From positions 26,613 to 90,612 of the forward strand of contig CAZEAY010000002.1 in assembly GCA_964510655.1 (NCBI GenBank): DNA of 64,000 nt. Reading direction: 5' to 3'. Of this stretch, positions 1 through 64,000 are shown piece after piece. The translations under genes and the position numbers were made by a program. This DNA comes from an uncultured Candidatus Saccharibacteria bacterium (GTDB taxonomy: Bacteria > Patescibacteriota > Minisyncoccia > Phycocordibacterales > XYD1-FULL-46-19). Numbering within the stretch: the first letter of the stretch is position 1; each line of letters opens with the position of its first letter. The notes below the pieces were generated by a model that worked only from the letters and a program-made list of their open reading frames with translations, ran no database searches and had not been told where the DNA came from.

Positions 1-1
1 T

Positions 2-1387
2 GAATTTGGTAAGTGGAGTGGTGGAGCTCTTCTTTACTCGGATTATCCTGGGGGAGTAGGGGTTGCTGGTACTGTGACAAGTGGTGCCCGTGATGGTAAT
101 CAAGCTCCTCCAACCGCTATTATGGGTATGGCTAATGCTCTTGGTGGTTACAGTGGTAGATTCCTTGGATATGATGGTGTCTATACACGAGGAGATAGAT
201 TTGGGCTTTATGCCACAAACCAGCTGGGTGGAGTAGAACCACCAACCGCTTGGCTTGCTACTGTGAATAAAACAGATGGCACTCAAAAAAGTTATGTCGG
301 TTATTTTGCCGATACCTTTAAAAATGCTAATAGTTATGCTGGATATTTTGATGGTAGGCTAGCGACCAATAATCATTTAGATGTTGGTGGTCATATTTAC
401 CTAGGTCTTCCTACGGCGACTGACGGGTCTGATCTTATTCTTCAAAATATGTCTGGAAATTATAATATTGATAATTATAATGGAACATTACGTTTCCACT
501 CAGCTGGACTAGTAAGATTTGCTTTTAGTCAAGATGGAAAAATCAAAATTAATGGTGGTGCCCCAGGTCTGAATAAGGTTTTAGCTTCCACTGATGCAGA
601 AGGTAATGCTGTATGGAAAACTATTCAAGAAATTTGTCCTGGCTGTAGTACTGCAACAAGCCCAAATTATTGGACTCTTAATGGTAGTAATTTATCTAAT
701 AACTCTGGAAATAGCCTGACTCTTAATATTGGAGGAGGTAATAATGCGGTAAATATTAATGCTTCAGCTGGTTATGCTTATCTAAGACTTTCTGATCCAT
801 CTGGTAACACCTCTATTTCTAATTCTGGTTCCAGTCTAAATATTGGAGGTGATAGTGGTGGAGGTTCTATTTACCTACGAACGAATGGCTATAATAATGC
901 TATGGTGATAGGAGCTAGTGGTAACGTTGGGATTGGAACAAACAATCCCCAAAGTAAACTTGAGATTAGTGGGGGTGTGATTGTCGGAAGATCTAGTGTT
1001 GACGATGGAGATAATTTGGTTATTCAATCTGGATCGGGACAATATATATTGGATAACGTTGGTGGAAGTCTAAGATTTTATAACCCAAATGTCTCTGCTT
1101 ATGGTAGACCGGCTGGATTTGTTCCTTTAGAAATTAAACCGAATGGCCAGCTACTAATTCGCGGCGGTAATACTGCTCCGGGAGAAGGAAAAATTCTAAC
1201 CTCAACTGACAATTCTGGGGGGGCTAGTTGGTGTCGGGTTTGTATCAGAACCTATGATACTGATGACTCCCAATATAGTCCTTGGTCCTGTACAAAAGGA
1301 ACTGGTGATGCTGGGGCCAGTGATTTGACCGGCTTTAATAATTCTGTCAGTATTGAAAAAATTCAAGTCAAGATGCAATGTGACTAG
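2..1387 (+). CDS. 5'-truncated secreted/surface repeat protein, tail-fibre-like (Gly/Asn-rich repeats such as GNVGIGTNNPQSKLEISGG and GKILTSTDNSGGASW). Paralog of 1600..3288.
   Basis: The frame is open from window base 2, and the first in-window start is GTG at 74. There are repeated G-x-VGIGTNNPQ-KL motifs. The N-terminal block PTAIMGMANALGGYSGRFLGYDGVYTRGDRFGLYATNQLGG is near-identical to an internal block of the next ORF. The C-terminal Cys module includes SQYS...W.C.KG. A terminator follows. Confidence 0.6.
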   Translation, partial: EFGKWSGGALLYSDYPGGVGVAGTVTSGARDGNQAPPTAIMGMANALGGYSGRFLGYDGVYTRGDRFGLYATNQLGGVEPPTAWLATVNKTDGTQKSYVGYFADTFKNANSYAGYFDGRLATNNHLDVGGHIYLGLPTATDGSDLILQNMSGNYNIDNYNGTLRFHSAGLVRFAFSQDGKIKINGGAPGLNKVLASTDAEGNAVWKTIQEICPGCSTATSPNYWTLNGSNLSNNSGNSLTLNIGGGNNAVNINASAGYAYLRLSDPSGNTSISNSGSSLNIGGDSGGGSIYLRTNGYNNAMVIGASGNVGIGTNNPQSKLEISGGVIVGRSSVDDGDNLVIQSGSGQYILDNVGGSLRFYNPNVSAYGRPAGFVPLEIKPNGQLLIRGGNTAPGEGKILTSTDNSGGASWCRVCIRTYDTDDSQYSPWSCTKGTGDAGASDLTGFNNSVSIEKIQVKMQCD

Positions 1388-1410
1388 TTTTTAGGATACA
1401 ATCACTAAAT

Positions 1411-1444
1411 AAAAATCCCCAATAATTTGGGGATTTTTATTTTA
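1411..1444 (+). terminator. Rho-independent terminator (aaaaatcccc aataattt ggggattttt)
   Basis: A perfect GGGGATT stem is followed by a T-tract immediately after the stop at 1387. Confidence 0.7.
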
Positions 1445-1599
1445 AATTTAATAAATTTATTTAATCTAGTTTTCATTTTTGAGAGTTCGTTATATCCTTG
1501 CGCTCTGAGGTGGATTGTGTTAGTAATGTAAGGATAAATTTTAGGGTTTGGAGACCAATTATTATGTGTGATTCTTTATTAGGATAATTTATTAATTTT

Positions 1600-3288
1600 A
1601 TGAAAAAAGCGTTATTTTTAGGGCTTTTGATCCTCGGATTGGTTAATGTTGCTCAGGCTGTAGCTATTGACGACAGTTTGACTCCTCAGAACTGTGACCG
1701 ATCCAATCCGGCTTGTGCTCAGTTTGTTGATACTACTTCCGTTGGTCAGGTAAAATGGGGTGGTTTTATTGCTGGTGGTTTGCGTTCATTAACCAACCTT
1801 TTTGTCGATGGCAAACTTGGTGTTGGTACTTTACGTCCATCCACCGGTGAACAAGTTTTAAAGTTAGATGTTGAGGGTGCTGTTGGTGCTAAGTTTTACT
1901 GTGATGAAAACGGCAACCATTGTGTGGCTGGTGGTAATTTGGGTGGTGGCAATACGACTAACATAAATTTGACTGGCAATGGTGGGGTTTTGGTTTATAA
2001 TCCAACTTCTAATACTTATATTCTTTCTATTTCTACTAGTACGATTCAATCTCGAATCACTGGCACTTGTCCTGCTGGGGAAGCGGTGCGAGTAGTAAAT
2101 CAAGACGGAACGGTAGTTTGTCAGAGTACTTCCGGTACTGGCAATGGTGATTCTTTCTGGACAGCCAATGGTAATAATATTTTCAACAATAATTCTGGAA
2201 ATGTTGGTTTGGGGACTAATAATCCTCAGCAGAAATTAGATATCAATGGCAACCTCTTTGCCAATGGAAAGTTTTTTATTGGTACTCCTGAGGCCGGTTG
2301 GAAGACTAGTTGGATTGGGATTGCCACTAATGTTACTAATGACAGTAAGCGTTGGTTGCATATTGGTGGTGAACAGGACAGTAATTGGAATGGTCAAACC
2401 AGTGATGGTGATCGCCGAATTGCTTTCTTTGCCGATCGTAATTATTTCACTGGCAAAATTGGTGTTGGTGTTCAAGGTCCTTCTGCTATGCTTGATATTA
2501 AACAAACTTCTGTTTCTGATGCTTTTGCTGGACAGCCTTCTCTTAAATTTAGCAATGCGGAAAATAAAGTTCGTGGTGAGTTTGGTCGCTACAGTAATGG
2601 AGCGGAACTTACCTCTGAATATGCTGGTGGTGTTGGTGTTGCTGCTACTGTCACTAATGGCGGACGGAATGTGGATCACAAAAATTCTCCTTCCACCGCT
2701 ATTATGGGTATGGCAACGGCTCCAGAGGCTTATACTGGACGTTTCATTGGTTATCAGGGTCTTTATACTCGGGGTGATAAGTTTGGTCTATACGCCACCA
2801 ATGAGCTCGGTGGGGAAGAGGCTCCAGATGCTTTCTTAAGTGATGTTCGCTCTGGTAAGAGCTATGCCGCTTATTTTGCTGATGCGGTCAATAGTGCTAA
2901 GAGTTTTGCTGCTTTCTTCAAGGGTAAGATTGCTATTGTGGATGGTACTCAGGGGGTTGGTAAGATTTTGGCTTCTGATGCTAGTGGTACAGCTAGTTGG
3001 AAAACTCCATCGGAGTTAGGTTTAGCCGGCGGCACAGCTAGTACTCCTGCCAACTTTACTTTCAGTGGTCCTTACAACATTTCTTCTGTTAATCAGGGGA
3101 CTCAAACTAAAGACTTAGGTGTTCACAAAATTTGTATGCTAACTGTTTCTCAGTATTCTATTACGGCTGGTGCTTGGGGTAATCCTGTTTGTAAGGTAGG
3201 AAGAAATGCTAATAATTCTTGGTATTTCCAAGCCATGTCTGATAGTAAGGGAATTGGTGCTCACTGTGAGGCCTTGTGTTTAGATTAA
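1600..3288 (+). CDS. Secreted tail-fibre-like repeat protein (signal peptide MKKALFLGLLILGLVNVAQA). Paralog of the upstream ORF.
   Basis: It has an N-terminal signal peptide, the motif GNVGLGTNNPQQKLDINGN, and the shared block SPSTAIMGMATAPEAYTGRFIGYQGLYTRGDKFGLYATNELGG. It also has GKILASDASGTASWKT and a C-terminal Cys module (SQYS...W..PVCKVG...HCEALCLD) matching the C-terminus of ORF 2..1387. Confidence 0.65.
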   Translation: MKKALFLGLLILGLVNVAQAVAIDDSLTPQNCDRSNPACAQFVDTTSVGQVKWGGFIAGGLRSLTNLFVDGKLGVGTLRPSTGEQVLKLDVEGAVGAKFYCDENGNHCVAGGNLGGGNTTNINLTGNGGVLVYNPTSNTYILSISTSTIQSRITGTCPAGEAVRVVNQDGTVVCQSTSGTGNGDSFWTANGNNIFNNNSGNVGLGTNNPQQKLDINGNLFANGKFFIGTPEAGWKTSWIGIATNVTNDSKRWLHIGGEQDSNWNGQTSDGDRRIAFFADRNYFTGKIGVGVQGPSAMLDIKQTSVSDAFAGQPSLKFSNAENKVRGEFGRYSNGAELTSEYAGGVGVAATVTNGGRNVDHKNSPSTAIMGMATAPEAYTGRFIGYQGLYTRGDKFGLYATNELGGEEAPDAFLSDVRSGKSYAAYFADAVNSAKSFAAFFKGKIAIVDGTQGVGKILASDASGTASWKTPSELGLAGGTASTPANFTFSGPYNISSVNQGTQTKDLGVHKICMLTVSQYSITAGAWGNPVCKVGRNANNSWYFQAMSDSKGIGAHCEALCLD

Positions 3289-3310
3289 AATATCTAAATT
3301 AAGATGGTTT

Positions 3311-3343
3311 AAAAAATCTCCACTGTTGGTGGAGATTTTTTTG
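3311..3343 (+). terminator. Rho-independent terminator (aaaaaatctccac tgtt ggtggagattttttt)
   Basis: An inverted repeat TCTCCAC/GTGGAGA is followed by a T-tract. Confidence 0.7.
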
Positions 3344-3386
3344 TTTAAGTTATTCACTCAAATTATATTTTTAGATTTGTTAATGA

Positions 3387-3395
3387 TGATATAAT
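3387..3395 (+). promoter_or_regulatory. Extended -10 promoter element (TGaTATAAT), 7 nt upstream of the pilB ATG. It implies a leaderless transcript.
   Basis: A TGnTATAAT consensus sits at 3387-3395 and the ATG is at 3403. There is no SD in between. Confidence 0.5.
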
Positions 3396-3402
3396 AAGAC
3401 TA

Positions 3403-5157
3403 ATGAATATTGATCAGGATCAATTAATCAGTTTTTTAACTGATACTAAACTTGTTTCGGCTGATGATATAAAAAAATCTCAAGCTTTAGCGGCTGAACA
3501 AAAAAAGACTTTGTCGGAAATTTTAATTAGTGATGGAAAAATTTCTGAAGATGATTATCGTCGAGTGAATGCTTATCTAATTGGTATTCCTTTTGTAGAC
3601 TTAAAGACCGAAAAAATTGATAAAAGTATTTTATCTCTTATCCCTGAACCAATTGCCAGAAAACACAATATTGTCGCTTTTGGTAAAAAGGACAATGATT
3701 TGGAGGTGGCCATGCTTGATCCTCAAGATCTGGAAGCGATTGAATTTATTAAAAAAAGCTCCGGCTTACGAATTCTTCCACGTCTCACAGACACCGAATC
3801 TATTAAAAAATCCCTCGTTCAATATCAAAAGAGTTTGAAGGCTGAATTTGGCGATATTATTCAAAAGGAATCTCTAAATGTGGGCCAAGATGGGGGTTTT
3901 GACGGAGTGTCTCTTGAAGGGGAAACTGATCTGAAAAAATTGGCTGAAGATTTGCCTATTGTGCGGATTGTTGAAACTCTGCTTACTCATGCCATCATGC
4001 AAAAAGCCTCAGATATTCATATTGAAATCTATGAGAAAGAGTTGGTGGTCCGCTATCGCATCGATGGTATTTTGCATGATGCTATGATTTTACCTCGGAA
4101 CATCGCCGCTGGTATTATTGCTCGGATCAAGGTTTTGGCTAATCTTCGCCTTGATGAAAAACGTTTACCGCAAGACGGGCGATTCAAAATGGAATTATCT
4201 GATCAAAATGTCGCTTTCCGGGTTTCTATTTTACCTACTTATTATGGAGAAAAAGTTGTTATGCGTTTGTTGCCAGAGACTGTCCATGGATTTACTTTGG
4301 AAACATTGGGCTTTCATGGAGCATCTTTGGAAAAAATACATGAGGCTACTAGAGCGGCGACCGGGATGATTTTGGTTACTGGTCCAACTGGTTCGGGAAA
4401 GTCCACCACCCTCTATACTTTGTTAGAAATTCTTAACACTCCCGATGTAAATATCTCTACTATTGAAGATCCAATTGAATATCAAATACCGCGAATTAGT
4501 CAAACTCAAGTTAAGCCAGATATCGGTCTAACTTTTGCTAATGGGTTAAGATCTTTAGTCCGTCAGGACCCCGACATTATTATGGTTGGGGAAATTCGAG
4601 ATAAAGAGACCGCTAATTTGGCGATCAATGCTGCCTTGACTGGACACTTGGTTTTGTCTACTTTGCATACTAATTCCGCCGCCGGAACTGTTCCTCGTAT
4701 GCTTGATATGGGGGCGGAAGCCTTTCTTCTTGTTTCTACGATTAAAGTTATTGTTGCTCAACGGCTGGTGAGAAAGCTCTGTCCATCAAAAGAAGAGTAC
4801 CACTTAACTAAAGACGAATTGGCTAAACTATCCCTTCATGTTGACATGGACCGTGTTTTACAAATTTTGAAAGAGGAAAATATTATCGAACCTAATGTCG
4901 GTTGGGATAAGGTGCCTTTTTATAAAAATATTCCATCAGCAGAATCAAAAGATGGTTTTGCTGGTCGGGTCGGAATTCATGAGGTGTTATCTCTAACTTC
5001 TTCGATTAAAGATATGATTATTAAGGGTTTAACGACCGAAGAGATAGAATCTCAAGCTAAGAAGGAGGGAATGATGACAATGATTGAAGATGGTGTCTTT
5101 AAGGCTGTTCAAGGTATTACTACGATTGAAGAAGTGTTACGTGTCGTTACGGAGTAA
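3403..5157 (+). CDS. pilB: Type IV pilus assembly ATPase PilB / GspE family
   Basis: It has a GspE N-terminal domain, the Walker A motif GPTGSGKST and the conserved motifs LSTLHTNSAAGTVPRMLDMG and MVGEIRD. Length is 584 aa. Confidence 0.9.
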   Translation: MNIDQDQLISFLTDTKLVSADDIKKSQALAAEQKKTLSEILISDGKISEDDYRRVNAYLIGIPFVDLKTEKIDKSILSLIPEPIARKHNIVAFGKKDNDLEVAMLDPQDLEAIEFIKKSSGLRILPRLTDTESIKKSLVQYQKSLKAEFGDIIQKESLNVGQDGGFDGVSLEGETDLKKLAEDLPIVRIVETLLTHAIMQKASDIHIEIYEKELVVRYRIDGILHDAMILPRNIAAGIIARIKVLANLRLDEKRLPQDGRFKMELSDQNVAFRVSILPTYYGEKVVMRLLPETVHGFTLETLGFHGASLEKIHEATRAATGMILVTGPTGSGKSTTLYTLLEILNTPDVNISTIEDPIEYQIPRISQTQVKPDIGLTFANGLRSLVRQDPDIIMVGEIRDKETANLAINAALTGHLVLSTLHTNSAAGTVPRMLDMGAEAFLLVSTIKVIVAQRLVRKLCPSKEEYHLTKDELAKLSLHVDMDRVLQILKEENIIEPNVGWDKVPFYKNIPSAESKDGFAGRVGIHEVLSLTSSIKDMIIKGLTTEEIESQAKKEGMMTMIEDGVFKAVQGITTIEEVLRVVTE

Positions 5158-5245
5158 CGGCACAATTTCGAATGTCAGATGTAAAATTAAAAATGAAATA
5201 CGATTTGGTGTATCTTATTTGACTTTTGACATTTGAAATTTGTAA

Positions 5246-6469
5246 TTGAAATTCATGTTATTTAAAATAAAAGCACAAAAATCTAATGGCGAAATTGTTG
5301 AGGGGGTAAGGGAATCCTCTGATAAATTGATGCTCTCTCGTGAAATGCGGGCCGAGGGTTTGGCTCTATTTTTTGCTGAAGCTCTGCATAAGACTGAACC
5401 CTCGGGCGGTTTTTTTCGAGGATTATTTAAAAAAGTTGGATTAAAAAATAAAATAGTCTTTGCTAGTAACTTAAGTTCGATGATTTCGGCCGGTCTGACT
5501 CTGTCTCGGTCTTTAGAAGTTTTGGAAAGGCAAACCTCGCAAAAGTATTTTAAAGGTGTAATCAAAGATTTACTGAGAAGAGTTACGACTGGAGAGAGTC
5601 TCAGTCAGGCACTTGAGGCTTATCCATCTGTGTTTCCTCCTGTTTTTTCGGCGATGGTGGGGGCAGGTGAAGAATCTGGTAATCTACCTAATTCTTTGTC
5701 AATCATCAAGGATCAAATGGGTAAAACCTATGAATTAAAAAGAAAAATTACTGGTGCCATGATTTATCCGACAATTATTGTCTTACTCATCATTGTTATC
5801 GGAATTTTGATGATGGTTTTTATGGTCCCAACTCTTTCAGCCACCTTTAAAGATTTAAATGTTGCCTTGCCTCTATCGACCAGGATGATTATTGGAGTGA
5901 GTGATTTTTTAAAGAACCATTATCTGGTTTTTGCCCTGGCTGTAATTTTGGTGGTGACTGTTTTCAGTTTTTGGCTCAAAACTCCAAAAGGTAAAAAAGC
6001 TCTAGATTTTGTTGTTCTGCGGCTGCCTATTTTTGGTAATTTGGTCAGAGAATATAATTCCGCGGTTATCATGAGGACGATTTCGTCTTTAATTACAGCT
6101 GGAGTAAGTATGACTAAATCAATTGAAATCACTGGTAACGTCATTCAAAATTCTTTTTATAAACCAGTCATGGTTGGAGCCGTTACTGATATCCAAAAAG
6201 GTATTTTACTCTCAGCTGTTTTTGAAAAACAAGAAAAACTTTTTCCCGTTTTTGTGTCTGAGTTGGCAGAGGTTGGTGAAGAGACTGGAAATTTGCCACA
6301 AATGCTTGAGAAGGGGGCGGTCTTTTATGAAAATGAGATTGATCAAGCGACAAAAAATCTTTCAACAATTATTGAGCCTCTTTTGATGATTGTTATTGGG
6401 GCGGCCGTTGGATTTTTTGTGGTGGCAATGATTGGTCCAATGTATAGTCTTACATCGGCAATAAAATAG
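5246..6469 (+). CDS. pilC: Type IV pilus inner-membrane platform protein PilC / GspF family
   Basis: Two GspF repeats and three TM segments give a PilC-like architecture (407 aa). It lies directly downstream of pilB. Confidence 0.85.
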   Translation: MKFMLFKIKAQKSNGEIVEGVRESSDKLMLSREMRAEGLALFFAEALHKTEPSGGFFRGLFKKVGLKNKIVFASNLSSMISAGLTLSRSLEVLERQTSQKYFKGVIKDLLRRVTTGESLSQALEAYPSVFPPVFSAMVGAGEESGNLPNSLSIIKDQMGKTYELKRKITGAMIYPTIIVLLIIVIGILMMVFMVPTLSATFKDLNVALPLSTRMIIGVSDFLKNHYLVFALAVILVVTVFSFWLKTPKGKKALDFVVLRLPIFGNLVREYNSAVIMRTISSLITAGVSMTKSIEITGNVIQNSFYKPVMVGAVTDIQKGILLSAVFEKQEKLFPVFVSELAEVGEETGNLPQMLEKGAVFYENEIDQATKNLSTIIEPLLMIVIGAAVGFFVVAMIGPMYSLTSAIK

Positions 6470-6485
6470 TTTTACGGTAAAGAAA

Positions 6486-8294
6486 ATGCTATACCACTCT
6501 GATATAAAATCTGACCGACTAAGTAAAGCTGGCTTTACTCTGGTGGAAGTTTTAGTGGGAGCATTTATTTTGTCGATTATTTGTATTGGGGTTTATGGCG
6601 GCTTTGTTTCTGTTATTAAAACGGTCCGGGCGGCTCGGGTTAAGACCGATGCCATGCTTTTAGCCAATGAACAAATAGAGATTGTCCGAAATTTACCTTA
6701 CCAGGATGTTGGAATTGTGGCTGGTATTCCAGTCGGGGTTATTCCTCGAGAACAAGTCTTAACTCGGGGAGGGGTGTCATTTAAACTAACTTCAAGTATC
6801 AGGAATATTGATGATCCTTTCGATGGAACTATTGGTAGTAGTACTAAAAATGACTTATCACCAGCTGACTACAAACAACTTCAGATTGACATAGAATGTC
6901 TGGCTTGTGCGAATGGAGAATTTTTACCACAAAAAATTTATACAACGATTGCTCCTAAAAACTTAGAAACAGCTAATGGCAACGGGGCTTTATTTGTTAA
7001 AGTGTTTAATTCTAATGGTGATCCGGTTTCGGCGGCTCGTGTTCGGATTGAGAAAAGTCCAACTTTGATTGATGAACTGACGGACAATAATGGAGTCTTC
7101 GCCCTGATTGATGCTCCGCCAGGCGCCCTGGCTTATAAAGTGACCGTCACTAAAGATGGTTATTCTTCGGAAGGGACTTCGGCTATTACTACCGGAAACC
7201 CTAACCCCCTGATTCCTCCGGCGACTATTTTAGGTGGACAGGCAACACAAATAAGTTTTGCGATTGATAAGCTTAGTAACTTGGGTATTCAAGTGGTTAA
7301 CGGGGTTTGTAATCCGATTGATGGTGTTTCAGTGAGGGTTGTTGGGCAAAAAAAGATTGGACAGAACCCCGATGTTTATAAGTATGATAATATTTTAACT
7401 TCGGACTCTCTGGGGTTGATTAATCTTTCTAATCTGGAGTGGGATACTTATAGGTTCTCTTTAGCCACCACTAGTTCTTGGTTTTTAGCTGGAACATCAG
7501 TTTTTGTACCGTTGTTTGTCGCTCCCGACACGTCTCCTCAAATTCTTTTGACGGCTCTGGCTAGAAAGCCGAATGGGCTTCTGGTTTCTGTTCATGATAG
7601 TGCGACAGGTCTTCCGTTGTCAGGGGCAGATGTTACGATCGAGACACAAACACTAGTTACTAGTCAGGGGTTTTTCAATCAAACGGATTGGTCGCTTGGC
7701 TCTGGTCAGATCATCTACACTAATAATAAAATGTTTGCTGATACCGATGGTAATATAGATTTCACTAATAATCCTGGAGAAATACGTTTGCGATCATCTT
7801 TGGGTAAATTTATTGTATCTGGTAATCTTATTTCTTCTATTTTTGATTCTGGTAGCACAAGTACGGAATATAAATCTCTCCGTTTTTCACCATCCGATCA
7901 AGCTACCACGACCGGCGTTGGGAGTATTCGCCTACAATTGGCTTCTGGTAATGATCCGGCGACCACCACTTGGAATTTTCTTGGTCCCGACGGGACGGCT
8001 TCTTCTTATTATACGACGTCCAACGAGGGAATTAATTCTGTCCACAATAATCATCGTTATATTCGCTATAAAGTATTTTTACAAACAGCTAACGATTTGG
8101 TTACTCCCAATATTTCAGACATCGGCCTTACTTACACGGCGGCTTGCACTCCGCCAGGTCAGGCTTATTTTGAGGGCTTGTCTGGTGGACCACAAACTAT
8201 TTCTGTTAATCGTGATGGTTATTTGCCCTACACTTCTGCTATTGATGTCAGCGATGTTTGGCAGGAATTAAATGTTTCATTAACTGAGATTTAA
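6486..8294 (+). CDS. Large prepilin-type (class III signal) pilin-like protein
   Basis: The N-terminus has KAG|FTLVEVLVGAFIL, a prepilin peptidase cleavage/methylation motif (G followed by FTLxE) with a hydrophobic helix. The 602-aa remainder is Thr/Ser/Gly-rich. Confidence 0.7.
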   Translation: MLYHSDIKSDRLSKAGFTLVEVLVGAFILSIICIGVYGGFVSVIKTVRAARVKTDAMLLANEQIEIVRNLPYQDVGIVAGIPVGVIPREQVLTRGGVSFKLTSSIRNIDDPFDGTIGSSTKNDLSPADYKQLQIDIECLACANGEFLPQKIYTTIAPKNLETANGNGALFVKVFNSNGDPVSAARVRIEKSPTLIDELTDNNGVFALIDAPPGALAYKVTVTKDGYSSEGTSAITTGNPNPLIPPATILGGQATQISFAIDKLSNLGIQVVNGVCNPIDGVSVRVVGQKKIGQNPDVYKYDNILTSDSLGLINLSNLEWDTYRFSLATTSSWFLAGTSVFVPLFVAPDTSPQILLTALARKPNGLLVSVHDSATGLPLSGADVTIETQTLVTSQGFFNQTDWSLGSGQIIYTNNKMFADTDGNIDFTNNPGEIRLRSSLGKFIVSGNLISSIFDSGSTSTEYKSLRFSPSDQATTTGVGSIRLQLASGNDPATTTWNFLGPDGTASSYYTTSNEGINSVHNNHRYIRYKVFLQTANDLVTPNISDIGLTYTAACTPPGQAYFEGLSGGPQTISVNRDGYLPYTSAIDVSDVWQELNVSLTEI

Positions 8295-8295
8295 T

Positions 8296-8898
8296 ATGTT
8301 TAAAAAAGGTTTTACATTAATTGAAATTTTGGTTGCCATCGGTATTTTTACTGGTATTACTTTGGTTTTGAGTAATTTTCAGAAGGATATTTTTGTTAAT
8401 AATACTTTTATTAAAAATAGTTTAGTGGCGGAAAGTGAAGCGCGGGGGGCACTAAAACGAGCTATTGCCGAGCTCCGTGCTGCTTCTTCCTCTAATAATG
8501 GTCTTTATCCTTTGGCCGTTGCTGATAAAAATACCATTACTTTTTTTTCCGATATTGATCGCGATGGTTTGCGTGAGCGGGTACGCTATTTTGTTGCGAC
8601 CTCTTCACTTTGGCGGGCCGTAACCAAACCAACAGGGGAACCCTATTCTTATTTAGATAGTAATGAAAAAATTACGATGGCCGTTCATGATATTGTTAAT
8701 CCAACATCGACACCGGTTTTTAACTTTTATGATAAAACTTACAATGGTACAACTTCTCCCATGTCTTGGCCGGTTGATATTGCCAACGTCCGTTTAGTCA
8801 GAATGACGATCTTGATTGATACCGACCCTGTTCGATCACCGAAGGTTATGACTTTTTCTAGTCAAGTAATGATTCGTAATCTGAAAGACAACCTTTAA
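8296..8898 (+). CDS. Pseudopilin / minor pilin (prepilin-type N-terminus KKG|FTLIEILVAIGIF)
   Basis: It has the prepilin N-terminal methylation motif, is 200 aa, and is translationally coupled to the upstream ORF by a 1-nt gap. Confidence 0.7.
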   Translation: MFKKGFTLIEILVAIGIFTGITLVLSNFQKDIFVNNTFIKNSLVAESEARGALKRAIAELRAASSSNNGLYPLAVADKNTITFFSDIDRDGLRERVRYFVATSSLWRAVTKPTGEPYSYLDSNEKITMAVHDIVNPTSTPVFNFYDKTYNGTTSPMSWPVDIANVRLVRMTILIDTDPVRSPKVMTFSSQVMIRNLKDNL

Positions 8899-8910
8899 AA
8901 TAAATTTCAA

Positions 8911-10389
8911 ATGTCAAAAGTAAAATTACAAATAAAGAATAAAAAAAATGGCGGATATGTGCTAATTAGTACCTTGGTTTTTGCCACTATTGCCGTAATT
9001 ATTTTGACTGGCGTGGCCTCTTGGTCCGCTACCAACTACCGTTTGGCCAACCAAACAGTAAATCGGGAAAAAGCCTTTCAAATCGCTGAAGCGGGTATTG
9101 ATTACTATCGTTGGCATTTAGCTCATTCACCTCAGGATTTTCAAGATGGCACTGGTCAGGCTGGCCCATACACACACCTGTATTACGATAAATTTGGTAA
9201 TGTAATTGGCAATTACCAATTGACCATTACCCCTCCTTTGGTCGGTTCAACGGTCGTTAAAATTGTTTCTAAGGGTACAGTTGCAAGCACTACTATTTCT
9301 CGTTCTATTGAGGTGATTTTAGCTATTCCCTCCCTGGCTAAATATGCTTTTGTGGCTAATTCTGTGATGCGTTTTGGTGAAGGAACAGAAGTTTTTGGGC
9401 CAATTCATTCTAATGACGGTATTCGGATGGACGGTTTGGCTCATAATATTGTTACTAGTGCTAAATCCACTTACGATGATCCTGATCATAATGGAGGTTT
9501 AGAATTTGGTGTGCATACCCATATTCAAGCGCCTCCCTCTAGTGGTCTGAGTAATGGAGGTTTATCAAGCGAAGCGCCTCCTTCTACTGTTCCTGTCCGG
9601 TCCGATGTTTTTATGTCTGGACGCCAGTTTCCCGTTCCTGCTATTGATTTTAATGGGTTAACTTCTAATTTGGCTAATTTGAAAACCTTAGCTCAGTCAG
9701 CCGGACGTTACTTTGCCTCTTCTGGAGCCCAAGGTTACAATATCGTCTTAAAGACTAATGGGACTTTTGATTTATATAAAGTTACAGCTTTAGTTTCGGC
9801 GGCTCATTCTTGCAATAAACAAAATTGGCCAGATCAGGAGGGTTGGGGAACATTTTCAGTTGGGACTCAAGTCTTCGTTGCTAATTATCCTTTTCCGACC
9901 AATGGAGTAGTTTTTGTCGAGGATAATGTTTGGGTGGAGGGTAAGATTAATAATGCTCGATTAACAATCGCTTCCGGCCGGTTTCCTGAGAGTGTTAACA
10001 CTAATACGAGTATTTCATTTACTAAAGATATTTTGTATACCAATTATGATGGTCGAGATGTCCTTGCTTTAATTGCCCAAAATAATGTTAATGCGGGAAT
10101 GACCAGCGCTGATACGATTGAAGTAGATGCTGCTCTTATTGCTAAAAATGGTCGAGTCGGGAGATATTATTACAATTCTAGTTGTCATCCTTATGATGAT
10201 CGGACTAAGATTAGATTGTACGGTATGATTGGGACTAACCAGCGTTATGGTTTTGCTTATACGGGAAGTCAGAGTGGGGGCTATGCAATAAGGGAAGTTG
10301 TTTATGATGGTAATCTGCTTTATGGTCCACCTCCTTCTTTTCCTTTGACTAGTGATCAATATGTAACGATTAGTTGGAGGGAAATTTAA
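8911..10389 (+). CDS. PilX-like type IV pilus minor pilin/assembly protein (N-terminal TM helix GGYVLISTLVFATIAVIILTG)
   Basis: A PilX-N-like hydrophobic N-terminus follows a short basic leader. It is 492 aa and is the last gene of the pilus operon. Confidence 0.55.
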   Translation: MSKVKLQIKNKKNGGYVLISTLVFATIAVIILTGVASWSATNYRLANQTVNREKAFQIAEAGIDYYRWHLAHSPQDFQDGTGQAGPYTHLYYDKFGNVIGNYQLTITPPLVGSTVVKIVSKGTVASTTISRSIEVILAIPSLAKYAFVANSVMRFGEGTEVFGPIHSNDGIRMDGLAHNIVTSAKSTYDDPDHNGGLEFGVHTHIQAPPSSGLSNGGLSSEAPPSTVPVRSDVFMSGRQFPVPAIDFNGLTSNLANLKTLAQSAGRYFASSGAQGYNIVLKTNGTFDLYKVTALVSAAHSCNKQNWPDQEGWGTFSVGTQVFVANYPFPTNGVVFVEDNVWVEGKINNARLTIASGRFPESVNTNTSISFTKDILYTNYDGRDVLALIAQNNVNAGMTSADTIEVDAALIAKNGRVGRYYYNSSCHPYDDRTKIRLYGMIGTNQRYGFAYTGSQSGGYAIREVVYDGNLLYGPPPSFPLTSDQYVTISWREI

Positions 10390-10445
10390 ACTAATTATTA
10401 ATTTCTTGCTTGATCGGGCAGACAAGTTGAAGTTTTAAACTTAAA

Positions 10446-10485
10446 CCCCTGAAAAACACCCCTTTGGTGTTTTTCAGGGGTTTTC
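10446..10485 (+). terminator. Strong rho-independent terminator (cccctgaaaaacacc ccttt ggtgtttttcagggg tttt)
   Basis: A perfect 15-bp inverted repeat is followed by a T-tract, ending the pilus operon. Confidence 0.85.
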
Positions 10486-10494
10486 TGTTATAAT
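10486..10494 (+). promoter_or_regulatory. Extended -10 (TGtTATAAT), 8 nt before the tpiA ATG. It implies a leaderless tpiA-pgk transcript.
   Basis: TGnTATAAT sits at 10486-10494 and the ATG is at 10503. Confidence 0.5.
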
Positions 10495-10502
10495 TATTTC
10501 AT

Positions 10503-11264
10503 ATGAAAAAAATTATTGTTGGTAATTGGAAGATGAATCCTACTGGTCCATCGGATGCCAAACATATTTTTACTAAGATTTCTTCTGGCCTGGTTAAATA
10601 TAAAAAGACCGAGGTTGTAGTTTGTCCACCGGCTATTTTTATGGGGATACTTGGAGCCCCAGCCTCCACTATTAAGCTTCGGCTGGGCGCGCAAGATGGA
10701 TTTTATGAAGTCTCTGGCGCTTTTACTGGTCTAATTTCTCTGTCGATGCTCAAAAGCATGGGGGTGGAGTATTGCTTGGTTGGACATTCGGAAATCCGAC
10801 AGGCTGGAGAGACAAATCAGGTTATTAATAAGAAAATAAAATCGGCTTTAAAAACGGGTTTGAAGGTTATTTTGTGTGTAGGTGAGAAAGTTCACGATGA
10901 AAATGGTGATTATCTAAAGACTCTCCAGTCTCAACTTTCTGAAGCTTTGGCCGGTGTACCCAAAAAATTTTTTAGCCAAATTTTGGTGGCTCATGAACCG
11001 GTTTGGGCGATCGGGGCTTCGGCTAAGGGAGCGGATACACCAGAAAGTTTTAACCATAATCGTCTTTTTATCAAAAAAGTTTTAGCCGATTTGGCTGGGA
11101 AGAAAGAAGGTCTCCAAGTTCCTATTCTTTATGGGGGTTCTGTTGGGGTAAAAAACGCTCAAGATTTTTTAGTGGCCGGAGGAGCTGATGGACTGTTGGT
11201 TGGGCGAGCTTCTTTGGTTCCGGTAGATTTTTTAAAAATTGTTCAAATTGCTGATCAGTTATGA
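10503..11264 (+). CDS. tpiA: Triosephosphate isomerase
   Basis: It has the TIM motifs VGHSE(I)R and AHEPVWAIG and the YGGSV loop. Length is 253 aa. Confidence 0.9.
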   Translation: MKKIIVGNWKMNPTGPSDAKHIFTKISSGLVKYKKTEVVVCPPAIFMGILGAPASTIKLRLGAQDGFYEVSGAFTGLISLSMLKSMGVEYCLVGHSEIRQAGETNQVINKKIKSALKTGLKVILCVGEKVHDENGDYLKTLQSQLSEALAGVPKKFFSQILVAHEPVWAIGASAKGADTPESFNHNRLFIKKVLADLAGKKEGLQVPILYGGSVGVKNAQDFLVAGGADGLLVGRASLVPVDFLKIVQIADQL

Positions 11265-12415
11265 TTGATTTAAAGTCAAAATTAATTACTCGGGTAAAAA
11301 ATCTAAAAGGTAAAAGAGTTTTACTCCGGCTTGATTTGAATGTGCCAATTAATGAGGGCGGTCAAATTGAGGATGCTTTTCGGGTGGATATGGTTATCCC
11401 AACGATTGAATTTTTGGTTAGTAAAAAGGCCAAGGTAATTATTGTTAGTCACCTTGGAGCTGATGGTAAACAAAGTCTGTCTCCAGTCGTGGCTTATTTA
11501 GGTAAACATTTTAATACAGCTTTTTTCCCAGATCTTGATAATTTATTTCACATCGAGGAACTTAAAGATGGTGAAGTAGCGATTTTAGAGAACATCAGGC
11601 GAGCAGAGGGGGAAATGACTAATAGCCTCAAGTTATCTAAAGAGCTGGCTTCACTTGCTGATATCTATGTTAACGATGCTTTTTCGGTGTCTCACCGCCC
11701 CCATGCTTCGGTTGTGGGAGTGGTGAAATATTTACCGTCTTATATTGGACCACTGTTTTTTAGAGAATACGAGAATCTGGTTAAAGCTTTTAAGCCCACT
11801 CATCCCTTTGTTTTTATTCTTGGTGGCTTAAAATTCCAGACCAAGATTCCTTTGTTAAAGAAATTTGTGACTAAGGCTGATTCAATTTTTATTGGTGGGG
11901 CCTTGGCTAATTCTTTTTTTAAGAAACTTGGTTACGAAATTGGAGAATCTGTTTTTGATTTGAATTCCGCTGGTATGACTGATTTTTTGAAAAACCAAAC
12001 TATTAAGCTTCCTCAAGATGTTGTGACCGAAAAACATGGTGATGTCTTTGTTCGATCAATTATGTCGGTAAAAACAAAGGAGTCGATTGTGGATATTGGT
12101 CCAGATTCCCTAGATTTGATTAAGGAGGAAATAAAACAAGCCCGTTTTATTCTTTGGAATGGTCCTCTGGGAAATTTTGAGAAAGGATTCAATAAGGGGA
12201 CACTGGAATTGGCACGAACAATTGCGAAGAGCAAAGCTTTTTCCTTGGTTGGAGGAGGTGATACTATTTCTGCTATTGCTGATCTAAAACTGGAAAAAGA
12301 ATTTGATTTTGTGTCTACGGCTGGGGGTGCTATGCTAGATTTTTTGGCAAATGGCACATTGCCGGGAATTGAAGCCATTAGTAAGTCAAAAAGCAAAAAG
12401 CAAAAAGCAAAATAA
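11261..12415 (+). CDS. pgk: Phosphoglycerate kinase
   Basis: A 4-nt ATGA overlap with tpiA. PGK N- and C-domain motifs are present (RxDLNVP, GGGDT-like GGGDTISA, GGGAMLDFL). Confidence 0.9.
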   Translation: MIDLKSKLITRVKNLKGKRVLLRLDLNVPINEGGQIEDAFRVDMVIPTIEFLVSKKAKVIIVSHLGADGKQSLSPVVAYLGKHFNTAFFPDLDNLFHIEELKDGEVAILENIRRAEGEMTNSLKLSKELASLADIYVNDAFSVSHRPHASVVGVVKYLPSYIGPLFFREYENLVKAFKPTHPFVFILGGLKFQTKIPLLKKFVTKADSIFIGGALANSFFKKLGYEIGESVFDLNSAGMTDFLKNQTIKLPQDVVTEKHGDVFVRSIMSVKTKESIVDIGPDSLDLIKEEIKQARFILWNGPLGNFEKGFNKGTLELARTIAKSKAFSLVGGGDTISAIADLKLEKEFDFVSTAGGAMLDFLANGTLPGIEAISKSKSKKQKAK

Positions 12416-12441
12416 AAAAACGGCCAACTGGCCGTTTTTTT
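12416..12441. terminator. Bidirectional rho-independent terminator (aaaaaaa cggccaactggccg ttttttt)
   Basis: A palindrome is flanked by an A-tract and a T-tract between the convergent pgk and HIT genes. Confidence 0.8.
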
Positions 12442-12802
12442 ATGATAAACAGTCTATTATTTTTTTGGCATTAGTTGGGAAATCTTTTTTGTTTCCAATT
12501 ACTTTATTGTCTGGATAGACCCAAATGTGGGCGTGGGGAACCTCTTCTCCAATAATTTTAGCTAAGACAAAGTCGGTGGAAAAGGCTTTTTTCTGAGCTA
12601 CGGCAATTTTTCGAGCCACCTCAAAATAGTCACCCGCGTTTGGTACATCCCAGACCCAAGGGTAATGAGTTTTTGGTATGACTAGAGTGTGTCCGGGAGA
12701 GAGAGGATTGATGTCAAGAAAGGCTAAAAAATCTTTGTCTTCATAGACCTTGTGAGAAGGTATTTCCCCTGCAATTATTTGGCAAAAAATGCAATTGTTC
12801 AT
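12440..12802 (-). CDS. HIT-family nucleotide hydrolase (histidine triad)
   Basis: C-terminal motif PHAHIWVYP (HxHxH-type), a CxxC-containing N-terminus typical of HIT/Hint proteins, 120 aa. Confidence 0.7.
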   Translation of the reverse strand: MNNCIFCQIIAGEIPSHKVYEDKDFLAFLDINPLSPGHTLVIPKTHYPWVWDVPNAGDYFEVARKIAVAQKKAFSTDFVLAKIIGEEVPHAHIWVYPDNKVIGNKKDFPTNAKKIIDCLS

Positions 12803-12824
12803 AAAAGGTGTTTATTGTTTATTA

Positions 12825-12833
12825 TGCTATAAT
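12825..12833 (+). promoter_or_regulatory. Extended -10 (TGcTATAAT) that would start transcription into the recJ leader element
   Basis: TGnTATAAT lies about 12 nt upstream of the conserved element beginning at 12845. Confidence 0.4.
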
Positions 12834-12844
12834 CATATATTAGC

Positions 12845-12987
12845 ATGAATCCCGTGGTAGAAAATCGGCCTCGTTGGGAATAAGTCTTCGGGAAACAGTA
12901 TGAAATTAATCAGTAATTACTAATTTAATAAAGATGGCATAAAAGAATCCCACCAGGATAATGCCATTTTTCACTAACGGGATGAAA
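12845..12987 (+). repeat. Conserved ~140-nt leader element, copy A (upstream of and overlapping the recJ start). It includes hairpin ATGGCAT-N20-ATGCCAT (12934..12967) and the motif CACTAACGGGATGAAA.
   Basis: It shows about 75% nucleotide identity over its whole length to 26188..26330, upstream of rplC. This includes a perfect 7-bp palindromic stem whose 3' arm contains an ATG. Confidence 0.6.
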
Positions 12988-14751
12988 AAGTGGCAAATTA
13001 GAAAACCTATTACAAAATCAGTATCTGACAGATTGGCGACTTATCCTCCTTTTTTGCGTGATTTATTGTTCGCCCGCGGAATCACCGATCCTCTTGTGGC
13101 GGAAAAATATTTACATCCATCTTACACTCGCGATCTTCATGATCCATTTTTAATGAAAGGTATGAAGAAGGCGGTGGAGCGGATAAATTTAGCAGTTGAG
13201 AGAAATGAGAGAATTGTTGTCTACGGTGATTATGATGCTGATGGAGTGCCGGGGACAGTGGTCATCACCTCTTTTTTTAAGGAAATTGGCTTTACCAATT
13301 TTGATATTTTTATTCCTGACAGACAACTAGATGGATATGGTCTGAAAGATGAAACAATTAAAGCTTTAGCTTTGGAGGGAACTAAACTTATTATTTCGGT
13401 TGATTGCGGAATTGTTGATGTTGAGCCGGCTAAAAAAGCCAAAAAACTTGGAATTGATATGATTATCACCGACCATCATCTTCCTCAGGATAAATTACCC
13501 CAAGCGGTAGCTATTTTGGATAATAAACAGGAGGGTGATGATTATCCTTACAAAATGCTTTGTGGGACTGGAGTCGCTTTTAAATTGGTCCAGGCTCTAA
13601 TGACGGTTAGTAAGCATGAATTTAAAGATGGGTGGGAGAAGTGGCTCCTAGATTTGGTGGCGATTGCGACTATTTCAGATATGGTTCCATTGGAAGATGA
13701 AAATCGTACTTTAGCCTACTTTGGACTTAAAGTTTTGCGGAAGACTAAACGTCCAGGATTACTTGAGCTTATTCGTTCAATGAAGATGAATAAAGAAAAT
13801 ATCTCGGAAGATGATATCGGTTTTATGTTGGCCCCTCGGTTGAATGCGGCCAGTCGGATGTCTCATGCTGTTCAGTCTTATTTTTTACTGACCACGGACG
13901 ATGTTGATCAAGCTCGTGATATCGCTAAACATCTAGAAGAAAAAAATAACGAACGCAAGGCAATGGTCGAACAAATTGTTTTGACTATTGAAGAGAGGAT
14001 AAAAGAGAAAAAAACGATTCCTGACATTTTAGTTTTTGGTGATGCTCTTTGGCCAGCTGGGGGATTAGGGCTAGTCGCCAATAAAATCAAAGATAAGTAT
14101 AATAAAAGCGTTTTTGTTTGGGGTGGAAATGGTCAGGAAGGTGATTATAAGGGTTCTTCTCGTTCTGATGGGCAAGTAAACCTAGTTAAGTTAATGGAGG
14201 CGGCTGGGGGTGATGATTTTTTTATTAATTTCGGGGGCCATTTTATGGCGGCGGGTTTTGCTGTTTCTTCCGCCCGTCAGCCAGAGTTAGAGTCTCGTTT
14301 AAATGAGGCATATAAGAAAATCGGTAAAGAAAAAGCAGTTGAACCAGTGCTGATTAATAAGGAGATTTCCCTGGATGAGATTACTTGGGATAACTATTAT
14401 TTTATTGAAGAGATGGGACCCTATGGAATAGGAAATCCTAAACCGATTTTTTTACTCAAGAGGGTCTTAATTGATAGTGTTAAGGCCTTTGGTAATGGAG
14501 GAATTCATCTCGAGCTTGGTTTCCGTAATACCAAAGATAAAAAAATTACGGCTATCGGCTTTTTTACTTGCGCGGCAGGAGACCTGCCTGCGCAGGCAGG
14601 GAAGTTTGATGCTATAAATGGCCATATTTTTAAGGGGGTAAATTTGGAAGTAGGGCAGAGGGTGGATATTTTAGTGACATTAGAGAAATCAACTTTCAAA
14701 AATTTCCCTGAACTTCGACTGAGGATTGTTGATTTAAGGAATAATGGTTAA
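12961..14751 (+). CDS. recJ: Single-stranded-DNA exonuclease RecJ (DHH/DHHA1). The real start may be the ATG at 12982 (MKKWQ...) rather than 12961.
   Basis: It has the DHH motifs VVYGDYDADGV, DCGI and ITDHH and a DHHA1-like C-terminal region (GGHxMAAG). The first 7 codons lie inside the conserved hairpin element. Confidence 0.85.
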   Translation: MPFFTNGMKKWQIRKPITKSVSDRLATYPPFLRDLLFARGITDPLVAEKYLHPSYTRDLHDPFLMKGMKKAVERINLAVERNERIVVYGDYDADGVPGTVVITSFFKEIGFTNFDIFIPDRQLDGYGLKDETIKALALEGTKLIISVDCGIVDVEPAKKAKKLGIDMIITDHHLPQDKLPQAVAILDNKQEGDDYPYKMLCGTGVAFKLVQALMTVSKHEFKDGWEKWLLDLVAIATISDMVPLEDENRTLAYFGLKVLRKTKRPGLLELIRSMKMNKENISEDDIGFMLAPRLNAASRMSHAVQSYFLLTTDDVDQARDIAKHLEEKNNERKAMVEQIVLTIEERIKEKKTIPDILVFGDALWPAGGLGLVANKIKDKYNKSVFVWGGNGQEGDYKGSSRSDGQVNLVKLMEAAGGDDFFINFGGHFMAAGFAVSSARQPELESRLNEAYKKIGKEKAVEPVLINKEISLDEITWDNYYFIEEMGPYGIGNPKPIFLLKRVLIDSVKAFGNGGIHLELGFRNTKDKKITAIGFFTCAAGDLPAQAGKFDAINGHIFKGVNLEVGQRVDILVTLEKSTFKNFPELRLRIVDLRNNG

Positions 14752-14760
14752 AATATATTT

Positions 14761-15204
14761 ATGATCAAATTGTATCTAAATACTGATGGTGGTTCGCGTG
14801 GTAATCCTGGGCCGGCAGGGTGTGGCGCAGTGATTTCTGATGAAGAGAATAAAGTGATAAAAAAGGTTTCTAAATTCTTGGGTGTGGCGACAAACAACGA
14901 AGCTGAATATCAGGCGGTTATTCTGGGTTTGGAAACTCTCAAGAAAATATATGGGTCCGAAAAAATGAAAGACATTGATGTCGTTGTTCGGATGGACAGT
15001 GAATTAGTGTGTAAACAGTTAAATGGTGAATATCAACTGAAAGAGGAAAAATTATTTTCGCCTTTTATTAAAATTTGGAATTTTCGGGTTAAGGAAATAC
15101 CGAATATTAAATTTACTTACGTTCCGCGTGAACAAAATAGTATTGCTGATGGTCTCGCTAATGAGGCAATGGATGGTGGTTTAAAACAGGACGGCCTGTT
15201 TTAA
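14761..15204 (+). CDS. rnhA: Ribonuclease HI
   Basis: DGGSRGNPGPAGCG, the catalytic E in NNEAEYQAVILGLE, and the D in VRMDSELV form an RNase H type 1 fold. Length is 147 aa. Confidence 0.8.
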   Translation: MIKLYLNTDGGSRGNPGPAGCGAVISDEENKVIKKVSKFLGVATNNEAEYQAVILGLETLKKIYGSEKMKDIDVVVRMDSELVCKQLNGEYQLKEEKLFSPFIKIWNFRVKEIPNIKFTYVPREQNSIADGLANEAMDGGLKQDGLF

Positions 15205-15240
15205 ATAATTTCAAATTTCAAATTAAAAATTACTAATTGA

Positions 15241-15265
15241 AAAACCGCCCAGTGGGCGGTTTTTG
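15241..15265. terminator. Bidirectional terminator (aaaaccgccc agt gggcggttttt)
   Basis: A GC-rich palindrome flanked by A- and T-tracts sits between convergent rnhA and speH. Confidence 0.8.
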
Positions 15266-15271
15266 CTTTGT

Positions 15272-15727
15272 CTAATTCTGACGGAAAGATTTTCCGCGAA
15301 CAACGACATTTATATCTTCTTTTTCAGCTTTAAATGTTTCGCGAATAAAGCCCAGTGTTTTTTCGACATCAAACGGTCGGCAGGAGAAGACGTCTAGGAA
15401 GAATGTTTTGTCATGAGGATAGGTGTGGATGGAGATATGTGATTCGGCAATTATTACTACTCCCGTGACTCCATAATCTTCGTTTATTCCGCCACCATCA
15501 TACGACAGGGTGTATGGTTGGGTGAGTTTGTGCATCCCTAGAATCTCTGGCATTTTTGATAAAAACTGGAAAACCACCTGCATATCATTGAGTGGTCCGG
15601 CTGGACAGTCATATCCGTCGTAAGTCAGGTGTGGGCCATAGCCTTTTTTAATCTCCTCGGAGGAGGGAATTACTCTTTCGGCTTCTTGTTTGACCTCGTT
15701 AGAGGTCATCTGTCTTAAGTTGCTCAT
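15272..15727 (-). CDS. speH: Pyruvoyl-dependent S-adenosylmethionine decarboxylase proenzyme (SpeH/SpeD class 1)
   Basis: It has the hallmark self-cleavage/active-site motif AESHISIHTYPH (E|S processing site). Length is 151 aa. Confidence 0.7.
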   Translation of the reverse strand: MSNLRQMTSNEVKQEAERVIPSSEEIKKGYGPHLTYDGYDCPAGPLNDMQVVFQFLSKMPEILGMHKLTQPYTLSYDGGGINEDYGVTGVVIIAESHISIHTYPHDKTFFLDVFSCRPFDVEKTLGFIRETFKAEKEDINVVVRGKSFRQN

Positions 15728-15777
15728 CTAATTTCATAAAATAAGTTATGTTTTAATAAACTCGACAAAAAACCACA

Positions 15778-17346
15778 ATGAATTACAGTATAAGTAAATC
15801 ACCTCAAAATACAATAGTGGATAAGTCAAAACAGGATAATTTTTTAAACGTATCTCCCGTGGGTCGTCATCGAGATTGGCATCTGGTTTTTATTTTGTCG
15901 AGTTTGAGTTTTTTGACCAGTATGTTTTTAAGTAGTTGGCTGTCCTTGTCTTGGGTGCAAGCTGGTTGGTTTTTATTGCTGGCGGCTATTTTGGGTTCTG
16001 TTTTTGCTTTTTATTTTAAGGTTTCTTGGTCGGTAGTTTATTTTTTTATTATTATCTTTGTTGGATCGGCTGGAGGTATTCTTCGCCCTTTGCTTGAACA
16101 AGATTATAGTCATGAGTTGGATAATTATCTGGCTCATAAAGTTCTTATCTCGGCCGAAGTCGTTTATTCTCCGGATGAACGGGAAACTTTGACCAAGCTT
16201 GTTGTACACCCTCTTAATTATCAGGCCAAGATTTTACTTACCACCGAACGTTACCCGCAATACTCCTTGGGAGATGTTATTGCTTTGAGTGGTAAAATTT
16301 CTCGACCAAAAAATACTTTTTCAACCAATGGAACGTTTTTTGATTACCAATCTTATCTCGCTAAGGATGGCATTTATTATGAAATGTATAAACCAAACGT
16401 TTCTCTTATTTCTCGGCCGACAACCGGGGTCTTTGTTTTTTTATCTAATTTAAAATCGTGGTTGATTAAAAAGATTAACGATATCTTACCAGAGCCAGAG
16501 TCTTCTCTTTTGGCGGGTATTTTATTGGGGGCAAAAAAGGGATTGGGGACGGAAGTTACTAATAATTTTAAGCTGGCCGGAGTGTCTCATATCTTAGTTT
16601 TATCGGGTTATAATATCACTTTTGTGGCCTTGATTTTATTGCGCTTGTTTTCTCTACTTCCACGATTGTTCGGGGGTATTTTGGGGTTTGCCAGCATTAT
16701 TATTTTTGGTCTTTTGGCTGGAGGTGGATCAGTGGTGTGGCGGGCGGTTCTAATGTCTCTGATTGCTCTCTACGCCAAACTGACTGGTCGGATTTTTGAT
16801 GTTACGGCTGCGATTATTTTTTCTGCGGTGGCTTTGGTGGCTTATAATCCTAAAACATTGACCAGCGATTTAGGTTTTCAATTGAGTGTCTTAGCGATGT
16901 TGGGACTCGTTTATTTATCTCCAGTCCTGAAAGATAAAATCTTTTATTGGCTTCCAACAAGATTTGGATTGCAAGAATTAATTTGCTCAACTTTTGGAGC
17001 TCAGTTAGCGGTCATTCCTCTTTTGTGGCAAACGGTGGGACAAGTTTCTCTTTGGGGTTTTGTTTCTAATTTAGTTGTCTTGCCCTTCGTCCCTTACTCG
17101 ATGATGATTGGAGCTTTGGCTGTTTTACTCAGTCAGTTGTCTTTTGTCGTGGCCCAACCAATAAGCTTTCTTGCTTATTTACTCCTTAAAATAATCTTAT
17201 CTTTGGTCGAGTTTTTTGCTCAGCTAAGTTTAGTTGCTTCAATTGGTGGCGAAGGTTTCTCTTTTTTGATTTGGCTTATTTATTTACCGCTGTGTTATCT
17301 AACAGGAAGATATTGGTATAAGATTTATAAAAAAATTACAGTATAA
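15778..17346 (+). CDS. comEC: ComEC/Rec2 DNA-uptake channel protein, competence (membrane) domain part
   Basis: It has N-terminal TM segments plus an OB-like region, and the competence-domain motif LAGVSHILVLSGYNITFVA followed by multiple TM helices. Confidence 0.8.
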   Translation: MNYSISKSPQNTIVDKSKQDNFLNVSPVGRHRDWHLVFILSSLSFLTSMFLSSWLSLSWVQAGWFLLLAAILGSVFAFYFKVSWSVVYFFIIIFVGSAGGILRPLLEQDYSHELDNYLAHKVLISAEVVYSPDERETLTKLVVHPLNYQAKILLTTERYPQYSLGDVIALSGKISRPKNTFSTNGTFFDYQSYLAKDGIYYEMYKPNVSLISRPTTGVFVFLSNLKSWLIKKINDILPEPESSLLAGILLGAKKGLGTEVTNNFKLAGVSHILVLSGYNITFVALILLRLFSLLPRLFGGILGFASIIIFGLLAGGGSVVWRAVLMSLIALYAKLTGRIFDVTAAIIFSAVALVAYNPKTLTSDLGFQLSVLAMLGLVYLSPVLKDKIFYWLPTRFGLQELICSTFGAQLAVIPLLWQTVGQVSLWGFVSNLVVLPFVPYSMMIGALAVLLSQLSFVVAQPISFLAYLLLKIILSLVEFFAQLSLVASIGGEGFSFLIWLIYLPLCYLTGRYWYKIYKKITV

Positions 17347-17353
17347 TTTAATT

Positions 17354-18196
17354 ATGTTATTAAAGTTACGGTGGTTCTTTATCTTTATTCTGGTTTTCGG
17401 TAATTTTTTTGTTTGGTATTCAATTTTTTATTTTTTCAATCAAAACTTGGAAGTTGCTTTTTTAGACGTTGGTCAGGGCGATGCTATTTTAGTCCGGGCC
17501 CCCTTAGGGCGGACAATTTTAATTGATGGTGGTCCGGGGCGAAATATTCTTAGCCGTTTAGCTAAAGAACTGCCTCTGTTTAGTGACCAGATTGATGTTT
17601 TGATGGAGACCCATCCTGATACTGATCACGTTGGCGGATTACCAGATGTTTTAGGGCGTTATGCCGTTAGGGCGGTTGTTAAACCGTGCATTGTCTCAAA
17701 TAATTCTTATGATCAGGCCTTGAACTCCTTGGCGAAAGATAAACAAGTAGCAGTTATTTGTGCTCAAGCCGGGCAAGTGATTGATTTGGGGGGAGGAGCT
17801 AAAATGGAAATTTTTTATGCTGGGCGGGATGAAGTTAAGGATACTAATACGGCCTCGATTGTCGCCCGTCTTGATTATCAAGAAAAAAGTTTTTTGTTTA
17901 CTGGTGATACTCCGATTAAAGTGGAGAAATATCTCGTTTATAATTTAGGAAATAAATTATCTTCAGATGTTTTAAAAGTGTCCCACCATGGTTCAAAATT
18001 ATCTAATGATGAAAAATTTTTAAAAACGATCAGTCCTCAGGTTTCTGTTATCTCTGTTGGGACAAAAAATACTTATGGACATCCCCACCAGGAAGTTTTA
18101 ACTTACCTCTCTAGCTTAAAGAGCGTGATCTTAAGAACTGATATCTTAGGGACAATAGTCTTAGAGAGCGATGGCCGCTCTATTTATCAAAAATAG
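17354..18196 (+). CDS. ComEC C-terminal metallo-beta-lactamase domain, encoded as a separate ORF
   Basis: It has FLDVGQGDAILV, ILIDGGPG, the MBL zinc motif HPDTDHVGG, and SHHGS. It begins 7 nt after the comEC stop. Confidence 0.75.
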   Translation: MLLKLRWFFIFILVFGNFFVWYSIFYFFNQNLEVAFLDVGQGDAILVRAPLGRTILIDGGPGRNILSRLAKELPLFSDQIDVLMETHPDTDHVGGLPDVLGRYAVRAVVKPCIVSNNSYDQALNSLAKDKQVAVICAQAGQVIDLGGGAKMEIFYAGRDEVKDTNTASIVARLDYQEKSFLFTGDTPIKVEKYLVYNLGNKLSSDVLKVSHHGSKLSNDEKFLKTISPQVSVISVGTKNTYGHPHQEVLTYLSSLKSVILRTDILGTIVLESDGRSIYQK

Positions 18197-18262
18197 TTTT
18201 TCTTGTGTAATTTTGGAAATCAGGTAATATTTTTTTAGGTCTAGAATAAAGGAGGTTTTTCC

Positions 18263-18496
18263 ATGAAGTTCTTTGTACTCGGATTGTTCTGTCTTTTGAT
18301 GGCCTTGGGAGTAAAGCAGCTCCAAAAACTGACTCAGGCGACATCTTTTCCCGGACAAATTCCCAAGGGGATGTTGGTCCAGACCCAGTCCTGTTTGCCG
18401 GCTTCACTGCGGACCTTTCGCCGTCGGCACAAGCTGACTAGAAAGGAAAGATGGAGAGGTCCCTTTGAAGAGACGTTCTTTGTTTGGATGTATTAA
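18263..18496 (+). CDS. Small secreted protein (77 aa, signal peptide). SD-led gene with higher GC.
   Basis: A strong SD AAAGGAGG sits at 18248-18255. It has the signal peptide MKFFVLGLFCLLMALG and a basic C-terminus, and is followed by a terminator. Confidence 0.45.
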   Translation: MKFFVLGLFCLLMALGVKQLQKLTQATSFPGQIPKGMLVQTQSCLPASLRTFRRRHKLTRKERWRGPFEETFFVWMY

Positions 18497-18511
18497 GCCT
18501 CATCTCAAAGC

Positions 18512-18550
18512 AAAACCCCAGTCCTGTTTAGGCTGGGGTTTTTATTTTTT
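18512..18550. terminator. Bidirectional terminator (aaaaccccagtcctgtttaggctggggttttt)
   Basis: A CCCCAG/CTGGGG stem with a T-tract lies between the small ORF and convergent rpmB. Confidence 0.75.
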
Positions 18551-18555
18551 TAAAT

Positions 18556-18762
18556 TTATTTTTCGATTCTAATTTCTAGTTGTTTGCCGGCTTTAAGACA
18601 TTTGGTGCAAACTTTTAGGCGGGAGCCGTCGGTCAATTTGGCCCATTGTAAATTAGGCTGTTTGCGCAGTTTTGGGATTGGATTGTATTTGGTGGCACGG
18701 ACGCGGTTGGAGTAGCCTCCGACCATCTGGCTGCCTTTGTTACAAATTGGACAAGATTTCAT
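18556..18762 (-). CDS. rpmB: 50S ribosomal protein L28, zinc-ribbon (C+) form
   Basis: CPICNKG...VCTKCLK form a CxxC...CxxC motif, and SNRVRATKYNP(I)PKL matches the L28 core. Length is 68 aa. Confidence 0.7.
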   Translation of the reverse strand: MKSCPICNKGSQMVGGYSNRVRATKYNPIPKLRKQPNLQWAKLTDGSRLKVCTKCLKAGKQLEIRIEK

Positions 18763-18821
18763 GATATTTATTGGTTATTTAACTCGCCCATGGTAACATA
18801 AAGACATAATTTTGCAAGTAT

Positions 18822-19427
18822 ATGATTGCTATCTTCTATATTTTAATTGTCTTATTTTCTGTTGTTATCCATGAGGTTTCCCATGGTTTTATGGCTAATC
18901 TCTTAGGTGATCCTACGGCTAAAATACAAGGTCGTCTGACCCTCAACCCCTTAAAACATCTTGATCCGGTTGGGTCCATTATTTTACCGGCAATGCTGTA
19001 TTTTTCTGGGGTTCCCGTCATTGGCTGGGCTAAACCAGTGCCCTTTAACCCTTATAATCTTAGGGCGGGTAAGTGGGGCCCCGCTCTGGTGGCGGTAGTC
19101 GGGCCGGTCTCTAACTTGATTGTGGCTAGTTTTTTTAGTCTATTAATTAGGTTAAATATAGCCTTTCTTCTTGTTGGTGCTCCTTTTAATGAGCTCTGCA
19201 TGGTTATTGTGGGACTGAACGTGGTTTTGGCGATCTTTAATCTTGTTCCTATCCCACCACTTGATGGCTCCAAAGTCCTTTTTGCTGTTTTGCCTTATAA
19301 AATGCGCTACATTGAAGCCTTTTTAGAGCGCTACGGTTTGTTGTTGATAATTCTTTTTCTCTTTTGGGGAGTCAGTCTCATCCTTCCTATTCAGCAGTGG
19401 CTAGTCGGTTTCCTTGTGGGGGTCTAA
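18822..19427 (+). CDS. Site-2 protease family zinc metalloprotease (peptidase M50-like) membrane protein
   Basis: HEVSHGF forms an HExxH motif in the first TM helix. The protein is multi-pass membrane with a downstream LDG motif (PPLDGSKV). Confidence 0.7.
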   Translation: MIAIFYILIVLFSVVIHEVSHGFMANLLGDPTAKIQGRLTLNPLKHLDPVGSIILPAMLYFSGVPVIGWAKPVPFNPYNLRAGKWGPALVAVVGPVSNLIVASFFSLLIRLNIAFLLVGAPFNELCMVIVGLNVVLAIFNLVPIPPLDGSKVLFAVLPYKMRYIEAFLERYGLLLIILFLFWGVSLILPIQQWLVGFLVGV

Positions 19428-19640
19428 AAGATTGCATTATTTGCTGATATATAGTACAGTATAGCCACTAGTCATTTGCTTCTGTAGCTGGAAACAAAGG
19501 CTTTTTTAAGAATTAGAGTTGTTACTTGATCTGGTTTTACACTTAACTTAATCAGACTAGTATCTTATTTATCGGGCCTGTCGGGCCTTACCGACGGTTC
19601 GTTTTTTTGTGTTAATTAATAATTTGTAATTGAATTCAAG

Positions 19641-20060
19641 ATGCCTACAATTAATCAGTTAGTAAAAAGAAGTCGTAAACCAGTTCGCCGCAAGTCCCAA
19701 ACGGTGGCTTTGTCGCGTGGTTTTGATGCCTTGGAGAACAAGCCGACTTTCTACCCAGCTCCTTTTAAACGTGGAGTTTGTACGGTAGTCAAAACAACCA
19801 CTCCTAAGAAACCAAACTCGGCGTTGCGTAAAATTGCGCGTGTTCGTTTGACTAATGGAATGGAAGTAACCGCTTATATTCCTGGAGAAGGTCATAATTT
19901 ACAAGAGCACTCGGTGGTAATGATCCGTGGTGGTCGGGTAAAAGACTTGCCTGGTGTTCGTTATCATATTGTTCGTGGTGTGCTTGATTGTGCTGGGGTA
20001 GAGAAACGCCGCCAGGGTCGCAGTTTGTATGGTAATAAAAAGCCAAAAGCTAAAAAATAA
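19641..20060 (+). CDS. rpsL: 30S ribosomal protein S12
   Basis: It has MPTINQL...KKPNSALRK and is highly conserved as S12. Confidence 0.95.
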
Positions 20061-20070
20061 TTAAACTCCT

Positions 20071-20550
20071 ATGCGAAGAAAAATAACAAACAAGCGACAA
20101 CTTAAACCAGATTTCCAGTACAATTCGGTAAAAGTGGAAAAGTTGATCAACTATATTATGGAGCGGGGCAAGAAAAATGCTGCGCGTAAAATTGTTTATG
20201 GTGCTTTTGAGATTATAAAAGAGGATGCCAAAAAAGATCCAATTGAGATCTACGAAGAAGCCTTGAAAAACGTTGGTCCTTTAACCGAGATTCGTTCTAA
20301 GCGAGTTGGAGGGGCAAACTATCAGGTTCCTCACGAAGTTCGTCCAGAACGCCGATTAGCTTTGGCTTTGCGTTGGATGATCGAGGCCGCTGGATCTAAA
20401 AAAGGAAAACCAATGGCGATTAAGTTGTCTGAGGAATTACTCGCGGCGGCTAAGAATGAAGGTGACGCTGTTAAAAAGCGTGAAATGGTTCATCGCATGG
20501 CTGAGGCGAATCGTGCCTTTGCTCACTTTGCTGTGGCAAGAAAGGGCTAA
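20071..20550 (+). CDS. rpsG: 30S ribosomal protein S7
   Basis: S7 family protein in the str operon position. Confidence 0.9.
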   Translation: MRRKITNKRQLKPDFQYNSVKVEKLINYIMERGKKNAARKIVYGAFEIIKEDAKKDPIEIYEEALKNVGPLTEIRSKRVGGANYQVPHEVRPERRLALALRWMIEAAGSKKGKPMAIKLSEELLAAAKNEGDAVKKREMVHRMAEANRAFAHFAVARKG

Positions 20551-20637
20551 AATTAAATTATAAATTAAAAATGTAAAGTTAAAAATTAAGATCTTAGATT
20601 TCATTTCTAATTTCTAATTTTTAATTTCTAATTAAAT

Positions 20638-22788
20638 ATGAGAGATTATCCATTAGAAAAAGTTCGTAATTTTGGAATTATTGCGCACATTGATGCCGGT
20701 AAAACTACCACTTCAGAACGCATTCTGTTTTACACGGGTGAAAGTCATAAAATTGGAGAAGTCCACGACGGAGCAACCGTTACTGACTGGATGGAACAGG
20801 AGCGTGAGCGTGGTATTACCATTACTTCAGCCGCCATTACCTGTTTTTGGAATCCGACTTATATGGGGACTGATGTTTCTAAAAAGGTTCGGTTCAATAT
20901 TATTGATACACCAGGGCACATCGACTTTACGGCTGAAGTAAAGCGTTCTTTGCGTGTTCTCGACGGGGCAGTGGTGGTGTTTGATGGGGTGGCGGGGGTA
21001 GAACCACAGTCCGAAACCAACTGGCGTTATGCTGATGATGGTAATGTTCCTCGAATCTGTTTAATTAATAAACTTGATCGAATGGGGGCATCATTTGAAA
21101 AGTCTTTTCAGTCAATCCTGGATCGTCTAAATAAAAATGCCGTTCGGATGCAGATTCCGATTGGTTTAGAAGAAAATTTTGAAGGAGTAATTGATTTACT
21201 TAAAATGAAGGCCTTCTATTTTGAAGGTAATATGGGTAGTCAAATCCGGGAAGCGGAAATTCCAGCTGAATACTTGGAAGAAGCAAAAAAATACCGTGCC
21301 GAATTGGTTGAAAAAATTGTTGAACAAGATGAGACTTTACTCAATGCTTATTTTGAAGGAAAAGAACCTTCCTTTGAGCAACTAAAGGAGACTCTTCGTC
21401 AAGCTGTTTTGTCGGTAAAAATTATTCCGGTTTTTGCTGGTTCCGCTTTGAAAAACAAAGGGGTGCAACTCGTTTTGGATGGTGTTGTTGATTATCTGCC
21501 GTCGCCCCTTGACATTCCTCCAGTTCATGGAATTGACCCTAATACCGGAGAAACAATTTATCGTAATGCTTCAGACGAAGAGCCTTTTTCTGCTCTCGCT
21601 TTTAAGTTACAAACAGATCCCTTTGTTGGTCAGTTAACTTTCTTCCGAGTCTATTCTGGATCAATTTCTTCGGGTACTTATATCTACAATTCTACTACTG
21701 GTGAAAAAGAACGCCTTGGTCGCATTGTTCGTATGCAGGCCGATAAGCGGGAAGAAGTTCAAACGGTATATGCTGGAGAGATTGCCGCGGCTGTTGGTTT
21801 GAAAAATGCTAAGACTTCTCATACTTTTTGTGATGAAGAAAAACCAATTATCCTTGATCAGATTAAATTCGTTGAACCCGTTATCTCGATGCGAATTGAG
21901 CCTAAGACTAAAGCCGATCAAGAAAAAATGGGTATTGCTCTTAAAAAATTATCTGATGAAGATCCTACCTTTAAAATTAATTCTGATTCGGAAACTGGTG
22001 AGACTTTAATTTCCGGTATGGGCGAACTTCACTTGGATATTATGGTGGATCGCATGAAACGCGAATTTAATGTGGAAGCTAATATTGGTAAACCACAGGT
22101 ATCGTATAAGGAGACTATTACCGGGACGGCTGAAGTGGAAAATAAGTATGTTAAACAGTCTGGGGGTAAGGGGCAATACGGTCATGTGAAAATTAAGATT
22201 AAGCCAATGGATACTTCTTTGACTGAGGAACAGATTAAAGACTTACCTAAGAATGTTAAGCGTTATGTCGATTTTGAATTTATTAACACAATTAAGGGCG
22301 GAGCTATTCCTGGGGAATATATTCCCGCCGTCGAAAAAGGTTTGAAAGAAGCCATGGAGCGTGGAGTTTTGGCTGGTTATAAATTGGTCAATGTTTCGGT
22401 TGAGCTTTATGATGGTTCTTTCCATGAGGTAGACTCTTCTGAACTCGCGTTTAAACTAGCTGCTTCTATGGCCCTTCAAGAGGGTATTAAGAAAGCTAAT
22501 CCGGTAATTATGGAGCCAATTATGAAGTTAGAGGTCATTGTTCCGGAAAAATTCATGGGTGATGTCACCGGTAACCTTTCTTCTAAGCGAGCCCAAATCG
22601 AAGGAATGTCTGATCGTGTTGGTGGCTTGAAAGTGGTAGATGCTAAAGTGCCTCTTTCGGAAATGTTTGGTTATGTCACCAACTTACGTTCGATGACCGA
22701 AGGACGGGGAACTTCGACAATGGAATTTTCCCACTATGCGATTGTGCCAAAGAATGTGGAAATGACAATTATGGAAGGAAGGAAATAA
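20638..22788 (+). CDS. fusA: Elongation factor G
   Basis: It has the G-domain motifs [14 protein letters not shown] and NKLD. Length is 716 aa. Confidence 0.95.
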
Positions 22789-22832
22789 ACTAATTAGAAA
22801 TTACCAATTCCAAATTAAAAATTAAATTCACA

Positions 22833-22859
22833 AAAAAGCGGGCGACACCCGCTTTTTTG
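22833..22859 (+). terminator. Rho-independent terminator after fusA (aaaaaagcgggcgacacccgctttttt)
   Basis: A GCGGG...CCCGC stem with a T-tract. Confidence 0.75.
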
Positions 22860-22913
22860 TTATTAGTTATCAACATATTTCTATATTGGACATGTCCTTG
22901 ACTTTTATTTCTG

Positions 22914-22922
22914 TGTTATACT
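22914..22922 (+). promoter_or_regulatory. Extended -10-like element (TGtTATACT), 7 nt before the ATG of ORF 22930
   Basis: It has the same promoter-abuts-ATG geometry as pilB and tpiA. A TTGACT also lies 13 nt upstream. Confidence 0.4.
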
Positions 22923-22929
22923 GCGAATA

Positions 22930-23643
22930 ATGGTACTAAGGAAGAACTATCGTCCACGAAAAGGGAACTCTCTTACGAGGCTAGTTGTTGCGCTAGCGGT
23001 GTTGTTGGTGCTCGGTTTGGGCGGGAAAGTTTGGTATGTTTATGCCCAAAATGATGATATAGAAACTAAAGGACAACTAACAGAGACTCATCCGTCCTCT
23101 TTAGTTAATTTTGATAAAACTACCTGGAGTATTTTAAGAGATCCAGATAATTCTTTCGAAATAAAATTTCCTAAAAGTATTCTTAAAAGAAATTCTAAAC
23201 AGGTCAATTCTCCTCTTGCTAATGAAGAAAAGTTGAAATCCGTCGGTCTGGCCCATATTATTCCGGCCTCTAATTGTGATGTTCCAAATTCGGTGCGCTG
23301 TGTTCCCACTACCACTGATATGGCGATAGATTTCTTTTCTGTCACTAGGAATTTTAATGATGTTTTTAAGGAATTACAAAAGATTTATGGTCCAAATATG
23401 TTGGTGGTGACTGTTGATGGCCATCAAGGTGTGAGGTTTAGTCTCGGTGATGCCAAAGAGGGGGTGGTCTATACAGCTCTGCCAATTAATAATACTAAAA
23501 CTCTGTTTATTAAGCGGTACTATCTAAAAGAACCCCCAAAGTCCTCTTTGGGGAGTAATTTGGCTGACTTTATTAGCCCTCCTGATCAGAAAGACCTTTT
23601 TGATCAAATTATGTCCAGCCTGACTTTTCGCCCAACCCTTTAG
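22930..23643 (+). CDS. Hypothetical membrane-anchored protein (N-terminal TM helix, 237 aa), inserted between fusA and tuf
   Basis: Basic N-terminus followed by LVVALAVLLVLGLGG. No recognisable catalytic motif. Confidence 0.5.
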   Translation: MVLRKNYRPRKGNSLTRLVVALAVLLVLGLGGKVWYVYAQNDDIETKGQLTETHPSSLVNFDKTTWSILRDPDNSFEIKFPKSILKRNSKQVNSPLANEEKLKSVGLAHIIPASNCDVPNSVRCVPTTTDMAIDFFSVTRNFNDVFKELQKIYGPNMLVVTVDGHQGVRFSLGDAKEGVVYTALPINNTKTLFIKRYYLKEPPKSSLGSNLADFISPPDQKDLFDQIMSSLTFRPTL

Positions 23644-23679
23644 GGGGGATAGTCTGTCTCTAAAGTATTAAACCCTCTC

Positions 23680-23707
23680 TTGACTTATCGAGTCCTTCTG
23701 TTAATAT
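23680..23707 (+). promoter_or_regulatory. Sigma70-like promoter TTGACT-16-TAATAT upstream of tuf
   Basis: Good -35/-10 hexamers with a 16-nt spacer about 190 nt before the tuf ATG. Confidence 0.45.
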
Positions 23708-23894
23708 GGAGGCTACGCTAATGTGCGTGCTTTTTATTGTTAACAGGGGAGAGCAAGATAAAAAAGTTGTTATTTTTTTATCTTCGAACCAAGGAAGACA
23801 ATATCTTATCTAGTTATATTGTGTTGTTGTCAACAACATCACGTTAAAAAAGACAAGAAATTATTAATAGTTTATTAAGTATTTAAATAAAAGT

Positions 23895-25097
23895 ATGGCA
23901 GAAAAATTTGACAGGTCTAAGCCACACGTAAACGTTGGTACAATTGGCCACGTTGACCACGGTAAGACAACTACGACAGCAGCTATTTTGCATGTCTTAA
24001 ACTTAGCAAAGGATCAAGGCTACAGCGCTCGCGTTGAGGGTGTTGATGGTATTGATAATGCTCCAGAAGAAAAAGCTCGTGGAATCACGATTGCTCTTCA
24101 CCACTCTGAATACCAGACACCTAGTCGTCACTATGCTCATATTGACGCCCCAGGTCACGCTGACTACATCAAGAACATGATTACTGGTGCTGCTCAGATG
24201 GATGGAGCGGTATTGGTAGTAGCCGCCACTGATGGTGCTATGCCTCAGACTCGTGAGCACGTTCTTTTGGCTCGCCAAGTAGGTGTACCAAAGATGATCG
24301 TTTACTTGAACAAGTGTGATATGGTTGATGACCCTGAAATGATTGACTTGGTAGAAGAAGAAATTCGTGAGCTTTTGACCAAGCAAGAATTTGATGGTGC
24401 CAATGTACCTATCATCCGTGGTTCTTCTTTGAAGGCTTTGGATGCTACCTCTTTGGATGATCCATGGGCTCAAAAAATTATGGAATTGGTAAAGGCTATG
24501 GATGAATACATTCCTGATCCTGTTCGTGAAAACGACAAACCTTTCCTTATGCCAATCGAAGACATCTTCTCAATCGAAGGCCGTGGTACTGTTGTTACTG
24601 GCCGTATCGAGCGCGGAGTTGTGAAAGTGGGTGAAGAAGTGGAAATTGTTGGTATTAAAGACACCGCTAAAACCACTATCACTGGAATTGAAATGTTCAA
24701 CAAGCAATTGGAAGAAGGTATGGCTGGTGATAATGCCGGTATTCTTCTTCGCGGCTTGAAGAAAGACGATGTTACTCGTGGTCAAGTTTTGTGTAAGACT
24801 GGTTCCGTAAAGCCTCATACAGATTTCGTGGCTGAGGTATACATCCTTACCAAAGAGGAGGGTGGCCGTCATACTCCATTCTTCACTGGCTACAAGCCAC
24901 AGTTTTATGTTCGGACTACCGACGTAACTGGAGAAGTAACTCTAAATGAAGATGTAAAAATGGTTATGCCTGGAGATACTGTAACTTTCAACGTAAAGTT
25001 GGTAGCCCCAGTTGCTTTGGAAGAAAAACAGCGCCTTGCTATCCGTGAAGGAGGTAAGACTGTCGGCGCCGGTGTGGTTACTAAGATCAACGCCTAG
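23895..25097 (+). CDS. tuf: Elongation factor Tu
   Basis: It has [17 protein letters not shown] and NKCD motifs and is near-universal in sequence. Confidence 0.97.
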
Positions 25098-25113
25098 CTA
25101 GCTTAAGAGTGTT

Positions 25114-25509
25114 TTGACCCTTAAAAAAATGCCCACAACCGCTACAACTAAAACCAAAAAAGTTACCGCTAAGGCGAAAGCTAAACCAGAGGTTGAAAAA
25201 GATCTCTCCCGCCTTCGTATTAAGGTATCGGCTTATGAAAACAAAATTCTTGATGCTTCCGTCAAGCAGATTGTAGACACAGCTATGCGGTACGATGGTA
25301 AAGTTAGGGGACCAATACCTCTTCCAACCGAGATTAAAAAATATACGGTTAATCGCTCTAGTTTCATTGATAAAAACTCTCGTGAGCAATTTGAAATGAG
25401 AATTCATAAGCGGGTAATCGATATTGTGAGTCCATCTCCAAAAATTATCGAAAATCTCACAAACTTAAATTTACCATCTGGTGTCAATATCGACGTTAAG
25501 ATGATGTAA
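25114..25509 (+). CDS. rpsJ: 30S ribosomal protein S10, with a Lys/Thr/Ala-rich N-terminal extension
   Basis: The S10 core RIKVSAYENKILD...VRGPIPLPT... is present. An approximately 30-aa basic N-terminal extension precedes it. Confidence 0.85.
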   Translation: MTLKKMPTTATTKTKKVTAKAKAKPEVEKDLSRLRIKVSAYENKILDASVKQIVDTAMRYDGKVRGPIPLPTEIKKYTVNRSSFIDKNSREQFEMRIHKRVIDIVSPSPKIIENLTNLNLPSGVNIDVKMM

Positions 25510-25513
25510 AACT

Positions 25514-25540
25514 AAAAAACCGCCTTCGGGCGGTTTTTTA
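25514..25540. terminator. Bidirectional terminator (aaaaaaccgccttcgggcggtttttta)
   Basis: A GCCGCC...GGCGG-type palindrome with a TTCG loop, flanked by A- and T-tracts. Confidence 0.85.
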
Positions 25541-25551
25541 GTTTCTTTCTA

Positions 25552-25995
25552 CTAATCACTGATATTAAATATCGCCATAATTAATCTAGCTAAAAGTCCA
25601 CGTTTTTTCTTTGGAGCTTCTTTTTTTTCTATTCCACCACCTCCTCCATTCATACTTTGGTTGAGAGAAATTTGATTATTTATATTAATACCACTAGAAT
25701 CAGAATTTTTGTCTTCAGGTTTAGATTCTGGTGTGATTCCTCTGATTTCACCTTTCAATTGTTCAATTCTTTCTCGCCTTTCTCCTTCTAGGTTTGTTTG
25801 TGGTATCTCCTCTGTCTCCATGTGTCCATCGGGGTTTTCTGGAGGGGTTAGATTATCATTTTCAGGATTTTCTTGTTCTGTTTCGGTCGCATTTTCAGGT
25901 TTGGCGAGACTGCTCATGTCAACTATCTCTGCCCCATCTTGCCCCTCTTCTTTTACTTCTTCTTGATGGGGTTTAAAATTTTCCGCTGAATTCAT
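25552..25995 (-). CDS. Acidic, low-complexity (Glu/Pro/Asn-rich) hypothetical protein with a basic-hydrophobic C-terminus
   Basis: It is a 147-aa ORF with a strongly biased acidic composition. It sits on the opposite strand, wedged between rpsJ and rplC. Confidence 0.4.
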   Translation of the reverse strand: MNSAENFKPHQEEVKEEGQDGAEIVDMSSLAKPENATETEQENPENDNLTPPENPDGHMETEEIPQTNLEGERRERIEQLKGEIRGITPESKPEDKNSDSSGININNQISLNQSMNGGGGGIEKKEAPKKKRGLLARLIMAIFNISD

Positions 25996-26187
25996 ATTGA
26001 TTGTGGTTAGCTAATTCATTAAATTATAGCATGATAGTCCTTCTTGTCATCAAGGAAGGGGATATAAAGATATCGTAAGAGTTTGGTGTTTGACTTTTTT
26101 CGGTTATTTGATAGTATTATCCCAAGCTCGCTTAGGGCTCTTGTTTTTTGTACGGAGCACCTAATACCATTTAAATAAAGCATTTCT

Positions 26188-26330
26188 ATGAATCCCGTGG
26201 TATTAAATGGCATCGTTGGGGACATAGGAAAGGGTGGAGCTGAATCAATTAAGTAAATTAACAAATTTTAATATAGATGGCATAGGAGAGTCCCAACCGG
26301 ACAATGCCATTTTCCACTAACGGGATGAAA
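26188..26330 (+). repeat. Conserved ~140-nt leader element, copy B (upstream of and overlapping the rplC start). Hairpin ATGGCAT-N20-ATGCCAT at 26277..26310.
   Basis: Collinear ~75% identity to 12845..12987, ending in the identical ...AATGCCATTTTyCACTAACGGGATGAAA. Confidence 0.6.
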
Positions 26331-26948
26331 TTCATTCTTGGCACAAAAGTAAATATGACTCAGGTTTTTGAGGATAATGGACGGGTAACTACCGGTACCC
26401 TTATTTCTGCGTTGCCAATGAAGGTTACTCAGGTTAAAAGCTTGGCTAAGGATAAATATGAATCTGTCCAAGTTGGCTCCGGAGAGAAGAAAGCTAAAAA
26501 TGCCTCAAAGGCGGTGTTAGGTCACTTGAAAACCAATACTCCTGCTGAAGGAAAGGCTTTTCGTCATATTCAAGAATTCCGTCTCTCCAGTCCAGCTGTC
26601 AATGTTGGCGACACTATCGACGTCTCAGTTTTTGCTGAAGGGGATGTCGTGACAGTCTCTGGGCTTTCGAAATCCAAGGGTTTCCAGGGGGTAGTAAAGC
26701 GTCATGGTTTTCATGGAGGACGTCGTTCTCATGGACAGAAACATTCCGAGCGTGAGCCAGGTTCTATTGGTGCCACCAGTCCTCAACGCGTTTTTCGCGG
26801 TACTCGAATGGCGGGACGAATGGGAGGAGAAAGAATTGCTGTTAGAAATTTAAAGGTGGTAAAAATTGATAAAGAAAACAATCAAATTTTGGTTAGTGGG
26901 GCCATTCCTGGTCGCCGTGGGACTTTGGTTGAAATCGTAAGTAAGTAG
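26325..26948 (+). CDS. rplC: 50S ribosomal protein L3. The start is placed at the second ATG, MKFILG...
   Basis: MKFILGTKVNMTQVF matches the canonical L3 N-terminus. The upstream ATG at 26304 lies inside the conserved hairpin. Confidence 0.9.
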   Translation: MKFILGTKVNMTQVFEDNGRVTTGTLISALPMKVTQVKSLAKDKYESVQVGSGEKKAKNASKAVLGHLKTNTPAEGKAFRHIQEFRLSSPAVNVGDTIDVSVFAEGDVVTVSGLSKSKGFQGVVKRHGFHGGRRSHGQKHSEREPGSIGATSPQRVFRGTRMAGRMGGERIAVRNLKVVKIDKENNQILVSGAIPGRRGTLVEIVSK

Positions 26949-26967
26949 AAACAATTTAAATACAAAT

Positions 26968-27642
26968 ATGACAAACGCCAAATTACAAACTAAAATATTC
27001 AGTCAGACTGGTAAGGAAGCCGGCAATATTGAATTACCTGCCAATGTTTTTGGTGTAAAATGGAATGCTAATCTTGTTCATCAAGTGGCTACTTCCATGA
27101 TGTCTAATGCTCGCAATACGGTGGCTGATACTAAAGGCCGAGGAGAAGTTTCTGGTGGCGGTAAGAAACCTTGGCGTCAAAAAGGTACTGGCCGGGCTCG
27201 TCATGGTTCTTCTCGTTCTCCTATTTGGAAAGGGGGAGGAGTTACTCATGGTCCAACTTCAGAAATAAACTTCAAACGAAAGATCAACAAAAAGATGAAG
27301 GCTAAGGCTTTATTCGCTATTCTTTCGGCTAAACTAAAAGATGGTGAAGTAATCATGCTGGAAGACTTAAAATTGTCTGCCCCTAAGGTTAAGTTGGCTC
27401 AAGATACTCTCGCTAATTTGGCGAAAAGTGGTTTTGAGAAGATAAACTACAAGGTGGGCAAGCGCGTTATTATTGCCACTCCAGAGCTTGATGAAAATAT
27501 GCAAAAGAGTTTCCGCAACATTAAGAGCGCTACCGTTGAGGAAGTGCGCAATCTAAATCCATTGTCTTTGTTGAATTACAAATATGTCGTTTTTGTTCGA
27601 CCAGAGGATAGTCTTAAACAAGTAATTGCTCGCGTAAAATAA
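26968..27642 (+). CDS. rplD: 50S ribosomal protein L4
   Basis: L4 family by motif and by order after L3. Confidence 0.9.
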   Translation: MTNAKLQTKIFSQTGKEAGNIELPANVFGVKWNANLVHQVATSMMSNARNTVADTKGRGEVSGGGKKPWRQKGTGRARHGSSRSPIWKGGGVTHGPTSEINFKRKINKKMKAKALFAILSAKLKDGEVIMLEDLKLSAPKVKLAQDTLANLAKSGFEKINYKVGKRVIIATPELDENMQKSFRNIKSATVEEVRNLNPLSLLNYKYVVFVRPEDSLKQVIARVK

Positions 27643-27647
27643 ATACC

Positions 27648-27953
27648 ATGTCCGTTATCAGTAAATCAATTAAAGCTGCTACTCTTACCCTTTCTCGTCC
27701 ACGCGTGACCGAAAAGGCTACTTTCTTGTCGGGAGCTAAAAACCCTGTTTACACCTTTGAGGTGGTTAAAGAGGCGACTAAGGCGGAAATAATTAAAGTA
27801 TTTAAGAGTAAGTATAAGTTAGAGCCAGTGAAGGTGAATATTGTAAATTTACCTCGCAAATCTACTTTCAAGCGTGGTCACTTGGGTTTTAAAACTGGTG
27901 TCAAAAAAGCGTTAGTTTTTTTGAAGCCGGGAGAAAAACTAGAATTGATCTAA
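27648..27953 (+). CDS. rplW: 50S ribosomal protein L23
   Basis: L23 family by size (101 aa) and position. Confidence 0.85.
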   Translation: MSVISKSIKAATLTLSRPRVTEKATFLSGAKNPVYTFEVVKEATKAEIIKVFKSKYKLEPVKVNIVNLPRKSTFKRGHLGFKTGVKKALVFLKPGEKLELI

Positions 27954-27978
27954 CTAATTAAGTTTTACGAATAATAAG

Positions 27979-28818
27979 ATGAAATCCTACAAACCAACAA
28001 CCGCTTCTCGTCGTCACACCGTTACGATTGACTATCGTAAGCTTTTGAGTGGTGACAAACCAACTAAGTCTTTGACTAAGGGGGCCAAACGTCATGTTGG
28101 CCGCAACAATGTTGGCCGCATCACCGTTCGTCATAAGGGGGGTGGACATAAGCGAACTTTCCGCACCGTAGATTTTATTTATAATAAATTTAATATTCCC
28201 GCCAAGATTGAGACTATTGAATACGACCCAAATCGCTCCGCGTTTATTGCCCTAGTATGTTACAACGACGGCGAACGACGCTATCACGTTGTTCCTAGGG
28301 GGATGAAAGTAAACGATCGTTTCATTGTTTCTGAGGCCGCTGACCTAAAAACCGGCAACCGTTTGAAATTAAAAAATATTCCCGTTGGTACTTTTATCTA
28401 TAACTTAGAGATCAAACCTTTGGCTGGTGCTAAAATGATCCGCTCTGCCGGAAACTACGCCGAAGTTATGTCCAACGATGCTGGCTATACGATGGTTAAA
28501 ATGCCATCGACTGAAGTGCGCAAATTTGATGAAAATGCTTGGGCCTCAGTTGGAGAAATTTCCAACGAAGACCATCATCTAGAAAACTATGGTAAGGCGG
28601 GTAAATCTCGCTGGAAGGGTATTCGTCCAACTGTTCGCGGTACCGCTATGAACCCAGTTGATCACCCATACGGAGGAGGAGAAGGCGTCCAGGGTCGTGG
28701 TCTACGCCGAGCCAAGAGTATGTGGGGTAAGCCAACTGGCGGAGAGAAGACACGTACACCTAAGAAATACTCCAACTATCTTATCGTTTCTCGTCGGAAA
28801 GTAGGAAAAAAGAAATAA
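27979..28818 (+). CDS. rplB: 50S ribosomal protein L2
   Basis: It has the motif GRNNVGRITVRHKGGGHKR and is highly conserved as L2. Confidence 0.95.
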   Translation: MKSYKPTTASRRHTVTIDYRKLLSGDKPTKSLTKGAKRHVGRNNVGRITVRHKGGGHKRTFRTVDFIYNKFNIPAKIETIEYDPNRSAFIALVCYNDGERRYHVVPRGMKVNDRFIVSEAADLKTGNRLKLKNIPVGTFIYNLEIKPLAGAKMIRSAGNYAEVMSNDAGYTMVKMPSTEVRKFDENAWASVGEISNEDHHLENYGKAGKSRWKGIRPTVRGTAMNPVDHPYGGGEGVQGRGLRRAKSMWGKPTGGEKTRTPKKYSNYLIVSRRKVGKKK

Positions 28819-28830
28819 TTAACTCAACTA

Positions 28831-28860
28831 AAAATACCCCTAAAAATAGGGGTATTTTTG
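28831..28860 (+). terminator. Terminator after rplB (aaaatacccctaaaaataggggtattttt)
   Basis: A TACCCCTA/TAGGGGTA stem with a T-tract. It interrupts the normally contiguous rplB-rpsS junction. Confidence 0.75.
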
Positions 28861-28933
28861 ACATATACTCCCACCACTTGCTTTTTATATCTATATATGG
28901 TATAATATAAGAAGGTAAAAAAGGAGTAGTTCC

Positions 28934-29212
28934 ATGAAAAAGTATCTAGGTTTGGTTTTTCTGATGTGTCTGGTGGTATTGACCACCACGGGCTGTGCTT
29001 TCTTTACTCAGGATCACAGTGCCTACCTTCGAGAAAAACAGAAGATTCGTCAGGATCAAGGTGTTGGTCAAGTTGCCTCCTACGAATCAAATCGGTTGGC
29101 AGATCGAGAGCCTGTGACTTCAGGACTCATTGATCTGTGTATCGATATCGTGGCTTATCAGCGGGTAGTGAGGGATTGTTCTTCTTCCTCCACCACTTTG
29201 CAGGGTGAATAA
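28934..29212 (+). CDS. Small lipoprotein (signal peptide with lipobox LTTTG|C). SD-led gene with higher GC.
   Basis: An SD AAGGAG sits at 28921-28926, 7 nt before the ATG. It has MKKYLGLVFLMCLVVLTTTGC and is 92 aa. Confidence 0.5.
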   Translation: MKKYLGLVFLMCLVVLTTTGCAFFTQDHSAYLREKQKIRQDQGVGQVASYESNRLADREPVTSGLIDLCIDIVAYQRVVRDCSSSSTTLQGE

Positions 29213-29226
29213 CTTGACGACATGTA

Positions 29227-29262
29227 GCCCCCCTCAACCCTTTGGGTTGGGGGGATTTTTTA
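29227..29262 (+). terminator. GC-rich hairpin terminator (cccccctcaaccctttgggttggggggatttttt)
   Basis: An imperfect C6AACCC/GGGTTG6 stem followed by T-tracts. Confidence 0.6.
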
Positions 29263-29339
29263 TCCCCCCTTTTTTTATTGAGATAATTCTTCTCCGTGTT
29301 AAAATAAAAGGAATTTTACTAATCTATTAATTTTATTTT

Positions 29340-29807
29340 ATGTTGTTGGAAGCTTCACCCGTCATGATGGAGAATAAACCAAATATTTTTCGTCGCTGGG
29401 CGAGTCTCATCACTCTTTTTATTTTTATTTCGATTTTTAGTTTTGCCGCCTTTAATTATTTTTCTGGTTCTTCTCTAACAGCTGGTTTGTTTAATACCTC
29501 GGCTTATTGTAGTGATGATAAAGGAAATTCGGCGGTTATTCTGTATAACGGTATGCCGGTTGTGAATGTTGTCACTAAGCTAGTTGGAGAATCATCTACT
29601 ATCAAAAAAATTACTTACACTGATTATTTGGGAGAACTAAAAATTGTAATGGATCCCGTAGCGGCTGATCCTATTTTGGTTACTAATATAAAATCTGCCA
29701 TGACTAAAGCGGTCCAAAATTTAACAAAAGAGCAGTCTCTTAAGATAATTGAATTTTCGGCTACTAAATTTGTGACTGCTCCCTTTAAGTGCAAGTACAC
29801 TAAATAA
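29340..29807 (+). CDS. Hypothetical membrane-anchored protein (155 aa), upstream partner of the giant secreted protein
   Basis: An N-terminal TM helix (ITLFIFISIFSFAAFNYF), then a soluble domain. A 3-nt gap separates it from the next ORF, which suggests coupling. Confidence 0.45.
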   Translation: MLLEASPVMMENKPNIFRRWASLITLFIFISIFSFAAFNYFSGSSLTAGLFNTSAYCSDDKGNSAVILYNGMPVVNVVTKLVGESSTIKKITYTDYLGELKIVMDPVAADPILVTNIKSAMTKAVQNLTKEQSLKIIEFSATKFVTAPFKCKYTK

Positions 29808-29810
29808 TTT

Positions 29811-32800
29811 ATGACTAAAATTAAGTATTTTTTATTGAGTTTCCTGCTATTGTTTCCGTTTTTTGTTTCTGCCGTTGATGTTTTTACCACTAGTTACTTA
29901 AAGGAAAAATATCGACAGACTTATGCCACTTGTGGAGTTAAAGCTGTGCCTGGGAGCGATACTGTCCATGATTTGGGTCCCGTTGACAGTTATGGTCAAT
30001 GTTCTGGCTCCTATCCCGACGGATTGGCCGCCGACGCTTATTTGCCTGGTTGCAACCCAATAGCAGGAGAAACCTGGGGGCCTTGGGAGGGTCAGCTATT
30101 CCATGAAAAATCCGGGGCCACTTATCGTCCAGAAGAAATACATCAAGGTTCTACTGCTTATTGTGGTGTGGGCGTAATTAAGTGTGGGGAAGGCTTTAAT
30201 TTCAATGGGGTCACTATGACTGGTGATTATTGTAAGGCTCCGTACATCAAAGATGGTTTTTTTAGTAAGGATGGACAATATGTTGATGAATACTGTATTG
30301 ACTATCAAGCTCCGACTTTTTTAGGTAAATATATTACAGATGGAACAAAAATGGTTCAGTCTTGTTGCACTTCTTTAGCTCACCATGAGACTCACACTTT
30401 TCCTATTATCGGAGATGTAGCCAATGTATTGAGCCAGTGGAACTTGCCGCTGGCTGGAAATTTGGCCGCCGGGGTAAACAGTGCTTCACCGGTAGATTTG
30501 GTTAATAAGGCTAGTTACGATGAATGCTGTAAGGCTCCTGACCAATGTTATGAATTTGGTTTTAATGTGATTAACGCTAGCTTCGCCTTAATAAATCCTC
30601 CATCCACAGGGGCGGCCATCTTAATGACAATGGCTAATAGCATCTTAAATTCGGCGACGGGAGAAATTGGTAAGTATAAAAATCAAGTCTGTCGTTCAGC
30701 TGAACAATCTCAAAATGATCAAACTGCCGCCTCTTATATTGATGATGCTGCCACAATTACCAAACTAGTTAACACTTCTGGGGTAACAGATGTTTTAGCT
30801 AATATAACTTTCTATTTAAGAATTTTACCTACTTATAATAAATGTGGTGGTGGTTCTGCAAAAAATAATTCACCCAAGACTGGTCTCCTAGCCACAACGC
30901 TTGCTTCTAGTGATACTGTCTCAGGTTTCTCATTTACTCCCGAGGCTGCGGCTGGGGGTAAGAGCTGTTCCTTTAAGGTGGTAAAAGGTGGAGTGGATAC
31001 AAACCAACGTGTTTATGTTGCCAATAATTATGTTTTTTTGGATAGTCCAACTTTGAGTTTGAATTCTTCAAAACTCTTTAACAATCAGCCTGGTTACTCC
31101 ACCTCAATGTTAGAAAGAGCTAGGCAGATGGTTAGTCCAGCCATTTACACCCCTAATAAAACTTCTTGGTATTGGAATGGAATTAAGTTTGTTCAAGTAG
31201 ATGATCCTCTGACAGCCTTAAATTTGAATGTTATTTATGCTGGTGTCTCTGCGACTTCACCCGATTTCTTTAATTGTAATGTCAATGATATTCCGAATGT
31301 CGGTCATAGTAATTTGTTTAAAACATTTTTAGCCACTGCTCCAAGTTTATCAATGTGTCCAGTCATTAATTATGGTGATGCTAATAATGACAATCTTAAT
31401 AATTGGACGGACGTTCAGTGTTATCTAAATTTGTTAGGGGATAAGAGTTCCCCCGCCTGTAATCCAGATAAAAAATTAATGGCCTTTAATGACAATAGCG
31501 GGACTGTTATTACTGTCAATGACCTTATGAGAGAGTTGCATGTTATGTCTGACCCCAATCAGCTTATTTATTACAGTTCTGTTAAAAAATATTTAGCTGA
31601 GTCACCTTATAATACAAACTTGCAGTCATGCTTGTTTGGTCGCAATCCAAAAAATAATACATCTTTATTTTCTCCAGCCTTGCCAGATGTTGTGTATAAG
31701 GCGGTCTGCGGAAATAAACTAATTGAAGCTGGTGAGTCGTATGAAACCTGTCCCGCTGATGTGCCGGCACCGGTTGTTAATCCTACCCTCACCTTGATTC
31801 CCTCATCTGGCCTCACTCTTTCTCGGGGTGGAGTGCAGGTTTCAGCAACCACTACTCAATCTCTAGCAAATAATTCCGCAATCTCTTTAACTGCCACTAT
31901 ACCAGCTTCAACTTATTCATCTCGAGCTAGTTCGGTCTCTAAAAAAATCACCTGGACAGGAGTTGATCAAACTATTTGTCCACCTAAGACTGTTGATTGC
32001 AAAATAACCAGTGGAACAGTTTCTTGTTTAGCTCTTACTTCCACTTGTAACTTTACCCTTACTAAAAACACAACAATCCAGCCCAAGTTAGTTCAAATGG
32101 TTGGTATTCAGATTCCTGATACTCCTGCAGTTACTAATTTCACCGCCCCCACTTTTGACTATGGTGCTGGTCAACCATCTCATCGTCTCTGGTTAACCTT
32201 CAATGCCACCGGCTCAGTCAGTTCAATCACCAAGGTCCCTGGTTATGATAAATGCTTTAGCTTCACTGCTTCAACTGATACTGCCTCAGCCGCTTGTCCT
32301 CTTAACCAGCCTATTAAACCTGGTACTAAGTGTGGTATCTACTTACAGGCTAGTAGTGATCGTTGTGTCGTAGCAGTTAAATATCTAACTGGTACTAACA
32401 CGACTAATACTCGTTACTTTGAACAAATCTTCTACAATTCCACCCCTACCACTACGGGGAAAGATACGATTAAGGATCGGGGGACTCGAGCTCCGTCGCC
32501 AGATGATTTTATTCCAGTGGTCCTAACTTCTCCTGTGCCAACGCCAACACCGATTCCTGCGCCAGCTCCTGCTACAAGTCCAACTCCAGTCGTTAATTAC
32601 GCCCTCTCCCTCATTCGTCCTACTACTGGATCTCTAGCTTTCTACTCTTCTCTCAAACTTGTTGCCGCTGATATTACCACCTCTCTGCCAGCTGGCACTA
32701 AGGTTGATCTAAAAGTGAAACGCTCTCCAACTACTCAATCGGGAAGTTCCAGAGCCACTGGTTACAAACTTCGCGTGAACTGGGCTGGCACTTCTTGTCC

Positions 32801-33368
32801 AGAATCAATCACAGACTGCAGTGTTTCACCAGCGGCCATCACTTGTCCCGCGATTGAAACTACTTGTCTCTTTGACTTAACTAAAGATACTCGTGTAGCT
32901 CCTTCATTTACAGCAACACCCGAGTATCCCATCGATACCACCCCTAAAACCCTAACCCTCTCCGTTAACAACCAATCTACTGGCTACATTATCGGTAGCA
33001 AAGACATGGCTGCTAATCCCGTAGAATTCAACTGCGGTCAGGTGGAAGAAATTGGTAATGCTAAGATCTGGCCTGGCACAGCTTGTTCCCAAACCTATCC
33101 TCATGGAACAATTATCACTTTAGTGGCTTCTGTCCCCGGTAATCTCTCTGATGGTAAATCACTCACTCGTGGCACCTTCTCTGGCTGGGGGAGTAATTGT
33201 ACCTCGATGACCACTTGGACTGATATTACTGGTAAATCCTATCAAGCCTGTCAAATCAAACTTGAGGCTAACAAAACCATTTCTGCTTCTTTTACGGGAC
33301 CGACTTCGTGGTTGCTCCGGCCGTTTATCCAGCTCGGGAATATTTGGAACTCATTGTGGTCACGGTAG
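29811..33368 (+). CDS. Giant (1185 aa) Cys-rich secreted protein with internal 4-Cys repeat modules, a Pro/Thr linker, and a C-terminal domain shared with ORF 49365..52550
   Basis: It has the signal peptide MTKIKYFLLSFLLLFPFFVSA and many paired Cys. It has two internal repeats (CPPKTVDCKITSGTVSCLALTSTCNFTLTKNT and CPESITDCSVSPAAITCPAIETTCLFDLTKDT). A linker PVPTPTPIPAPAPATSPTPV follows. The C-terminal ~120 aa (NQSTGYIIGSK...FNCGQVEEIGNAKIWPGTACSQTYPHGTIITLVAS...) is homologous to the C-terminus of the 1061-aa protein. Confidence 0.7.
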   Translation: MTKIKYFLLSFLLLFPFFVSAVDVFTTSYLKEKYRQTYATCGVKAVPGSDTVHDLGPVDSYGQCSGSYPDGLAADAYLPGCNPIAGETWGPWEGQLFHEKSGATYRPEEIHQGSTAYCGVGVIKCGEGFNFNGVTMTGDYCKAPYIKDGFFSKDGQYVDEYCIDYQAPTFLGKYITDGTKMVQSCCTSLAHHETHTFPIIGDVANVLSQWNLPLAGNLAAGVNSASPVDLVNKASYDECCKAPDQCYEFGFNVINASFALINPPSTGAAILMTMANSILNSATGEIGKYKNQVCRSAEQSQNDQTAASYIDDAATITKLVNTSGVTDVLANITFYLRILPTYNKCGGGSAKNNSPKTGLLATTLASSDTVSGFSFTPEAAAGGKSCSFKVVKGGVDTNQRVYVANNYVFLDSPTLSLNSSKLFNNQPGYSTSMLERARQMVSPAIYTPNKTSWYWNGIKFVQVDDPLTALNLNVIYAGVSATSPDFFNCNVNDIPNVGHSNLFKTFLATAPSLSMCPVINYGDANNDNLNNWTDVQCYLNLLGDKSSPACNPDKKLMAFNDNSGTVITVNDLMRELHVMSDPNQLIYYSSVKKYLAESPYNTNLQSCLFGRNPKNNTSLFSPALPDVVYKAVCGNKLIEAGESYETCPADVPAPVVNPTLTLIPSSGLTLSRGGVQVSATTTQSLANNSAISLTATIPASTYSSRASSVSKKITWTGVDQTICPPKTVDCKITSGTVSCLALTSTCNFTLTKNTTIQPKLVQMVGIQIPDTPAVTNFTAPTFDYGAGQPSHRLWLTFNATGSVSSITKVPGYDKCFSFTASTDTASAACPLNQPIKPGTKCGIYLQASSDRCVVAVKYLTGTNTTNTRYFEQIFYNSTPTTTGKDTIKDRGTRAPSPDDFIPVVLTSPVPTPTPIPAPAPATSPTPVVNYALSLIRPTTGSLAFYSSLKLVAADITTSLPAGTKVDLKVKRSPTTQSGSSRATGYKLRVNWAGTSCPESITDCSVSPAAITCPAIETTCLFDLTKDTRVAPSFTATPEYPIDTTPKTLTLSVNNQSTGYIIGSKDMAANPVEFNCGQVEEIGNAKIWPGTACSQTYPHGTIITLVASVPGNLSDGKSLTRGTFSGWGSNCTSMTTWTDITGKSYQACQIKLEANKTISASFTGPTSWLLRPFIQLGNIWNSLWSR

Positions 33369-33438
33369 TTTGAATAAAAATTTTAAGTTAAAAAAAGAAC
33401 CCCAGGTGGTAATCCTGGGGTTTTGTTTATCCTTTGGT

Positions 33439-33945
33439 TTATGGCCAGCTAACCTCTTGGAAGATCTCGGTTTTCTTGATTAGAGTCTCTTCCTCAATTT
33501 CTTTTAGTACTCCGTCTGTTGTGGGCTGTTGCTTACCTTGGGTGGTTTGGGAAATGGCGCAGGTCGGTGCCCCATTTTCATCGAGACTCCCGTAGTCGAT
33601 TATGTGCCAACCTTCTTTCTTTAGGGCTACAATCTCGGTAGGAGTGAGGTAGGCTCCGAGGATAATGTTAGTTCGGTTATTTTGAATGTTCATTACCCAC
33701 CAGAAGGTGTTTTTGCGGTGTTTGGCCCTACCCCAAGCGGTGACATGTCCTTTTTCCAGGTGAGCATTGGCTCGGCTGTAACTGGTGTGGACTTGTCCCC
33801 AGTTTAGCCTAATAAAGTCAGGCAAAGGGTTCGTTATGGGGCTAAGATTTTTTGTCTGTATTTCGTTGGTATCCACCAACGGCTTAGCACAACTGCACCA
33901 CAGCATAATGCCTAGAAATAAGGCTAAAATGCCTAACTTGCTCAT
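33439..33945 (-). CDS. Hypothetical lipoprotein/secreted protein (168 aa), function unknown. It may be cell-wall related.
   Basis: It has the signal peptide MSKLGILALFLGIMLWCSC (lipobox-like) and a His/Trp-rich core (HVTAWGRAKHRKNTFWW). Confidence 0.4.
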   Translation of the reverse strand: MSKLGILALFLGIMLWCSCAKPLVDTNEIQTKNLSPITNPLPDFIRLNWGQVHTSYSRANAHLEKGHVTAWGRAKHRKNTFWWVMNIQNNRTNIILGAYLTPTEIVALKKEGWHIIDYGSLDENGAPTCAISQTTQGKQQPTTDGVLKEIEEETLIKKTEIFQEVSWP

Positions 33946-34394
33946 TGGCGGGCTCCTTATTTGTGAAATGAGACCTAATTATTTAGGATCTTCTTTAATT
34001 ATACCACAATTTGTTAAAAAGTACAATAGAAAGGTGGTTCTAATCCCTTTTTTACTTACAATCTTTCCACCTAAAAGAGGTGCCTTCTGGTGAATTGTTC
34101 AAGATATTGCTTTGTTTGACATTATTATTTTTTTTGCTATGATTAGGTTCGAGTTAGTTTAGTGTTATTTACTATTAACTCGATTTGCAAAAGTCTTGTT
34201 TTTCTGGGACCCCTATCGAGGTTCGATATCCGTGTGCTCAGTCGGGAGGCGGATGGACCGTGGTATAGGATTTTTATTTTGCGATTTTTATTCGTAAAAA
34301 TCGCGTCCGAATCAGCAGATTCGCGGCTTGGCCGCAGGATGGTTGTTTCGATGCAAGGATATAGATAAATATTAAAGAAAAATAGTTTAATTCA

Positions 34395-34748
34395 ATGCCA
34401 AGATCACTTAAAAAAGGACCATATATCGAAGAACGGTTAATGAAGAAAATTACCGGCAAGAAACCACAGGAAACTGGGGTAATTAAAACGTGGTCACGTC
34501 GTAGTCAGATTAGTCCAGAAATGGTAGGTTTTACTTTTGGTGTTCATAACGGCAAGAGCCATATTGAAGTTTTTGCCACTGAGGATATGGTTGGACATCG
34601 TTTGGGGGAATTTTCTCCAACTAAGAAGTTCTTACGCCACGGAGGTAAGATGCAGAAAGAGTTAGAACAGAAGAAGAAAGAGTCAGAAATTGCGGCGGCT
34701 AAATCTGCCAAAGAAACCACCGCGGCGGGAGCTGGTAAGAAAAAATAA
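34395..34748 (+). CDS. rpsS: 30S ribosomal protein S19, with a Lys-rich C-terminal tail
   Basis: The S19 core is present (SLKKGPY, WSRRS, HNGK). Confidence 0.9.
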
Positions 34749-34754
34749 TAAAAC

Positions 34755-35204
34755 ATGAAAGCATACCTCTCAAACTATCATCAATCTCCTCGCAAGGTTC
34801 GCTTAGTAGCCTCTTTAATTAAAGGCAAGAAAGTGAATGAAGCGATGGTAGAACTAGACTTCGTTCTCAAGCGGGCGTCTTTGCCGATTAAACAACTTAT
34901 TGCTTCGGCCGTCGCTAACGCTAAAAATAATTTCGACACAGAGAAAAACGATTTATATATCAAAGAATTAAGGGTTGATAAGGGAATTGTTATGCGCCGA
35001 ATGATTCCAGGTGCTCGGGGACGAGGCTATCCTTTGAAGCGTCGCTCTAGTCATATTTCCGTTCTTTTGGATATCAAAGGAGAAGAGAAAAAGAAATCAA
35101 AAGGTAAGAACCAAAAGGTAAAAACCGAAGAGGTTAAGGTTGAAAAAACAAAGAAGACTGTTGTTAAAAAACCAGCCGTTAAAAAAGCTGTCACTAAAAA
35201 ATAA
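34755..35204 (+). CDS. rplV: 50S ribosomal protein L22, with a long Lys-rich C-terminal tail
   Basis: An L22 core is followed by KGEEKKKSKGKNQKVKTEEVK...KK. Confidence 0.85.
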   Translation: MKAYLSNYHQSPRKVRLVASLIKGKKVNEAMVELDFVLKRASLPIKQLIASAVANAKNNFDTEKNDLYIKELRVDKGIVMRRMIPGARGRGYPLKRRSSHISVLLDIKGEEKKKSKGKNQKVKTEEVKVEKTKKTVVKKPAVKKAVTKK

Positions 35205-35206
35205 TC

Positions 35207-35869
35207 ATGACTCATAGCGTTCACCCATATTCACATAGATTAGGCGTTATCCGAGATTGGAAATCTCGCTGGTTTGGTACTCAGGGTAAATACCAAGAGT
35301 TTCTAAAGACCGATGTTTTGTTGCGCGAATTTTTAGAGAAGCGTTTCCGTGGTTTTTATGTTGATTCGATTGAAATGGAACGCAGTGAAAATGCTTATAA
35401 AGTGATCATCAAGACATCTCGCCCAGGTATGATTATTGGCCGTAGTGGCGAAGGGGCAGTGAAGCTTAAGAACGATATTATGAAGCAATTACACCGCTTA
35501 AATGTCACTATCCCTAAAGAAGTTAAAATTGATATTGAAGAAGTGAAAGATCCTGATTCCCATGCTGCAATTGTTGCTTATGGTATTGCCGAAGCTTTGG
35601 AAAAGCGTTTGCCTTTCCGTCGCGTCATGAAACAAGCAGTTGAGCGCGTAATGGCTGACAAAAATGTTCTCGGAGTAAAAGTGACTTTGTCCGGTCGTTT
35701 GGGTGGAGCGGAAATGGGTCGCATTGAAAGTCTTAGAAACGGTCAAGTGCCTCTACAGACTTTGCGTGCCGATATCGATTTTGCTCGTGAGAAGGCCTAT
35801 CTCTCTTATGGCGTTATTGGGGTTAAGGTCTGGATTAACCGGGGGGAAATTTTTGAGGCTAAGAAATAA
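35207..35869 (+). CDS. rpsC: 30S ribosomal protein S3
   Basis: S3 KH-domain motifs are present and the gene order fits. Confidence 0.9.
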   Translation: MTHSVHPYSHRLGVIRDWKSRWFGTQGKYQEFLKTDVLLREFLEKRFRGFYVDSIEMERSENAYKVIIKTSRPGMIIGRSGEGAVKLKNDIMKQLHRLNVTIPKEVKIDIEEVKDPDSHAAIVAYGIAEALEKRLPFRRVMKQAVERVMADKNVLGVKVTLSGRLGGAEMGRIESLRNGQVPLQTLRADIDFAREKAYLSYGVIGVKVWINRGEIFEAKK

Positions 35870-35874
35870 ATACC

Positions 35875-36294
35875 ATGTTGTTACCTAAAAAAGTAAAATT
35901 TCGTAAATGGCAAACTGGTCGGATTAATCCGAACAAAGTTCGCGTTGAGACTAGAGGTACAGAGTTATCTTTCGGTTCTTTTGGTCTCAAAGCAGAAACA
36001 ACCGGGCGAGTAAAGTCTAACCAAATTGAAGCTGCTCGAAAAACCATTGCTCGTAATATGGGTAAGACTGGTAAGTTGTGGATCCGTATTTTTCCTGACC
36101 GTCCTTTTACTCGTAAGGGGGCCGAAGTGGGTATGGGTAAAGGTAAGGGAGATCCTCAGGGTTATGAGGTTGAGATTTTTCCTGGTCGGGTTTTATTTGA
36201 AGTCGATGGTTTGGAGGAAACCTTGGCAAGAGAGTCTCTTCGCAAGGCTGGCGCCAAATTACCGCTTAAATCGAAAGTAGTTTCCCGTAACTAA
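35875..36294 (+). CDS. rplP: 50S ribosomal protein L16
   Basis: It has an L16/L10e fold and the motif MLLPKKVKFRK. Confidence 0.9.
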   Translation: MLLPKKVKFRKWQTGRINPNKVRVETRGTELSFGSFGLKAETTGRVKSNQIEAARKTIARNMGKTGKLWIRIFPDRPFTRKGAEVGMGKGKGDPQGYEVEIFPGRVLFEVDGLEETLARESLRKAGAKLPLKSKVVSRN

Positions 36295-36295
36295 T

Positions 36296-36493
36296 ATGAA
36301 AACAAAAATTACTGAAACAAATGAAAAAGAATTAGTAAGTATGTTGGCCGCCAAGCGAACAGAATTGTCCAATTTTAGATTTGGTATCGCTGGTACTAAG
36401 GTTAAGAACGTTAAAACTATCCGTAATTTGCGTCGTCAGATTGCTCAGATTTTGACCAAATTAAATGTGTTTGCTAAGACAACTGCGAAATAA
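36296..36493 (+). CDS. rpmC: 50S ribosomal protein L29
   Basis: A 65-aa helical protein at the L29 position. Confidence 0.8.
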
Positions 36494-36498
36494 TTTAT

Positions 36499-36756
36499 AT
36501 GGAAAAGATTACCCCACAAATAAATAAAGAAACTGGTAAGACTCTAACGGGAGTTGTTGTTTCTGATAAGATGGACAAGACTGTTGTTGTTTCGGTTAGT
36601 CGCTTTATCAAAGTTCCAAAATACAACAAATATATTTCGCGTGATAAAAAATTCAAAGCCCACGATCCAGAGAACAAGTGTAAAGTGGGTGATCGTGTAA
36701 CAATCCGCGAAACCAGGCCGATTTCTAAAGATAAGCATTTTGAAGTAATCTTCTAA
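36499..36756 (+). CDS. rpsQ: 30S ribosomal protein S17
   Basis: S17 OB-fold ([14 protein letters not shown]). Confidence 0.85.
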
Positions 36757-36766
36757 TACCACTACC

Positions 36767-37138
36767 ATGATACAAGACCGTTCTCTAGTAAAAATAGCTG
36801 ACAACACTGGCGCCAAAATTGGTCGCGTGTTTAAAGTACTTGGTCATTCTAAAAAGCGCTATGCGGGCATTGGTGATTTGGTAGTTATTTCTATCCAGAC
36901 TGCTGAGCCTCGTAAGGCGATTAAGAAGAAAGATGTTGTTCAGGCGGTTGTGGTTCGGACTAAAAATTCTTTCCGCCGTAAGGATGGCTCCTATGTTCGT
37001 TTTGATGAAAACGCCGTAGTTATTTTGGAAAAAGATAAAAAAGATCCAAAGGGCGGACGTATCTTTGGTCCTATTCCACGTGAAATGGCCGAATTAGGTT
37101 ATCAGAAAATTATTTCTTTGGCCCCCGAAGTTGTCTAG
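36767..37138 (+). CDS. rplN: 50S ribosomal protein L14
   Basis: It has MIQDRSLVKIADNTGAK and is highly conserved as L14. Confidence 0.95.
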   Translation: MIQDRSLVKIADNTGAKIGRVFKVLGHSKKRYAGIGDLVVISIQTAEPRKAIKKKDVVQAVVVRTKNSFRRKDGSYVRFDENAVVILEKDKKDPKGGRIFGPIPREMAELGYQKIISLAPEVV

Positions 37139-37155
37139 ACAATAGAATAAATATT

Positions 37156-37461
37156 TTGAATATCAAAAAAGGCGACATTGTAATAATTAAAACTGGTAAG
37201 GACCTTGGTAAAAAGGGGAAGGTTTTGCATACTTTTCCAGCTTTAGAAAAAATTGTGGTAGAAGGGGTAAATCTTCGCAAAAAACACAAGCGGGCTCGCA
37301 AGTCTAATGAAAAAGGTCAGGTAGTTGAAATTTCTTCACCAATTGCTGTCTCTAACGCCGCTGTCTTTTGTTCTAGTTGTGAAAAAGGGGTACGTTTGGG
37401 GAGTAAAGAGATCAAAGGTAAGAAAACTCGAGTTTGTGTAAAGTGCGGTAAGGAAATGTAA
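37156..37461 (+). CDS. rplX: 50S ribosomal protein L24 with a C-terminal 4-Cys (CxxC...CxxC) zinc-ribbon-like tail
   Basis: It has the KOW motif IKKGDIVIIKTGKDLGKKGKV. The C-terminus is CSSCEKG...CVKCGKEM. Confidence 0.85.
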   Translation: MNIKKGDIVIIKTGKDLGKKGKVLHTFPALEKIVVEGVNLRKKHKRARKSNEKGQVVEISSPIAVSNAAVFCSSCEKGVRLGSKEIKGKKTRVCVKCGKEM

Positions 37462-37481
37462 TCAGTAAGGCAATAAATATT

Positions 37482-38015
37482 ATGAAAACTACAGCCGAAA
37501 AAATTCAAGAAAGTTACAAGACCCTAAAAACAGAGTTAGGAGTCAAAAATGTCATGGCTCTACCTCGTATTACTAAGGTGGTAATTAACTCTGGTACTGG
37601 AAAAGCTAAAGATAAGAAACGCAATGAGCTAATAGCGGATCGTTTAGCCAAAATTACTGGTCAAAAACCATCTCCTCGGGGAGCTAAGCAGTCAATTGCT
37701 ACTTTCAAACTTCGTCAGGGTGAGGTCATCGGAATGACTGTAACTTTGCGCGGGAAAAGGATGTACGGCTTTTTGGATAAACTAATTAATGTGGCTTTTC
37801 CTCGAACTCGCGACTTTAAAGGTTTTGACGAGAAGGGGGTAGATGAGCTTGGTAATATGACCATTGGCCTTCGGGAGAATATTATTTTCCCAGAGACGAC
37901 TGATGAAGAACTTAAGGATGTTTTTGGCTTTGCTATTACTATTGTCACTACCGCTAAAGACCGCAAGTCAGCCCTCGCTTTCTTTAAGGCTATTGGTTTT
38001 CCTTTTAAGAAATAG
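37482..38015 (+). CDS. rplE: 50S ribosomal protein L5
   Basis: L5 family by position and motifs. Confidence 0.9.
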   Translation: MKTTAEKIQESYKTLKTELGVKNVMALPRITKVVINSGTGKAKDKKRNELIADRLAKITGQKPSPRGAKQSIATFKLRQGEVIGMTVTLRGKRMYGFLDKLINVAFPRTRDFKGFDEKGVDELGNMTIGLRENIIFPETTDEELKDVFGFAITIVTTAKDRKSALAFFKAIGFPFKK

Positions 38016-38199
38016 ATCGTCCAGAAAAACTAAATTAACCTATATAAAGCTGTCCAATTGTCTGGGCAGTTTTTGTTTGACTTTTTGAGTATTTCTTGAT
38101 AGACTCTAGATTAGTGTAAATTAGAGATTTTTAACTGAAACCCCCTCGATTTTCCTCTTTTTTGAGGAAGTATAGGAAGGGTCATTTATTTTAATAAAA

Positions 38200-38385
38200 A
38201 TGGCAAAAACATCGGTAATCGCAAGATCTAAAAAGACACCTAAATTCAAGTCTCGTGTCGTGAGACGTTGTTTTCGTTGTGGTCGCAAACATGGTTTTAT
38301 TAGAGATTTCGGTTTATGCCGTATTTGTTTCCGAGAATTGGCTAACGAAGGTAAAATTCCAGGCGTTAAGAAATCTTCCTGGTAA
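38200..38385 (+). CDS. rpsZ: 30S ribosomal protein S14, type Z (zinc-binding, 61 aa)
   Basis: It has [23 protein letters not shown]. Confidence 0.9.
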
Positions 38386-38405
38386 AATAATTCAAATTCA
38401 AAATC

Positions 38406-38801
38406 ATGACAACCGATCCAATTTCAGACATGTTAATTCAACTAAAGAATGCTACTCTGGTACGCAAACCAGCGGTAACTATTCCTTTTTCTAATGTAAA
38501 GATGGAAATCGCCAAAGTTCTTTTGCGCGAAGGCTATTTAAAGTCTGCGGTCAAAAAAGGTAAAAAAGTCAAAAAAGTTTTGGCTTGTGATTTGGTGTAT
38601 GGGGAAGACAACGAACCTAAGATTCACGATGTGACTCGCGTTTCCAAACTTTCTTGCCGGGTATATATCGGTGTGAAAGAACTGAAGCCGGTCAGACAAG
38701 GTACTGGTCTCATGGTTTTGTCTACACCAAAGGGAATTATGACCAGTCAGGAAGCCAAAGAAGCCAATGTCGGTGGCGAGGTGTTATTTAAGATTTGGTA
38801 A
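38406..38801 (+). CDS. rpsH: 30S ribosomal protein S8
   Basis: It has MTTDPISDMLIQLKNA and is S8 family. Confidence 0.9.
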   Translation: MTTDPISDMLIQLKNATLVRKPAVTIPFSNVKMEIAKVLLREGYLKSAVKKGKKVKKVLACDLVYGEDNEPKIHDVTRVSKLSCRVYIGVKELKPVRQGTGLMVLSTPKGIMTSQEAKEANVGGEVLFKIW

Positions 38802-38811
38802 AAATAAACAT

Positions 38812-39348
38812 ATGTCACGTATCGGCAAAAAAATAATTAATATTCCGGAAAAAGTTGAAGTCTCTTTGAACAAGGACTTGTTAACTGTGAAGGGTCCTTT
38901 GGGAACTTTGTCTCGTTCTTTTAAACCAGTGATTGAGATAAAGATTGATGGCAAAGAAATTACTTTAAACCCTACTAAAAACGATGTTGAAGCTCGTTCC
39001 CTTTGGGGCACTTATGGTTCCCATATTTTAAATATGATCGAGGGAGTAACTAAGGGTTTTGAAAAGAAACTGACAATCGAAGGAGTTGGTTATAAGGTAA
39101 ATGTGGTTGGTGATAAAGTAGTAATGAGCTTGGGTCTTTCTCATGGAGTAGAGGTAAAAATTCCTGAGGGGATAAAAGCTGTTTCAGAAAAAAATGCCTT
39201 TGCTTTTTCTGGAATTGATAAGGAGTTGGTTGGACAGTTTTCCGCTAAGATCCGTGCTTTTAAGAAGACTGAACCGTATAAAGGTAAAGGTATTCGCTAT
39301 GTTGGTGAATTTATTCGTCGCAAGCAGGGTAAAAAGAGTACAGCCTAA
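38812..39348 (+). CDS. rplF: 50S ribosomal protein L6. The start is placed at MSRIGKK rather than at the ORF-track start 38767.
   Basis: MSRIGKKIINIP is the canonical L6 N-terminus. Confidence 0.9.
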   Translation: MSRIGKKIINIPEKVEVSLNKDLLTVKGPLGTLSRSFKPVIEIKIDGKEITLNPTKNDVEARSLWGTYGSHILNMIEGVTKGFEKKLTIEGVGYKVNVVGDKVVMSLGLSHGVEVKIPEGIKAVSEKNAFAFSGIDKELVGQFSAKIRAFKKTEPYKGKGIRYVGEFIRRKQGKKSTA

Positions 39349-39368
39349 CCGGTAAATAAATCACAATC

Positions 39369-39731
39369 ATGAAAAAAGGAAACACAAAACAACAAAGAAT
39401 CAAACGTCATCACAAAGTTCGGATGAATGTTTCAGGGACAGCGGAAAAGCCACGCTTGTGTGTTTTTCGATCTGGTGGACATATCTATGCTCAATTGATT
39501 AATGATACAATTGGTAAAACAATTGCCTCCTCTTCTGATATGGTTATTAAGTCTGAGAAAAAAGGGGATTTTGTAAAAGTTGAGAATGCTAGAGCTGTTG
39601 GTTTTGATCTTGCCCAAAAAGCTAAAGATTTGAAAATTACCAAGATTGTCTTTGACCGAGGCGGTTATATTTATACTGGTCGGGTTAAAGCTTTAGCCGA
39701 TGGAGCCCGTGAAGGCGGATTGGAATTTTAA
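39369..39731 (+). CDS. rplR: 50S ribosomal protein L18
   Basis: L18 family, 120 aa. Confidence 0.85.
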   Translation: MKKGNTKQQRIKRHHKVRMNVSGTAEKPRLCVFRSGGHIYAQLINDTIGKTIASSSDMVIKSEKKGDFVKVENARAVGFDLAQKAKDLKITKIVFDRGGYIYTGRVKALADGAREGGLEF

Positions 39732-39743
39732 ATAAAAAATAAA

Positions 39744-40334
39744 ATGGAAACACCTAACAACAAGCCAAATACAAATACCACACCAAATAGCCGACCAGGT
39801 GGTTTTGGTGGGCGTGCTACCGGAGGGACGGGTGGCCGACCTTCTCGTGGGGGAGCGGCTGGCGGTCGTCGCCCGGGTGGCCGACCTGCTCGTGCTGAAC
39901 GACCAAAACCAGAATTTGATTCTAAGATGGTTGATATTCGTCGTGTCGCCCGTGTTATGGCTGGCGGTCGTCGTTTTAACTTCTCTGTGACTCTAGTCGC
40001 TGGAGATAAAAAAGGCCGGGTTGGAGTAGGAATCGGCAAAGCCGGTGATACTACTTTGGCCATCGATAAGGCGATGAACAATGCAAAGAAGAATATGATT
40101 AAGGTTCCAATGACTAAGGAGGGTAGTATCGCTCACGAAGTTTCTGCCAAATTTGGTAGTTCTAAAATTGTCATTAAGCCGGCTAAGGGACGTGGTTTGG
40201 TAGCTGGTAGTGCTGTCCGTAACGTTCTATTTTTTGCCGGTATTCATAATGTAAATGCTAAAATTATTTCTCGAAGTAAAAATAAGTTAAATATTGCCCG
40301 CGCCGCGATATTAGCTTTAAAGCAATTGATTTAA
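39744..40334 (+). CDS. rpsE: 30S ribosomal protein S5 with a Gly/Arg-rich N-terminal extension
   Basis: The S5 dsRBD plus C-domain are present. An N-terminal GGFGGRATGGTGGRPSRGGAAGGRRPGGRP low-complexity segment precedes them. Confidence 0.9.
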   Translation: METPNNKPNTNTTPNSRPGGFGGRATGGTGGRPSRGGAAGGRRPGGRPARAERPKPEFDSKMVDIRRVARVMAGGRRFNFSVTLVAGDKKGRVGVGIGKAGDTTLAIDKAMNNAKKNMIKVPMTKEGSIAHEVSAKFGSSKIVIKPAKGRGLVAGSAVRNVLFFAGIHNVNAKIISRSKNKLNIARAAILALKQLI

Positions 40335-40344
40335 GATTACGACC

Positions 40345-40776
40345 ATGCAAATACATCAATTAAAAAGAACAAGTAAGTTAAAGAAGGGTAAGTATATTGG
40401 CCGTGGAGGTAAACGCGGAACAACCGCTGGCCGTGGTACAAAAGGCCAGATGGCTCGTACTGGACACAAATTACGCCCAGAAATTCGTGATGTGATTAAG
40501 AAGTTACCAAAACTTCGTGGTTATCGTTTTAAATCTCGTCAGGAGAAAATGTCTCCAGTAAATTTGCGTGATATTGAAAAAATGTTTGATGCTGGCGCTG
40601 TTGTTACTCCAGATGAATTACATGCTAAGAAATTGGTTAGTCTAAAGGGAGGCTTCATTCCGGTGATTAAAATTTTGGGTACCGGGAATCTAACCAAGAA
40701 AATTTCTTTCTCGGGAGTAGCTGTCTCGGCTACCGCCAAAGAGAAGATCGAAAAAGCAGGTGGTTCAGTTAGTTAA
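40345..40776 (+). CDS. rplO: 50S ribosomal protein L15. It follows S5 directly, so L30 is absent.
   Basis: It has the Gly/Arg-rich L15 N-terminus (GRGGKRGTTAGRGTKGQ). Confidence 0.85.
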   Translation: MQIHQLKRTSKLKKGKYIGRGGKRGTTAGRGTKGQMARTGHKLRPEIRDVIKKLPKLRGYRFKSRQEKMSPVNLRDIEKMFDAGAVVTPDELHAKKLVSLKGGFIPVIKILGTGNLTKKISFSGVAVSATAKEKIEKAGGSVS

Positions 40777-40888
40777 AAAATTGTGAGTCCAGTTTGAAAT
40801 AATAGGAAAAAGTAAATGAGAAGTTGTATTATGAAAGTAGCTAATGGTCGAGGGGTAAGTTTCTATCAGCAAATAAATTTCTAACGGG

Positions 40889-42160
40889 ATGAACAAATTT
40901 TTTGATAAGTTAAATATAATCTTCCGTGATAGTAATCTCCGCCGAAGAATTTTGGTGGTTTTAGGCGCTTTGGCTGTTTTTCGTTTTGCCGCTTCGGTGC
41001 CAATTCCCGGGGTAGATATTTTACGATTAGAAAATTACCTGTCAGGAAATAATTTCTTAGGTATTTTTGATATTTTGTCTGGAGGTGGTCTGTCTAAGTT
41101 GTCTGTCATGATGCTTGGAGTCGGTCCATATATTACCGCTTCGATTATTATGCAACTTTTGACTCTAATTTTCCCTTCTTTGAAAGAGCTTTATCATGAA
41201 GAGGGCGAGGCTGGTCGTCGCAAAGTGGCTCAATATTCTCGTTTGATTGCCATTCCTTTGGCGGCTTTTCAGGGTTATGCTTTTCTTACTCTTTTGGCCC
41301 GTAATGGTGTTCTTGGACAGTTGACCACTGGCGGGATGCTTTTGAATATTTGTTTGGTGGTGGCTGGTTCAATGCTTTTGATGTGGATTGGTGAATTAAT
41401 TTCTGAATATGGTTTGGGCAATGGTGTTTCCTTGATTATTTTTGCTGGAATTGTGGCTCGAGTACCATCGGCTGTTCAAGAACTATATCTCGGTTTTGAT
41501 CCATCTCAATTACCGTTATACGTCGCCTTTATTGTTGTAATGGCGGTGGTTATTGCGGGAGTGGTAGTTATTACTGAAGGAGAAAGGCCAATTCCGGTTA
41601 CTTATGCTAAGCGGGTACGGGGGATGAAGGTCTATGGGGGAGTTTCCACTTATTTACCTATTCGGGTTAACAACGCTGGGGTGATGCCAATTATTTTTGC
41701 TCTCTCAATTTTAATGTTTCCTCAAATGCTGGCCACTTTTCTTGGAGCCAGTTCCAACGCTATTTTAGTTGGAATTTCCAAGTTTTTTGCGCTAATTGTC
41801 GGTAATATGTGGGTCTATGGTTTTATTTATTTTATTCTTGTCTTTGTCTTCACTTATTTCTATTCGGCCGTTACTTTTGACCCAGAAGCTGTTTCAGAAA
41901 ACTTGCAGAAGTCCGGTGCTTTTATCCCGGGGGTTCGTCCTGGTCGCCCAACAGCTGAATTTATTGCTAATATTCTTTATCGTCTAACCCTTATCGGAGC
42001 TCTATTTTTGGGAGCCATCGCGGTTCTTCCTCTCGTCTTACAAGGAGTGACAAAAATAAGTGCCCTAGCTATTGGTGGTACCTCTCTCTTGATTGTAGTG
42101 TCAGTGGCGATTGAATTTATTAAACAGATCGAGGCGCAGATCTCGATGCGAGAATACTAA
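40889..42160 (+). CDS. secY: Preprotein translocase subunit SecY
   Basis: A 10-TM SecY architecture. The ATG is preceded by CTAACGGG as in recJ and rplC. Confidence 0.92.
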   Translation: MNKFFDKLNIIFRDSNLRRRILVVLGALAVFRFAASVPIPGVDILRLENYLSGNNFLGIFDILSGGGLSKLSVMMLGVGPYITASIIMQLLTLIFPSLKELYHEEGEAGRRKVAQYSRLIAIPLAAFQGYAFLTLLARNGVLGQLTTGGMLLNICLVVAGSMLLMWIGELISEYGLGNGVSLIIFAGIVARVPSAVQELYLGFDPSQLPLYVAFIVVMAVVIAGVVVITEGERPIPVTYAKRVRGMKVYGGVSTYLPIRVNNAGVMPIIFALSILMFPQMLATFLGASSNAILVGISKFFALIVGNMWVYGFIYFILVFVFTYFYSAVTFDPEAVSENLQKSGAFIPGVRPGRPTAEFIANILYRLTLIGALFLGAIAVLPLVLQGVTKISALAIGGTSLLIVVSVAIEFIKQIEAQISMREY

Positions 42161-42183
42161 AATTTTAGTTTATCCACTTTAAT

Positions 42184-42212
42184 CAAAAAAGGCTCTAACA
42201 GAGCCTTTTTTG
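42184..42212 (+). terminator. Terminator after secY (aaaaaaggctctaacagagccttttttg)
   Basis: A GGCTCT/AGAGCC stem with a T-tract. Confidence 0.8.
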
Positions 42213-42299
42213 ATTCTATTGAAGAAACCTAGGTCGGGTATATACTTATCTTTAGATGCCCTGGGGTATCTATCAAAAAACACAAAAGGAGTCTGATCT

Positions 42300-42467
42300 A
42301 TGTGTCAGAGATGTCTCCAGAAACCGGTTAAACCTGGTAATAAGCTCTGTCAATCGTGCCTCCAGAAGATTGTGGAAGAGCGGAAGCAGAGAGACCAGAA
42401 GCGTAAAGCTTTTAGGCACCAGAAGGTTGATCATCACGGCATTCGTTTGCCCGATGATGATAGATGA
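42300..42467 (+). CDS. Small (55 aa) zinc-ribbon protein (CxxC-N11-CxxC) with a basic tail. SD-led gene with higher GC, not in the ORF track.
   Basis: An SD AAGGAG sits at 42286-42291, 8 nt before the ATG. The ORF MCQRCLQKPVKPGNKLCQSCLQK... lies between two terminators. It is shorter than the track's 60-aa cutoff. Confidence 0.45.
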   Translation: MCQRCLQKPVKPGNKLCQSCLQKIVEERKQRDQKRKAFRHQKVDHHGIRLPDDDR

Positions 42468-42543
42468 GGGGGCCCGGAATGATTTGAACAAATCTATTTC
42501 GGGTCTTTTTCTTTGTCCTGTTTGGGTGCTATAATCGCTGTAT

Positions 42544-43146
42544 ATGACTAAACAAACTCTAATCTTTATTGGTCGCTCGGGTTGTGGTAAGGGGACTCAG
42601 GCTGATTTATTGATCGAGACCTTAAAACAAAAAGAATTGGTTTCTGATAAAGACCCCATGTTTTATATTGAGACTGGTGATAAGTTTCGTGATTTTATCT
42701 CTAAAACCAGCCATTCTAGTCGGCTCGCTAAAGCGATTATGGATAAATCAGAAAGACAACCCGATTTTTTGGCGATTTGGATGTGGTCGGATCTATTAGT
42801 GACAAATTTGATGGGTGATGAACATATTATTTTTGATGGCACCCCGCGTTCGCTCAATGAGGCGATGGCCTTAGAGACAGCTTTGAATTTCTTCCAAAGA
42901 GATGAGGTTAAGGTAATTTATTTAGATGTTTCTGCTGCTTGTTCTAAAGAACGAATGATTGCTCGCGGACGAGCTGATGACAAAACTAATGGTGATATTG
43001 ATAAACGTTTGGCCTGGTTTGAGGCTGATGTTTTGCCCGCCGTAAAATATTATGAGTCTAATCCCAATTATAAATTTATTCGGGTAAATGGTGAACAGAC
43101 AATTGAAGAAGTCCAAGCTGAATTAATCAGTAAATTGGGATTGTAA
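42544..43146 (+). CDS. adk: Adenylate kinase-family NMP kinase
   Basis: The P-loop GRSGCGKGTQ matches the adenylate kinase GxPGxGKGTQ loop. It sits in the canonical position after secY. Confidence 0.6.
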   Translation: MTKQTLIFIGRSGCGKGTQADLLIETLKQKELVSDKDPMFYIETGDKFRDFISKTSHSSRLAKAIMDKSERQPDFLAIWMWSDLLVTNLMGDEHIIFDGTPRSLNEAMALETALNFFQRDEVKVIYLDVSAACSKERMIARGRADDKTNGDIDKRLAWFEADVLPAVKYYESNPNYKFIRVNGEQTIEEVQAELISKLGL

Positions 43147-43150
43147 GATT

Positions 43151-43912
43151 ATGATTAAGCTCAAATCAGAAAAAGAAATAGAAATCCTACGTGAAGGAGG
43201 AAAACGCCTGGCTAGTATTCTTCAGGCGGTAAAAGCTAAGGCTTTGCCGGGTGTTACGACTAGTGATTTAGATGATTTTGCTGTTCAAATGATTAAAGAT
43301 TTAGGAGATAAGCCCGCCTTTAAGGGTTATCGCCCAGAGGGCTCATATTTGGCTTATCCAGCCACCCTTTGTGTTTCAGTTAATGAAGAAATTGTCCATG
43401 GTATTCCTAGTAATCGAGTCTTAAAAGAGGGAGATATTGTTAGTCTAGACTGCGGGATTATTCATGAAGGTTTGTATACTGATTCGGCGATTACCGTAGG
43501 GGTTGGAAAAATTACTCCTGAATTAAAAAAACTGCTAGCTGTAACAGAAGAAGCTCTTTATCGGGGGATTAAGTTAGCTAAGCCAGGCAATCGTTTGGGT
43601 GACATTGGAGCGGCGATCGGAGATTTTATTAAAGAAAATGGCTATGGTTTAGTGGAGGAATTGTCTGGTCATGGAGTGGGTTATAAACCCCACGAAGAAC
43701 CCTATGTGCCAAATTTTGGTAAACCAGGAACGGGTTTAGAATTGAAATCTGGTTTGGTGATTGCGATTGAGCCGATGGCGGCGATGGGGACGAGTAAAAT
43801 AAAATTGGAAAAAGATGGTTTTACCTTTTCTACTAAAGATGGAAAGCCCGCTGCCCACTTTGAACATACAATTGTCATTACCGAAACCGGTCACGAGATT
43901 TTAACAAAATAA
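43151..43912 (+). CDS. map: Methionine aminopeptidase type I
   Basis: Pita-bread fold motifs are present (metal ligands D, D, H, E, E in VSLDCG, ITHEGL... contexts). Length is 253 aa. Confidence 0.85.
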   Translation: MIKLKSEKEIEILREGGKRLASILQAVKAKALPGVTTSDLDDFAVQMIKDLGDKPAFKGYRPEGSYLAYPATLCVSVNEEIVHGIPSNRVLKEGDIVSLDCGIIHEGLYTDSAITVGVGKITPELKKLLAVTEEALYRGIKLAKPGNRLGDIGAAIGDFIKENGYGLVEELSGHGVGYKPHEEPYVPNFGKPGTGLELKSGLVIAIEPMAAMGTSKIKLEKDGFTFSTKDGKPAAHFEHTIVITETGHEILTK

Positions 43913-43937
43913 AAGTTATTAGGTTAATTATATTTTT

Positions 43938-44522
43938 ATGAAAGATCCGAAGGAAGAAATTACTTACGTCATGATTAAACCCGATGGTGTGCGAAAAGGT
44001 TTGATCGGGGAGATCATTCGCCGATTTGAACAACGTGACCTAAAGATTGTGGCTCTGGAAATGTTTCAACCTACTAAAGAAAAAATGAATGACCATTATC
44101 CAAAAGATGAAGCTTGGATTACCAGACTGGGAGGTAAGACGCTTTCTACTTACGAAAAATATGGTTACAGTGCTAAAGAAGAATATGGTACTGATGATCC
44201 AAATACTATCGGTCAGATGGTTCGTGGGTGGCTCATTGATTATATGATTTCAGCTCCGCTGGTTAAAATGGTGGTAAAAGGTACTCATGCCGTTGACATG
44301 GTGCGTAAAATTGTTGGCCCAACTTTGCCTTATGCAGCTGAGATGGGCACTATTCGTGGCGATTACTCTGTTGACTCTCCTTTGGTGGCAAACAAGGAAC
44401 GTCGGGCGGTTATGAACCTAATTCATGCCTCAGAGACTCCGGAAGAAGCAAAACACGAAATCGAACACTGGTTTGGTGACTTTAAATTGCATGATTATCG
44501 GAGGTTTGGTGTTGATGTATAG
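43938..44522 (+). CDS. ndk: Nucleoside diphosphate kinase (with an internal insertion)
   Basis: It has YVMIKPDGV.GLIGEII.RFE and the active-site region NLIHASETPEEAKHEIEHWF. Confidence 0.8.
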   Translation: MKDPKEEITYVMIKPDGVRKGLIGEIIRRFEQRDLKIVALEMFQPTKEKMNDHYPKDEAWITRLGGKTLSTYEKYGYSAKEEYGTDDPNTIGQMVRGWLIDYMISAPLVKMVVKGTHAVDMVRKIVGPTLPYAAEMGTIRGDYSVDSPLVANKERRAVMNLIHASETPEEAKHEIEHWFGDFKLHDYRRFGVDV

Positions 44523-44542
44523 TATAAGAGTTAATCTGACAG

Positions 44543-44568
44543 AAAAAGCCCTTAAATAAGGGCTTTTT
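44543..44568 (+). terminator. Terminator after ndk (aaaaagcccttaaataagggcttttt)
   Basis: An AGCCCTTA/TAAGGGCT stem with a T-tract. Confidence 0.8.
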
Positions 44569-44695
44569 CTGTGGTTATGTCTTTTCAGCATTGACTTATT
44601 GATAAAAATATGATACACTAAATAAAGTAAACAATTATGCTCTTATCGGGCATTTTTAATTTTTAAAGACCTGGTCTTTGAAAAGGAGCACAGGT

Positions 44696-45031
44696 ATGAA
44701 TCTCACACGGGTTGAATTGTTGTGTATTTTGATTTTGATTACCGCCTCTTTGTTGCTGGTGGGCAGAATCAATTCACCAAAGAAACCAGTAGTACTCGGC
44801 GGTCTTGAACCGTCAGCTGAGATGCTGATTGTTCACCCTCCTCCACCTAAGGTGAAGGATTTTCATGAGACGGCCATGCCGCGGAACACCTCCGCCTCTC
44901 TTCCTGAGATCGACCCGACCGAGGAGAAGCTGAACAAGCTGGGACTTAGTCTGGTTGGAGGTTCCACTATGAATCTGTCTGGGTTGAGTACTAATACTTC
45001 TGCCACGACAGCGTCGTTACCCGTCCACTGA
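44696..45031 (+). CDS. Small secreted/membrane-anchored Pro/Ser/Thr-rich protein (111 aa), on a high-GC islet
   Basis: An SD AAAGGAG sits 7 nt before the ATG at 44696, and an inverted repeat AAGACC/GGTCTT lies just upstream. It has an N-terminal TM helix. G+C is clearly above the window background. Confidence 0.5.
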   Translation: MNLTRVELLCILILITASLLLVGRINSPKKPVVLGGLEPSAEMLIVHPPPPKVKDFHETAMPRNTSASLPEIDPTEEKLNKLGLSLVGGSTMNLSGLSTNTSATTASLPVH

Positions 45032-45087
45032 CCCGATGATTATCATTTGGTCATAAATTTCACCCCGTTGAAGATAAGGAGCTCACG

Positions 45088-46245
45088 ATGAAGCGGAGTT
45101 TGTTGGGATTGCTTTTCCTGGCCCTGTTTTTGGGACAGATGTCCTGGGCGGTGGAGCTTACGGCTCCCAAGCCCATGACCACTGATACGATTGACGTGCG
45201 CAACATTGCGCGCGCCATCCTGTCTCATCAGGATACTGTTGCCTACAGTGGTAACTTCGGCTACGAAGTGACCCATCTGGATGGTAATGTGGTTTCGACA
45301 CAGGGCACGTTTGAGGGGCGTTATTTCCCCAAAGACGGTCGGGAAATCTTTATGTTTACCGCATTGTCGGTATCATACGACGGGAAGAACCCCATCATTT
45401 ACACCGGTGATCCGTTTGAGGTTTTTCCCTATCCGATGAAGGGGACGGCGAAAAATCTCTGGATCGGAATCAATGGTTTCGACCAGAACGGCCAACCGAC
45501 TCGCTATGGCTCTTTCGCCACCTCAGTGTGGGAGAAAGGTCAACCAATCATCTTTGGAATGAGGCCTGGCTATCTGCCGGTGATCATTCCTTTCAGTTTG
45601 AATGGTCGAGACCCAGCCGGTGTGGGTTTGATCATTGATGGTTGGGGTGGAGTGCCCTTTGGCTATAGCTCAGACCGTGGAGGTTTTGTGGCCTGGCTCG
45701 ACCCATCCACGTTGTACGGCGGTCGAGTTGTCGACTTGTTCAATGGACAGGCGACAATTTTGACTATCCCCAGTTTCAGTTACGGTGATCTGCCATCTTC
45801 AACTGAACCACGTGGTAGCATCGCAAACTTTCAGTGGGAAAGTGGCGTGAACTCGATTAAGTTCGAGAAAGGCTTCTACGACCCTCGTGGCGATGGACAT
45901 TACAATACGTCCATTGTTGAGGAGGGGAAACTTGTCCCGGCCGCAGTGTATATTGTGGAGCCGGGAGATCTGCAGACTTCAGCTCTGTACGGTGCCTTGT
46001 TGGACTTCGCTGGGCGGCTTCAAATTGAAGTTTTTACCGCTCCCGGCCAACGTCTGGTACTGTTGGATAAGTCGTGGAGTAGTCCTTCCCAGGTTCTCAA
46101 CTTTGAGGTGCCGGCCGGCTATCATTCGGTTATGATTACCGTGACCAAATCGAACGGTCCGGTGGCTATTCCCGAATGGTATGTCTGGGACCCGAACAGG
46201 TTTTACCTGATGGTGGGACGCAGTGGCCAGGGTGGAAAGGGCTAG
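45088..46245 (+). CDS. Secreted protein of unknown function (385 aa, signal peptide), on a high-GC islet
   Basis: An SD TAAGGAG sits 6 nt before the ATG. It has the signal peptide MKRSLLGLLFLALFLGQMSWA. G+C is about 50-55% by eye, versus roughly 38-40% for flanking genes. Confidence 0.6.
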   Translation: MKRSLLGLLFLALFLGQMSWAVELTAPKPMTTDTIDVRNIARAILSHQDTVAYSGNFGYEVTHLDGNVVSTQGTFEGRYFPKDGREIFMFTALSVSYDGKNPIIYTGDPFEVFPYPMKGTAKNLWIGINGFDQNGQPTRYGSFATSVWEKGQPIIFGMRPGYLPVIIPFSLNGRDPAGVGLIIDGWGGVPFGYSSDRGGFVAWLDPSTLYGGRVVDLFNGQATILTIPSFSYGDLPSSTEPRGSIANFQWESGVNSIKFEKGFYDPRGDGHYNTSIVEEGKLVPAAVYIVEPGDLQTSALYGALLDFAGRLQIEVFTAPGQRLVLLDKSWSSPSQVLNFEVPAGYHSVMITVTKSNGPVAIPEWYVWDPNRFYLMVGRSGQGGKG

Positions 46246-46295
46246 TGTCTGAGCCATTGTTCTTTGTTCTAATTAATCGGCCGATATGTTCGTTT

Positions 46296-46330
46296 GCCCG
46301 ACCAAGCTTTGCTCTGGTCGGGCTTTTTTT
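46296..46330 (+). terminator. Terminator (gcccgaccaagctttgctctggtcgggcttttttt)
   Basis: A GCCCGACCA...TGGTCGGGC stem with a T-tract. Confidence 0.75.
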
Positions 46331-46634
46331 ATCGGAGTGCGGTGTTTGAAAATCCCGACGGCTTGGCTGCGGAGATAGGACACAAAATCTGTTTTTATTA
46401 AATATGTTTTCTGCGGGCGGTAATAATTTGTTTATTTTTTTAATTGGTTTTTCACTGCTGTCGTTATATAATTGAACTAAGGTTGCTTGGGGTATTATCT
46501 AGACTATTTGTTCTTTTAGGGAGATTTATATTGCCGTTGGATGATGACGAAAGCATTTATGTAATTGTCTGACTCCACTTCGGTTGCGGTCACCCACCTA
46601 GCAAGAGCTAGGGTAAGCTCCAAGTAACCTTAAG

Positions 46635-46666
46635 AAAAAACCGTTTATTTAATAAGCGGTTTTTTC
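46635..46666 (+). terminator. Hairpin with T-tract (aaaaaaccgtttatttaataagcggtttttt)
   Basis: A CCGTTTATT/AATAAGCGG stem flanked by A- and T-runs. It closes the 46340-46630 noncoding block. Confidence 0.6.
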
Positions 46667-46711
46667 TTGGGAATTTTGATTTTACCTGGTTTATTGTTAC
46701 AATTTAAGACA

Positions 46712-47143
46712 ATGTACCGAAAATGGCTTTTATTGGCTGGGGTGATGGATCTTTTTATCCTAAGTATTTTGGATAAAATTGCTTATCAATATTATCTGTA
46801 TTGGCGTTATCCGCAGTTTGATATTCTGATGCATTTGGTAGGTGGCATCGCCATTGGCTTAGTGTCAGCCTATGTGTATTGGTTATGGCACAGAGAAAAG
46901 GAACCAGAAAAAACGCGGAGTGAAATTGCCGTGGTTAGTTGGAGGTTATTTTTCTTGCTTAACTTCGGCTTTATTTTAACGATTGGTCTTGGTTGGGAAG
47001 TCTTTGAATTATTCGTTGACCGAATTGTTGCTTTTAGCCCTTTAAATATTTTACGAGATTTGTTTTTCGGAATCATTGGTAGTTTATCAGTTGGATTATT
47101 TGTCTTATGGATTCACAATCACAAACTAAAGAAGTTAAAATAA
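46712..47143 (+). CDS. Hypothetical integral membrane protein (about 4 TM). The start is placed at ATG 46712, because the ORF-track start 46667 is a TTG.
   Basis: Hydrophobic segments are present. Its 3' end overlaps the next gene by 37 nt. Confidence 0.45.
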   Translation: MYRKWLLLAGVMDLFILSILDKIAYQYYLYWRYPQFDILMHLVGGIAIGLVSAYVYWLWHREKEPEKTRSEIAVVSWRLFFLLNFGFILTIGLGWEVFELFVDRIVAFSPLNILRDLFFGIIGSLSVGLFVLWIHNHKLKKLK

Positions 47144-48537
47144 CTTTTTGTGGCGGTACCGAAAGTGTGACCGGTGCTAATTTTTTATTGGAAACGGAAA
47201 TGGGCGGTAAGACCCTGCGAATTTTGATAGACTGTGGTCTTTTTCAGGGTTCTAACAAGGATGAAAAGATGAACCTGGAGCCTTTGCCTTATGATCCTAA
47301 GACCATCGATGCGGTTTTTATTACTCATGCCCATATGGATCACATTGGCCGTTTACCTCTTCTGGTTAAACAAGGTTTTACTGGTCCAGTTTATTCCACC
47401 CCACCAACAAAGGAAATTTCTGATGTTTCTTTTGCTGATACTATTGGCCTAATGGAACGGGATGTGCGCAATAGCCAGACTGATAAAAATCATAAAGACA
47501 ACAAGCATGTTGAGGTGACAGAGGCACTTTATGGAGCAAAAGATGTCACTGTTTTAATGAATCAGTGGGAGACTGTTGGCTATCATCAGCCGATTAAAAT
47601 TGGTGATTTTACGGTTATTTTACGAGATTCCGGTCATATTTTAGGTTCGGCGATGGTGGAATTTAATTATAACGGTAAGAAAATTTTGTTTACGGGCGAC
47701 TTGGGTAACTCGCCAGCTCCACTGTTGAAAGATACTGAGGTAGTAACCGATGCCGATTATTTGATTATGGAAAGTGTGTATGGCGATCGCAATCATGAGG
47801 ATCGGGGAGAGCGCCGGGATAAACTTGAGGATGTCATTGAAGAAACCATGCGTAAGGGTGGAGTCTTGCTCATTCCCGCTTTTTCTATTGAGCGGACGCA
47901 GGAGCTTCTTTATGAGATAGAAAATATGATGGAAAACTCGCGTATTCCGCTGGTGCCCGTTTTCCTCGATTCTCCGATGGCGATAAAAGTGACGGAGATC
48001 TATAAAAAATATAGCGATTATTTAAACAAAGAAACTAATTCCGTGATTAAGGGGGGTGATGGTATTTTCCATTTCGCCCAGTTTCGTGAGACAATGTCGA
48101 CTAACGATTCTAAGGCGATAGATGAATCGAATAGTAAAAAAATTATTTTAGCTGGTTCCGGCATGTCTAATGGTGGACGAATTATTCACCACGAGAGAAA
48201 ATATTTGCCCGATGCTAAAAATACGATTCTCTTGGCAGGCTATCAGAGTGTGGGCAGTTTGGGTCGCTTGATTCAGGACGGAACCCGAGTGGTGAAAATT
48301 TTAGGAGAAGATATTCCTGTCAACGCTAAGGTAACTAGTATTAGTGGTTATTCGGCTCATAAAGATTCCGACGGCTTATTTGAATTTGTTCATAATACTG
48401 TCGATAAGGTTAAAAAAGTTTTTGTCGTGATGGGCGAGCCTAAGTCCTCACTGTTTTTAGTCCAGCGTTTGCGTGATTACTTGGGAATTGATGCGGTGGC
48501 ACCTAAGTATCAAGAAACTTTCAAGATCGAGCTTTAA
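47107..48537 (+). CDS. MBL-fold beta-CASP family ribonuclease (RNase J / CPSF73-like RNA-metabolising metallo-beta-lactamase)
   Basis: The MBL motifs are ILIDCGLFQG and HAHMDHIGRLP. A beta-CASP region (LFTGD..., ESVYGDR) and a C-terminal RMMBL-like segment (SGYSAHKDSDGL) follow. Confidence 0.7.
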   Translation: MDSQSQTKEVKITFCGGTESVTGANFLLETEMGGKTLRILIDCGLFQGSNKDEKMNLEPLPYDPKTIDAVFITHAHMDHIGRLPLLVKQGFTGPVYSTPPTKEISDVSFADTIGLMERDVRNSQTDKNHKDNKHVEVTEALYGAKDVTVLMNQWETVGYHQPIKIGDFTVILRDSGHILGSAMVEFNYNGKKILFTGDLGNSPAPLLKDTEVVTDADYLIMESVYGDRNHEDRGERRDKLEDVIEETMRKGGVLLIPAFSIERTQELLYEIENMMENSRIPLVPVFLDSPMAIKVTEIYKKYSDYLNKETNSVIKGGDGIFHFAQFRETMSTNDSKAIDESNSKKIILAGSGMSNGGRIIHHERKYLPDAKNTILLAGYQSVGSLGRLIQDGTRVVKILGEDIPVNAKVTSISGYSAHKDSDGLFEFVHNTVDKVKKVFVVMGEPKSSLFLVQRLRDYLGIDAVAPKYQETFKIEL

Positions 48538-48583
48538 TTCTTTGTGATGGTTTGGATTTTAAAAATTAGAAATTTAAAAAAAG

Positions 48584-49201
48584 ATGGATAAAGAAACTTT
48601 AGATAAATTATTGTCTGATAAAAAAGATGCTCGTAGCCCACATTTAAGAGTAAAAATTTGTGTTTCGGGAGCGGCGGAGACTAGCCATTGTGGTGACGGT
48701 TCTTTAGATATGGCTTTGGCTGTAGGGCAAGAAATTGCCCGCCAAGGGGCAGTGATTGTTACTGGAGCGACAACAGGTTTTCCGCTGTGGTCGGCTAAGG
48801 GGGCAAAAGAGGCGGGAGGTTTTTCTCTTGGATTATCACCCGCGGCGACCGAAAAAGAGCATGTGGAAAGCTATGGTCTTCCTTTAGACTATATGGATTT
48901 TATTGTTTATACCGGACAAGGTTTTCCGGGTCGCGATATTTTGTTGACACGCACTACTGACGCTGTGATTTTGGGCTGTGGCCGGATTGGCACCATTCAC
49001 GAATTCACCGTCGCTTTTGAGGATCATAAGCCTTTGGGGGTTCTCGAAGGACCGTGGATGACCGATGAAGTGATAAAAATGATTATGGACAACAGTTTTC
49101 GGGAGAATAAGATGGTGGTTTTTGAAAAAGACCCCAAGATTTTGGTGGAAAAAATGATTGCCATGGTCACTAAGGCTAAAGAGGAGTTGGCTAGTATCTA
49201 A
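48584..49201 (+). CDS. SLOG/LOG-like Rossmann-fold nucleotide-binding protein (TIGR00725-like)
   Basis: It has ICVSGAA......G..L....A.G..IA..G..IVTGATTG, then a GRD motif (GQGFPGRD) and a GxG ending, as in LOG/TIGR00725 proteins. Confidence 0.45.
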   Translation: MDKETLDKLLSDKKDARSPHLRVKICVSGAAETSHCGDGSLDMALAVGQEIARQGAVIVTGATTGFPLWSAKGAKEAGGFSLGLSPAATEKEHVESYGLPLDYMDFIVYTGQGFPGRDILLTRTTDAVILGCGRIGTIHEFTVAFEDHKPLGVLEGPWMTDEVIKMIMDNSFRENKMVVFEKDPKILVEKMIAMVTKAKEELASI

Positions 49202-49211
49202 ATAAAATAAT

Positions 49212-49238
49212 AAAAACCGCCTTATGGCGGTTTTTTTG
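49212..49238 (+). terminator. Terminator (aaaaaccgccttatggcggttttttt)
   Basis: A CCGCC/GGCGG stem with a T-tract. Confidence 0.8.
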
Positions 49239-49364
49239 GTTATCATTTTGGTTATCCACCCCCCACTTTTTTTGTCTATCTGTTAAACGGGTGTATACTT
49301 GGGTTGTCGATAAAATTCGACAACTCATTTTAATAATTTTTAATTTTTAGTTTAATTTAATAAT

Positions 49365-52300
49365 ATGAAAAAAGTTATTTTGGCACTGCTGTTCGTCTTT
49401 ATGATGATCGTTGTGCCTTTTTCAGTTCAAGCTCAGACTGTTGCTGAGCTTCAAGCTATAATTGCTAGTTTGCAGGCTCAGATTGCAGCTCTGGTTGGTG
49501 GGGGCGGAGGAACAGTTGACATTCCACCAGTCACCCCTACTCCGTCCTGTTACACCTTTACCCGTGATTTATGGGTGGGAAGTGTGGGCGACGATGTCAG
49601 GGACTTACAATTATTTTTAAACAGAGAAGTTGGTTCTAGTCTTCCGACGACCCCTTACTTCGGTAATGAAACCAAGCTGGCTCTTATTAAGTTTCAGAGA
49701 GCAAATGGTATTCCATTAACTGGATACTTCGGTCCTCTTACGAGGGCAGCAGTATCAGCAAAAAATGCGGGGTGTGTTGTTGTTCCACCATCAACGACAA
49801 TGAGTTTTATTGATCCAAAAGCCGGAGAGGTGGTTAAAGCGGGAACTGCCTATATGGTTAATTGGGGTGGTTCATGGAGTGGAAATGATTCCTTCAATAT
49901 AACCGAATTCTTAGATAGCGGGAAAGATTTTATTGTTTCTGGACTTACTCAAGAACAGGCGGGATGTCCTGGTTATGGCAAAGGGGTATGCAGTTTTTCA
50001 TGGACCCCTAAGGAGGCTTCGTCTAGAGCTCAATTAGCCATTCAGCGACAATATAACGGGGGAGGCAAAGGTGGGGGAGATATAGCATATTCCGAATTTT
50101 TTTCTGTAGCAGCGGGAAATCAACAAAATAGTGGCGGAGAAGCTTATATTCAGGGAATACCAACACTATCTATCAGTCAAAATTATCGGGATGGGTACAC
50201 TTCGCGCTCAGCGCTAACTATTACGGCGAGAGGAGTTCTGAATTCTAGAGGTGGAGATTCCTATGTTTACCAACAGTCCGGCAGTTTAGGCTTTTACGCT
50301 AAAAGTATGTCTGGCAAGAATTTACCAACACAGGGTACTGCGATCTCTTTTACTATGAACGCTCCAGTTGTCACTGATAGGCTTGGTAATTCTTACTATA
50401 AACTCAGTGAGGGCACTCCTTACTCCTTTACGCAGACAGTTTCTTATGACACCGGATTAATGTTTGGGGGAGTTTATAAGGGAATGTTGTCTCATCTTTC
50501 TTACTTCCGTGACGTAAACGATGTTGCTAATAATATTAATCCAGTGGGAGTTGAAGTGGGTCCTTACAGTAGTCCATCAGCTTATGTCGTTGGAGAAAAG
50601 GGTCCATATCTTACTTCTGCTATTGAAATGGGTAAAAATGAAGTTGGGATGCTTTATCGGGTAAATGGTGAAAGACTAGACGGTAATTCCGTAGTCTACG
50701 TTGACGGTTCTGTCTATGCAAAACAGCCAGATATTGCTTTACCTGCCAGCAGAGATAGTTTATTGTTTGGCTCTCAACCGCTTTCTCCTGGAAATCATTA
50801 TGTTTATGTTGTAAACCCAACAACGGGTCGCAGTAATACTGTTTATTTGCAGGTAGGAAATACGACAAATGAGCCCTCTCTAACTGTTACGACTCCAAAC
50901 GGTGGTGAAATTTATTATTCGAATGATCTACAAGTTTCTTGGCAGTCAAATTATAATTCTCAGTCAGTAAAAGTTCATTTATATAGTCCGATTGATGGAG
51001 ATAAGTATGTTTCTCCAAACCTTAATAGTACGATTGGTGGGAATTCCTTTATTATCCCAGCTGGGACAATAAGAGCTATGAATTCCGGGCAATACAAGAT
51101 AAATGTTTGTGATGATAATCAATCTCCTTCTGGAGATGGCCTGTCAGGAAAGTCCCTTTGTGATTTAAGTGATGATTATTTTACCCTTAAGGGAAGTACA
51201 TCTAATATTTTCCCTGTCGCTAACCCGGTCATCAGTTCCTTTACTGGACCAAACGTTATCACCGCTGGTCAGACAGGAACTTGGACTGCCAGTTTAGCCT
51301 CTTCTTCTGGTCCTGGCTATACTTACTCTATTGATTGGGGAGATGGTTCTGGTTTCCAAAATATTACTAACCCAGCTGTCGCTACCTCAAATATTCGCGG
51401 AACCCATTCTTATGCCAGAGCTGGATCATACGATGTCACTTTTAGAATTTCTTATTATGCGAGTGTTACTTGTGTGAGAGCTCCTTGTAATCCGGTGGCA
51501 CGGACGGTAGAGGCTAAGAATGTTGTCACGGTGGCGGCTGCGACTACTCCTACTAACGGCTGGTGTGGTTCAGCTAATGGTCAGTCATATCCTACTCAGC
51601 CAGACTCAAGTCTCACTTGCTCCAGAGGGACCAGTGCGGATATGAGAACAACAACTACTGGGTGGGCGTGGAATTGTTTGGGTACTAATGGAGGAATTCC
51701 TGTCTCTTGTTGGGCGACTAAGTCAGTAGTGGCTCCGCCAACATCTGTAGATTTGTCGGTTTCTCAGACGATTAGTTCCAATCCATCTCTTGAGAATATC
51801 TATGAAGATAGTCAGGTTACTTTTACGGTAGAAGTTAACAATCCAAGTCAGACATCCTTAGCTGATGTTACTGGTTATTGGATTGTTAATGGAGTAACTT
51901 TCAGTATAAACAAAATGACTGGTAATACCTCCGCTATTACGGTCCCTGCCAATAAAATTTTCCCTGGGCGAAACAATGTAAACTTCAAGATTTATCCACC
52001 GGCTTCAATGAACGAACAAAACACTTGGAATAATACCGTTGATACTTATTTCAATGTTAAAACTCGTACTGTTGAGTCTGATGTACCTCGTACTTTGACA
52101 ATTAATATCGATAACCAATCTACTGGTTATGTAATTGGTGGAAAAAATAATGCTCAGGGTATAAGTGCAATTGAGTTCAATTGTGGACAGCAGGAAGAGG
52201 TTGCTAATGCTAAGATTTGGACCGGTACCGCCTGTTCCCAGACTTATCCAAATGGCACAATTATCACTCTAGTTGCTTCCCATACAGGACTCTTGAAACC

Positions 52301-52550
52301 AGATAATAAAGCGATTGTTCGGGGAACTTTTGGTGGTTGGGGTAATAGTTGTAACTCAAAATCTACTTGGACTTCTATTTACGGTGAAACCTTTGAATCG
52401 TGTTTAGTCAATCTTAATCAGGATAAAGTGATTAATGTTAGTTTTACGGCTCCAGCCTCGGGTTCTACAGGGTTGAACATTTCCTCTGTGAATCAGATGG
52501 CTAATCTTTTGCAATCACTTCAGACTATCCTTAATGGTCTGAAACGCTAG
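49365..52550 (+). CDS. Giant (1061 aa) secreted protein with an N-terminal coiled/Gly segment, a peptidoglycan-binding (PG_binding_1-like) domain, a long beta-rich region, and a C-terminal domain shared with ORF 29811..33368
   Basis: It has the signal peptide MKKVILALLFVFMMIVVPFSVQA. A PGBD-like segment follows (DLWVGSVGDDVRDLQLFLN...GYFGPLTRAAV). The C-terminus is NQSTGYVIGGKNNAQGISAIEFNCGQQEEVANAKIWTGTACSQTYPNGTIITLVAS...SFTAP and the tail is NQMANLLQSLQTILNGLKR. Confidence 0.7.
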   Translation: MKKVILALLFVFMMIVVPFSVQAQTVAELQAIIASLQAQIAALVGGGGGTVDIPPVTPTPSCYTFTRDLWVGSVGDDVRDLQLFLNREVGSSLPTTPYFGNETKLALIKFQRANGIPLTGYFGPLTRAAVSAKNAGCVVVPPSTTMSFIDPKAGEVVKAGTAYMVNWGGSWSGNDSFNITEFLDSGKDFIVSGLTQEQAGCPGYGKGVCSFSWTPKEASSRAQLAIQRQYNGGGKGGGDIAYSEFFSVAAGNQQNSGGEAYIQGIPTLSISQNYRDGYTSRSALTITARGVLNSRGGDSYVYQQSGSLGFYAKSMSGKNLPTQGTAISFTMNAPVVTDRLGNSYYKLSEGTPYSFTQTVSYDTGLMFGGVYKGMLSHLSYFRDVNDVANNINPVGVEVGPYSSPSAYVVGEKGPYLTSAIEMGKNEVGMLYRVNGERLDGNSVVYVDGSVYAKQPDIALPASRDSLLFGSQPLSPGNHYVYVVNPTTGRSNTVYLQVGNTTNEPSLTVTTPNGGEIYYSNDLQVSWQSNYNSQSVKVHLYSPIDGDKYVSPNLNSTIGGNSFIIPAGTIRAMNSGQYKINVCDDNQSPSGDGLSGKSLCDLSDDYFTLKGSTSNIFPVANPVISSFTGPNVITAGQTGTWTASLASSSGPGYTYSIDWGDGSGFQNITNPAVATSNIRGTHSYARAGSYDVTFRISYYASVTCVRAPCNPVARTVEAKNVVTVAAATTPTNGWCGSANGQSYPTQPDSSLTCSRGTSADMRTTTTGWAWNCLGTNGGIPVSCWATKSVVAPPTSVDLSVSQTISSNPSLENIYEDSQVTFTVEVNNPSQTSLADVTGYWIVNGVTFSINKMTGNTSAITVPANKIFPGRNNVNFKIYPPASMNEQNTWNNTVDTYFNVKTRTVESDVPRTLTINIDNQSTGYVIGGKNNAQGISAIEFNCGQQEEVANAKIWTGTACSQTYPNGTIITLVASHTGLLKPDNKAIVRGTFGGWGNSCNSKSTWTSIYGETFESCLVNLNQDKVINVSFTAPASGSTGLNISSVNQMANLLQSLQTILNGLKR

Positions 52551-52572
52551 ATTTTGGATTAAGGTTATTTTA

Positions 52573-52604
52573 AAAACCCCAAGCTCTAAAGCTTGGGGTT
52601 TTTG
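52573..52604 (+). terminator. Terminator (aaaaaccccaagctctaaagcttggggttttt)
   Basis: A CCCCAAGCT/AGCTTGGGG stem with a T-tract. Confidence 0.85.
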
Positions 52605-52734
52605 GTAAAGGGGAGATAAATTTTCTTATTTTATATGTTATAATGTTATTAATCACCGTATTTTTTAAGCAAGTGTTCTTTTTTTTGTTATCATTCTAAG
52701 TTTATAGTTTTTAATATTAATTTTTTACTAAATC

Positions 52735-55014
52735 ATGTTTAAGAAAATTGTAGCTTCGCTCGTATTGGTGTTTATTCTTGTTCCAATTTTAACAAAAAAT
52801 ATTTCTTTTTTTGGCTTAGAGAAAATACTAGCACGGATTCAGAACCAAATGACCGCTGGACTTTTTGTTAGCTGTCTCGATTCGTCAGATAACAGTTCAA
52901 CAAGCAATGTGAGTTGTACAGAAATATCAGGTTTGTTTGTGGAACAGCCAAATTCTAATGAGCACGCTAATTCTTTTTCTAACGCGGTAAAGAGGGAAAA
53001 AACTTTTAAAATTAACAACTCCTTACTCGATGGGACTAAATTAAAAAAAGGCGTCCAGATAGATATTCCTCTTTTTTCTGATGCTAAATTTAAAGGACGG
53101 GTTGAAGAAATTATTTTCCGGTTACCAACTAGTTTCACTTTGATTGGTACTATTAATCGTGATCGGGCGGGAAAATTTTATTGGACTAGAGAGGGAGATG
53201 CCTCCTCAATAGATATTTCTTCGTCTGATGGTTTGTATGAGGTTAGACCCGTTTCCAACGGTAAACATGTTGTTAGTGAGATCAATGAAGATAAACTGCC
53301 TCCGTACGATGATACCTTGTTGGTTGATAACGATATTGTTAGTACTGGAACTTTAGATACTTCTTCGTCTTCAGTTGACTCTAGTGGAAATACAATAGTG
53401 GATGTCTTGGTCGTTTACACTCCAGCCGCCAGAATAGCCGCCGGGGGAGTTTCTGGGATAACATCTAACATTCGTTTGGCTGTAGATAAGGCTAATCAAG
53501 CTTACTTGAATAGTGGGGTAAAAATAAAACTAAATCTCGTCGGTCCTAATGGTGACCCCTATGAAGTTGCTGGTTATACCGAGACAGGTGATTCCCATGT
53601 TGATTTATCACGTTTGGCTGGAACTTCAGATGGCTATATGGATGAAGTCCACAATCTAAGAAATACATATGGAGCAGATCTGGTAAATTTAATTGGGCAA
53701 AATATTGGGTCTGTCTGTGGGACAGCTTATCTAATGCGTTCAGTTTCTTTGTCCTTTGCTTCCTCAGCTTTTTCTGTGGTGGCTCGTGGTTGTATTAGTA
53801 ATCATAGTTTTGCTCATGAACTCGGACACAATATGGGTGCCGCTCATGATGTGGCGAATGCTTCAAGCGCTGGAGCCTATCCTTATTCGTACGGTTGGCG
53901 TTGGGCGGGATCTAGCGGGGCTGTTTTTCGCAGTATAATGTCTTATTCACCAGGGACGAGGATTAATTATTTTTCTAATCCTGCTGTTTTGTATGATGGC
54001 ATACCAACTGGTGTAAATGAGGCTAATAATTCTCTTACTTTAAATAACACCGCCCCCACAGTTTCTCAGTTTCGTAATTCTCCCGATCTTATTTCGCCCT
54101 TAGTCTCAATTACTAATCCTGTTTCTGGATCTACCTATATTTCATCTCAGATTCTACCAATTTCTGTTTTAGCCAGTGATAATGTAGGGATTGCGCGAGT
54201 AGAATTCTATGACAATGATACGATAAAAGGAACTATAAATAGTGCTCCTTATTCCTATAATTGGAACATTAATTCTACTAATAATGGTGCTCACCGCTGG
54301 ACAGCTAAGGTCTACGATACCTCTGGTAATAATGCTATCTCTGACCCAGTGGGAATAAATGTCGATATTCCTAATCTGGATGATGTTGCTCCGGTTGTGA
54401 CTATTGTCAGTCCAGCAGCTAGTTCGACAGTCTCTGGTGTTGTAAATGTTTCGGTAAATGCAACCGACAATCTTGGAGTTTCTAGTGTGGAATTTTATTT
54501 AGATAATGTCTTAAAAACAACTAAATCAGTGACCCCTTACGTTTTTGCTTGGGATACTAAGACTGTAGTTGATGGAGTTTACTCACTTAAGTCTAAAGCT
54601 TATGACATAGTGGGAAATGTTGGAATAGCTGGACCACTTAATGTAATTGTTAAAAATGCTAGTCTTGTAGATACTATTCCACCATTGGTAACAATAAAGG
54701 GACCGTCGGTAATAAGTAACAAGAATAAAACTTTTACGGCTTCTTCGTCGGATAATGTTGGGGTGGCAAAGGTTGAATTTTATCTAGATAGTGCAACTGC
54801 TCCATTTATCACTGACACTAGTATGCCTTACAGCGCCACCATAAACACCAAAAAACTTTCTGTTGGTTCTCATATTATTTTCGCTAAAGCCTATGACTTG
54901 TCTGGTAATACTGCTTCCTCGAGTATGTCCTTTTCTTATGGATTGGCTTATAACTTATTTAATCAATTGGCCAATATTTTGGTCTCCGTTGGGACAATCC
55001 TTGGTCTTAGGTAG
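52735..55014 (+). CDS. Secreted zinc metalloprotease (HExxHxxGxxH, reprolysin/metzincin-like) followed by about 4 tandem Ig-like domains and a conserved C-terminal tail
   Basis: An N-terminal anchor or signal (LVLVFILVPIL) is present. The catalytic motif is FAHELGHNMGAAHD. Tandem ~90-aa repeats each carry ...DN(V/L)GV(A/S)(R/K)VEFY(L)D.... The tail NQLANILVSVGTILGLR matches the tail of the preceding giant protein. Confidence 0.7.
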   Translation: MFKKIVASLVLVFILVPILTKNISFFGLEKILARIQNQMTAGLFVSCLDSSDNSSTSNVSCTEISGLFVEQPNSNEHANSFSNAVKREKTFKINNSLLDGTKLKKGVQIDIPLFSDAKFKGRVEEIIFRLPTSFTLIGTINRDRAGKFYWTREGDASSIDISSSDGLYEVRPVSNGKHVVSEINEDKLPPYDDTLLVDNDIVSTGTLDTSSSSVDSSGNTIVDVLVVYTPAARIAAGGVSGITSNIRLAVDKANQAYLNSGVKIKLNLVGPNGDPYEVAGYTETGDSHVDLSRLAGTSDGYMDEVHNLRNTYGADLVNLIGQNIGSVCGTAYLMRSVSLSFASSAFSVVARGCISNHSFAHELGHNMGAAHDVANASSAGAYPYSYGWRWAGSSGAVFRSIMSYSPGTRINYFSNPAVLYDGIPTGVNEANNSLTLNNTAPTVSQFRNSPDLISPLVSITNPVSGSTYISSQILPISVLASDNVGIARVEFYDNDTIKGTINSAPYSYNWNINSTNNGAHRWTAKVYDTSGNNAISDPVGINVDIPNLDDVAPVVTIVSPAASSTVSGVVNVSVNATDNLGVSSVEFYLDNVLKTTKSVTPYVFAWDTKTVVDGVYSLKSKAYDIVGNVGIAGPLNVIVKNASLVDTIPPLVTIKGPSVISNKNKTFTASSSDNVGVAKVEFYLDSATAPFITDTSMPYSATINTKKLSVGSHIIFAKAYDLSGNTASSSMSFSYGLAYNLFNQLANILVSVGTILGLR

Positions 55015-55024
55015 TGTCGTTCCT

Positions 55025-55063
55025 AAAAAATAACCCCTCGATTTAGTCGAGGGGTTATTTTTT
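55025..55063. terminator. Bidirectional terminator (aaaaaataacccctcgatttagtcgaggggttatttttt)
   Basis: A 12-bp palindrome AACCCCTCGA/TCGAGGGGTT flanked by A- and T-tracts, between convergent genes. Confidence 0.85.
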
Positions 55064-55070
55064 AGGAATC

Positions 55071-55415
55071 TTATTTAACTGAGGCTACAAGCTTAGAAAA
55101 AGTCTCGGGATTGTTTTGCACTAGGTCGGCCATTACTTTGCGGTCCAGTTCAATATTTTTTACTTTCAATAGATTGATGAACTTACTGTACGATAATCCC
55201 TCCTTTTTGACGGCTCCACTAATTTTTACCGTCCAGAGACGGCGGAAGTCATTCTTTTTGTCGCGGCGATGAGCAAAGGCATTTACTCCAGCTTTTACGA
55301 TGGCGACTTTAGCCTCGCGCTCTTTGGTGCTGCGTCCAAAACGATAACCCTTAGTACGTTTTAGGGTATTCTTTCGAGTCTTATTAGCAATTGTTCCTCT
55401 TTTTACTCTTGGCAT
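55071..55415 (-). CDS. rplT: 50S ribosomal protein L20
   Basis: It has MPRVKRG and is L20 family. Confidence 0.9.
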   Translation of the reverse strand: MPRVKRGTIANKTRKNTLKRTKGYRFGRSTKEREAKVAIVKAGVNAFAHRRDKKNDFRRLWTVKISGAVKKEGLSYSKFINLLKVKNIELDRKVMADLVQNNPETFSKLVASVK

Positions 55416-55424
55416 GGTATTAAA

Positions 55425-55610
55425 TTAAGCGTTTGGCAAAAATCTACTAATCTGCTTGTTAGTCATGGAAAAATCAGCTGTTCCTTTGTGGTTCAGTTGG
55501 GTCGAGCGTTTGGCTCGGGCATTGAAATGGTTTTGTCCCGCAATGCGTCCTAAAATCTTACCCTTCTTGGTTACTTTTAGGCGTTTGGAGAATGACTTGT
55601 TTGTTTTCAT
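55425..55610 (-). CDS. rpmI: 50S ribosomal protein L35
   Basis: A 61-aa basic protein placed between infC and rplT. Confidence 0.8.
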   Translation of the reverse strand: MKTNKSFSKRLKVTKKGKILGRIAGQNHFNARAKRSTQLNHKGTADFSMTNKQISRFLPNA

Positions 55611-55614
55611 ATTA

Positions 55615-56193
55615 TTAAATTTGTTCTGACTTTTCTTCTATTTCTACTGTATCGTTTGGTTTGTCCAGGGTGACTTTTTTTACTAACTGTCTTTCGATGA
55701 CAGTAGTTAGTCCCTTAGGGCTTTTTTTAGCAGGATCGGCGATTTTGTAGTCTTCAGTAATTAGCTTAAGAATACGATCTAAACGTTCCTGCAAAAATTG
55801 AAAGTTAAAGTACTTGGAACGTCCAGGGAGGAAGAGGTCAATTTTAACGCGGTGACCATCTTTTAGAAATTCAGAGGCTTTTTTGGCTTTAATCTCCAAA
55901 TCTTTATCACCAGTACCAATTTTCACCTGCAGAGATTTTGTCTCGGTCGTGTGACTCTTGGCTCGGGCTTCTTTCTCCTTTTTTTGTTGGATATACTGAT
56001 ATTTTCCGTAATCCATGATCTTCGCGACCGGTGGAACGGCATTAGGAGATATTTCAATTAAATCTAATCCCAGCTCCTCGGCTTTACTTAAAGCCTCGGC
56101 AAGAGAGATGACCCCAAGATTTTCACCATCATCGGTGAGAACACGTAACTCTTTGGATCTTATTTGATGATTTATATGAATTATGTCTTTCAA
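55615..56193 (-). CDS. infC: Translation initiation factor IF-3
   Basis: It has the IF3 N- and C-domain motifs (LDLIEISPNAVPPVAKIMDYGKY). Operon order is infC-rpmI-rplT. Confidence 0.9.
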   Translation of the reverse strand: MKDIIHINHQIRSKELRVLTDDGENLGVISLAEALSKAEELGLDLIEISPNAVPPVAKIMDYGKYQYIQQKKEKEARAKSHTTETKSLQVKIGTGDKDLEIKAKKASEFLKDGHRVKIDLFLPGRSKYFNFQFLQERLDRILKLITEDYKIADPAKKSPKGLTTVIERQLVKKVTLDKPNDTVEIEEKSEQI

Positions 56194-56393
56194 GTATATG
56201 CTAGATAAAACCCCCTAAAACAAATTTTTACTAAAATTTGTTCGGGCGAACACTTCTTAAAGAGAAGTGTTTTAGCCACTAAAACCAGGGAATAGGGTAA
56301 TACTAAGCTATTTAAGGTCTATTGTCAATATCGTTTGAGTCTAAAACCCCTTTATTTTTTGCCATTTTTCGGCTTGACTGTTAAGATTAATCT

Positions 56394-56840
56394 ATGTCAC
56401 TAGTAGACAATAAAAAGGCTGGTTTCAACTATGAAATAGGCGACAAATACGAGGCCGGGATTGAGCTTTTGGGTTCGGAGTCCAAGTCTATCCGTGCTAA
56501 AAGGGGGTCTTTAGAGGGCTCCTATGTCAAAATTCGTGGTAACGAGGCTTTTTTGGTGGGGGCGACTATTCCCGCTTTTCAAGCTACTAATGTCCCTAAA
56601 AGCTATGATCCAGAGCGAGTAAGGCGTCTTTTGCTGACTAAAGCTGAGCTAAGGTATTTGACTGGCCGAGAAAGCGAGAAGGGATTGACTTTAATCCCTT
56701 TATCGTTGTATAATAAAGGAAGGTTTATTAAGCTGTCTTTTGGAATAGCCAAAAATAAGAAGAAGTTTGATAAGCGTGAAGATATTAAGAAGAGAGAAAC
56801 CGATCGCGAGATTCATCGTGATTTGAAGAGTTTTAGATAG
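56394..56840 (+). CDS. smpB: SsrA-binding protein SmpB
   Basis: SmpB family, 148 aa, immediately upstream of tmRNA. Confidence 0.85.
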   Translation: MSLVDNKKAGFNYEIGDKYEAGIELLGSESKSIRAKRGSLEGSYVKIRGNEAFLVGATIPAFQATNVPKSYDPERVRRLLLTKAELRYLTGRESEKGLTLIPLSLYNKGRFIKLSFGIAKNKKKFDKREDIKKRETDREIHRDLKSFR

Positions 56841-56858
56841 AACGTTGAAAAAAGAATT

Positions 56859-57241
56859 GGGGATGATTGGCCTAGACAATTAATTTCCCTTTTGTGTGCA
56901 TGTCGAAGATTCTAACAAGATTCGTAATATATGTTAGGAAAAAGAAGTGCAAAAACTTCAAAGGGGATAGCATCCCCTTATATGCCAGCTTTCGCTTTAG
57001 CCTAAGCTGACCGTCCGTTCATTTGGATGCTCGATAGATTTGAACGGGTGTCATAAACTGCGAGCTAGGATTTGAGAATGTTTCGACTCAACCCCAAAGC
57101 CACTTCGGTGGAATAGAAACTCGACTAGTTAGTATTTTGGCGGCTTAGAGCTAGCTAGTTTAAAACCCCTAAACCTCCTACACATGTAGATTCACAAAAG
57201 ATTATTATTTGCACGTGGGTTCGATTCCCACCATCTCCACA
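56859..57241 (+). ncRNA. ssrA: Transfer-messenger RNA (tmRNA, ssrA)
   Basis: The 5' GGGGAUG pairs with the 3' CAUCUCC to form an acceptor stem with a G3-U70 wobble, followed by discriminator A. A T-arm GUGGGUUCGAUUCCCAC is present. An internal reading frame ends ...PAFALA-TAA at 57003-57005 (tag-like). It lies directly downstream of smpB and is about 383 nt long. Confidence 0.85.
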
Positions 57242-57282
57242 AAAAAAGTCCGCGAAATGTATTCGCGGACTGTGAGTTTTTG
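57241..57282. terminator. Terminator after ssrA (aaaaaaagtccgcgaaatgtattcgcggactgtgagttttt)
   Basis: A GTCCGCGAA/TTCGCGGAC stem with a T-tract. It also serves the convergent response-regulator gene. Confidence 0.8.
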
Positions 57283-57288
57283 GTCTCC

Positions 57289-57669
57289 CTATGGGGAGTT
57301 TTTTTTGATCATCTCGATGATGAAGTAAGGCACCTCGTCTTTACACACGGCTTGATTGCAACCACCCACATTGATGAGTTCGGTTCTCTTGCACTCATCA
57401 CAAGAGGCGGCGATCATAAAGCAGTGAGGGTTTTGCTGGCGAATGTCTTTGGCCAGCTCGGTTGTCGTGCGTCCCCCAGGGACATTTCCGTCGAGGATAG
57501 CGAAATCGATTGGTTCATTGTTCCTGATGATTGTTTCAGCCTCCATTATGTTGGAAGCTTCGAGGACATCGATGGGCTTTCCTGAGCTCTTCAGAATCAT
57601 CCGACACAAGTCTCGGATGCACTGATCGTCCTCAACAATCAAGATGACGGACCTTTTTGCCAGACCCAT
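57289..57669 (-). CDS. Orphan response-regulator receiver (CheY-like REC) domain protein with a Cys-rich C-terminal region
   Basis: ILIVEDDQ carries the phospho-acceptor-site context (D in FAILDGNVPGG). A 4-Cys tail follows (CFMIAASCDECK...GGCNQAVC). An SD AAAGGAA is present, and GC is higher. Confidence 0.6.
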   Translation of the reverse strand: MGLAKRSVILIVEDDQCIRDLCRMILKSSGKPIDVLEASNIMEAETIIRNNEPIDFAILDGNVPGGRTTTELAKDIRQQNPHCFMIAASCDECKRTELINVGGCNQAVCKDEVPYFIIEMIKKNSP

Positions 57670-57866
57670 AACAATTCCTTTCTGTGTCTCATGATCAGAG
57701 ACCGACCAGGCTGTATATAGGTTACTTGTCTATTTTTTATGGTATACCTTTTGAAGGTAAAGTAAAGATTTATGAAGATATTTTTTCTGGTCAGTTTTGC
57801 GTGACTTATGTTTTTTCATGATATATTTAAGACAGGCTAAGTACATTACATAAGGAGAATCTCAAA

Positions 57867-58721
57867 ATGATTGGTTCAAATGAACGGTCCCTGGAACTAG
57901 GAGAAAAGCCAAATTGGCTAGCAGCGATTCCTTTTATGATTGTTAATCTGTTAGGGATTTATGGCCTGCGTTATGTTTTTACGAGTTGGTCGGTCGCGGT
58001 GGTAATGATCTCTCTTTATTTTGTCCGGATGTTTTTTATCACCGGATTTCAGCATCGGTATTTTTCTCATCGGTCATTTGTCATCACTCCGCGTTGGGGA
58101 GAAAAATTTGTTCGCGGGGTGCAGTTTCTCATGGCTCTGCTGGTTACTTCTTCAGCACAAAAGGGTGTCTTGTGGTGGGCGTCACATCACCGTCATCATC
58201 ATAAACATTCTGACACGGAAGAAGATGTCCACTCTCGTTTCTTGCGCGGATTTTACTGGTCGCATCTGGGTTGGATTTTGTGTCGTCGTTTTGATAAAAC
58301 CGATTCTCGTCTAATTCCCGATTTGGTTCGTTTCCCTGAATTGGTTTTCTTGGATCGACGACTGGGCTATCTAATCATGCCTGTTGTTTTGAGTCTTGTC
58401 TGTCTGTGGTTCGGTGGCTGGCCCATGTTGTGTGGAGGGTTTTTTACCAGCACCTTCTTTCTCTACCACGGGACATTCTCGATAAATTCTCTGGCCCACA
58501 TGTGGGGGACGCAACGTTATCAAACGGGAGATCAGAGTCGTAACTCACTTTTGTTGGCGATTATAACTATGGGGGAAGGTTGGCATAACAACCATCACTT
58601 TTCTCCTGGTTATGAACCACAAGCTCTGACTCGTTTCGAAAAATGCTTTGATTGGACCCACCAGATTTTGTATCTCATTAGTTTGACTGGGCTGATTAGT
58701 CTTCGGACAAAAAAAGCTTAG
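57867..58721 (+). CDS. Membrane acyl-CoA/acyl-lipid fatty-acid desaturase (delta-9-like, three His-box family)
   Basis: The His boxes are HRYFSHRSF, HHRHHHKHSD and HNNHHFSP. There are 4 TM helices. An SD TAAGGAG sits 10 nt before the ATG. Confidence 0.8.
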   Translation: MIGSNERSLELGEKPNWLAAIPFMIVNLLGIYGLRYVFTSWSVAVVMISLYFVRMFFITGFQHRYFSHRSFVITPRWGEKFVRGVQFLMALLVTSSAQKGVLWWASHHRHHHKHSDTEEDVHSRFLRGFYWSHLGWILCRRFDKTDSRLIPDLVRFPELVFLDRRLGYLIMPVVLSLVCLWFGGWPMLCGGFFTSTFFLYHGTFSINSLAHMWGTQRYQTGDQSRNSLLLAIITMGEGWHNNHHFSPGYEPQALTRFEKCFDWTHQILYLISLTGLISLRTKKA

Positions 58722-58741
58722 TCCTATTGGTCGTTTGACCG

Positions 58742-58776
58742 CCCCTTACCCACCGCCGGGTGAGGGGTTTTTATTT
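58742..58776 (+). terminator. GC-rich terminator (ccccttacccaccgccgggtgaggggtttttattt)
   Basis: An imperfect CCCCTTACC/GGTGAGGGG stem with a T-tract. Confidence 0.6.
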
Positions 58777-58886
58777 GACATTCTATCTCATTTCTGCTAT
58801 ACTTAAATTACAAAAGAGTGTGGTGAGAAAAAAAGAGTGTCGATTTTCATAGACTATTTTTGTATTTAGTAGAGTAAAAAAAATCA

Positions 58887-59084
58887 ATGACTGGAACAAT
58901 CAAGAAATTGACTGACAAAGGTTATGGTTTCATCTCTGGCGAAGGCTTGGCGAAGGACTTGTTCTTCCACAGCAATTCGTTGGTAGGTGTAAACTTTGAT
59001 GAACTTCGCGAAGGTGATGCTGTTTCTTTCGAAACAGAGGAATCTCCAAAGGGTTTGAATGCTGTAAACGTACAGCGCGCCTAA
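58887..59084 (+). CDS. csp: Cold-shock protein (CspA family)
   Basis: It has GTIKKLTDKGYGFI (an RNP1-like KGFGFI variant) and is 65 aa. Confidence 0.85.
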   Translation: MTGTIKKLTDKGYGFISGEGLAKDLFFHSNSLVGVNFDELREGDAVSFETEESPKGLNAVNVQRA

Positions 59085-59094
59085 TCAAGAAAAA

Positions 59095-59122
59095 CAAAAA
59101 ACCGCCCGAGGGCGGTTTTTTG
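59095..59122 (+). terminator. Terminator (aaaaaaccgcccgagggcggttttttg)
   Basis: A CCGCCC/GGGCGG stem with a T-tract. Confidence 0.85.
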
Positions 59123-59165
59123 TTTTTCTGTAAAATCCCCACCATTTTTTTGGTCAGAAGAGTGC

Positions 59166-59194
59166 TTTCAATTGATGTCCATTTATTGTATAAT
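59166..59194 (+). promoter_or_regulatory. Promoter TTTCAA-17-TATAAT (extended TGtTATAAT) for ftsH
   Basis: The -10 is at 59189-59194, so the ORF-track start at 59172 lies upstream of the promoter. ftsH therefore most likely starts at ATG 59238. Confidence 0.45.
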
Positions 59195-59237
59195 CAAAGC
59201 TCATTTGAGAGGACTTTTAACTTTAACTGATAAAAAT

Positions 59238-61196
59238 ATGGCTAAACATAAAGATAATTTAAATATGAAAAGCGAACGCCCAGGCCGGTTGGCTGGTAAG
59301 TTTGCCCAACAAATTATCACCGGTCTTTTGATTTTGATGTTGGTAGTTAGCGCTTTTACTCTTTTTTCTGGTAAAGATAAGACAGCTACGGAAGTTATCC
59401 CTATTTCTCAGGTTGCTCGAGATATTTCCGCTGGTCAGGTGTCTAAGCTAATTGTTAAAGGAGACGAGGTTAATATTACTTATACTGATAAAACTCAAAA
59501 AAATTCTAAGAAAGAAGTAGAATCTAGTATTTCTGATACTTTAAAAAATTATGGTGTGACAGTGGAAGCGATGGATAAGGTGGCGATTGAAGTTAAAGAT
59601 CAGTCCAGTTTCAGTTTTTGGTTGGCTACTCTTACCCCCTTTCTCTTATCTTTTTTGATGATTGGTTTTATTATTTGGCTTCTGTCTCGTCAAGTGAAGG
59701 GGGCGAGTATGCAAGCTTTTACTTTTGGTCAGTCTCGAGCCCGCTTAGTTGATCCAAACGATCTCAGTCAAAAAGTTACTTTTAAAGATGTGGCCGGAGT
59801 TAAAGAAGCAAAAGAAGAATTGAAAGAGATTGTTGATTTTCTTAAAAACCCCAAAAAATTCTTGGAGATTGGCGCTCGTATTCCTAAGGGTGTTTTGTTG
59901 ATGGGTGGACCCGGAACAGGCAAGACTTTACTGGCCCGAGCTGTTGCCGGTGAAGCAGCCGTACCATTTTTATATTTGTCTGGTTCGGAATTCGTGGAAA
60001 TGTTTGTGGGAGTGGGAGCTTCTCGCGTCCGTGACTTATTTAAGATGGCAAAGAATATTGCTCCAGCTATTATTTTTATCGATGAAATTGATGCAATTGG
60101 CCGTCATCGTGGCAGTGGTATGGGGGGAGGTAATGATGAGCGTGAACAAACTCTAAATCAAATTTTGGTGGAGATGGATGGTTTTGAGCCTAATGAGAAA
60201 TTGATTGTTATGGCGGCTACTAACCGTCCCGATGTTTTGGATCCGGCTTTGTTGCGCCCTGGTCGTTTTGACCGACGAGTGACTTTGGATGCTCCAGATA
60301 TTAAAGATCGGCAAGAAATTTTAGCTATTCATGCCAAGAAAAAACCATTAGGTGAGGATGTGAATTTGCAGGTTATTTCGGAACGAACCCCTGGTTTTTC
60401 TGGAGCTGATTTAGCTAATCTAATGAACGAAGCGGCTATTCTGGCCGCACGTGAAGATCGTAAGAAAATTAGTCAGTATGATCTTATTCGTTCGGTGGAA
60501 AAAGTTATGTTGGGTCCAGAACGTAAAAGTCATATTCTTTCCAAACAAGAAAAGAAAATTACCGCTTATCATGAGATGGGACATGCTTTAGTGGCTTCTG
60601 TCTTACCTAATTCTGATCCTGTCCATAAAGTTTCTATTGTTTCTCGTGGTTATGCCGCTGGGTATACTTTGAAACTGCCATTTGAAGATCGCAAATTACA
60701 ATCGCGCAAAGAATTTCTAGATGACATCGCTGTTTCTTTGGCTGGTTATGCGGCTGAAACAATGATTTTTGGTGATATGACCACTGGAGCCTCTAACGAT
60801 ATTCAAGTATCCTCAGCTTTAGCTCGTGATATGGTTGCTCGTTATGGGATGAGTGATAAAATTGGACCCGTTGCTTTTGAGGCTGGTTCAAAAATGTCCA
60901 TGTCCCCGGTGGCGATGGGAGATCGTTATTCTTCGGAGTCGGTTGGTTCGGCGATTGATGCAGAAGTCTCACGAATTATGAAGGAGGGCTTGGACCGCGC
61001 CACAGAGGTTTTGTCGACACAAAAGAAAGCTTTGGATATGATGTCTCTTGAACTGATTAAGGTGGAAACATTAGAACGGGAGGAATTTGAAAAACTTCTA
61101 ATCTTAAATGGAATTAAACCCAAAACTTCTCGTAAAGATGAGCCACAAGAAGAACTAGTGATTACCCAAGATGGCGTTGAAACCGAAATCATTTAA
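59238..61196 (+). CDS. ftsH: ATP-dependent zinc metalloprotease FtsH
   Basis: It has two TM helices, the AAA+ Walker A GPPGTGKT-like GGPGTGKT, the second region of homology, and the zinc motif HEMGHAL. Confidence 0.9.
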
Positions 61197-61896
61197 TATT
61201 TATAAGCGAGTCGGGGAAACTCCTCTGGAAGTGATTGAACGAATCCGGGTTAAGTTCCCGGATTTTTCAACTGAAAAAATGACTTATGCTGGGCGGTTAG
61301 ATCCAATGGCTGAAGGAGTGCTAGTCGTGTTGGTAGGGGAAGAATGTAAGAATAAGGAGAAGTATCTTGGTTTGGATAAAGAATATGAAGTGGAATTTTT
61401 GCTAGGAGTAGGGGCGGACACAGGAGATGTGATGGGTTTGGCACAATTATCTGAGGTAAAAAAAGAATTTACCTCATCAGAACTTGTCTCAGTTTTAGAT
61501 TCTTTGATTGGTAAAAAGAAACAAGTTTATCCAAAATATTCTTCCCCTATATTGGCTGGTCAGTCTGGAAGTTTTAAAGAAGTAGAAATAAAAAGTCTTA
61601 AATTTTTGAATCAGCAAAAAATTTCATCTAGCGATCTTTTAAACGAAATAAAGAGAAAAATAGAAATGGTAAATGGAGAATTTCGTCAGGCGGAGATTGT
61701 TGAACGATGGATAAAACTTTTAACCAAGGAACATTTTTTTACCTTGGTTAAATGTCGAGTATTTTGTACGAGCGGTACTTATATTCGCGTTCTAGCTGAA
61801 GATTTGGGTAATAAACTGGGAACAACTGCTTGCGTCTATTCTCTAAAAAGGATAAGGGTGGGTGATATTAAAGATGGTGATTGTTTGAGATTTTAG
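61171..61896 (+). CDS. truB: tRNA pseudouridine(55) synthase TruB
   Basis: It has the catalytic-Asp context GRLDPMAEGVL. It overlaps the ftsH 3' end, so the true start may be slightly downstream. Confidence 0.7.
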   Translation: MALKPKSFNIYKRVGETPLEVIERIRVKFPDFSTEKMTYAGRLDPMAEGVLVVLVGEECKNKEKYLGLDKEYEVEFLLGVGADTGDVMGLAQLSEVKKEFTSSELVSVLDSLIGKKKQVYPKYSSPILAGQSGSFKEVEIKSLKFLNQQKISSSDLLNEIKRKIEMVNGEFRQAEIVERWIKLLTKEHFFTLVKCRVFCTSGTYIRVLAEDLGNKLGTTACVYSLKRIRVGDIKDGDCLRF

Positions 61897-61969
61897 TGCA
61901 TGCGCCTGGACTCGAACCAGGGACCAGTCGTGTATAAGACGACGGCTCTACCAACTGAGCTACGCATGC
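61897..61969 (-). tRNA. tRNA-Ile with anticodon UAU (decodes AUA). CCA is not encoded.
   Basis: The reverse complement folds as a canonical cloverleaf: acceptor GCATGCG/CGCATGC, D-arm GCTC-AGTTGGTA-GAGC, anticodon stem GTCGT/ACGAC with loop C-U-UAU-A-C, and T-arm CCTGG-TTCGAGT-CCAGG. Confidence 0.8.
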
Positions 61970-62023
61970 ATTTTCTTGCTAAAATATACGCTAAAATGAG
62001 CCTTTTCGCAATCTAAGGTCAAA

Positions 62024-62052
62024 CAAAAAACTCGCCAATTGGCGAGTTTTTT
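62024..62052. terminator. Bidirectional terminator (aaaaaactcgccaattggcgagtttttt)
   Basis: A perfect palindrome CTCGCCAATTGGCGAG flanked by A- and T-tracts. Confidence 0.85.
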
Positions 62053-62055
62053 GAA

Positions 62056-62469
62056 TTAACTTTGGAATTCTATTTCAAATGGATACATGCCCATGCCACA
62101 AGTTCCTGCTAAAGTACCAACTGCACTGGTTCCGATTTCTATGTCGGTGATTCCAGAAGAGGGTAAAATTTTACTTATATTTAGACTGGGAATTCGAACT
62201 GACGAAGAACAGTCAAATGTGCCATTAGTATTAAATCTGATAATAGTTGGAAGACCCGCCTTAGCTACACTTTTTCTTGGTTGATAGCCACCTCTGGCTG
62301 TAATTTCTACCACCTGTTTGCCATCTACTAGACTAACATTGTTGGCAGGCAAAGAATATTCGGTTTCGTTTTTCGATTTTTCTACTGTTGGTGGATTTTT
62401 TAGAACAAAAGTCAAGGTTCCGCCGATTAGGATGATCGCAATAATAAGGGCTATGGTGGTTTGTTTCAT
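62056..62469 (-). CDS. Secreted hypothetical protein (137 aa, signal peptide or anchor)
   Basis: It has MKQTTIALIIAIILIGGTLTFVL and is the last gene of the metal-ATPase operon. Confidence 0.45.
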   Translation of the reverse strand: MKQTTIALIIAIILIGGTLTFVLKNPPTVEKSKNETEYSLPANNVSLVDGKQVVEITARGGYQPRKSVAKAGLPTIIRFNTNGTFDCSSSVRIPSLNISKILPSSGITDIEIGTSAVGTLAGTCGMGMYPFEIEFQS

Positions 62470-62482
62470 ATCGTTGATTATA

Positions 62483-63514
62483 TTAGAAATTGAAAACGGG
62501 CGATAGTACTCCGATGATGACTAAACTGTTGATGATATTAAAGAGAGCAAACATAATAACAATTAAGCCAGCCGTTTTGAAGAAAATTCTCTTTTTGGGA
62601 CTTTTTTCAAAACGGAAAGAACTAAAGCTAATTAGAGCTAGAGCGGGTAGAGTGCCAAGAGCAAAGGTTAACATTGTTAAACCTCCTTGAAGAAAGTTGC
62701 CAGTGGTCAGGGTATAAAGTTGCATTGACTGAGTAAATCCACAAGGTAGAAAGAAAGTCGCTATCCCCACCAACAAAGGGGTTAGAGAATGATTTAATTT
62801 TGAGACACGGTGGGCGCGCTTAGCTAAGAATTTCGGCATCGAGGGTGTGAGTTTTTTTGCCCAATGAAAGGTCTCTAGTAAATTAATGCCAAGAATAAGC
62901 ATCACTAGACCAATAACTAGATTCAAGATAAAAGTTACCGTGGAATTGAGAGTGAAAGCTGATCCAATGATGCCAATTACTCCACCTAAAATAAAGAACG
63001 ATACCAATCTTCCCAGATGGAATATTAGTTGAGGCTTTATTTTAGCTCCTTCTTTAGCAAAGGTGGCGGACATGGAAAGGAGTAAGCCTCCAACGACAGC
63101 CATACAGCTAGAAAGAGAGGCAATGAGACCAATTACAAAAGCCGTTCCATAAGTCACCGTTCTGGCATTAATCAGGTTCACAATTCCCATCTTTTGTAGG
63201 GCGACAAAAATAATAACAAATCCTAAAGCAATCGGAATAGCCACTTTAAATTCTTTCCAGTTTAGTTCGTGTTTTTGTTTGTCTATGGAGACGGTGTAGC
63301 CATGTGGTTTGAGGGGGATAGTAAGCTCCTCAGCAATTTGCTCTAGAGTTTTGTCACCAAAATTTCCCACTATTTCTATCGAATGGTTTTTTAAGCTTGA
63401 TTTGACTTGAGTGATATTTGGTAGATCTCCCAGTTCGTTTTCTGTTAGCAAGACACAGGCGTTACAGTGCATCCCGTGAACATGAAAGGTATATTTTTGG
63501 TTTAAGTTTGTCAT
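62483..63514 (-). CDS. Heavy-metal-associated (HMA) domain fused to a multi-pass membrane protein with TM cysteines (putative metal-ion permease/chaperone, CcdA/DsbD-like topology)
   Basis: The N-terminal HMA motif is HGMHCNAC, followed by about 8 TM helices with conserved Cys (SLSSCMAV, FFLPCGF). Confidence 0.55.
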   Translation of the reverse strand: MTNLNQKYTFHVHGMHCNACVLLTENELGDLPNITQVKSSLKNHSIEIVGNFGDKTLEQIAEELTIPLKPHGYTVSIDKQKHELNWKEFKVAIPIALGFVIIFVALQKMGIVNLINARTVTYGTAFVIGLIASLSSCMAVVGGLLLSMSATFAKEGAKIKPQLIFHLGRLVSFFILGGVIGIIGSAFTLNSTVTFILNLVIGLVMLILGINLLETFHWAKKLTPSMPKFLAKRAHRVSKLNHSLTPLLVGIATFFLPCGFTQSMQLYTLTTGNFLQGGLTMLTFALGTLPALALISFSSFRFEKSPKKRIFFKTAGLIVIMFALFNIINSLVIIGVLSPVFNF

Positions 63515-63517
63515 TGT

Positions 63518-64000
63518 TTATATTTTTTTAGTTTTGATTCTAAGAGAGTTGGAGACTACTGAAACCGAAGATAGGGCCATGGCTAGGCCAGCAAAAATCG
63601 GATTTAATAACCAGCCGAATACTGGGTATAAGACTCCGGCTGCCAAAGGAATGCCGACAATATTATAAATAAAGGCCCAAAATAGATTTTGTTTGATTCC
63701 CCGCATGGTTATTTTGGATAGTTTTATCGCTTTGACTAACTTAGAGATGTCACCACCAAGTAGGGTAATACCAGCCGATTCAATTGCGACATCTGTTCCT
63801 GTCCCCATTGCAATGCCAACATCCGCCTGGGCAAGAGCTGGAGCATCGTTGACTCCGTCACCAGCCATGGCCACCACCTCTCCTTTTGATTGTAGTTCTT
63901 TTATTTTTTTGAGCTTGTCTGCCGGGAGAACATTGGCCACTACATTATCAATGCCAACTAGTGAGCCAATATACTTAGCTGTCCGTTCATCGTCGCCGGT
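63518..64000 (-). CDS. Heavy-metal (Cu+/CopA-like) P1B-type ATPase, 3'-terminal part. The gene continues beyond the window end.
   Basis: It has the P-type hinge motif [36 protein letters not shown] followed by the last two TM helices. The reading frame is open to base 64000. Confidence 0.8.

Follow-up and report, generated by a model that had tools for sequence, protein, structure and literature searches.

In the stretch of DNA analyzed here (64,000 nucleotides, hereafter the window), the S10 string of ribosomal protein genes is interrupted twice, between rpsJ and rplC and between rplB and rpsS, and related genomes open the string at the same junctions. Because identical cut points recur across the bacterial class, we conclude that the broken string is a habit of the lineage rather than a fault of assembly or an isolated accident. 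The entire str-S10-spc string is probably a chain of autonomous units whose spacers act as high-turnover cargo sites, the rplB/rpsS island being one such cargo; this explanation is built on the gene layout, the breakpoints found throughout the clade, the motifs and their conservation, and the presence of both an empty site and an orthologous filled site among relatives. The phenomenon appears to be a variant of the known inter-operon insertion, with different borders and cargo.

All 11 genes of the S10 operon, from rpsJ to rpsQ, lie on the plus strand and follow the canonical order (Table 1). Pfam identified S10, L2 and S19 and gave no family match for the five extra ORFs. The ORF calls agree with the coordinates given in the initial annotation. 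Departures from a canonical single-unit S10 operon are found at both breaks and at the distal end. The rpsJ/rplC gap measures 794 nt and holds one foreign ORF, the rplB/rpsS gap measures 5576 nt and holds four, and contiguity is further lost through terminators after rpsJ and rplB and promoter-like sites before rplC and rpsS. The two breaks claimed in the initial annotation are thus physical and, by predicted signals, also transcriptional, and the terminators that it had noted are indeed strong hairpins (-23 kcal/mol, z -7.2 past rpsJ; -17.7 kcal/mol, z -5.9, with a tail of 5 T, past rplB). By sequence inspection, an A-tract/GC-hairpin/T-tract terminator directly follows rplB in six close relatives as well. 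The canonical end at rpsQ is not kept: the rpsQ/rplN gap is 10 nt in the window and has a median of 11 nt with no promoter motif in 101 related loci; the break falls at rplE/rpsZ instead. Genes are densely packed from rpsS to secY, and every internal junction of the rpsS...rplE unit is at most 20 nt in the window and never (0%) exceeds 300 nt in relatives. Between tuf and rpsJ, the median gap over 59 loci is 12 nt.

Table 1. Features of the broken S10 string in the window. Genes are ORF calls; promoters and terminators are consensus matches, predicted from sequence.
Feature	Position	Strand	Remarks
tuf-rpsJ unit	23680-25544	+	promoter-like site 23680-23707; bidirectional terminator 25509-25544
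tuf	23895-25097	+	
rpsJ	25114-25509	+	S10 Pfam-confirmed
acidic-ORF unit	25552-26050	-	own promoter ATGACA-16-TGnTATAAT at 26050-26023
acidic Glu/Asn/Pro-rich 147-aa ORF	25552-25995	-	
rplC-rplD-rplW-rplB unit	26090-28860	+	promoter 26090-26117; terminator 28829-28860
rplC leader	about 185 nt	+	5' hairpin AGCUCGCUUAGGGCU 26125-26139, then U-run
rplC	start 26304, or more likely 26325; end 26948	+	
rplD	26968-27642	+	
rplW	27648-27953	+	
rplB	27979-28818	+	L2 Pfam-confirmed
island unit 1	28878-29269	+	promoter TTGCTT-17-TGgTATAAT 28878-28906; terminator 29230-29254, second hairpin to 29269
lip92, 92-aa signal-peptide/lipobox-like protein	28934-29212	+	
island unit 2 (tm155 and giant)	29278-33424	+	promoter 29278-29305; bidirectional terminator 33396-33424
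tm155, 155-aa N-terminally anchored membrane protein	29340-29807	+	
giant, 1185-aa secreted Cys-rich protein	29811-33368	+	
island unit 3 (lip168)	33439-34026	-	promoter TTGTAC-17-TGgTATAAT at 34026-33998
lip168, 168-aa signal-peptide protein	33439-33945	-	
rpsS-operon promoter	34116-34143	+	TTGACA-16-(TGc)TATGAT; 11/12 match
5'-terminal leader hairpin	34149-34183	+	starts 6 nt past -10 hexamer; -12.8 kcal/mol, z -3.0
long imperfect hairpin and U-tract	34212-34269; U-tract 34270-34281	+	U-tract AUUUUUAUUUUG; conserved in 6 genomes
perfect 10-bp AU-rich stem-loop	34282-34305	+	GCGATTTTTA-TTCG-TAAAAATCGC; -10.2 kcal/mol, z -3.1
rpsS-rplV-rpsC-rplP-rpmC-rpsQ-rplN-rplX-rplE unit	34395-38015	+	spans E. 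coli S10/spc boundary unbroken
rpsS	34395-34748	+	S19 Pfam-confirmed
rpsZ module start	38068-38385	+	promoter-like TTGACT-17-TAGACT about 38069-38097; leader; rpsZ 38200-38385

Relatives of the window L2 all come from Paceibacteria/Parcubacteria MAGs, and we surveyed the gene junctions of 80 related Paceibacteria loci for gaps of more than 300 nt. Such gaps occur at rpsG/fusA (81% of scorable loci), fusA/tuf (97%), rpsJ/rplC (58%), rplB/rpsS (95%) and rplE/rpsZ (73%) and at none (0%) of the remaining 19 junctions; since loci were chosen for their similarity to the window L2 and S19, these percentages describe this part of Paceibacteria, not all CPR. A shattering special to this genome is not supported: the same junctions, and no others, are open in most scorable relatives. 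Spacing at rplB/rpsS is at least 400 nt in 79% of the 107 loci carrying both genes.

The distribution of promoter motifs follows the same borders. Of 137 loci, 121 (88%) have a sigma-70-type motif in the 200 nt before rpsS, compared to 0-2% for internal genes, and this motif is present at any size of the rplB/rpsS gap, including 11 of the 13 loci where this gap is below 120 nt. Other module heads carry an upstream motif in 78% (rpsZ), 56% (tuf) and 31% (fusA) of loci. A promoter followed by a GCUY..RAGC hairpin within 25 nt precedes rpsS in 42% of loci and rpsZ in 40%, as against at most 1% for every internal r-protein gene and 1 of 14 loci for rpsL. Over the whole region, promoter-like sites are only in slight excess (34 vs 26.7 in shuffles).

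We propose that the window comes from a tiny-celled member of Paceibacteria (Parcubacteria, CPR), in which the universal str-S10-spc order is kept and would be split into six short autonomous transcription units: rpsL-rpsG, fusA, tuf-rpsJ, rplC-D-W-B, rpsS...rplE and rpsZ...secY-adk-map. Every unit would close with an intrinsic terminator, and if this modular reading is true, the rplC, rpsS and rpsZ modules would each open with a dedicated sigma-70-type promoter followed immediately by a leader with a short 5' hairpin and a U-rich stretch. The spacers would tolerate insertions because there would be no co-transcription across the five boundaries, and accessory genes, in very many cases for membrane-anchored or giant secreted proteins, would land in them with high turnover. 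The 5.6 kb rplB/rpsS cargo would then comprise three self-contained units, namely a small lipoprotein-like gene, the tm155-giant operon and the lip168 orphan.

The smaller interruption holds the 147-aa ORF, which had been described as a disordered Glu/Pro/Asn-rich protein on the reverse strand ahead of rplC. It is present at the stated position and strand, and homologues lie on the minus strand of the same rpsJ/rplC gap in three relatives (L001, L082 and L167). They have in common the motifs RIEQL(K/R) and, at the C-terminus, LLxRLLMALFG. Judging from these homologues, the ORF is a conserved gene of the genus-level clade. The rplC promoter and 5' hairpin beyond it are kept in seven genomes.

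None of the four ORFs of the larger island belongs to a Pfam, NCBIfam or PHROG family. The giant, which begins 4 nt after tm155, contains 38 Cys residues (3.2%, compared to 0.58% in 12 other window ORFs) and was rightly called Cys-rich in the initial annotation. Its only full-length homologue among 1.84 billion representatives is P0002 (1463 aa), which is encoded in L162 at the same genomic site and is preceded by a 157-aa TM protein. Over its last ~125 aa, the giant shares 58% identity with the C-terminus of window ORF 49365-52550. Its CAI is 0.61 (ordinary genes 0.59-0.72; r-protein reference 0.68), and its codon usage and GC3 are genome-typical. The pair of TM protein and giant thus appears to be native, because its codon usage is typical, its C-terminal module is common to a second surface protein of the window, and its L162 orthologue is in place. 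For lip92 no homologue was found in protein searches; lip168 matches only itself among 5.8 billion proteins and is missing from L162. The composition of the giant, tm155 and lip92 is typical or near-typical and that of lip168 alone is atypical (CAI 0.48; GC3 0.53 vs about 0.33); lip168, a convergently oriented orphan, was probably acquired recently. We infer a surface or adhesin role for the cargo proteins.

The synteny comparison that the initial annotation had called for revealed empty, orthologous and differently filled sites among relatives. In L082, the nearest relative with both rplB and rpsS, the site is empty and consists of terminator, promoter and leader; it is also empty in L167 and L168. 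The more basal L162 (a 53 kb contig from a separate run) encodes rplB, a small ORF, a TM protein, the 1463-aa giant homologue and rpsS, and its left junction is homologous to that of the window, with a nearly identical rplB terminator and a homologous counterpart of the first island promoter. A different giant of at least 1038 aa occupies the site in L163, and other genes are found there in L165/L166, L169, L172 and L001. Giants are also encoded in other spacers, at rplE/rpsZ in L167 (1855 aa) and L172 (1029 aa) and at fusA/tuf in L168 (865 aa). Gap ORFs of 59 related loci and the window fall into 19 small families and 103 singletons, the recurrent families being a DUF3298 anchor protein (29 loci) and dgkA (16 loci). 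When gains and losses are mapped on an NJ tree (842 columns, without bootstrap), the TM protein and giant pair appears ancestral and would have been lost or replaced later in closer relatives such as L082 and L163.

A chimeric contig, joined at about 28860 and/or 34390 so that the island would not truly lie between rplB and rpsS, is the error against which the initial annotation had cautioned. Short-read assembly does break in the rpsS leader, as seen from Logan contig L081 (S19 to S17 proteins identical), which begins just 40 nt upstream of rpsS. However, the independently assembled L162 repeats the gene order on one contig with its homologous left junction, 95% of related MAG contigs with both genes show genes or long spacers at exactly rplB/rpsS, and composition shows no step at either island junction; this explanation is already close to refuted and we find it hardly credible. 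Recent integration of a mobile genomic island into the S10 operon of one lineage is quite improbable too. It would agree with the lack of known families, the near-orphan status of lip168 and the giant, the codon usage of lip168, the absence of the island from L082, and an 8-nt repeat, TTTGACAT, which is present on both flanks (28855-28862 and 34115-34122) in register with the L082 empty site. This repeat, however, covers the -35 hexamer itself, and it is probably not a target-site duplication, since TTGACA is missing at the L162 left junction. There are no terminal repeats longer than 8 nt, no integrase or transposase was found, and the only tRNA of the window is 27 kb off. The giant argues against recent arrival by its genome-typical codon usage and GC3 and because a paralogue of its C-terminal domain is encoded at another place in the window. 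Moreover, the island proteins of the window and L162 share 27-47% identity while r-proteins share about 83%, which indicates that the island is old, was inherited vertically and diverged fast; recent acquisition fits lip168 at most.

It had further been suggested that the giant was placed under ribosomal-operon-like expression; more generally, surface genes might borrow r-operon expression via read-through from rplB or via a highly transcribed origin-proximal position. The rplB terminator, with its tail of only 5 T, could leak and allow some read-through into the island, and giants are co-oriented with r-genes at rplB/rpsS (window, L162, L163), rplE/rpsZ (L167, L172) and fusA/tuf (L168). Yet co-orientation is expected anyway on the leading strand (GC skew is positive throughout), two predicted terminators separate rplB from the giant, and the tm155-giant operon has a predicted promoter of its own. 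With rplB terminated, the island divided into three units bounded by promoters and terminators, and the CAI of the giant ordinary, the suggestion was not upheld. Many spacers also hold minus-strand or housekeeping cargo (DUF3298 protein, dgkA, pyrE/F, HIT, ABC transporter) and several are empty, and we consider such coupling unlikely.

The DNA between lip168 and rpsS had been described as 440 nt of hairpin-rich noncoding sequence. Hairpins are present, but the stretch is 449 nt long and not uniform: it holds the lip168 promoter, the rpsS promoter and a 251-nt leader. The expectation that rpsS-rplV onward needs its own promoter or leader is borne out by the predicted promoter (Table 1), which recurs with a similar spacer in L082, L162, L167, L168, L169 and L172, and by the structured, conserved leader. 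The first 35 nt past the -10 fold at -5 kcal/mol or below in 87% of 112 rpsS leaders, compared to 28% of shuffles (p = 2e-31); most Paceibacteria rpsS leaders consist of only this 5' hairpin and a U-run and are 36-39 nt long. The initial annotation had singled out a perfect 10-bp stem at 34279-34302. The stem itself is confirmed, but it lies 3 nt to the right and is specific to this genome; it is absent from L082, L162 and L167, and in L169 the corresponding position is taken by a different AU-rich hairpin. What is conserved is the neighboring 58-nt hairpin.

This hairpin lies 69 nt downstream of the -10 of the predicted promoter and 113 nt upstream of rpsS, and the order is the same in six genomes. 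Directly after its 21-bp imperfect stem comes AUUUUUAUUUU, and a U-rich tail is present in 6 of 6 genomes; this is the layout of a candidate terminator or attenuator. Covariance-model matches (49-100 bits) are found solely upstream of rpsS in the six genomes. Basal stems, bulges and internal loops are about 90% conserved, the apical part varies in length by up to 40 nt, and the flanking leader is unalignable. Pairing in the six sequences is kept in 98.3% of cells, compared to 34-45% with partners slid. The search for covariation, proposed in the initial annotation as a check for a regulatory RNA, yielded a hairpin conserved in six genomes but thin covariation: pairs are mostly invariant, only 2 of 21 show a compensatory change, and the score is matched in 9 of 500 shuffles. 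Related sequences can attain this shuffle level without structure. The 58-nt hairpin by itself is no more stable than shuffles (z -1.1). Rfam 15 gives nothing at gathering threshold across the window, and a search of 33900-34420 to E = 10 gives a chance sraA match only. Neither the window nor the related loci contain an rRNA of this lineage, whose protein-binding site such a leader would often mimic.

The hairpin and U-tract are a candidate attenuator or r-protein leader. The rpsS...rplE genes would be transcribed from the predicted promoter via the leader, in which this element would most likely act as a partial terminator (attenuator), with read-through set by a bound protein, most plausibly an r-protein, by analogy with L4 at the E. 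coli S10 leader. Alternatively, the element might terminate a separate sRNA that starts at the 34116 promoter, since promoter, 5' hairpin, long hairpin and U-run resemble a complete RNA gene of about 130 nt, or it might be a passive insulating or stabilizing element, as the short hairpin and U-run leaders of most Paceibacteria are typical of 5' stabilizers and would also halt transcripts arriving from upstream. We regard these alternatives as rather doubtful. The U-tract of L082, L162 and L172 lies only about 35-45 nt from the rpsS ATG, with no additional promoter in between, so that nine essential genes would be transcribed through the hairpin, and about 90% conservation of stems, bulges and loops exceeds the constraint on a plain terminator. 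The attenuator reading enters a fuller proposal, which combines six modules with non-classical borders, a protein-binding 58-nt rpsS attenuator in this genus and spacers as preferred expression sites for giant surface proteins; we offer it tentatively and think it unlikely to be right as a whole. If true, a previously undescribed attenuator would re-couple the rpsS module to ribosome-protein supply, and the inter-module spacers would be rapidly turning-over sites for the giant surface proteins by which episymbionts meet their hosts.

The arrangement resembles Brandis-type inter-operon insertion, in which a collinear cluster of translation genes carries small sets of unrelated genes between transcription units, and these sets disappear or change in descendants while core order and orientation are retained. 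Here, too, unrelated genes lie between units with predicted independent transcription, core order is kept, and the inserted set is empty, orthologous or different among relatives. Known insertions, however, are at classical operon borders (e.g. rpoBC/str and str/S10), whereas the borders found here lie inside the E. coli/B. subtilis S10 (rpsJ/rplC, rplB/rpsS) and inside spc (rplE/rpsZ), and the classical S10/spc border (rpsQ/rplN) is closed. Occupancy is also much greater (79-95% of loci), and the cargo consists mostly of membrane and giant secreted proteins.

In E. coli, the S10 operon leader exerts L4-mediated transcription attenuation and translational control. The predicted window leader is likewise a long 5' leader of a multi-gene r-protein operon, with a hairpin and U-run through which all downstream genes would be transcribed. 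Unlike its E. coli counterpart, it heads rpsS rather than rpsJ and shows no sequence or Rfam similarity to it, and L4 in the window is encoded by the preceding unit, which is predicted to be separately terminated. The narrow distribution of E. coli S10-type leader control has been discussed (PMC3616713). Among candidate ribosomal leaders from comparative genomics (Eckert and Weinberg 2020, PMC7247131) is the L2 leader of Alphaproteobacteria, which precedes rplB-rpsS-rplV-rpsC; in that study, no motif is listed for CPR/Patescibacteria or immediately upstream of rpsS. Both elements are lineage-restricted conserved structured RNAs that head genes within the S10 string and so imply a point of transcription or regulation inside it, the window element being known from only six genomes.

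Stem-loops at the 5' terminus stabilize bacterial mRNAs, for example ompA in E. coli and ermC/aprE in B. subtilis. Similar in kind is the short GC-rich hairpin that 87% of Paceibacteria rpsS leaders carry; it starts within about 6-10 nt of the -10, which places it at the very 5' end of the predicted transcript. It differs in always being followed by a U-run, and this 5' hairpin and U-run could equally terminate read-through from the upstream unit. It also differs in that the hairpin type is common to the rpsS and rpsZ leaders and, in the close relatives of the window, to the rplC leader.

The S10-spc string is a textbook case of rearrangement-resistant gene order, and the 16 proteins that it encodes form the standard marker set by which uncultured bacteria are placed. 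The L2 protein of the window retrieves only MAGs of Paceibacteria/Parcubacteria (CPR), and its top genome-collection match is a Candidatus Vogelbacteria contig (82% identity). In 80 related loci we determined the gap at each junction from rpsL through to secY, using a cut-off of 300 nt, and obtained a sharply bimodal distribution of gap sizes. Gaps above the cut-off occur at rpsG/fusA (81% of loci), fusA/tuf (97%), rpsJ/rplC (58%), rplB/rpsS (95%; median 1.8 kb, maximum 5.6 kb) and rplE/rpsZ (73%), and in no locus at the remaining 19 junctions. When metagenome loci are included, the rplB-rpsS distance is at least 400 nt in 84 of 107 loci. The classical S10/spc border (rpsQ/rplN) is closed in the surveyed loci, and tuf and rpsJ are paired with a median gap of 12 nt. 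The initial annotation described the S10 operon as "shattered"; because large gaps are confined to the same five junctions across related loci, we conclude that the split is not unique to this genome but is a class-wide architecture with fixed breakpoints. One whole CPR class retains the gene order but has shifted the operon borders.

The breakpoints coincide with predicted transcription-unit borders. We searched up to 200 nt upstream of each gene for a sigma-70 pattern (TTGACN, 15-18 nt, TANNNT), which is present upstream of rpsS in 121 of 137 loci (88%), of rpsZ in 78%, of tuf in 56% and of fusA in 31%, and upstream of each internal gene in only 0-2%. It is kept before rpsS in 11 of the 13 loci with an rplB-rpsS distance below 120 nt. 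In rpsS leaders a short hairpin rich in GC, with a U-run after it, begins within about 6-10 nt of the promoter: the initial 35 nt past the -10 element reach -5 kcal/mol or lower in 87% of 112 leaders versus 28% of shuffles (p = 2e-31). The stem sequence of this 5' hairpin differs by sub-clade (GAGCUC/GAGCUC vs CCCGC/GCGGG) while the design is constant, and the median distance from the -10 element to the rpsS ATG is 39 nt among the surveyed leaders. By a strict pattern, promoter plus hairpin is found at 42% of rpsS genes, 40% of rpsZ genes and at most 1% for each internal r-protein gene; rplC is likewise headed by promoter and hairpin in close relatives of the window.

Within the window, ORF listing and Pfam bear out the gene layout of the initial annotation, including the breaks in S10 order at rpsJ/rplC and rplB/rpsS, where predicted terminators follow rpsJ and rplB and foreign ORFs occupy both gaps. 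As had been expected, rpsS and the genes after it have a predicted promoter and a leader of their own. All promoters and terminators in the table are predictions from a consensus scan and folding. Between lip168, the last ORF of the four-gene rplB/rpsS island, and rpsS there are 449 nt without a credible gene.

Predicted features of the split ribosomal protein string in the window
Feature	Coordinates	Strand	Remark
fusA	20638-22788		
orf237, 237-aa N-terminally membrane-anchored ORF	22930-23643	+	fills fusA/tuf gap
Promoter of tuf	23680-23707		consensus scan
tuf	23895-25097		
rpsJ	25114-25509		
Terminator after rpsJ	25509-25544		z -7.2 vs shuffles
Acidic 147-aa ORF	25552-25995	-	opposite to neighbours
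Promoter of acidic ORF	26050-26023	-	consensus scan
Promoter of rplC	26090-26117		with hairpin 26125-26139
rplC-rplD-rplW-rplB			rplB ends 28818
Terminator after rplB	28829-28860		z -5.9 vs shuffles
Promoter of lip92	28878-28906		consensus scan
lip92, 92-aa signal/lipobox-like protein			rplB/rpsS island
Terminator	29230-29254		folding
Promoter of tm155-giant	29278-29305		consensus scan
tm155, 155-aa N-terminally anchored protein			rplB/rpsS island
giant, 1185-aa secreted protein			rplB/rpsS island
Bidirectional terminator	33396-33424		folding
lip168, 168-aa signal-peptide protein		-	rplB/rpsS island
Promoter of lip168	34026-33998	-	consensus scan
Promoter of rpsS	34116-34143		consensus scan
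5'-terminal hairpin	34149-34183		rpsS leader
Long imperfect 58-nt hairpin	34212-34269		rpsS leader; then AUUUUUAUUUUG
Perfect 10-bp stem	34282-34305		rpsS leader; window-specific
rpsS	starts 34395		then tightly packed run up to secY, adk, map
Promoter of rpsZ	about 38069-38097		consensus scan

We surveyed the ORFs of the rplB/rpsS gap in the window and in the 59 related loci that have both genes, and found a few recurrent families and 103 singletons. A minus-strand, N-terminally anchored DUF3298 protein is encoded in the gap of 29 loci, dgkA lies directly 3' of rplB in 16, and further recurrent families are pyrE, pyrF and a HIT hydrolase. The four island ORFs of the window have no homologues in the 59 loci; therefore the cargo is variable, while the slot itself is conserved. 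Giant secreted proteins are encoded in other spacers of related loci, at rplE/rpsZ in L167 (1855 aa, 15142-20709) and L172 (1029 aa, 9711-12800), both with PG_binding_1, and at fusA/tuf in L168 (865 aa), and the rpsJ/rplC gap of L165 holds a seven-gene branched-chain-type ABC transporter (449-7407). The spacers mark sites of gain and loss of lineage-specific giant surface proteins, which are likely host-interaction factors of these episymbionts. A spacer of the r-protein string in the relative L082 encodes a 432-aa polytopic membrane protein (14280-15578), NRAMP-like by eye.

Close relatives show both states of the rplB/rpsS site. In L082, a JGI metagenome contig with L2 and S19 90% and 91% identical to those of the window, the rplB-rpsS interval is only ~200 nt and consists of the rplB stop, a terminator, the promoter TTGACT-16-TGCTATGAT and the leader. 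In L162, a Logan contig of 53 kb whose L2 is 86% identical, the interval between rplB and rpsS encodes, in this order, a signal-peptide ORF of 175 aa, a TM protein of 157 aa and a protein of 1463 aa (P0002). L162 and the window have homologous rplB terminators and homologous first island promoters; the 157-aa protein shows weak similarity to tm155 (E = 0.003), with matching size and position; and P0002 is the sole full-length homologue of giant among 1.84 billion representatives (E = 7e-180), with identities of 47% for the C-terminal half and 27% for the N-terminal parts. Judging from these similarities, the tm-giant pair is orthologous in the window and L162. The synteny check proposed in the initial annotation thus yields an empty site in L082 and a filled orthologous site in L162, and the latter excludes mis-assembly, which had been named as the alternative.

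Other relatives differ in content at this site: L163 (91%) carries, immediately 3' of rplB, an unrelated ORF of 1038 aa or more, L165/L166 (82%) small ORFs and an AAA_14 ATPase, L169 (86%) a 134-aa ORF, L172 (77%) a 248-aa minus-strand ORF and L001 (82%) a minus-strand lipoprotein-like ORF, and the site is empty in L167 (80%) and L168 (79%). A neighbour-joining tree of L3+L4+L23+L2, without bootstrap, has the order (((window,(L082,L163)),L165),L162), then (L167,L001), then L168. Most economically, the tm-giant pair was ancestral to the five-genome clade and has since been lost (L082) or replaced (L163, L165). We rejected the 8-nt repeat TTTGACAT as a target-site duplication because L162 is without it at the homologous left junction. 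Another Logan contig, L081 (SRR14271365), has S19 to S17 proteins identical to those of the window and begins within the leader, 40 nt 5' of rpsS, which could reflect upstream strain heterogeneity (island present or absent) or just low coverage.

The giant protein is Cys-rich, as initially noted (3.2% vs 0.58% in other ORFs). It looks native and not freshly imported, since its codon usage is typical (CAI 0.61, GC3 0.34) and its final ~125 residues share 58% identity with the C-terminus of ORF 49365-52550 (+), a 1061-aa secreted protein of the window with PG_binding_1 and PKD. The suggestion that giant may be under ribosomal-operon-like expression was not supported: we found no evidence that it rides on ribosomal expression, and its CAI is typical. 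For lip168, the fact that it is an orphan missing from L162, with CAI 0.48 and GC3 0.53, suggests a recent addition. AlphaFold2 models of giant reached pLDDT 35 from the single sequence and 44.6 for the C-terminal half with a 10-sequence alignment; only the last ~120-aa all-beta domain and C-terminal helix are moderately confident, and Foldseek of the model against PDB gave no match below E = 0.04 (TM 0.12 or less). This all-beta domain, together with its terminal Q(L/M)(G/A)N(I/L) helix, also ends several other CPR surface proteins (P0004, P0006, P0007) and may be a lineage-specific surface-anchoring module. Pfam, NCBIfam and PHROGs gave nothing meaningful for the island ORFs, the acidic ORF and orf237; in a word-indexed homologue search giant and lip168 each matched themselves only, and an exact-sequence contig look-up with giant returned no match.

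On sequence grounds, the acidic ORF between rpsJ and rplC is a real, conserved gene: homologues occupy the same site on the minus strand in L001, L082 and L167 and have in common an RIEQL(K/R) motif, a run of Gly and, at the C-terminus, an LLxRLLMALFG-like segment. In this family the N-terminus is disordered and rich in Glu, Asn and Pro, the C-terminal segment is hydrophobic or amphipathic, and within the genus the ORF is always antisense between rpsJ and rplC. At fusA/tuf, orf237 is kept in place in L082 (53% identity), L167 (43%), L001 (42%) and, weakly, L168 (25%); in L171 a 235-aa ORF occupies this position.

The rpsS leader of the window, with 251 nt from the -10 element to the ATG, has a more stable predicted fold than its shuffles (z -3.1). 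The perfect 10-bp stem reported in the initial annotation exists, although its coordinates had to be corrected. We built a covariance model of the long hairpin from the window and L082 and searched 172 loci (about 1.9 Mb); it matches solely upstream of rpsS, in the window, L082, L169, L162, L167 and L172 (49-100 bits). The basal stems, bulges and GAU internal loop are ~90% conserved, the apical part ranges from 11 to ~57 nt, and the surrounding leader is unalignable. In the six sequences 98.3% of cells can pair, versus 34-45% with partners slid, and two pairs are altered on both sides (e.g. GGUUC/GAACC to GAUUC/GAAUC in L162). Since 9 of 500 shuffles reach the covariation score, this evidence is suggestive only, and the regulatory RNA suggested for this stretch stands as a candidate.

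The long hairpin has ordinary stability for its composition (z -1.1), consistent with its sequence being constrained more than its stability. A passive role, as a stabiliser, insulator or sRNA terminator, is a serious rival to regulation. In L082, L162 and L172, however, the U-run lies only ~35-45 nt from the rpsS ATG, with no additional promoter in between, so that nine essential genes must be transcribed through the hairpin. This necessity of read-through leads us to favour a candidate partial terminator, in which the hairpin and U-run would terminate some transcripts and a bound protein would modulate read-through. Such a leader would be analogous, not homologous, to the L4-controlled S10 leader of E. 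coli. Rfam found no family in the leader at the gathering threshold or up to E = 10, no rpsS or CPR leader is listed in an r-leader survey (Eckert and Weinberg 2020, PMC7247131), and nhmmer and blastn of window intergenic regions against 80 distant loci gave promoter-sized matches only; the element became traceable only once closer relatives were included. A 68-aa ORF within the leader (34162-34368) was rejected as a gene because the L082 leader is too short for it. The 3' part of the leader weakly resembles a hairpin-rich stretch 5' of rpsZ in L082, on the opposite strand (E = 2.3), which we attribute to chance. L082 also carries, 3' of its polytopic membrane-protein gene (15640-15730), a long, perfect inverted repeat whose arm is present in a third, tandem copy (CACGTGAATCTACTGATTCAG); its weak similarity to the palindrome GAATCAGCAGATTC in the window leader (34308-34322) was judged chance as well.

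To our knowledge, almost nothing is known about gene regulation in these organisms; the present borders comprise predicted promoters before rpsS and rpsZ and predicted terminators 3' of rpsJ and rplB. Of use beyond this genome are the breakpoint map of the clade and two candidate leader motifs, the class-wide 5' hairpin/U-run leader and the genus-level 58-nt hairpin, both candidate cis-regulatory RNAs. Contigs from these organisms will often break, or hold foreign genes, within the marker block, and the L4-controlled S10 operon cut in three is a natural experiment on how r-protein synthesis stays stoichiometric. The window case works like inter-operon insertion of the Brandis type and differs from it in the positions of the unit borders, the consistency of border use throughout a class, the common promoter/hairpin cassette and the nature of the cargo. 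We found no description of a CPR S10 split or CPR rpsS leader in the searchable literature, an absence that is not proof of novelty.

The r-protein cluster is also separated from its usual neighbour genes. Upstream of rpsL (1-19600) tpiA, pgk, recJ, RNase H, comEC and an M50 protease stand in place of rpoBC, and 3' of map (43900-64000) are ndk, unknown ORFs, a beta-CASP RNase, two giant surface proteins (PG_binding/PKD; reprolysin and Big_7), tmRNA (56859-57240) and ftsH. None of infA-rpmJ-rpsM-rpsK-rpsD-rpoA-rplQ was seen among the ORFs scanned in the window. Just 10 nt separate rpsE and rplO (40334-40345), with no rpmD (L30) gene there, in agreement with reports that CPR lack L30. S10, S19, L22 and S5 bear Lys- or Gly/Arg-rich extensions. 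Bacteria normally read AUA via a lysidine-modified CAU tRNA; the tRNA-Ile with anticodon UAU at 61896-61969 (-), on which ARAGORN and Rfam are concordant, is thus unusual. A 385-aa ORF at 45088-46245 (+) matches nothing in Pfam, is strongly atypical in composition (GC3 0.58, CAI 0.49; local GC 0.52 vs about 0.40) and may have been horizontally acquired.

Follow-up and report, generated by a model that had tools for sequence, protein, structure and literature searches.

Two large secreted proteins encoded in the window (the whole stretch of 64,000 nucleotides that was analysed) end in much the same way and have little else in common. What is the domain that they share, and what could it do in proteins otherwise so different? 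The explanation that we regard as probable is that of a single-copy, loop-expanded surface module of the PF18998 superfamily, having a spacer or binding role and accompanied by a separate tail helix.

The domain shared by two large secreted proteins

The ORFs and the modules dealt with here are the following, all located on the plus strand.

29811..33368, +, ORF1: giant secreted protein of 1185 aa, rich in Cys (38 Cys)
31770..32105, +, internal 4-Cys module 1 of ORF1: residues 654-765; Cys 723, 730, 739, 746
32586..32924, +, internal 4-Cys module 2 of ORF1: residues 926-1038; Cys 996, 1003, 1012, 1019
32946..33302, +, shared domain, copy 1: ORF1 residues 1046-1164; probable loop-expanded 4-Cys relative of PF18998 repeats
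49365..52550, +, ORF2: secreted protein of 1061 aa
52089..52454, +, shared domain, copy 2: ORF2 residues 909-1030

In BLASTP comparisons run with composition-based statistics, ORF1 residues 1045-1166 align to ORF2 residues 908-1032 (72/125 identical residues, 58%; 77% positives; E 3e-41). The similarity is significant and does not stem from composition, and the C-terminal domain that the preliminary description attributed to both giants is indeed common to them. The N-terminal regions had been called unrelated, and this holds as well: the segment is the single significant one, the runner-up has an E value of 0.061 only, and the remaining ~900-1000 residues of the two proteins are therefore unrelated. 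The residue ranges first assigned to the domain (1030-1160 and 905-1030) locate it correctly, except for the N-terminal edge, which is about 10-15 residues off. Similarly, the interval 32900-33368 contains the shared domain, but takes in also the last part of internal module 2 and the separate C-terminal tail.

The four Cys residues of the domain (C1075, C1092, C1130 and C1147 in ORF1), described from the beginning as conserved, are invariant in all five known members of the family. The total number of Cys is even in both proteins (38 in ORF1, 16 in ORF2). The two copies are 64% identical at the DNA level, which denotes conservation of the protein rather than a recent DNA duplication. Identity of the domain is 71-86% among orthologous copies and 50-59% among paralogous ones; orthologs being closer than paralogs, the duplication is old, and does not reflect ongoing swapping of protein tips. 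No copies beyond those in ORF1 and ORF2 were detected by tblastn in the six frames of the whole window, whichever domain was used as query.

Both proteins carry signal peptides, that of ORF1 being MTKIKYFLLSFLLLFPFFVSA. Searches of Pfam, NCBIfam and PDB sequences with ORF1 gave no match. Its ortholog P0003 (1463 aa) is encoded at the same rplB/rpsS position in locus L001. 3' of ORF1, a bidirectional terminator is followed by a convergent lipoprotein-like ORF. The two internal 4-Cys modules previously noticed in ORF1 do exist, and are related to each other (34% identity, E 1e-14); the length initially given to them has to be revised, as each spans ~110 aa, and the earlier coordinates cover their Cys-bearing C-terminal halves and not their full extent. 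Module 1 is conserved in P0003, and found no match in Pfam and PDB searches, in which no above-threshold match was obtained for module 2 either. The internal modules do not score as relatives of the shared domain (hhalign probability 2.8%). Their reading as degenerate PF18998-type copies is doubtful: the register is plausible, but module 2 reaches a probability of only 6.8% against canonical repeats in hhalign.

In ORF2 the signal peptide is followed by an N-terminal helix, a PG_binding_1 domain (75-129), a PKD domain (619-696) and further modules. These are a small 4-Cys module fitting the pattern CG..GWxWxC..NGG (~729-790), a weak Fn3-like region (813-897), the shared domain and the tail.

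Relation of the domain to PF18998 repeats

Searches of Pfam, NCBIfam and PDB sequences with the domain yielded nothing above threshold, and no PF18998 match at E<=1 was found when whole ORF1 and ORF2 were scanned against Pfam. The isolated ORF1 domain matches a sole Pfam family, PF18998 (Flg_new_2, present in UniProt names as 'Bacterial repeat domain'), with an E value of 0.68 and 10.4 bits, under the gathering threshold of 23.6 bits; the best-scoring member of the family has E 0.39. The five-member domain alignment, compared by hhalign to 13 canonical repeats, gives a probability of 98.1% and an E value of 6.9e-14 over template columns 1-80 of 81, a comparison partly circular in that the canonical repeats were picked from domain-profile matches; their Pfam scores, however, do not depend on this choice. 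In MAFFT alignments all four Cys, the GT.(I/V)TL and F.GW motifs and the terminal strand are in register, with insertions between them. The canonical pattern of ~80 aa, TLTV..G.G.V...GIxCG..C...Y..GT.VTL.A.P..F.GW.G.C...C.V.M...V.A.F, is retained with both its Cys pairs.

PF18998 repeats measure ~75-80 aa, the shared domain 120 aa. The difference is made up by four insertions, and about 40 of the 120 residues of the domain lie in insertions lacking a PF18998 counterpart. The first two Cys are spaced by 16 residues vs 3 in the canonical repeat, the third and fourth by 16 vs about 4-7. Disulfides plausibly formed between C1 and C2, and between C3 and C4, would staple two new loops, and both stapled loops may form a surface specific to the lineage. 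Only one significant copy of the domain is found in each protein, and tandem arrays are missing.

Weaker matches to the domain profile (E 4.5e-6 to 1e-3) are PF18998-type repeats found in proteins P0006, P0008, P0009, P0010, P0012 and P0014. Pfam E values range from 1e-17 to 4e-109 for four of the six, while P0014 is sub-threshold (E 0.0038, 17.6 bits) and P0006, which matches no Pfam model, was assigned to the type by eye.

Structure prediction by AF2 was unusable with a two-sequence alignment (pLDDT 45). A combined alignment, to which canonical repeats were added, gave a model with pLDDT 80 and pTM 0.74, featuring nine strands and zero helices; as such alignment presupposes kinship to PF18998, the model cannot count as separate support for that kinship. 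Foldseek searches of PDB with the AF2 model returned weak, generic beta-sandwich matches, among which pilins and CBM20 (best E 5.8e-3, TM 0.36), and matches in BFVD include phage proteins named 'Bacterial repeat domain-containing'. All considered, the shared element is probably a variant of the 'bacterial repeat domain' (PF18998 Flg_new_2, 'divergent InlB B-repeat') that has expanded loops and is specific to the lineage, and would be a small, beta-rich, non-catalytic module of cell-surface proteins.

Carriers, terminal helices and alternative readings

Relatives of the domain were found by exhaustive HMM search only; word-indexed homolog searches, carried out with the ORF1 domain and with the five-sequence alignment, returned nothing. 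Among 1.84 billion representatives, a two-copy profile selects at E<1e-10 only the two window proteins, P0003, P0004 and P0005. Scanning JGI metagenomes added a fragment of one ORF2 ortholog (contig L004, 86% domain identity), and zero matches were obtained in 185,579 GTDB species genomes. Wherever a carrier could be placed, it belongs to a single Vogelbacteria-like lineage of Patescibacteria (CPR).

The partners of the domain are a Cys-rich giant, PG-binding and PKD domains, a GDSL lipase and a short PG-binding protein. The last is P0005, in which the domain is located behind PG_binding_1. In P0004 the N-terminal partner is a GDSL lipase/GH43-like/PKD region, and the domain, at residues 818-935 of 1119, occupies an internal position, separated from the tail by another module and a linker. 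In ORF1, ORF2, P0003 and P0005 the distance from the C-terminus is at most ~25 residues. The early view of a portable module joined to unrelated N-terminal regions is thus extended by P0004 and P0005. Varied partners, and the internal position in the lipase, fit a portable module, and speak against a toxin tip as well as against a secretion signal. Signal peptides found in all carriers make a surface or extracellular role reasonable. Judging from sequence, the domain is a portable, non-catalytic surface module, and probably a disulfide-stapled spacer or binding unit. Its carriers, Sec-exported and otherwise unrelated, belong to a Vogelbacteria-like Patescibacterium (CPR) and bear the module at or near the C-terminal end of their extracellular chains. 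Most likely it would serve as a rigid spacer or a ligand/cell-binding unit, and would present or position at the cell surface the N-terminal parts (PG-binding plus PKD, lipase, Cys-rich region).

It is conceivable, if rather doubtful, that the module is lectin-like, or binds carbohydrates or host cells for adhesion to a host bacterium, rather than being a passive spacer. This would refine the preferred explanation and not exclude it. CPR are thought to be episymbionts that use large Cys-rich surface proteins for attachment (PMC4736985); both lineage-specific loops are conserved, the weak CBM20 matches found by Foldseek correspond to starch-binding domains, and the GDSL and GH43-like regions joined to the domain in P0004 may act on carbohydrate. 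Against this, no significant match to CBM or lectins was found, and residues of a binding site are not assignable.

A candidate for a sorting element is found at the very end of the proteins. The terminal elements, and the third ORF concerned, are listed below.

33306..33365, +, C-terminal tail of ORF1, SWLLRPFIQLGNIWNSLWSR: divergent variant of the shared tail, conserved in P0003
49434..49499, +, N-terminal amphipathic helix of ORF2, QTVAELQAIIASLQAQIAALVG: immediately past the signal peptide
52473..52547, +, C-terminal tail of ORF2, LNISSVNQMANLLQSLQTILNGLKR: identified with the tail HMM built from outside sequences only
52735..55014, +, ORF3: reprolysin-like M12 metalloprotease of 759 aa with three Big_7 domains; lacks the shared domain, has the tail at its end
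54943..55011, +, C-terminal tail of ORF3, LAYNLFNQLANILVSVGTILGLR: identified by tblastn with the ORF2 tail

The tail is a separate amphipathic C-terminal element of ~18-20 residues, located after the domain and fitting the consensus …[GN]Q[LMI][AG]N[IL]L…L..L[KR]-COOH. An HMM made from tails of other organisms only picks the exact C-terminus of ORF2 among 3,624 ORFs (E 5e-5), and behind it ORF3 as the best non-seed match (E 0.71). The tails of ORF3 and ORF2 are 52% identical over 29 aa in tblastn (E 0.086). The assignment is weaker for the ORF1 tail, because this was missed by the outside-only HMM. Tails have a mean Kyte-Doolittle hydropathy of 0.0-1.1, a hydrophobic moment of 0.26-0.51 and a single K or R at the end. 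Length and hydropathy rule out a transmembrane anchor. A DNA-level repeat or a terminator was similarly rejected, as tails differ synonymously and are located upstream of stop codons.

The occurrence of the tail is independent of the domain. ORF3 and two proteins encoded in locus L003, all with signal peptide, have the tail and lack the domain, and tail bearers in the lineage are unrelated to each other, including an M12 protease, a GDSL lipase, a PKD protein, a PG-binding protein and the Cys-rich giant. The tail was found in none of 118 M12 protease homologs from outside the lineage, nor in the ORFs of 80 other Paceibacteria loci. The N-terminal helix fits the motif T[VI]AEL.A.I..LQAQ[IL], and its carriers among the 3,624 ORFs (4/4) are all tail-bearing. 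ORF3 adjoins ORF2 on the downstream side, in an island of secreted-protein genes that differs among relatives: the window has two such genes, L003 four. In relatives whose fetched locus reaches past the SLOG gene, infC is mostly found close behind it.

The tail may serve as a signal for sorting or assembly peculiar to this lineage. That tail and N-terminal helix make up together a new sorting, retention or assembly signal, specific to the lineage of this Vogelbacteria-like Patescibacterium, is a tentative proposal. The tail helix, and not the domain, is the element general to the secreted proteins of the lineage, and probably acts in retention, sorting or assembly. One possibility is that terminal helices pair or oligomerise, tethering exoproteins to the envelope with neither sortase nor transmembrane anchor. 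The real novelty of the locus may reside in the two terminal helices, rather than in the 4-Cys domain.

An anchoring or secretion function had been envisaged for the domain itself. It would then be a C-terminal sorting domain similar to the CTD of T9SS, recognized for export or anchoring and having no later role, which is quite unlikely. A beta-rich domain of ~120 aa, mounted on varied cargo and close to the C-terminus in four of the proteins, has the right appearance; the domain is however a poor candidate, as the P0004 copy is internal and the tail is more widely shared, being found in ORF3 and in the two L003 proteins where the domain is missing. Moreover, no sorting-signal model was matched at E<=1 by ORF1 and ORF2 (NCBIfam and Pfam) or by ORF3 (Pfam), no T9SS, sortase or exosortase gene was found among the scanned ORFs of the window, and homology revealed by hhalign is to an ordinary surface repeat.

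It is very unlikely that the domain represents a novel 4-Cys fold of independent origin, resembling PF18998 by convergence on short beta-strand motifs and Cys. The sub-threshold Pfam score, the lack of a PDB fold match and the proportion of residues lying in insertions foreign to PF18998 are in line with this idea. It is contradicted by the hhalign match, which spans the whole template, keeps the motifs collinear and aligns all four Cys, and by HMM matches obtained in both directions: of all the ORFs in the fetched loci, an HMM built from canonical repeats matches only ORF1 (residues 1086-1162, E 1.5e-4), P0003 and P0004. In addition P0014, a PF18998 repeat similarly loop-expanded and sub-threshold, bridges canonical and expanded forms. 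The notion of a new kind of domain gives way to that of a divergent, loop-expanded relative of PF18998.

Finally, the locus might be a system of polymorphic toxins or of surface variation, joining one constant module to different payloads by recombination. This was suggested by the presence of one module behind differing N-terminal regions, ORF2 being moreover in a gene island variable between relatives, but is extremely improbable, because conserved C-termini and varying N-termini are the opposite of what polymorphic toxins feature, no toxin, immunity, Rhs, CDI or PT-domain match was found in Pfam and NCBIfam, orphan cassettes or extra copies are absent from the window (tblastn), the divergence of the copies denotes an old duplication and no recent recombination, and the gene convergent to ORF1 past the terminator is lipoprotein-like and not of immunity type.

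Comparison with known systems

How CPR/Patescibacteria build their surface and attach to hosts is poorly understood, and most of their large secreted proteins are unannotated. Large Cys-rich extracellular proteins of Peribacteria are giant, signal-peptide-bearing, unannotated and strain-variable, and a function in attachment has been proposed for them (PMC4736985). The likeness to the window proteins is by description, and Peribacteria are a different phylum-level lineage.

The closest relative is the PF18998 repeat, whose whole core of ~80 columns is collinear with the shared domain. Both reside in secreted multidomain surface proteins and are non-catalytic. PF18998 repeats are normally in tandem, whereas the shared domain is in one copy per protein and, unlike PF18998, restricted to a narrow lineage of Patescibacteria (5 of 1.84 billion representatives; 0 of 185,579 GTDB genomes). 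Loop-expanded PF18998 repeats score under the Pfam threshold, and are therefore missed. The domain is now linked to a very common surface repeat, and ORF1 and ORF2 gain a partial architecture, a modest gain in annotation.

The Listeria InlB B-repeat, or Listeria-Bacteroides repeat (PF09479, Flg_new), belongs to the same wider group, and PF18998 arrays match also PF09479; no direct sequence match was found between PF09479 and the shared domain. InlB is not known to have conserved Cys pairs. The role of InlB-type B-repeats is that of a spacer, or 'periscope' domain, to which receptor binding is added (PMC12415215), and a spacer combined with binding is the kind of function proposed for the shared domain. 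The InlB B-repeat is a beta-grasp with a helix (PMC12415215), whereas the AF2 model of the shared domain is all-beta; the model being helix-free, identity with InlB at the fold level is not established.

The tail, often found together with the N-terminal helix, marks unrelated exoproteins of one lineage, and is the more useful by-product of the analysis. If it served sorting or assembly, it would delimit the surface proteome of the lineage, and the anchoring mechanism would be new for ultra-small bacteria. It differs from LPXTG and PEP-CTERM signals, as it has no such motif and no transmembrane helix followed by a basic cluster. In distribution it is nevertheless comparable to LPXTG/sortase, PEP-CTERM/exosortase and T9SS CTD signals, being strictly C-terminal, carried by unrelated secreted proteins and restricted to a lineage; as is the case for sorting signals, it is missing from homologs of the same enzyme in other phyla.

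Copies, architectures and age of the shared domain

As claimed in the preliminary description, the two giant secreted proteins share a C-terminal domain.

Giant secreted proteins of the window
29811..33368, ORF1, 1185 aa, typical Sec signal peptide at the N-terminus
49365..52550, ORF2, 1061 aa, typical Sec signal peptide at the N-terminus

Residues 1045-1166 of ORF1 and 908-1032 of ORF2 are 58% identical over 125 residues (BLASTP with composition-based statistics, E 3e-41), and four cysteines are invariant in the domain. No other segment is significant (the second-best one has an E of 0.061); the similarity is real rather than compositional, and is confined to the C-terminal ~120 residues. No third copy was found in the 64-kb window by six-frame tblastn. 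A profile built from both copies was run exhaustively over 1.84 billion representative proteins. Carriers of this subfamily are very rare.

Occurrence of the shared domain
1.84 billion protein representatives, five proteins at E<1e-10 (ORF1, ORF2 and the relatives' proteins P0003, P0004 and P0005)
JGI metagenome contigs, one additional locus (L004, fragment of an ORF2 ortholog)
185,579 GTDB species genomes, none

Architectures hosting the shared domain
ORF1 and P0003, Cys-rich giant
ORF2, PG_binding_1 and PKD
P0004, GDSL lipase, GH43-like region and PKD; shared domain internal, residues 818-935
P0005, short PG_binding_1 protein

The domain is portable between architectures and its context is extracellular. 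The data would also accommodate a specific function as a lectin or in host binding. Domains of orthologs are 71% (ORF1/P0003) and 86% (ORF2/L004) identical, those of paralogs 50-59%, and the two window copies 64% at the DNA level; the duplication is therefore older than the divergence of these organisms. The notion of a swappable module holds for portability; judging from the sequences, nothing points to a recent exchange of cassettes.

Also the two internal 4-Cys modules attributed to ORF1 were found, and a second small module of this kind, CG.ANG..Y.TQ…C..G…TGW.W.C.G.NGG…C.A.K, is common to ORF2 and P0004 (44% identity, E 4e-16) and has no Pfam match; the preliminary description does not mention it. 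The first ~650 residues of ORF1 (29811-31760), which include 22 cysteines, and its middle region (32106-32585; …GQPSHRLWLTFNATG…CGIYLQ…CVVAVKYLTGTNT…) are conserved in P0003, and neither has matches in Pfam, NCBIfam or PDB sequences. The N-terminal part of P0003 features an additional insert of a few hundred residues relative to ORF1.

Other 4-Cys modules
ORF1 residues 654-765 and 926-1038, internal modules, 34% identical, E 1e-14, four cysteines in register
ORF2 residues ~729-790 (window ~51549-51734) and P0004 residues ~940-1005, second small module

Relation to PF18998 repeats

Whole-protein scans of Pfam, NCBIfam and PDB sequences gave no match to the shared domain. The sole Pfam match of the isolated ORF1 domain is PF18998 (Divergent InlB B-repeat domain, a common bacterial cell-surface repeat), at 10.4 bits against a threshold of 23.6 (E 0.68). 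Weaker matches of the two-copy profile among the 1.84 billion representatives range from E 4.5e-6 to 1e-3. Four of these proteins (P0008, P0009, P0010, P0012) are tandem arrays of PF18998 (Pfam E 1e-17 to 4e-109), and P0006, which has no Pfam match, shows by eye the same repeat pattern. The repetitive proteins P0007, P0011 and P0013 are unrelated, and were set aside as false positives. P0014 (608 aa) hosts at residues 352-466 a PF18998-like repeat below the Pfam threshold (E 0.0038, 17.6 bits), expanded in the same two Cys-Cys loops as the shared domain, which suggests that the Pfam model systematically misses loop-expanded variants.

The five-member alignment of the shared domain was compared by hhalign to 13 canonical PF18998-type repeats, and matched columns 1-80 of the 81 of the template with four query insertions (probability 98.1%, E 6.9e-14). 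In a joint MAFFT alignment the four invariant cysteines, the motifs GT.(I/V)TL and F.GW and the last strand are in register with the canonical repeats, and the C1-C2 and C3-C4 spacings of the shared domain are each enlarged to 16 residues. In the reverse direction, the HMM of canonical repeats matches ORF1 1086-1162 (E 1.5e-4), P0003 and P0004, and no further ORF in the fetched loci. The hhalign E of 7e-14, the HMM matches both ways and the repeat of P0014, which bridges the two forms, make it unlikely that the shared domain is a novel fold resembling PF18998 by convergence. Homology to PF18998 repeats is counted, at the level of sequence, among the established points, and we conclude that the shared domain is a divergent, loop-expanded subfamily within the PF18998 superfamily.

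AF2 confidently predicted an all-beta domain of nine strands (pLDDT 80, pTM 0.74) from a combined alignment already including PF18998 repeats, so that the model is no independent test of the relationship. Foldseek found no significant PDB neighbour (best E 5.8e-3, TM 0.36, among pilins and CBM20 domains), and weak matches in BFVD, among them "Bacterial repeat domain-containing" phage proteins. The InlB B-repeat proper has a beta-grasp fold (PMC12415215), whereas the model is all-beta with nine strands; the likeness established is one of sequence, not of fold.

Genomic setting

The window encodes tuf, the S10-spc ribosomal protein cluster, secY, adk, map, infC-rplT, smpB, ftsH, type IV pilus genes and comEC (15778..17346). 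Its SecY is closest to Paceibacteria-group Patescibacteria MAGs (a Candidatus Vogelbacteria MAG, 79%, and a Patescibacteria MAG, 75%, match best). The S10 operon is interrupted between rplB (27979..28818) and rpsS (34395..34748) by a ~5.5-kb insert (28819-34394), in which ORF1 is preceded by two small membrane or lipoprotein-like ORFs and followed by one convergent lipoprotein-like ORF. A bidirectional terminator-like hairpin (33396-33424) follows ORF1, and a strong promoter-like site (34116-34143, 11/12 matches, with TG) precedes rpsS. The ORF1 ortholog P0003 lies at the same site in Logan contig L001. Where a fetched locus includes both genes (33 cases, nearly all from Paceibacteria relatives), the rplB-rpsS gap varies (median 720 nt; at most 2.2 kb outside this lineage).

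ORF2 and ORF3 (52735..55014) lie between a SLOG-family (LDcluster4) gene and rplT-infC, where P0005 is found in contig L002. This island varies: it holds two genes for large secreted proteins in the window (49202-55070), and four in contig L003 (3521-16422), encoding an M12 protease, a PKD protein, the GDSL lipase P0004 and an M11 peptidase. In other Paceibacteria loci reaching past the SLOG gene, infC is mostly close behind it.

GC content rises to 0.47 at 44001-46245, a region including a 385-aa ORF (45088..46245) with no Pfam match, against ~0.40 elsewhere, and to 0.45 across the 3' part of ORF1. The type IV pilus cluster (74-10389) encodes a PilB-like ATPase (3403..5157), a PilC-like protein (5246..6469) and pilin-like N_methyl-motif proteins (6486..8898), flanked by Cys-containing ORFs with no Pfam match (74..1387, 1600..3288, 8911..10389).

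The C-terminal tail and comparison with known systems

A ~20-residue amphipathic tail, strictly C-terminal and fitting …[GN]Q[LMI][AG]N[IL]L…L..L[KR], is found in several secreted proteins.

Tails and N-terminal helix
33306-33365, tail of ORF1
52473-52547, tail of ORF2
54943-55011, tail of ORF3
49434-49499, N-terminal helix
L003 3629-6616, 6817-9822 and 10001-13360, tail-bearing genes, with the helix at the N-termini
L002 2666-3961, tail-bearing gene

ORF2 ends, after the shared domain and a short linker, in …VNQMANLLQSLQTILNGLKR. ORF3, an M12 protease of the reprolysin-like type that has three Big_7 domains but no shared domain, ends in …FNQLANILVSVGTILGLR. P0004, P0005 and two other L003 proteins end in …[LI]GQ[MI][AG]NIL……L[KR], ORF1 and P0003 in the shorter variant …QLGNIW…. 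Support is uneven. An HMM built solely from four tails of other organisms matched the C-terminus of ORF2 at E 5e-5 among 3,624 ORFs; that of ORF3 ranked next (E 0.71, alone not significant), and the ORF1 tail was not recovered. Neither the ORFs of 80 other Paceibacteria loci nor 118 homologs of the M12 protease in other taxa have the tail; the L003 ortholog P0016 alone carries it. Within this lineage alone, unrelated secreted proteins share the tail, which is independent of the shared domain. Synonymous sites differ between ORFs; the tail is therefore conserved as protein, and a DNA repeat is ruled out. A membrane anchor is also ruled out, the tail being too short and too polar. A helix motif, T[VI]AEL.A.I..LQAQ[IL]AAL, directly follows the signal peptide in four of the 3,624 ORFs, all tail-bearing.

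No known sorting-signal model matched ORF1 or ORF2 (NCBIfam, Pfam) or ORF3 (Pfam). The distribution of the tail resembles that of sorting or assembly signals, and it may be a new one; together with the N-terminal helix, it is a lead worth pursuing. A secretion signal residing in the shared domain conflicts with the internal position of the latter in P0004, and with proteins carrying the tail without it. Retention or assembly would come from the tail rather than from the shared domain.

The suggested likeness to polymorphic surface or toxin systems was not sustained, as polarity is reversed, toxin and immunity domains are missing from the Pfam and NCBIfam matches, and the copies diverged long ago. 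The shared domain represents a rare and new form of a surface repeat that is well known; it does not make a new type of system. Disulfides C1-C2 and C3-C4 would staple the two enlarged loops, and at the distal end of surface proteins the domain would act as a rigid spacer, a binding surface or both, in line with proposals for the B-repeat "periscope" domains and for Cys-rich CPR surface proteins.

What the first reader, a model, noticed from the sequence alone, without database searches (positions are those of the whole stretch)
52200..55014. Conserved C-terminal tail motif shared by adjacent, otherwise unrelated secreted proteins, a candidate novel sorting/secretion signal
The 1061-aa peptidoglycan-binding giant ends ...SSVNQMANLLQSLQTILNGLKR-COOH. 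The next gene, a metzincin-type protease with Ig-like repeats, ends ...YNLFNQLANILVSVGTILGLR-COOH. The tails align as NQ[ML]AN[LI]L[QV]S[LV].TIL.GL(K)R. The 1185-aa giant at 29811..33368 ends ...FIQLGNIWNSLWSR, repeating the QL[AG]NI[LW]...R core. The segment is amphipathic rather than a TM helix and lacks LPxTG, PEP-CTERM or T9SS-CTD features. This points to a lineage-specific C-terminal recognition tag for export, surface attachment or pilus association. The organism has T4P but no obvious sortase or T9SS in this window.
Basis: seen in the sequence. Interest (0 to 1): 0.68.

Follow-up and report, generated by a model that had tools for sequence, protein, structure and literature searches.

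The report
Conserved C-terminal helix on exported proteins
Two neighbouring exported proteins of an ultra-small (Patescibacteria-type) bacterium, and their few relatives, end in the same 20-residue helix; it is real and selected but rare, and looks more like a surface-tethering or docking helix than a new secretion signal.

Summary
The core observation holds. Protein A (49365..52550) ends VNQMANLLQSLQTILNGLKR. Protein B (52735..55014) ends FNQLANILVSVGTILGLR. Among all 2278 pairs of C-terminal 26-mers in the window, A-B scores 49; the next best scores 31. Twelve of 18 aligned residues are identical and six of those use different codons, so conservation is at protein level. Three more proteins from related metagenomic genomes carry the same tail at their very end, although their domains are shuffled. 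The third example, giant C (29811..33368), is not demonstrably the same motif (shuffle p 0.03-0.06). It shares a 125-aa domain with A just before the tail. Its tail is Trp/Phe-rich and resembles the membrane-surface anchor of E. coli PBP5. No known sorting-signal model matches any tail, and no sortase-like enzyme is in the window. A profile search of 1.84 billion proteins, plus genome and metagenome scans, found only this handful. All carriers are exported, fast-evolving multidomain proteins encoded in variable islands between housekeeping genes. My best reading is a non-covalent tethering or docking helix. A dedicated sorting tag is possible but unsupported. Interest is moderate.

The parts
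49365..52550 (+). Gene A, 1061 aa. Order of parts: signal peptide (cleavage VQA|QT), N-terminal helix, PG_binding_1, PKD, unclassified Ig-like regions, 125-aa Cys-containing domain, linker, C-terminal tail.
49434..49496 (+). N-terminal helix QTVAELQAIIASLQAQIAALV, directly after the signal-peptidase site. It is a widespread motif in CPR PG_binding_1 proteins and is not the same motif as the tail.
52086..52460 (+). 125-aa Cys-containing domain of A (aa 908-1032), shared with C at 58% identity. No Pfam family.
52446..52487 (+). Ser/Thr/Gly-rich linker TAPASGSTGLNISS, between the last domain and the tail.
   Evidence: read from the sequence; the other tail carriers have comparable linkers
52488..52547 (+). 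Class-1 tail of A, VNQMANLLQSLQTILNGLKR-COOH. Heptad amphipathic helix with hydrophobic a/d/g positions and an uncharged Q/N/S/T/G polar face.
52735..55014 (+). Gene B, 759 aa. Order of parts: N-terminal signal or anchor sequence, short helix, reprolysin-like metzincin (HELGHNMGAAHD), three Big_7 domains, class-1 tail.
54958..55011 (+). Class-1 tail of B, FNQLANILVSVGTILGLR-COOH. Predicted helix 738-755 in a low-confidence model.
55021..55067 (.). Long hairpin terminator directly after B. It lies between the converging genes B and rplT, so the stop codon of B is a true gene end.
29811..33368 (+). Gene C, 1185 aa, with signal peptide (VSA|VD) and no Pfam family. It carries the same 125-aa domain as A at aa 1045-1166 (32943..33308).
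33306..33365 (+). Class-2 tail of C, SWLLRPFIQLGNIWNSLWSR-COOH. Trp/Phe-rich amphipathic helix. The orthologue on L013 keeps it as SWIFKPFELFGNVWGGVWGR.
49202..55070 (.). Variable island holding A and B, between the SLOG-cluster4 gene and rplT. It is absent in two close relatives and differently filled in others.
28835..34211 (.). Variable island holding a 155-aa TM protein, C and a 168-aa minus-strand gene. It is inserted between rplB and rpsS.

Best explanation
Two kinds of C-terminal amphipathic helix were lumped together.

Class 1 comprises A, B and three relatives. It is a ~20-residue module with consensus [LVF]-x-Q-[ML]-[AG]-[NST]-[LIV]-L-x-S-[LIV]-x-[TA]-x-[LM]-x-[GAS]-L-[KA]-[RQ]-COOH, preceded by a short Ser/Thr/Gly-rich linker. 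It sits on Sec-exported, multidomain, fast-evolving envelope proteins. I propose that it stays on the mature protein and acts as a non-covalent tether: a docking helix that ties the C-terminus to the cell surface. The most likely mode is packing against another helix, either the same tail on a neighbouring protein or an unidentified surface or membrane partner. One concrete version: protease B, which has no wall-binding domain, is held next to wall-bound proteins such as A.

Class 2 comprises C and its orthologue. It is a Trp/Phe-rich helix that most likely lies in the plane of the outer leaflet of the cytoplasmic membrane, like the C-terminal 18 residues of E. coli PBP5.

Shown: the position, the conservation, the predicted helicity, the amphipathicity, the rarity, and the lack of any known signal. 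Inferred: retention on the mature protein, the tethering role, and the identity of the partner.
For: (1) The tail is strictly terminal in every carrier. The tail HMM hits only the last residues of A-type proteins in 213 kb of related loci translated in six frames, with no internal or off-frame hit above noise.

(2) It persists while domains are shuffled. A, P0002 and the second L002 protein share detectably only the N-terminal ~170 aa and the tail. Tail identity is 35-60%, against 14-39% global identity for the protein bodies.

(3) One carrier was found independently of its tail. The L002 1008..4508 protein came to attention only as a neighbour of P0003, and it ends NLSQMASVLQSLQAVLDALK.

(4) Conservation is at protein level, shown by synonymous codon differences.

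(5) The heptad pattern has hydrophobic a/d/g positions. Both the hydrophobic face and the uncharged polar stripe (Q3, N6, S10, T/A13, G/A/S17) are conserved (read from the tails aligned, plus the L002 protein, with the heptad register). That pattern suits helix-helix packing better than simple lipid contact.

(6) Class-1 tails have unremarkable interfacial hydrophobicity: Wimley-White sums of +1 to +4 kcal/mol for A, P0002, P0003 and the L002 protein, and -1.3 for B. Class-2 tails score -5.7 and -4.8 with very high moment, the same range as the PBP5 anchor (both the scale and the PBP5 sequence are from memory). The role of the PBP5 helix is documented in PMC2909392.

(7) The tail is predicted helical in both low-confidence AF2 models.

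(8) The tail is too short and too polar for a TM segment.

(9) No processing enzyme is in the window.

(10) The carriers sit in variable islands, as expected for accessory surface proteins.
Against: There is no experimental or structural evidence for any partner. The AF2 models are unreliable (mean pLDDT 36-37) and monomeric. Only five class-1 tails are known, and four of them sit on homologous N-terminal frames, so B is the only truly independent architecture. A 20-residue helix is short for a stable two-stranded coiled coil. Whether the tail is cleaved off cannot be decided from sequence. The whole proteome could not be scanned, so enrichment among exported proteins is not quantified beyond the window (class-1 tails on 2 of about 9 exported proteins, 3 of about 9 if C's class-2 tail is counted; none on cytoplasmic proteins).
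Confidence: 0.42

Rival explanations
1. Dedicated sorting or attachment signal. An unknown enzyme or transporter recognises the NQ[ML]AN...L[KR] tail and cleaves it or attaches the protein, as sortase, exosortase or rhombosortase do.
For: The tail is at the extreme C-terminus of signal-peptide proteins of unrelated architecture. It has a conserved polar signature (Q-x-x-N) followed by a more hydrophobic stretch and one or two terminal basic residues, which loosely echoes tripartite signals. Both faces of the helix are conserved, as for a recognised peptide (tails aligned).
Against: There is no TM segment and no match to any NCBIfam or Pfam sorting model. No candidate enzyme is in 64 kb or next to the tail genes in L002 and L003. 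Distribution is very narrow, only 5 clusters in 1.84 billion representatives, whereas known systems have many substrates per genome and wide phyletic spread. Close relatives lack the A/B island altogether.
Confidence: 0.15
2. Pure oligomerisation element. The tail forms a short homo- or hetero-oligomeric coiled coil that assembles the passenger domains into trimers, tetramers or A-B complexes, with no anchoring role.
For: The heptad pattern has hydrophobic a/d/g positions and Leu/Gln-rich composition. Tail-bearing genes occur as adjacent pairs: A+B in the window and two paralogues in L002.
Against: There are only about 2.5-3 heptads. In L003 a single tail-bearing gene stands next to a tail-less neighbour. 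No multimer prediction was possible.
Confidence: 0.2
3. In-plane membrane anchor for all tails, class 1 included. The polar Ser/Thr/Gly/Asn/Gln face resembles lipid-packing-sensor (ALPS-like) helices, which might suit the strongly curved membrane of ultra-small cells.
For: The helices are cleanly amphipathic, with Eisenberg moments above the 98th percentile for A, P0002 and P0003. The polar face is uncharged and the C-terminus carries K/R. Class-2 tails clearly fit this model. PBP5 is a precedent (PMC2909392).
Against: Class-1 interfacial free-energy sums are ordinary for A, P0002, P0003 and the L002 protein (27th-68th percentile of body 20-mers); B is lower, at the 5th percentile. Conserved polar residues are not expected for a simple lipid contact. 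The moments of B and the L002 protein are unremarkable (82nd-86th percentile).
Confidence: 0.15
4. No specific function. The tail is a leftover of a shared ancestral 3' end, spread by recombination among neighbouring surface-protein genes.
For: The genes are adjacent and lie in recombination-prone variable islands. The family shows conserved ends and a variable middle.
Against: Synonymous differences occur at half of the conserved residues and no shared DNA word exceeds 6 nt. The tail is better conserved than the protein bodies across genomes whose housekeeping genes are only about 75-85% identical at DNA level.
Confidence: 0.08

Closest known systems
C-terminal amphipathic membrane anchor of low-molecular-weight PBPs (E. 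coli PBP5/DacA, PBP6, PBP4)
   Same: It is a Sec-exported enzyme whose last ~18 residues form an amphipathic helix tethering it non-covalently to the outer face of the cytoplasmic membrane (PMC2909392). Tail C and its orthologue match in length, terminal position, aromatic richness, interfacial free energy and moment.
   Different: There is no sequence similarity. Class-1 tails (A, B) are Leu/Gln-rich with no aromatic residue in A, P0002 or the L002 protein (one Phe in B, one Tyr in P0003), and their interfacial hydrophobicity is ordinary or, in B, only mildly favourable. The carrier proteins are giant multidomain proteins, not carboxypeptidases. Membrane binding is untested here.
Short C-terminal coiled-coil or docking helices that assemble or tether extracellular proteins (general kind; no single family)
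   Same: The tail has heptad a/d periodicity, is linker-separated from the globular domains, is conserved on both helix faces, and occurs on adjacent genes.
   Different: No partner is identified, there are only 2.5-3 heptads, and no homology to any solved coiled coil was found.
Tripartite C-terminal sorting signals (LPXTG/sortase, PEP-CTERM/exosortase, GlyGly-CTERM/rhombosortase, PGF-CTERM/archaeosortase)
   Same: They sit at the extreme C-terminus of signal-peptide proteins of many architectures, with a short conserved signature and terminal basic residue(s).
   Different: The tail has no transmembrane helix and no model match. No cognate enzyme was seen. There are far fewer substrates and a far narrower distribution.
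ALPS-type amphipathic lipid-packing sensor helices (eukaryotic ArfGAP1 and others; from general knowledge)
   Same: Bulky hydrophobic residues every 3-4 positions, with a polar face made of Ser/Thr/Gly/Asn/Gln and almost no charge.
   Different: ALPS motifs are cytosolic, longer (20-40 aa), and not conserved in sequence. This is a resemblance of composition only.

Membership tests
LPXTG/sortase sorting signal | LPXTG-like pentapeptide about 30-35 residues from the C-terminus | tested here: not met
   There is no LPXTG-like motif in the last 50 residues of A, B or C. NCBIfam and Pfam give no hit.
LPXTG/sortase sorting signal | Hydrophobic membrane-spanning segment followed by a basic tail | tested here: not met
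   Mean Kyte-Doolittle of the tails is -0.3 to 1.0. The longest apolar run is about 13 residues, in B. Only 1-2 terminal basic residues are present.
LPXTG/sortase sorting signal | Sortase gene in the genome | tested here: inconclusive
   None was found among 23 non-ribosomal ORFs of the 64-kb window. The rest of the genome was not available.
PEP-CTERM, GlyGly-CTERM, PGF-CTERM and related exosortase/rhombosortase/archaeosortase signals | Match to the curated C-terminal domain HMMs (signature motif + TM + Arg-rich end) | tested here: not met
   NCBIfam release 20 gave no hit at E <= 10 on the isolated tails or at E <= 1 on the full proteins.
T9SS C-terminal domain | 80-100-aa beta-sandwich CTD recognised by Pfam or TIGRFAM models | tested here: not met
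   No such hit was found. The tail is a 20-residue predicted helix.
T1SS C-terminal secretion signal | No N-terminal Sec signal; secretion by an adjacent ABC/MFP pair | tested here: not met
   A and C have canonical Sec signal peptides with AXA-type sites, and B has an N-terminal hydrophobic signal or anchor sequence without a clear AXA-type site. No ABC/MFP genes flank them.
PBP5-type C-terminal in-plane amphipathic anchor | Extreme C-terminal helix of about 18-20 residues with high hydrophobic moment on a Sec-exported protein | tested here: met
   C: Eisenberg moment 0.56, Wimley-White moment at the 99.6th percentile. A: Eisenberg moment above all 20-mers from the bodies of five exported window proteins (printed as the 100th percentile). 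B and the L002 protein reach only the 82nd-86th percentile.
PBP5-type C-terminal in-plane amphipathic anchor | Favourable water-to-interface partitioning (aromatic-rich apolar face) | tested here: inconclusive
   Met for C and its orthologue (-5.7 and -4.8 kcal/mol; PBP5 -5.0). Not met for A, P0002, P0003 and the L002 protein (+1.2 to +4.0). B is intermediate (-1.3) (scale from memory).
PBP5-type C-terminal in-plane amphipathic anchor | Demonstrated membrane association that is lost on deleting the tail | not testable with these tools
   This needs fractionation of tail-deleted constructs, as done for PBP5 (PMC2909392).
Coiled-coil oligomerisation or docking helix | Heptad repeat with apolar a/d positions over at least 3 heptads | tested here: inconclusive
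   The a/d/g positions are apolar over 2.5-3 heptads in class-1 tails. This length is borderline.
Coiled-coil oligomerisation or docking helix | Defined oligomer or partner interface | not testable with these tools
   Only monomer AF2 without coordinates was available, and confidence was low.

The most novel reading that the evidence does not exclude
The class-1 tail is the recognition tag of a so far unknown, clade-specific surface-attachment system of Patescibacteria. A dedicated receptor or enzyme elsewhere in the genome would capture the NQ[ML]AN...L[KR]-COOH helix. Interchangeable passenger-domain cassettes, encoded in variable islands, would then all be displayed through one C-terminal handle.
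Probability: 0.15. Interest if true: 0.7.

Novelty: new variant of a known kind. Interest (0 to 1): 0.38.

Why it matters
Patescibacteria live attached to other microbes, and how they display and retain their large, fast-changing surface proteins is largely unknown. A conserved C-terminal handle on proteins whose middle parts are freely shuffled would give a concrete, testable element for surface display in one clade. It would also be a convenient tag for finding further surface proteins there. However, the motif is confined to a handful of proteins in public data, so as it stands it is a family-level feature rather than a general principle.

Tried and rejected
(1) A tail-only alignment as a word-indexed protein search returned nothing, although protein A itself is in that database.

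(2) A profile of six tails against 1.84 billion representatives returned only the five training proteins, plus four eukaryotic tandem-repeat artefacts. The search has no power below about 36 bits.

(3) I scanned genome contigs with a tail pattern and with the A/C domain, and viral contigs with the tail. Nothing was confirmed. By my own rough estimate, the 72 pattern matches in genomes are about what chance gives.

(4) I considered that the C tail is a copy of the widespread N-terminal AELQAQIAAL helix. Rejected: an HMM of 14 N-terminal helices scores the tails at only about 2 bits.

(5) I considered a recent DNA duplication or gene conversion between A and B. Rejected on codon usage.

(6) I considered that the conserved 5' and 3' ends serve as recombination substrates for cassette exchange. 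Not supported at present: there is no shared DNA word longer than 6 nt in the tails.

(7) AF2 on the A C-terminal region (2-sequence alignment) and on full-length B (single sequence) gave mean pLDDT 36-37. Only the helical state of the tails could be read. I did not run fold searches on such models.

(8) A PDB sequence search with the tail profile gave nothing.

(9) Literature searches for a CPR C-terminal signal gave nothing relevant.

(10) A search for homologues of C found none other than itself. Its orthologue was reached only through synteny.

Full report
**What is in the window.** The window has 40% G+C. It carries a ribosomal-protein cluster, a type IV pilus gene set (3403..10389) and many proteins with no family. 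The nearest named homologues come from Paceibacterota, Minisyncoccia, Liptonbacteria and Magasanikbacteria. It is therefore a Patescibacteria (CPR) genome fragment. The exact proteins exist once in the public protein collection, on a 116,858-bp NCBI contig.

**The three proteins.**
- Protein A (49365..52550, 1061 aa) has a signal peptide, then the helix QTVAELQAIIASLQAQIAALV, a PG_binding_1 domain, a PKD domain and unclassified regions. It ends ...SSVNQMANLLQSLQTILNGLKR.
- Protein B (52735..55014, 759 aa) is a reprolysin-like metzincin with three Big_7 domains. It ends ...LFNQLANILVSVGTILGLR.
- Protein C (29811..33368, 1185 aa) matches no Pfam family. It ends ...SWLLRPFIQLGNIWNSLWSR.

**Checking the observation.**
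- I compared the last 26 residues of 68 non-overlapping window ORFs all against all. The A-B pair scores 49. The next best of 2278 pairs scores 31 (mean 14.5, sd 3.8).
- Composition-preserving shuffles give p <= 2e-4 for A-B.
- At DNA level the two tails are 37/54 identical. Six of the 12 identical residues use different codons, and the longest shared word is 6 nt. The resemblance is therefore kept at protein level and is not a recent duplication.
- The C tail is different. It scores 21-22 against A and B (shuffle p 0.06 and 0.03). An HMM built from A-type tails does not find it.
- What links A and C is a 125-aa Cys-containing domain, 58% identical, that immediately precedes the tail in both.
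- A and B also share weak similarity across the signal peptide and the following helix (E 0.002).
- 'Otherwise unrelated' is therefore only approximately true.

**Relatives.**
- Homologues of A found through their N-terminal and middle domains carry the same kind of tail. P0002 ends KLDQMANILQSIQAMMNALKQ and P0003 ends SLMELGTILKYLQANLNSLAR.
- The gene next to P0003 on contig L002 was looked at only because it is a neighbour. It ends NLSQMASVLQSLQAVLDALK.
- P0002 is the positional orthologue of A on a 225-kb JGI contig: the MBL-fold RNase, SLOG, rplT, infC and smpB genes are syntenic.
- Between A, P0002 and the L002 protein, BLASTP detects only the N-terminal ~170 residues, scattered Ig/PKD-like pieces in a different order, and the tail.
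- Identity over the last 20 residues is 35-60%. Global identity over the bodies is 14-39%.
- The tail HMM hits nothing but these true C-termini in 213 kb of related loci translated in six frames, or in the six-frame window.
- The class-1 tail is thus a real module, pinned to the extreme C-terminus while everything between the two ends is rearranged.

**How rare it is.**
- A profile of six tails run against 1.84 billion representative proteins returned only the five training clusters at E <= 0.001, plus four eukaryotic tandem-repeat artefacts.
- Pattern scans confirmed no locus in 185,579 species-representative genomes and none in viral contigs.
- They confirmed one locus in JGI metagenomes, which is P0002 itself.
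- The profile search cannot see matches below about 36 bits, so divergent tails may exist. Even so, nothing like the breadth of a general sorting signal is present.
- Pfam and NCBIfam, which include the curated C-terminal sorting-domain models, hit neither the proteins' ends nor the isolated tails. The PDB gives nothing.

**Anatomy of the class-1 tail.**
- A Ser/Thr/Gly/Asn-rich linker precedes about 20 residues that both AF2 runs draw as a helix: A residues 1040-1060 and B residues 738-755. Both models have very low confidence (mean pLDDT 36-37).
- In heptad register the a, d and g positions are Leu/Ile/Met/Val. The opposite face is uncharged: Q3, N6, S10, T/A13 and G/A/S17. Both faces are conserved between A, B, P0002 and the L002 protein.
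- The chain ends in one or two basic residues, or K-Q.
- Mean hydropathy (-0.1 to 1.0 for class 1) and the apolar run length exclude a membrane span.

**Two physico-chemical classes.** I used a Wimley-White interfacial scale, with values taken from memory.
- Four of the five class-1 tails are ordinary, at +1.2 to +4.0 kcal/mol (27th-68th percentile of 20-mers from the same proteins). B is lower, at -1.3.
- Tail C and its orthologue (SWIFKPFELFGNVWGGVWGR, found by synteny on L013) score -5.7 and -4.8, with moments above the 99th percentile. That is indistinguishable from the E. coli PBP5 anchor, whose sequence I also took from memory.
- The last 18 residues of PBP5 are an established amphipathic helix that tethers the enzyme to the outer face of the inner membrane (PMC2909392).
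- In the C orthologue the adjacent domain aligns at 80% DNA identity, but the alignment stops at the tail. There the Trp, Phe, Pro and Gly-Asn positions persist while the polar positions drift to Gly. A lipid-interface helix is expected to behave this way.

**Genomic setting.** Both tail-bearing loci are variable islands.
- In two close relatives (L017 and the contig of P0061) the SLOG gene is followed directly by rplT, so A and B are absent. These relatives have a SLOG protein clustered with the window's at 90% identity, and L017's flanking DNA is 72-86% identical to the window's (no DNA was obtained for the P0061 contig).
- In L003 the slot holds P0002 and a tail-less PG-binding protein.
- In L013/L014 the slot holds an A-like protein with a different domain order.
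- The C island (28835..34211) is inserted between rplB and rpsS. It is absent in L015/L016, present in L020+L013, and replaced by a different secreted giant in L021.
- These are accessory, rapidly diversifying envelope proteins. That fits host-contact or wall-remodelling roles in an episymbiont (an inference).

**How it most likely works.** No sortase-, exosortase- or rhombosortase-like gene is among the 23 non-ribosomal ORFs scanned, nor next to the tail genes in L002 or L003. The tail lacks the signature-TM-basic build. It is also too rare for a system with dedicated machinery. I therefore favour (0.42) a non-covalent tethering or docking helix that stays on the mature protein.
- For class 1, conservation of both faces together with ordinary lipid affinity points to helix-helix packing. 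The partner could be the tails of neighbouring proteins. Tail genes do occur in adjacent pairs, and protease B has no wall-binding domain whereas A does. The partner could also be an unidentified surface component.
- For class 2, an in-plane membrane anchor of the PBP5 kind is the straightforward reading.
- Rivals: pure oligomerisation (0.20), an in-plane lipid anchor for all tails (0.15), a true sorting signal with an undiscovered enzyme (0.15), and a functionless shared remnant (0.08). The last is disfavoured by the synonymous-site pattern and by the tail being better conserved than the protein bodies.

**Limits.**
- Only five class-1 tails are known, and four of them sit on homologous N-terminal frames. 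B is the single independent architecture.
- Structure prediction was uninformative beyond helicity.

**Verdict.** The motif is real and under selection. It matches no family model in Pfam or NCBIfam, and four literature searches found no description of it. It is also confined to a small clade, and its function is inferred only by analogy. I rate it a new variant of a known kind (C-terminal amphipathic tethering helices), of moderate interest.

Noticed in passing
window 28835-34211 (compare L015 10841-11029, L020 5368-9183, L021 4931-8222): A 5.4-kb block is inserted inside the S10 ribosomal-protein operon, between rplB and rpsS. It holds a 155-aa TM protein, giant C and a minus-strand 168-aa lipoprotein-like gene. 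Relatives have nothing there (L015/L016), the same block (L020+L013), or a different secreted giant of at least 1038 aa (L021). This seems to be a hot spot for surface-protein genes within an otherwise rigid operon.
   Followed up: partly
window 49202-55070 (compare L017 5073-5143, L003 6907-11729): The A+B pair occupies a variable slot between the SLOG-cluster4 gene and rplT. The slot is empty in two close relatives and differently filled in others.
   Followed up: partly
window 49434-49496; N-termini of P0002-P0026: The motif [AQV]T[VI]AELQAQIxALxAQLAAL[QS]G lies directly after the signal-peptidase site in about 18 of the 27 hits to A, nearly all PG_binding_1 proteins from CPR-type metagenomes. 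It is an Ala/Gln/Leu heptad helix with no annotated function. It is distinct from the C-terminal tail: its HMM scores the tails at only about 2 bits.
   Followed up: partly
window 52086-52460 and 32943-33308; L013 16454-17296: An unclassified 125-aa Cys-containing domain (...EFNCGQ..NAKIW.GTACSQTYP.GTIITLVAS...) is shared by A and C at 58% identity. In the A-like protein of L013 it sits directly after PG_binding_1. It has no Pfam family and gave no hit in species-representative genomes.
   Followed up: partly
window 29340-29807 and L020 5957-6424: A 155-aa protein with a single TM segment sits immediately upstream of C, 3 nt before it in the window. It is conserved together with C in the relative and is a possible partner of C.
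   Followed up: no
L020 649-2628; L015 15315-16607: There are further insertions within ribosomal-protein operons of relatives. A 659-aa beta-helix secreted protein lies between rpsJ and rplC, and an Nramp transporter lies between rplE and rpsH.
   Followed up: no
L004 1946-4192 (P0024, Candidatus Liptonbacteria) and L011 1474-2433 (minus strand): Other exported CPR proteins end in short aromatic amphipathic tails (FFSRVANLFTNIFK; SVWTSFKLFIQKINPFRWI). C-terminal interfacial helices may be a more general, sequence-diverse feature of CPR surface proteins.
   Followed up: partly
window 6486-8294: A 602-aa pseudopilin has an N-terminal methylation motif fused to a CarboxypepD_reg-like domain. It lies in the T4P cluster next to two further pilin-like genes.
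   Followed up: no
window 46667-47143 (L013 13736-14164, L017 2514-2948): A small multi-pass membrane protein is conserved upstream of the MBL/beta-CASP RNase in all relatives. Precomputed Pfam calls the orthologues DUF2238, while hmmscan of the window copy gave no hit at E <= 0.01.
   Followed up: no
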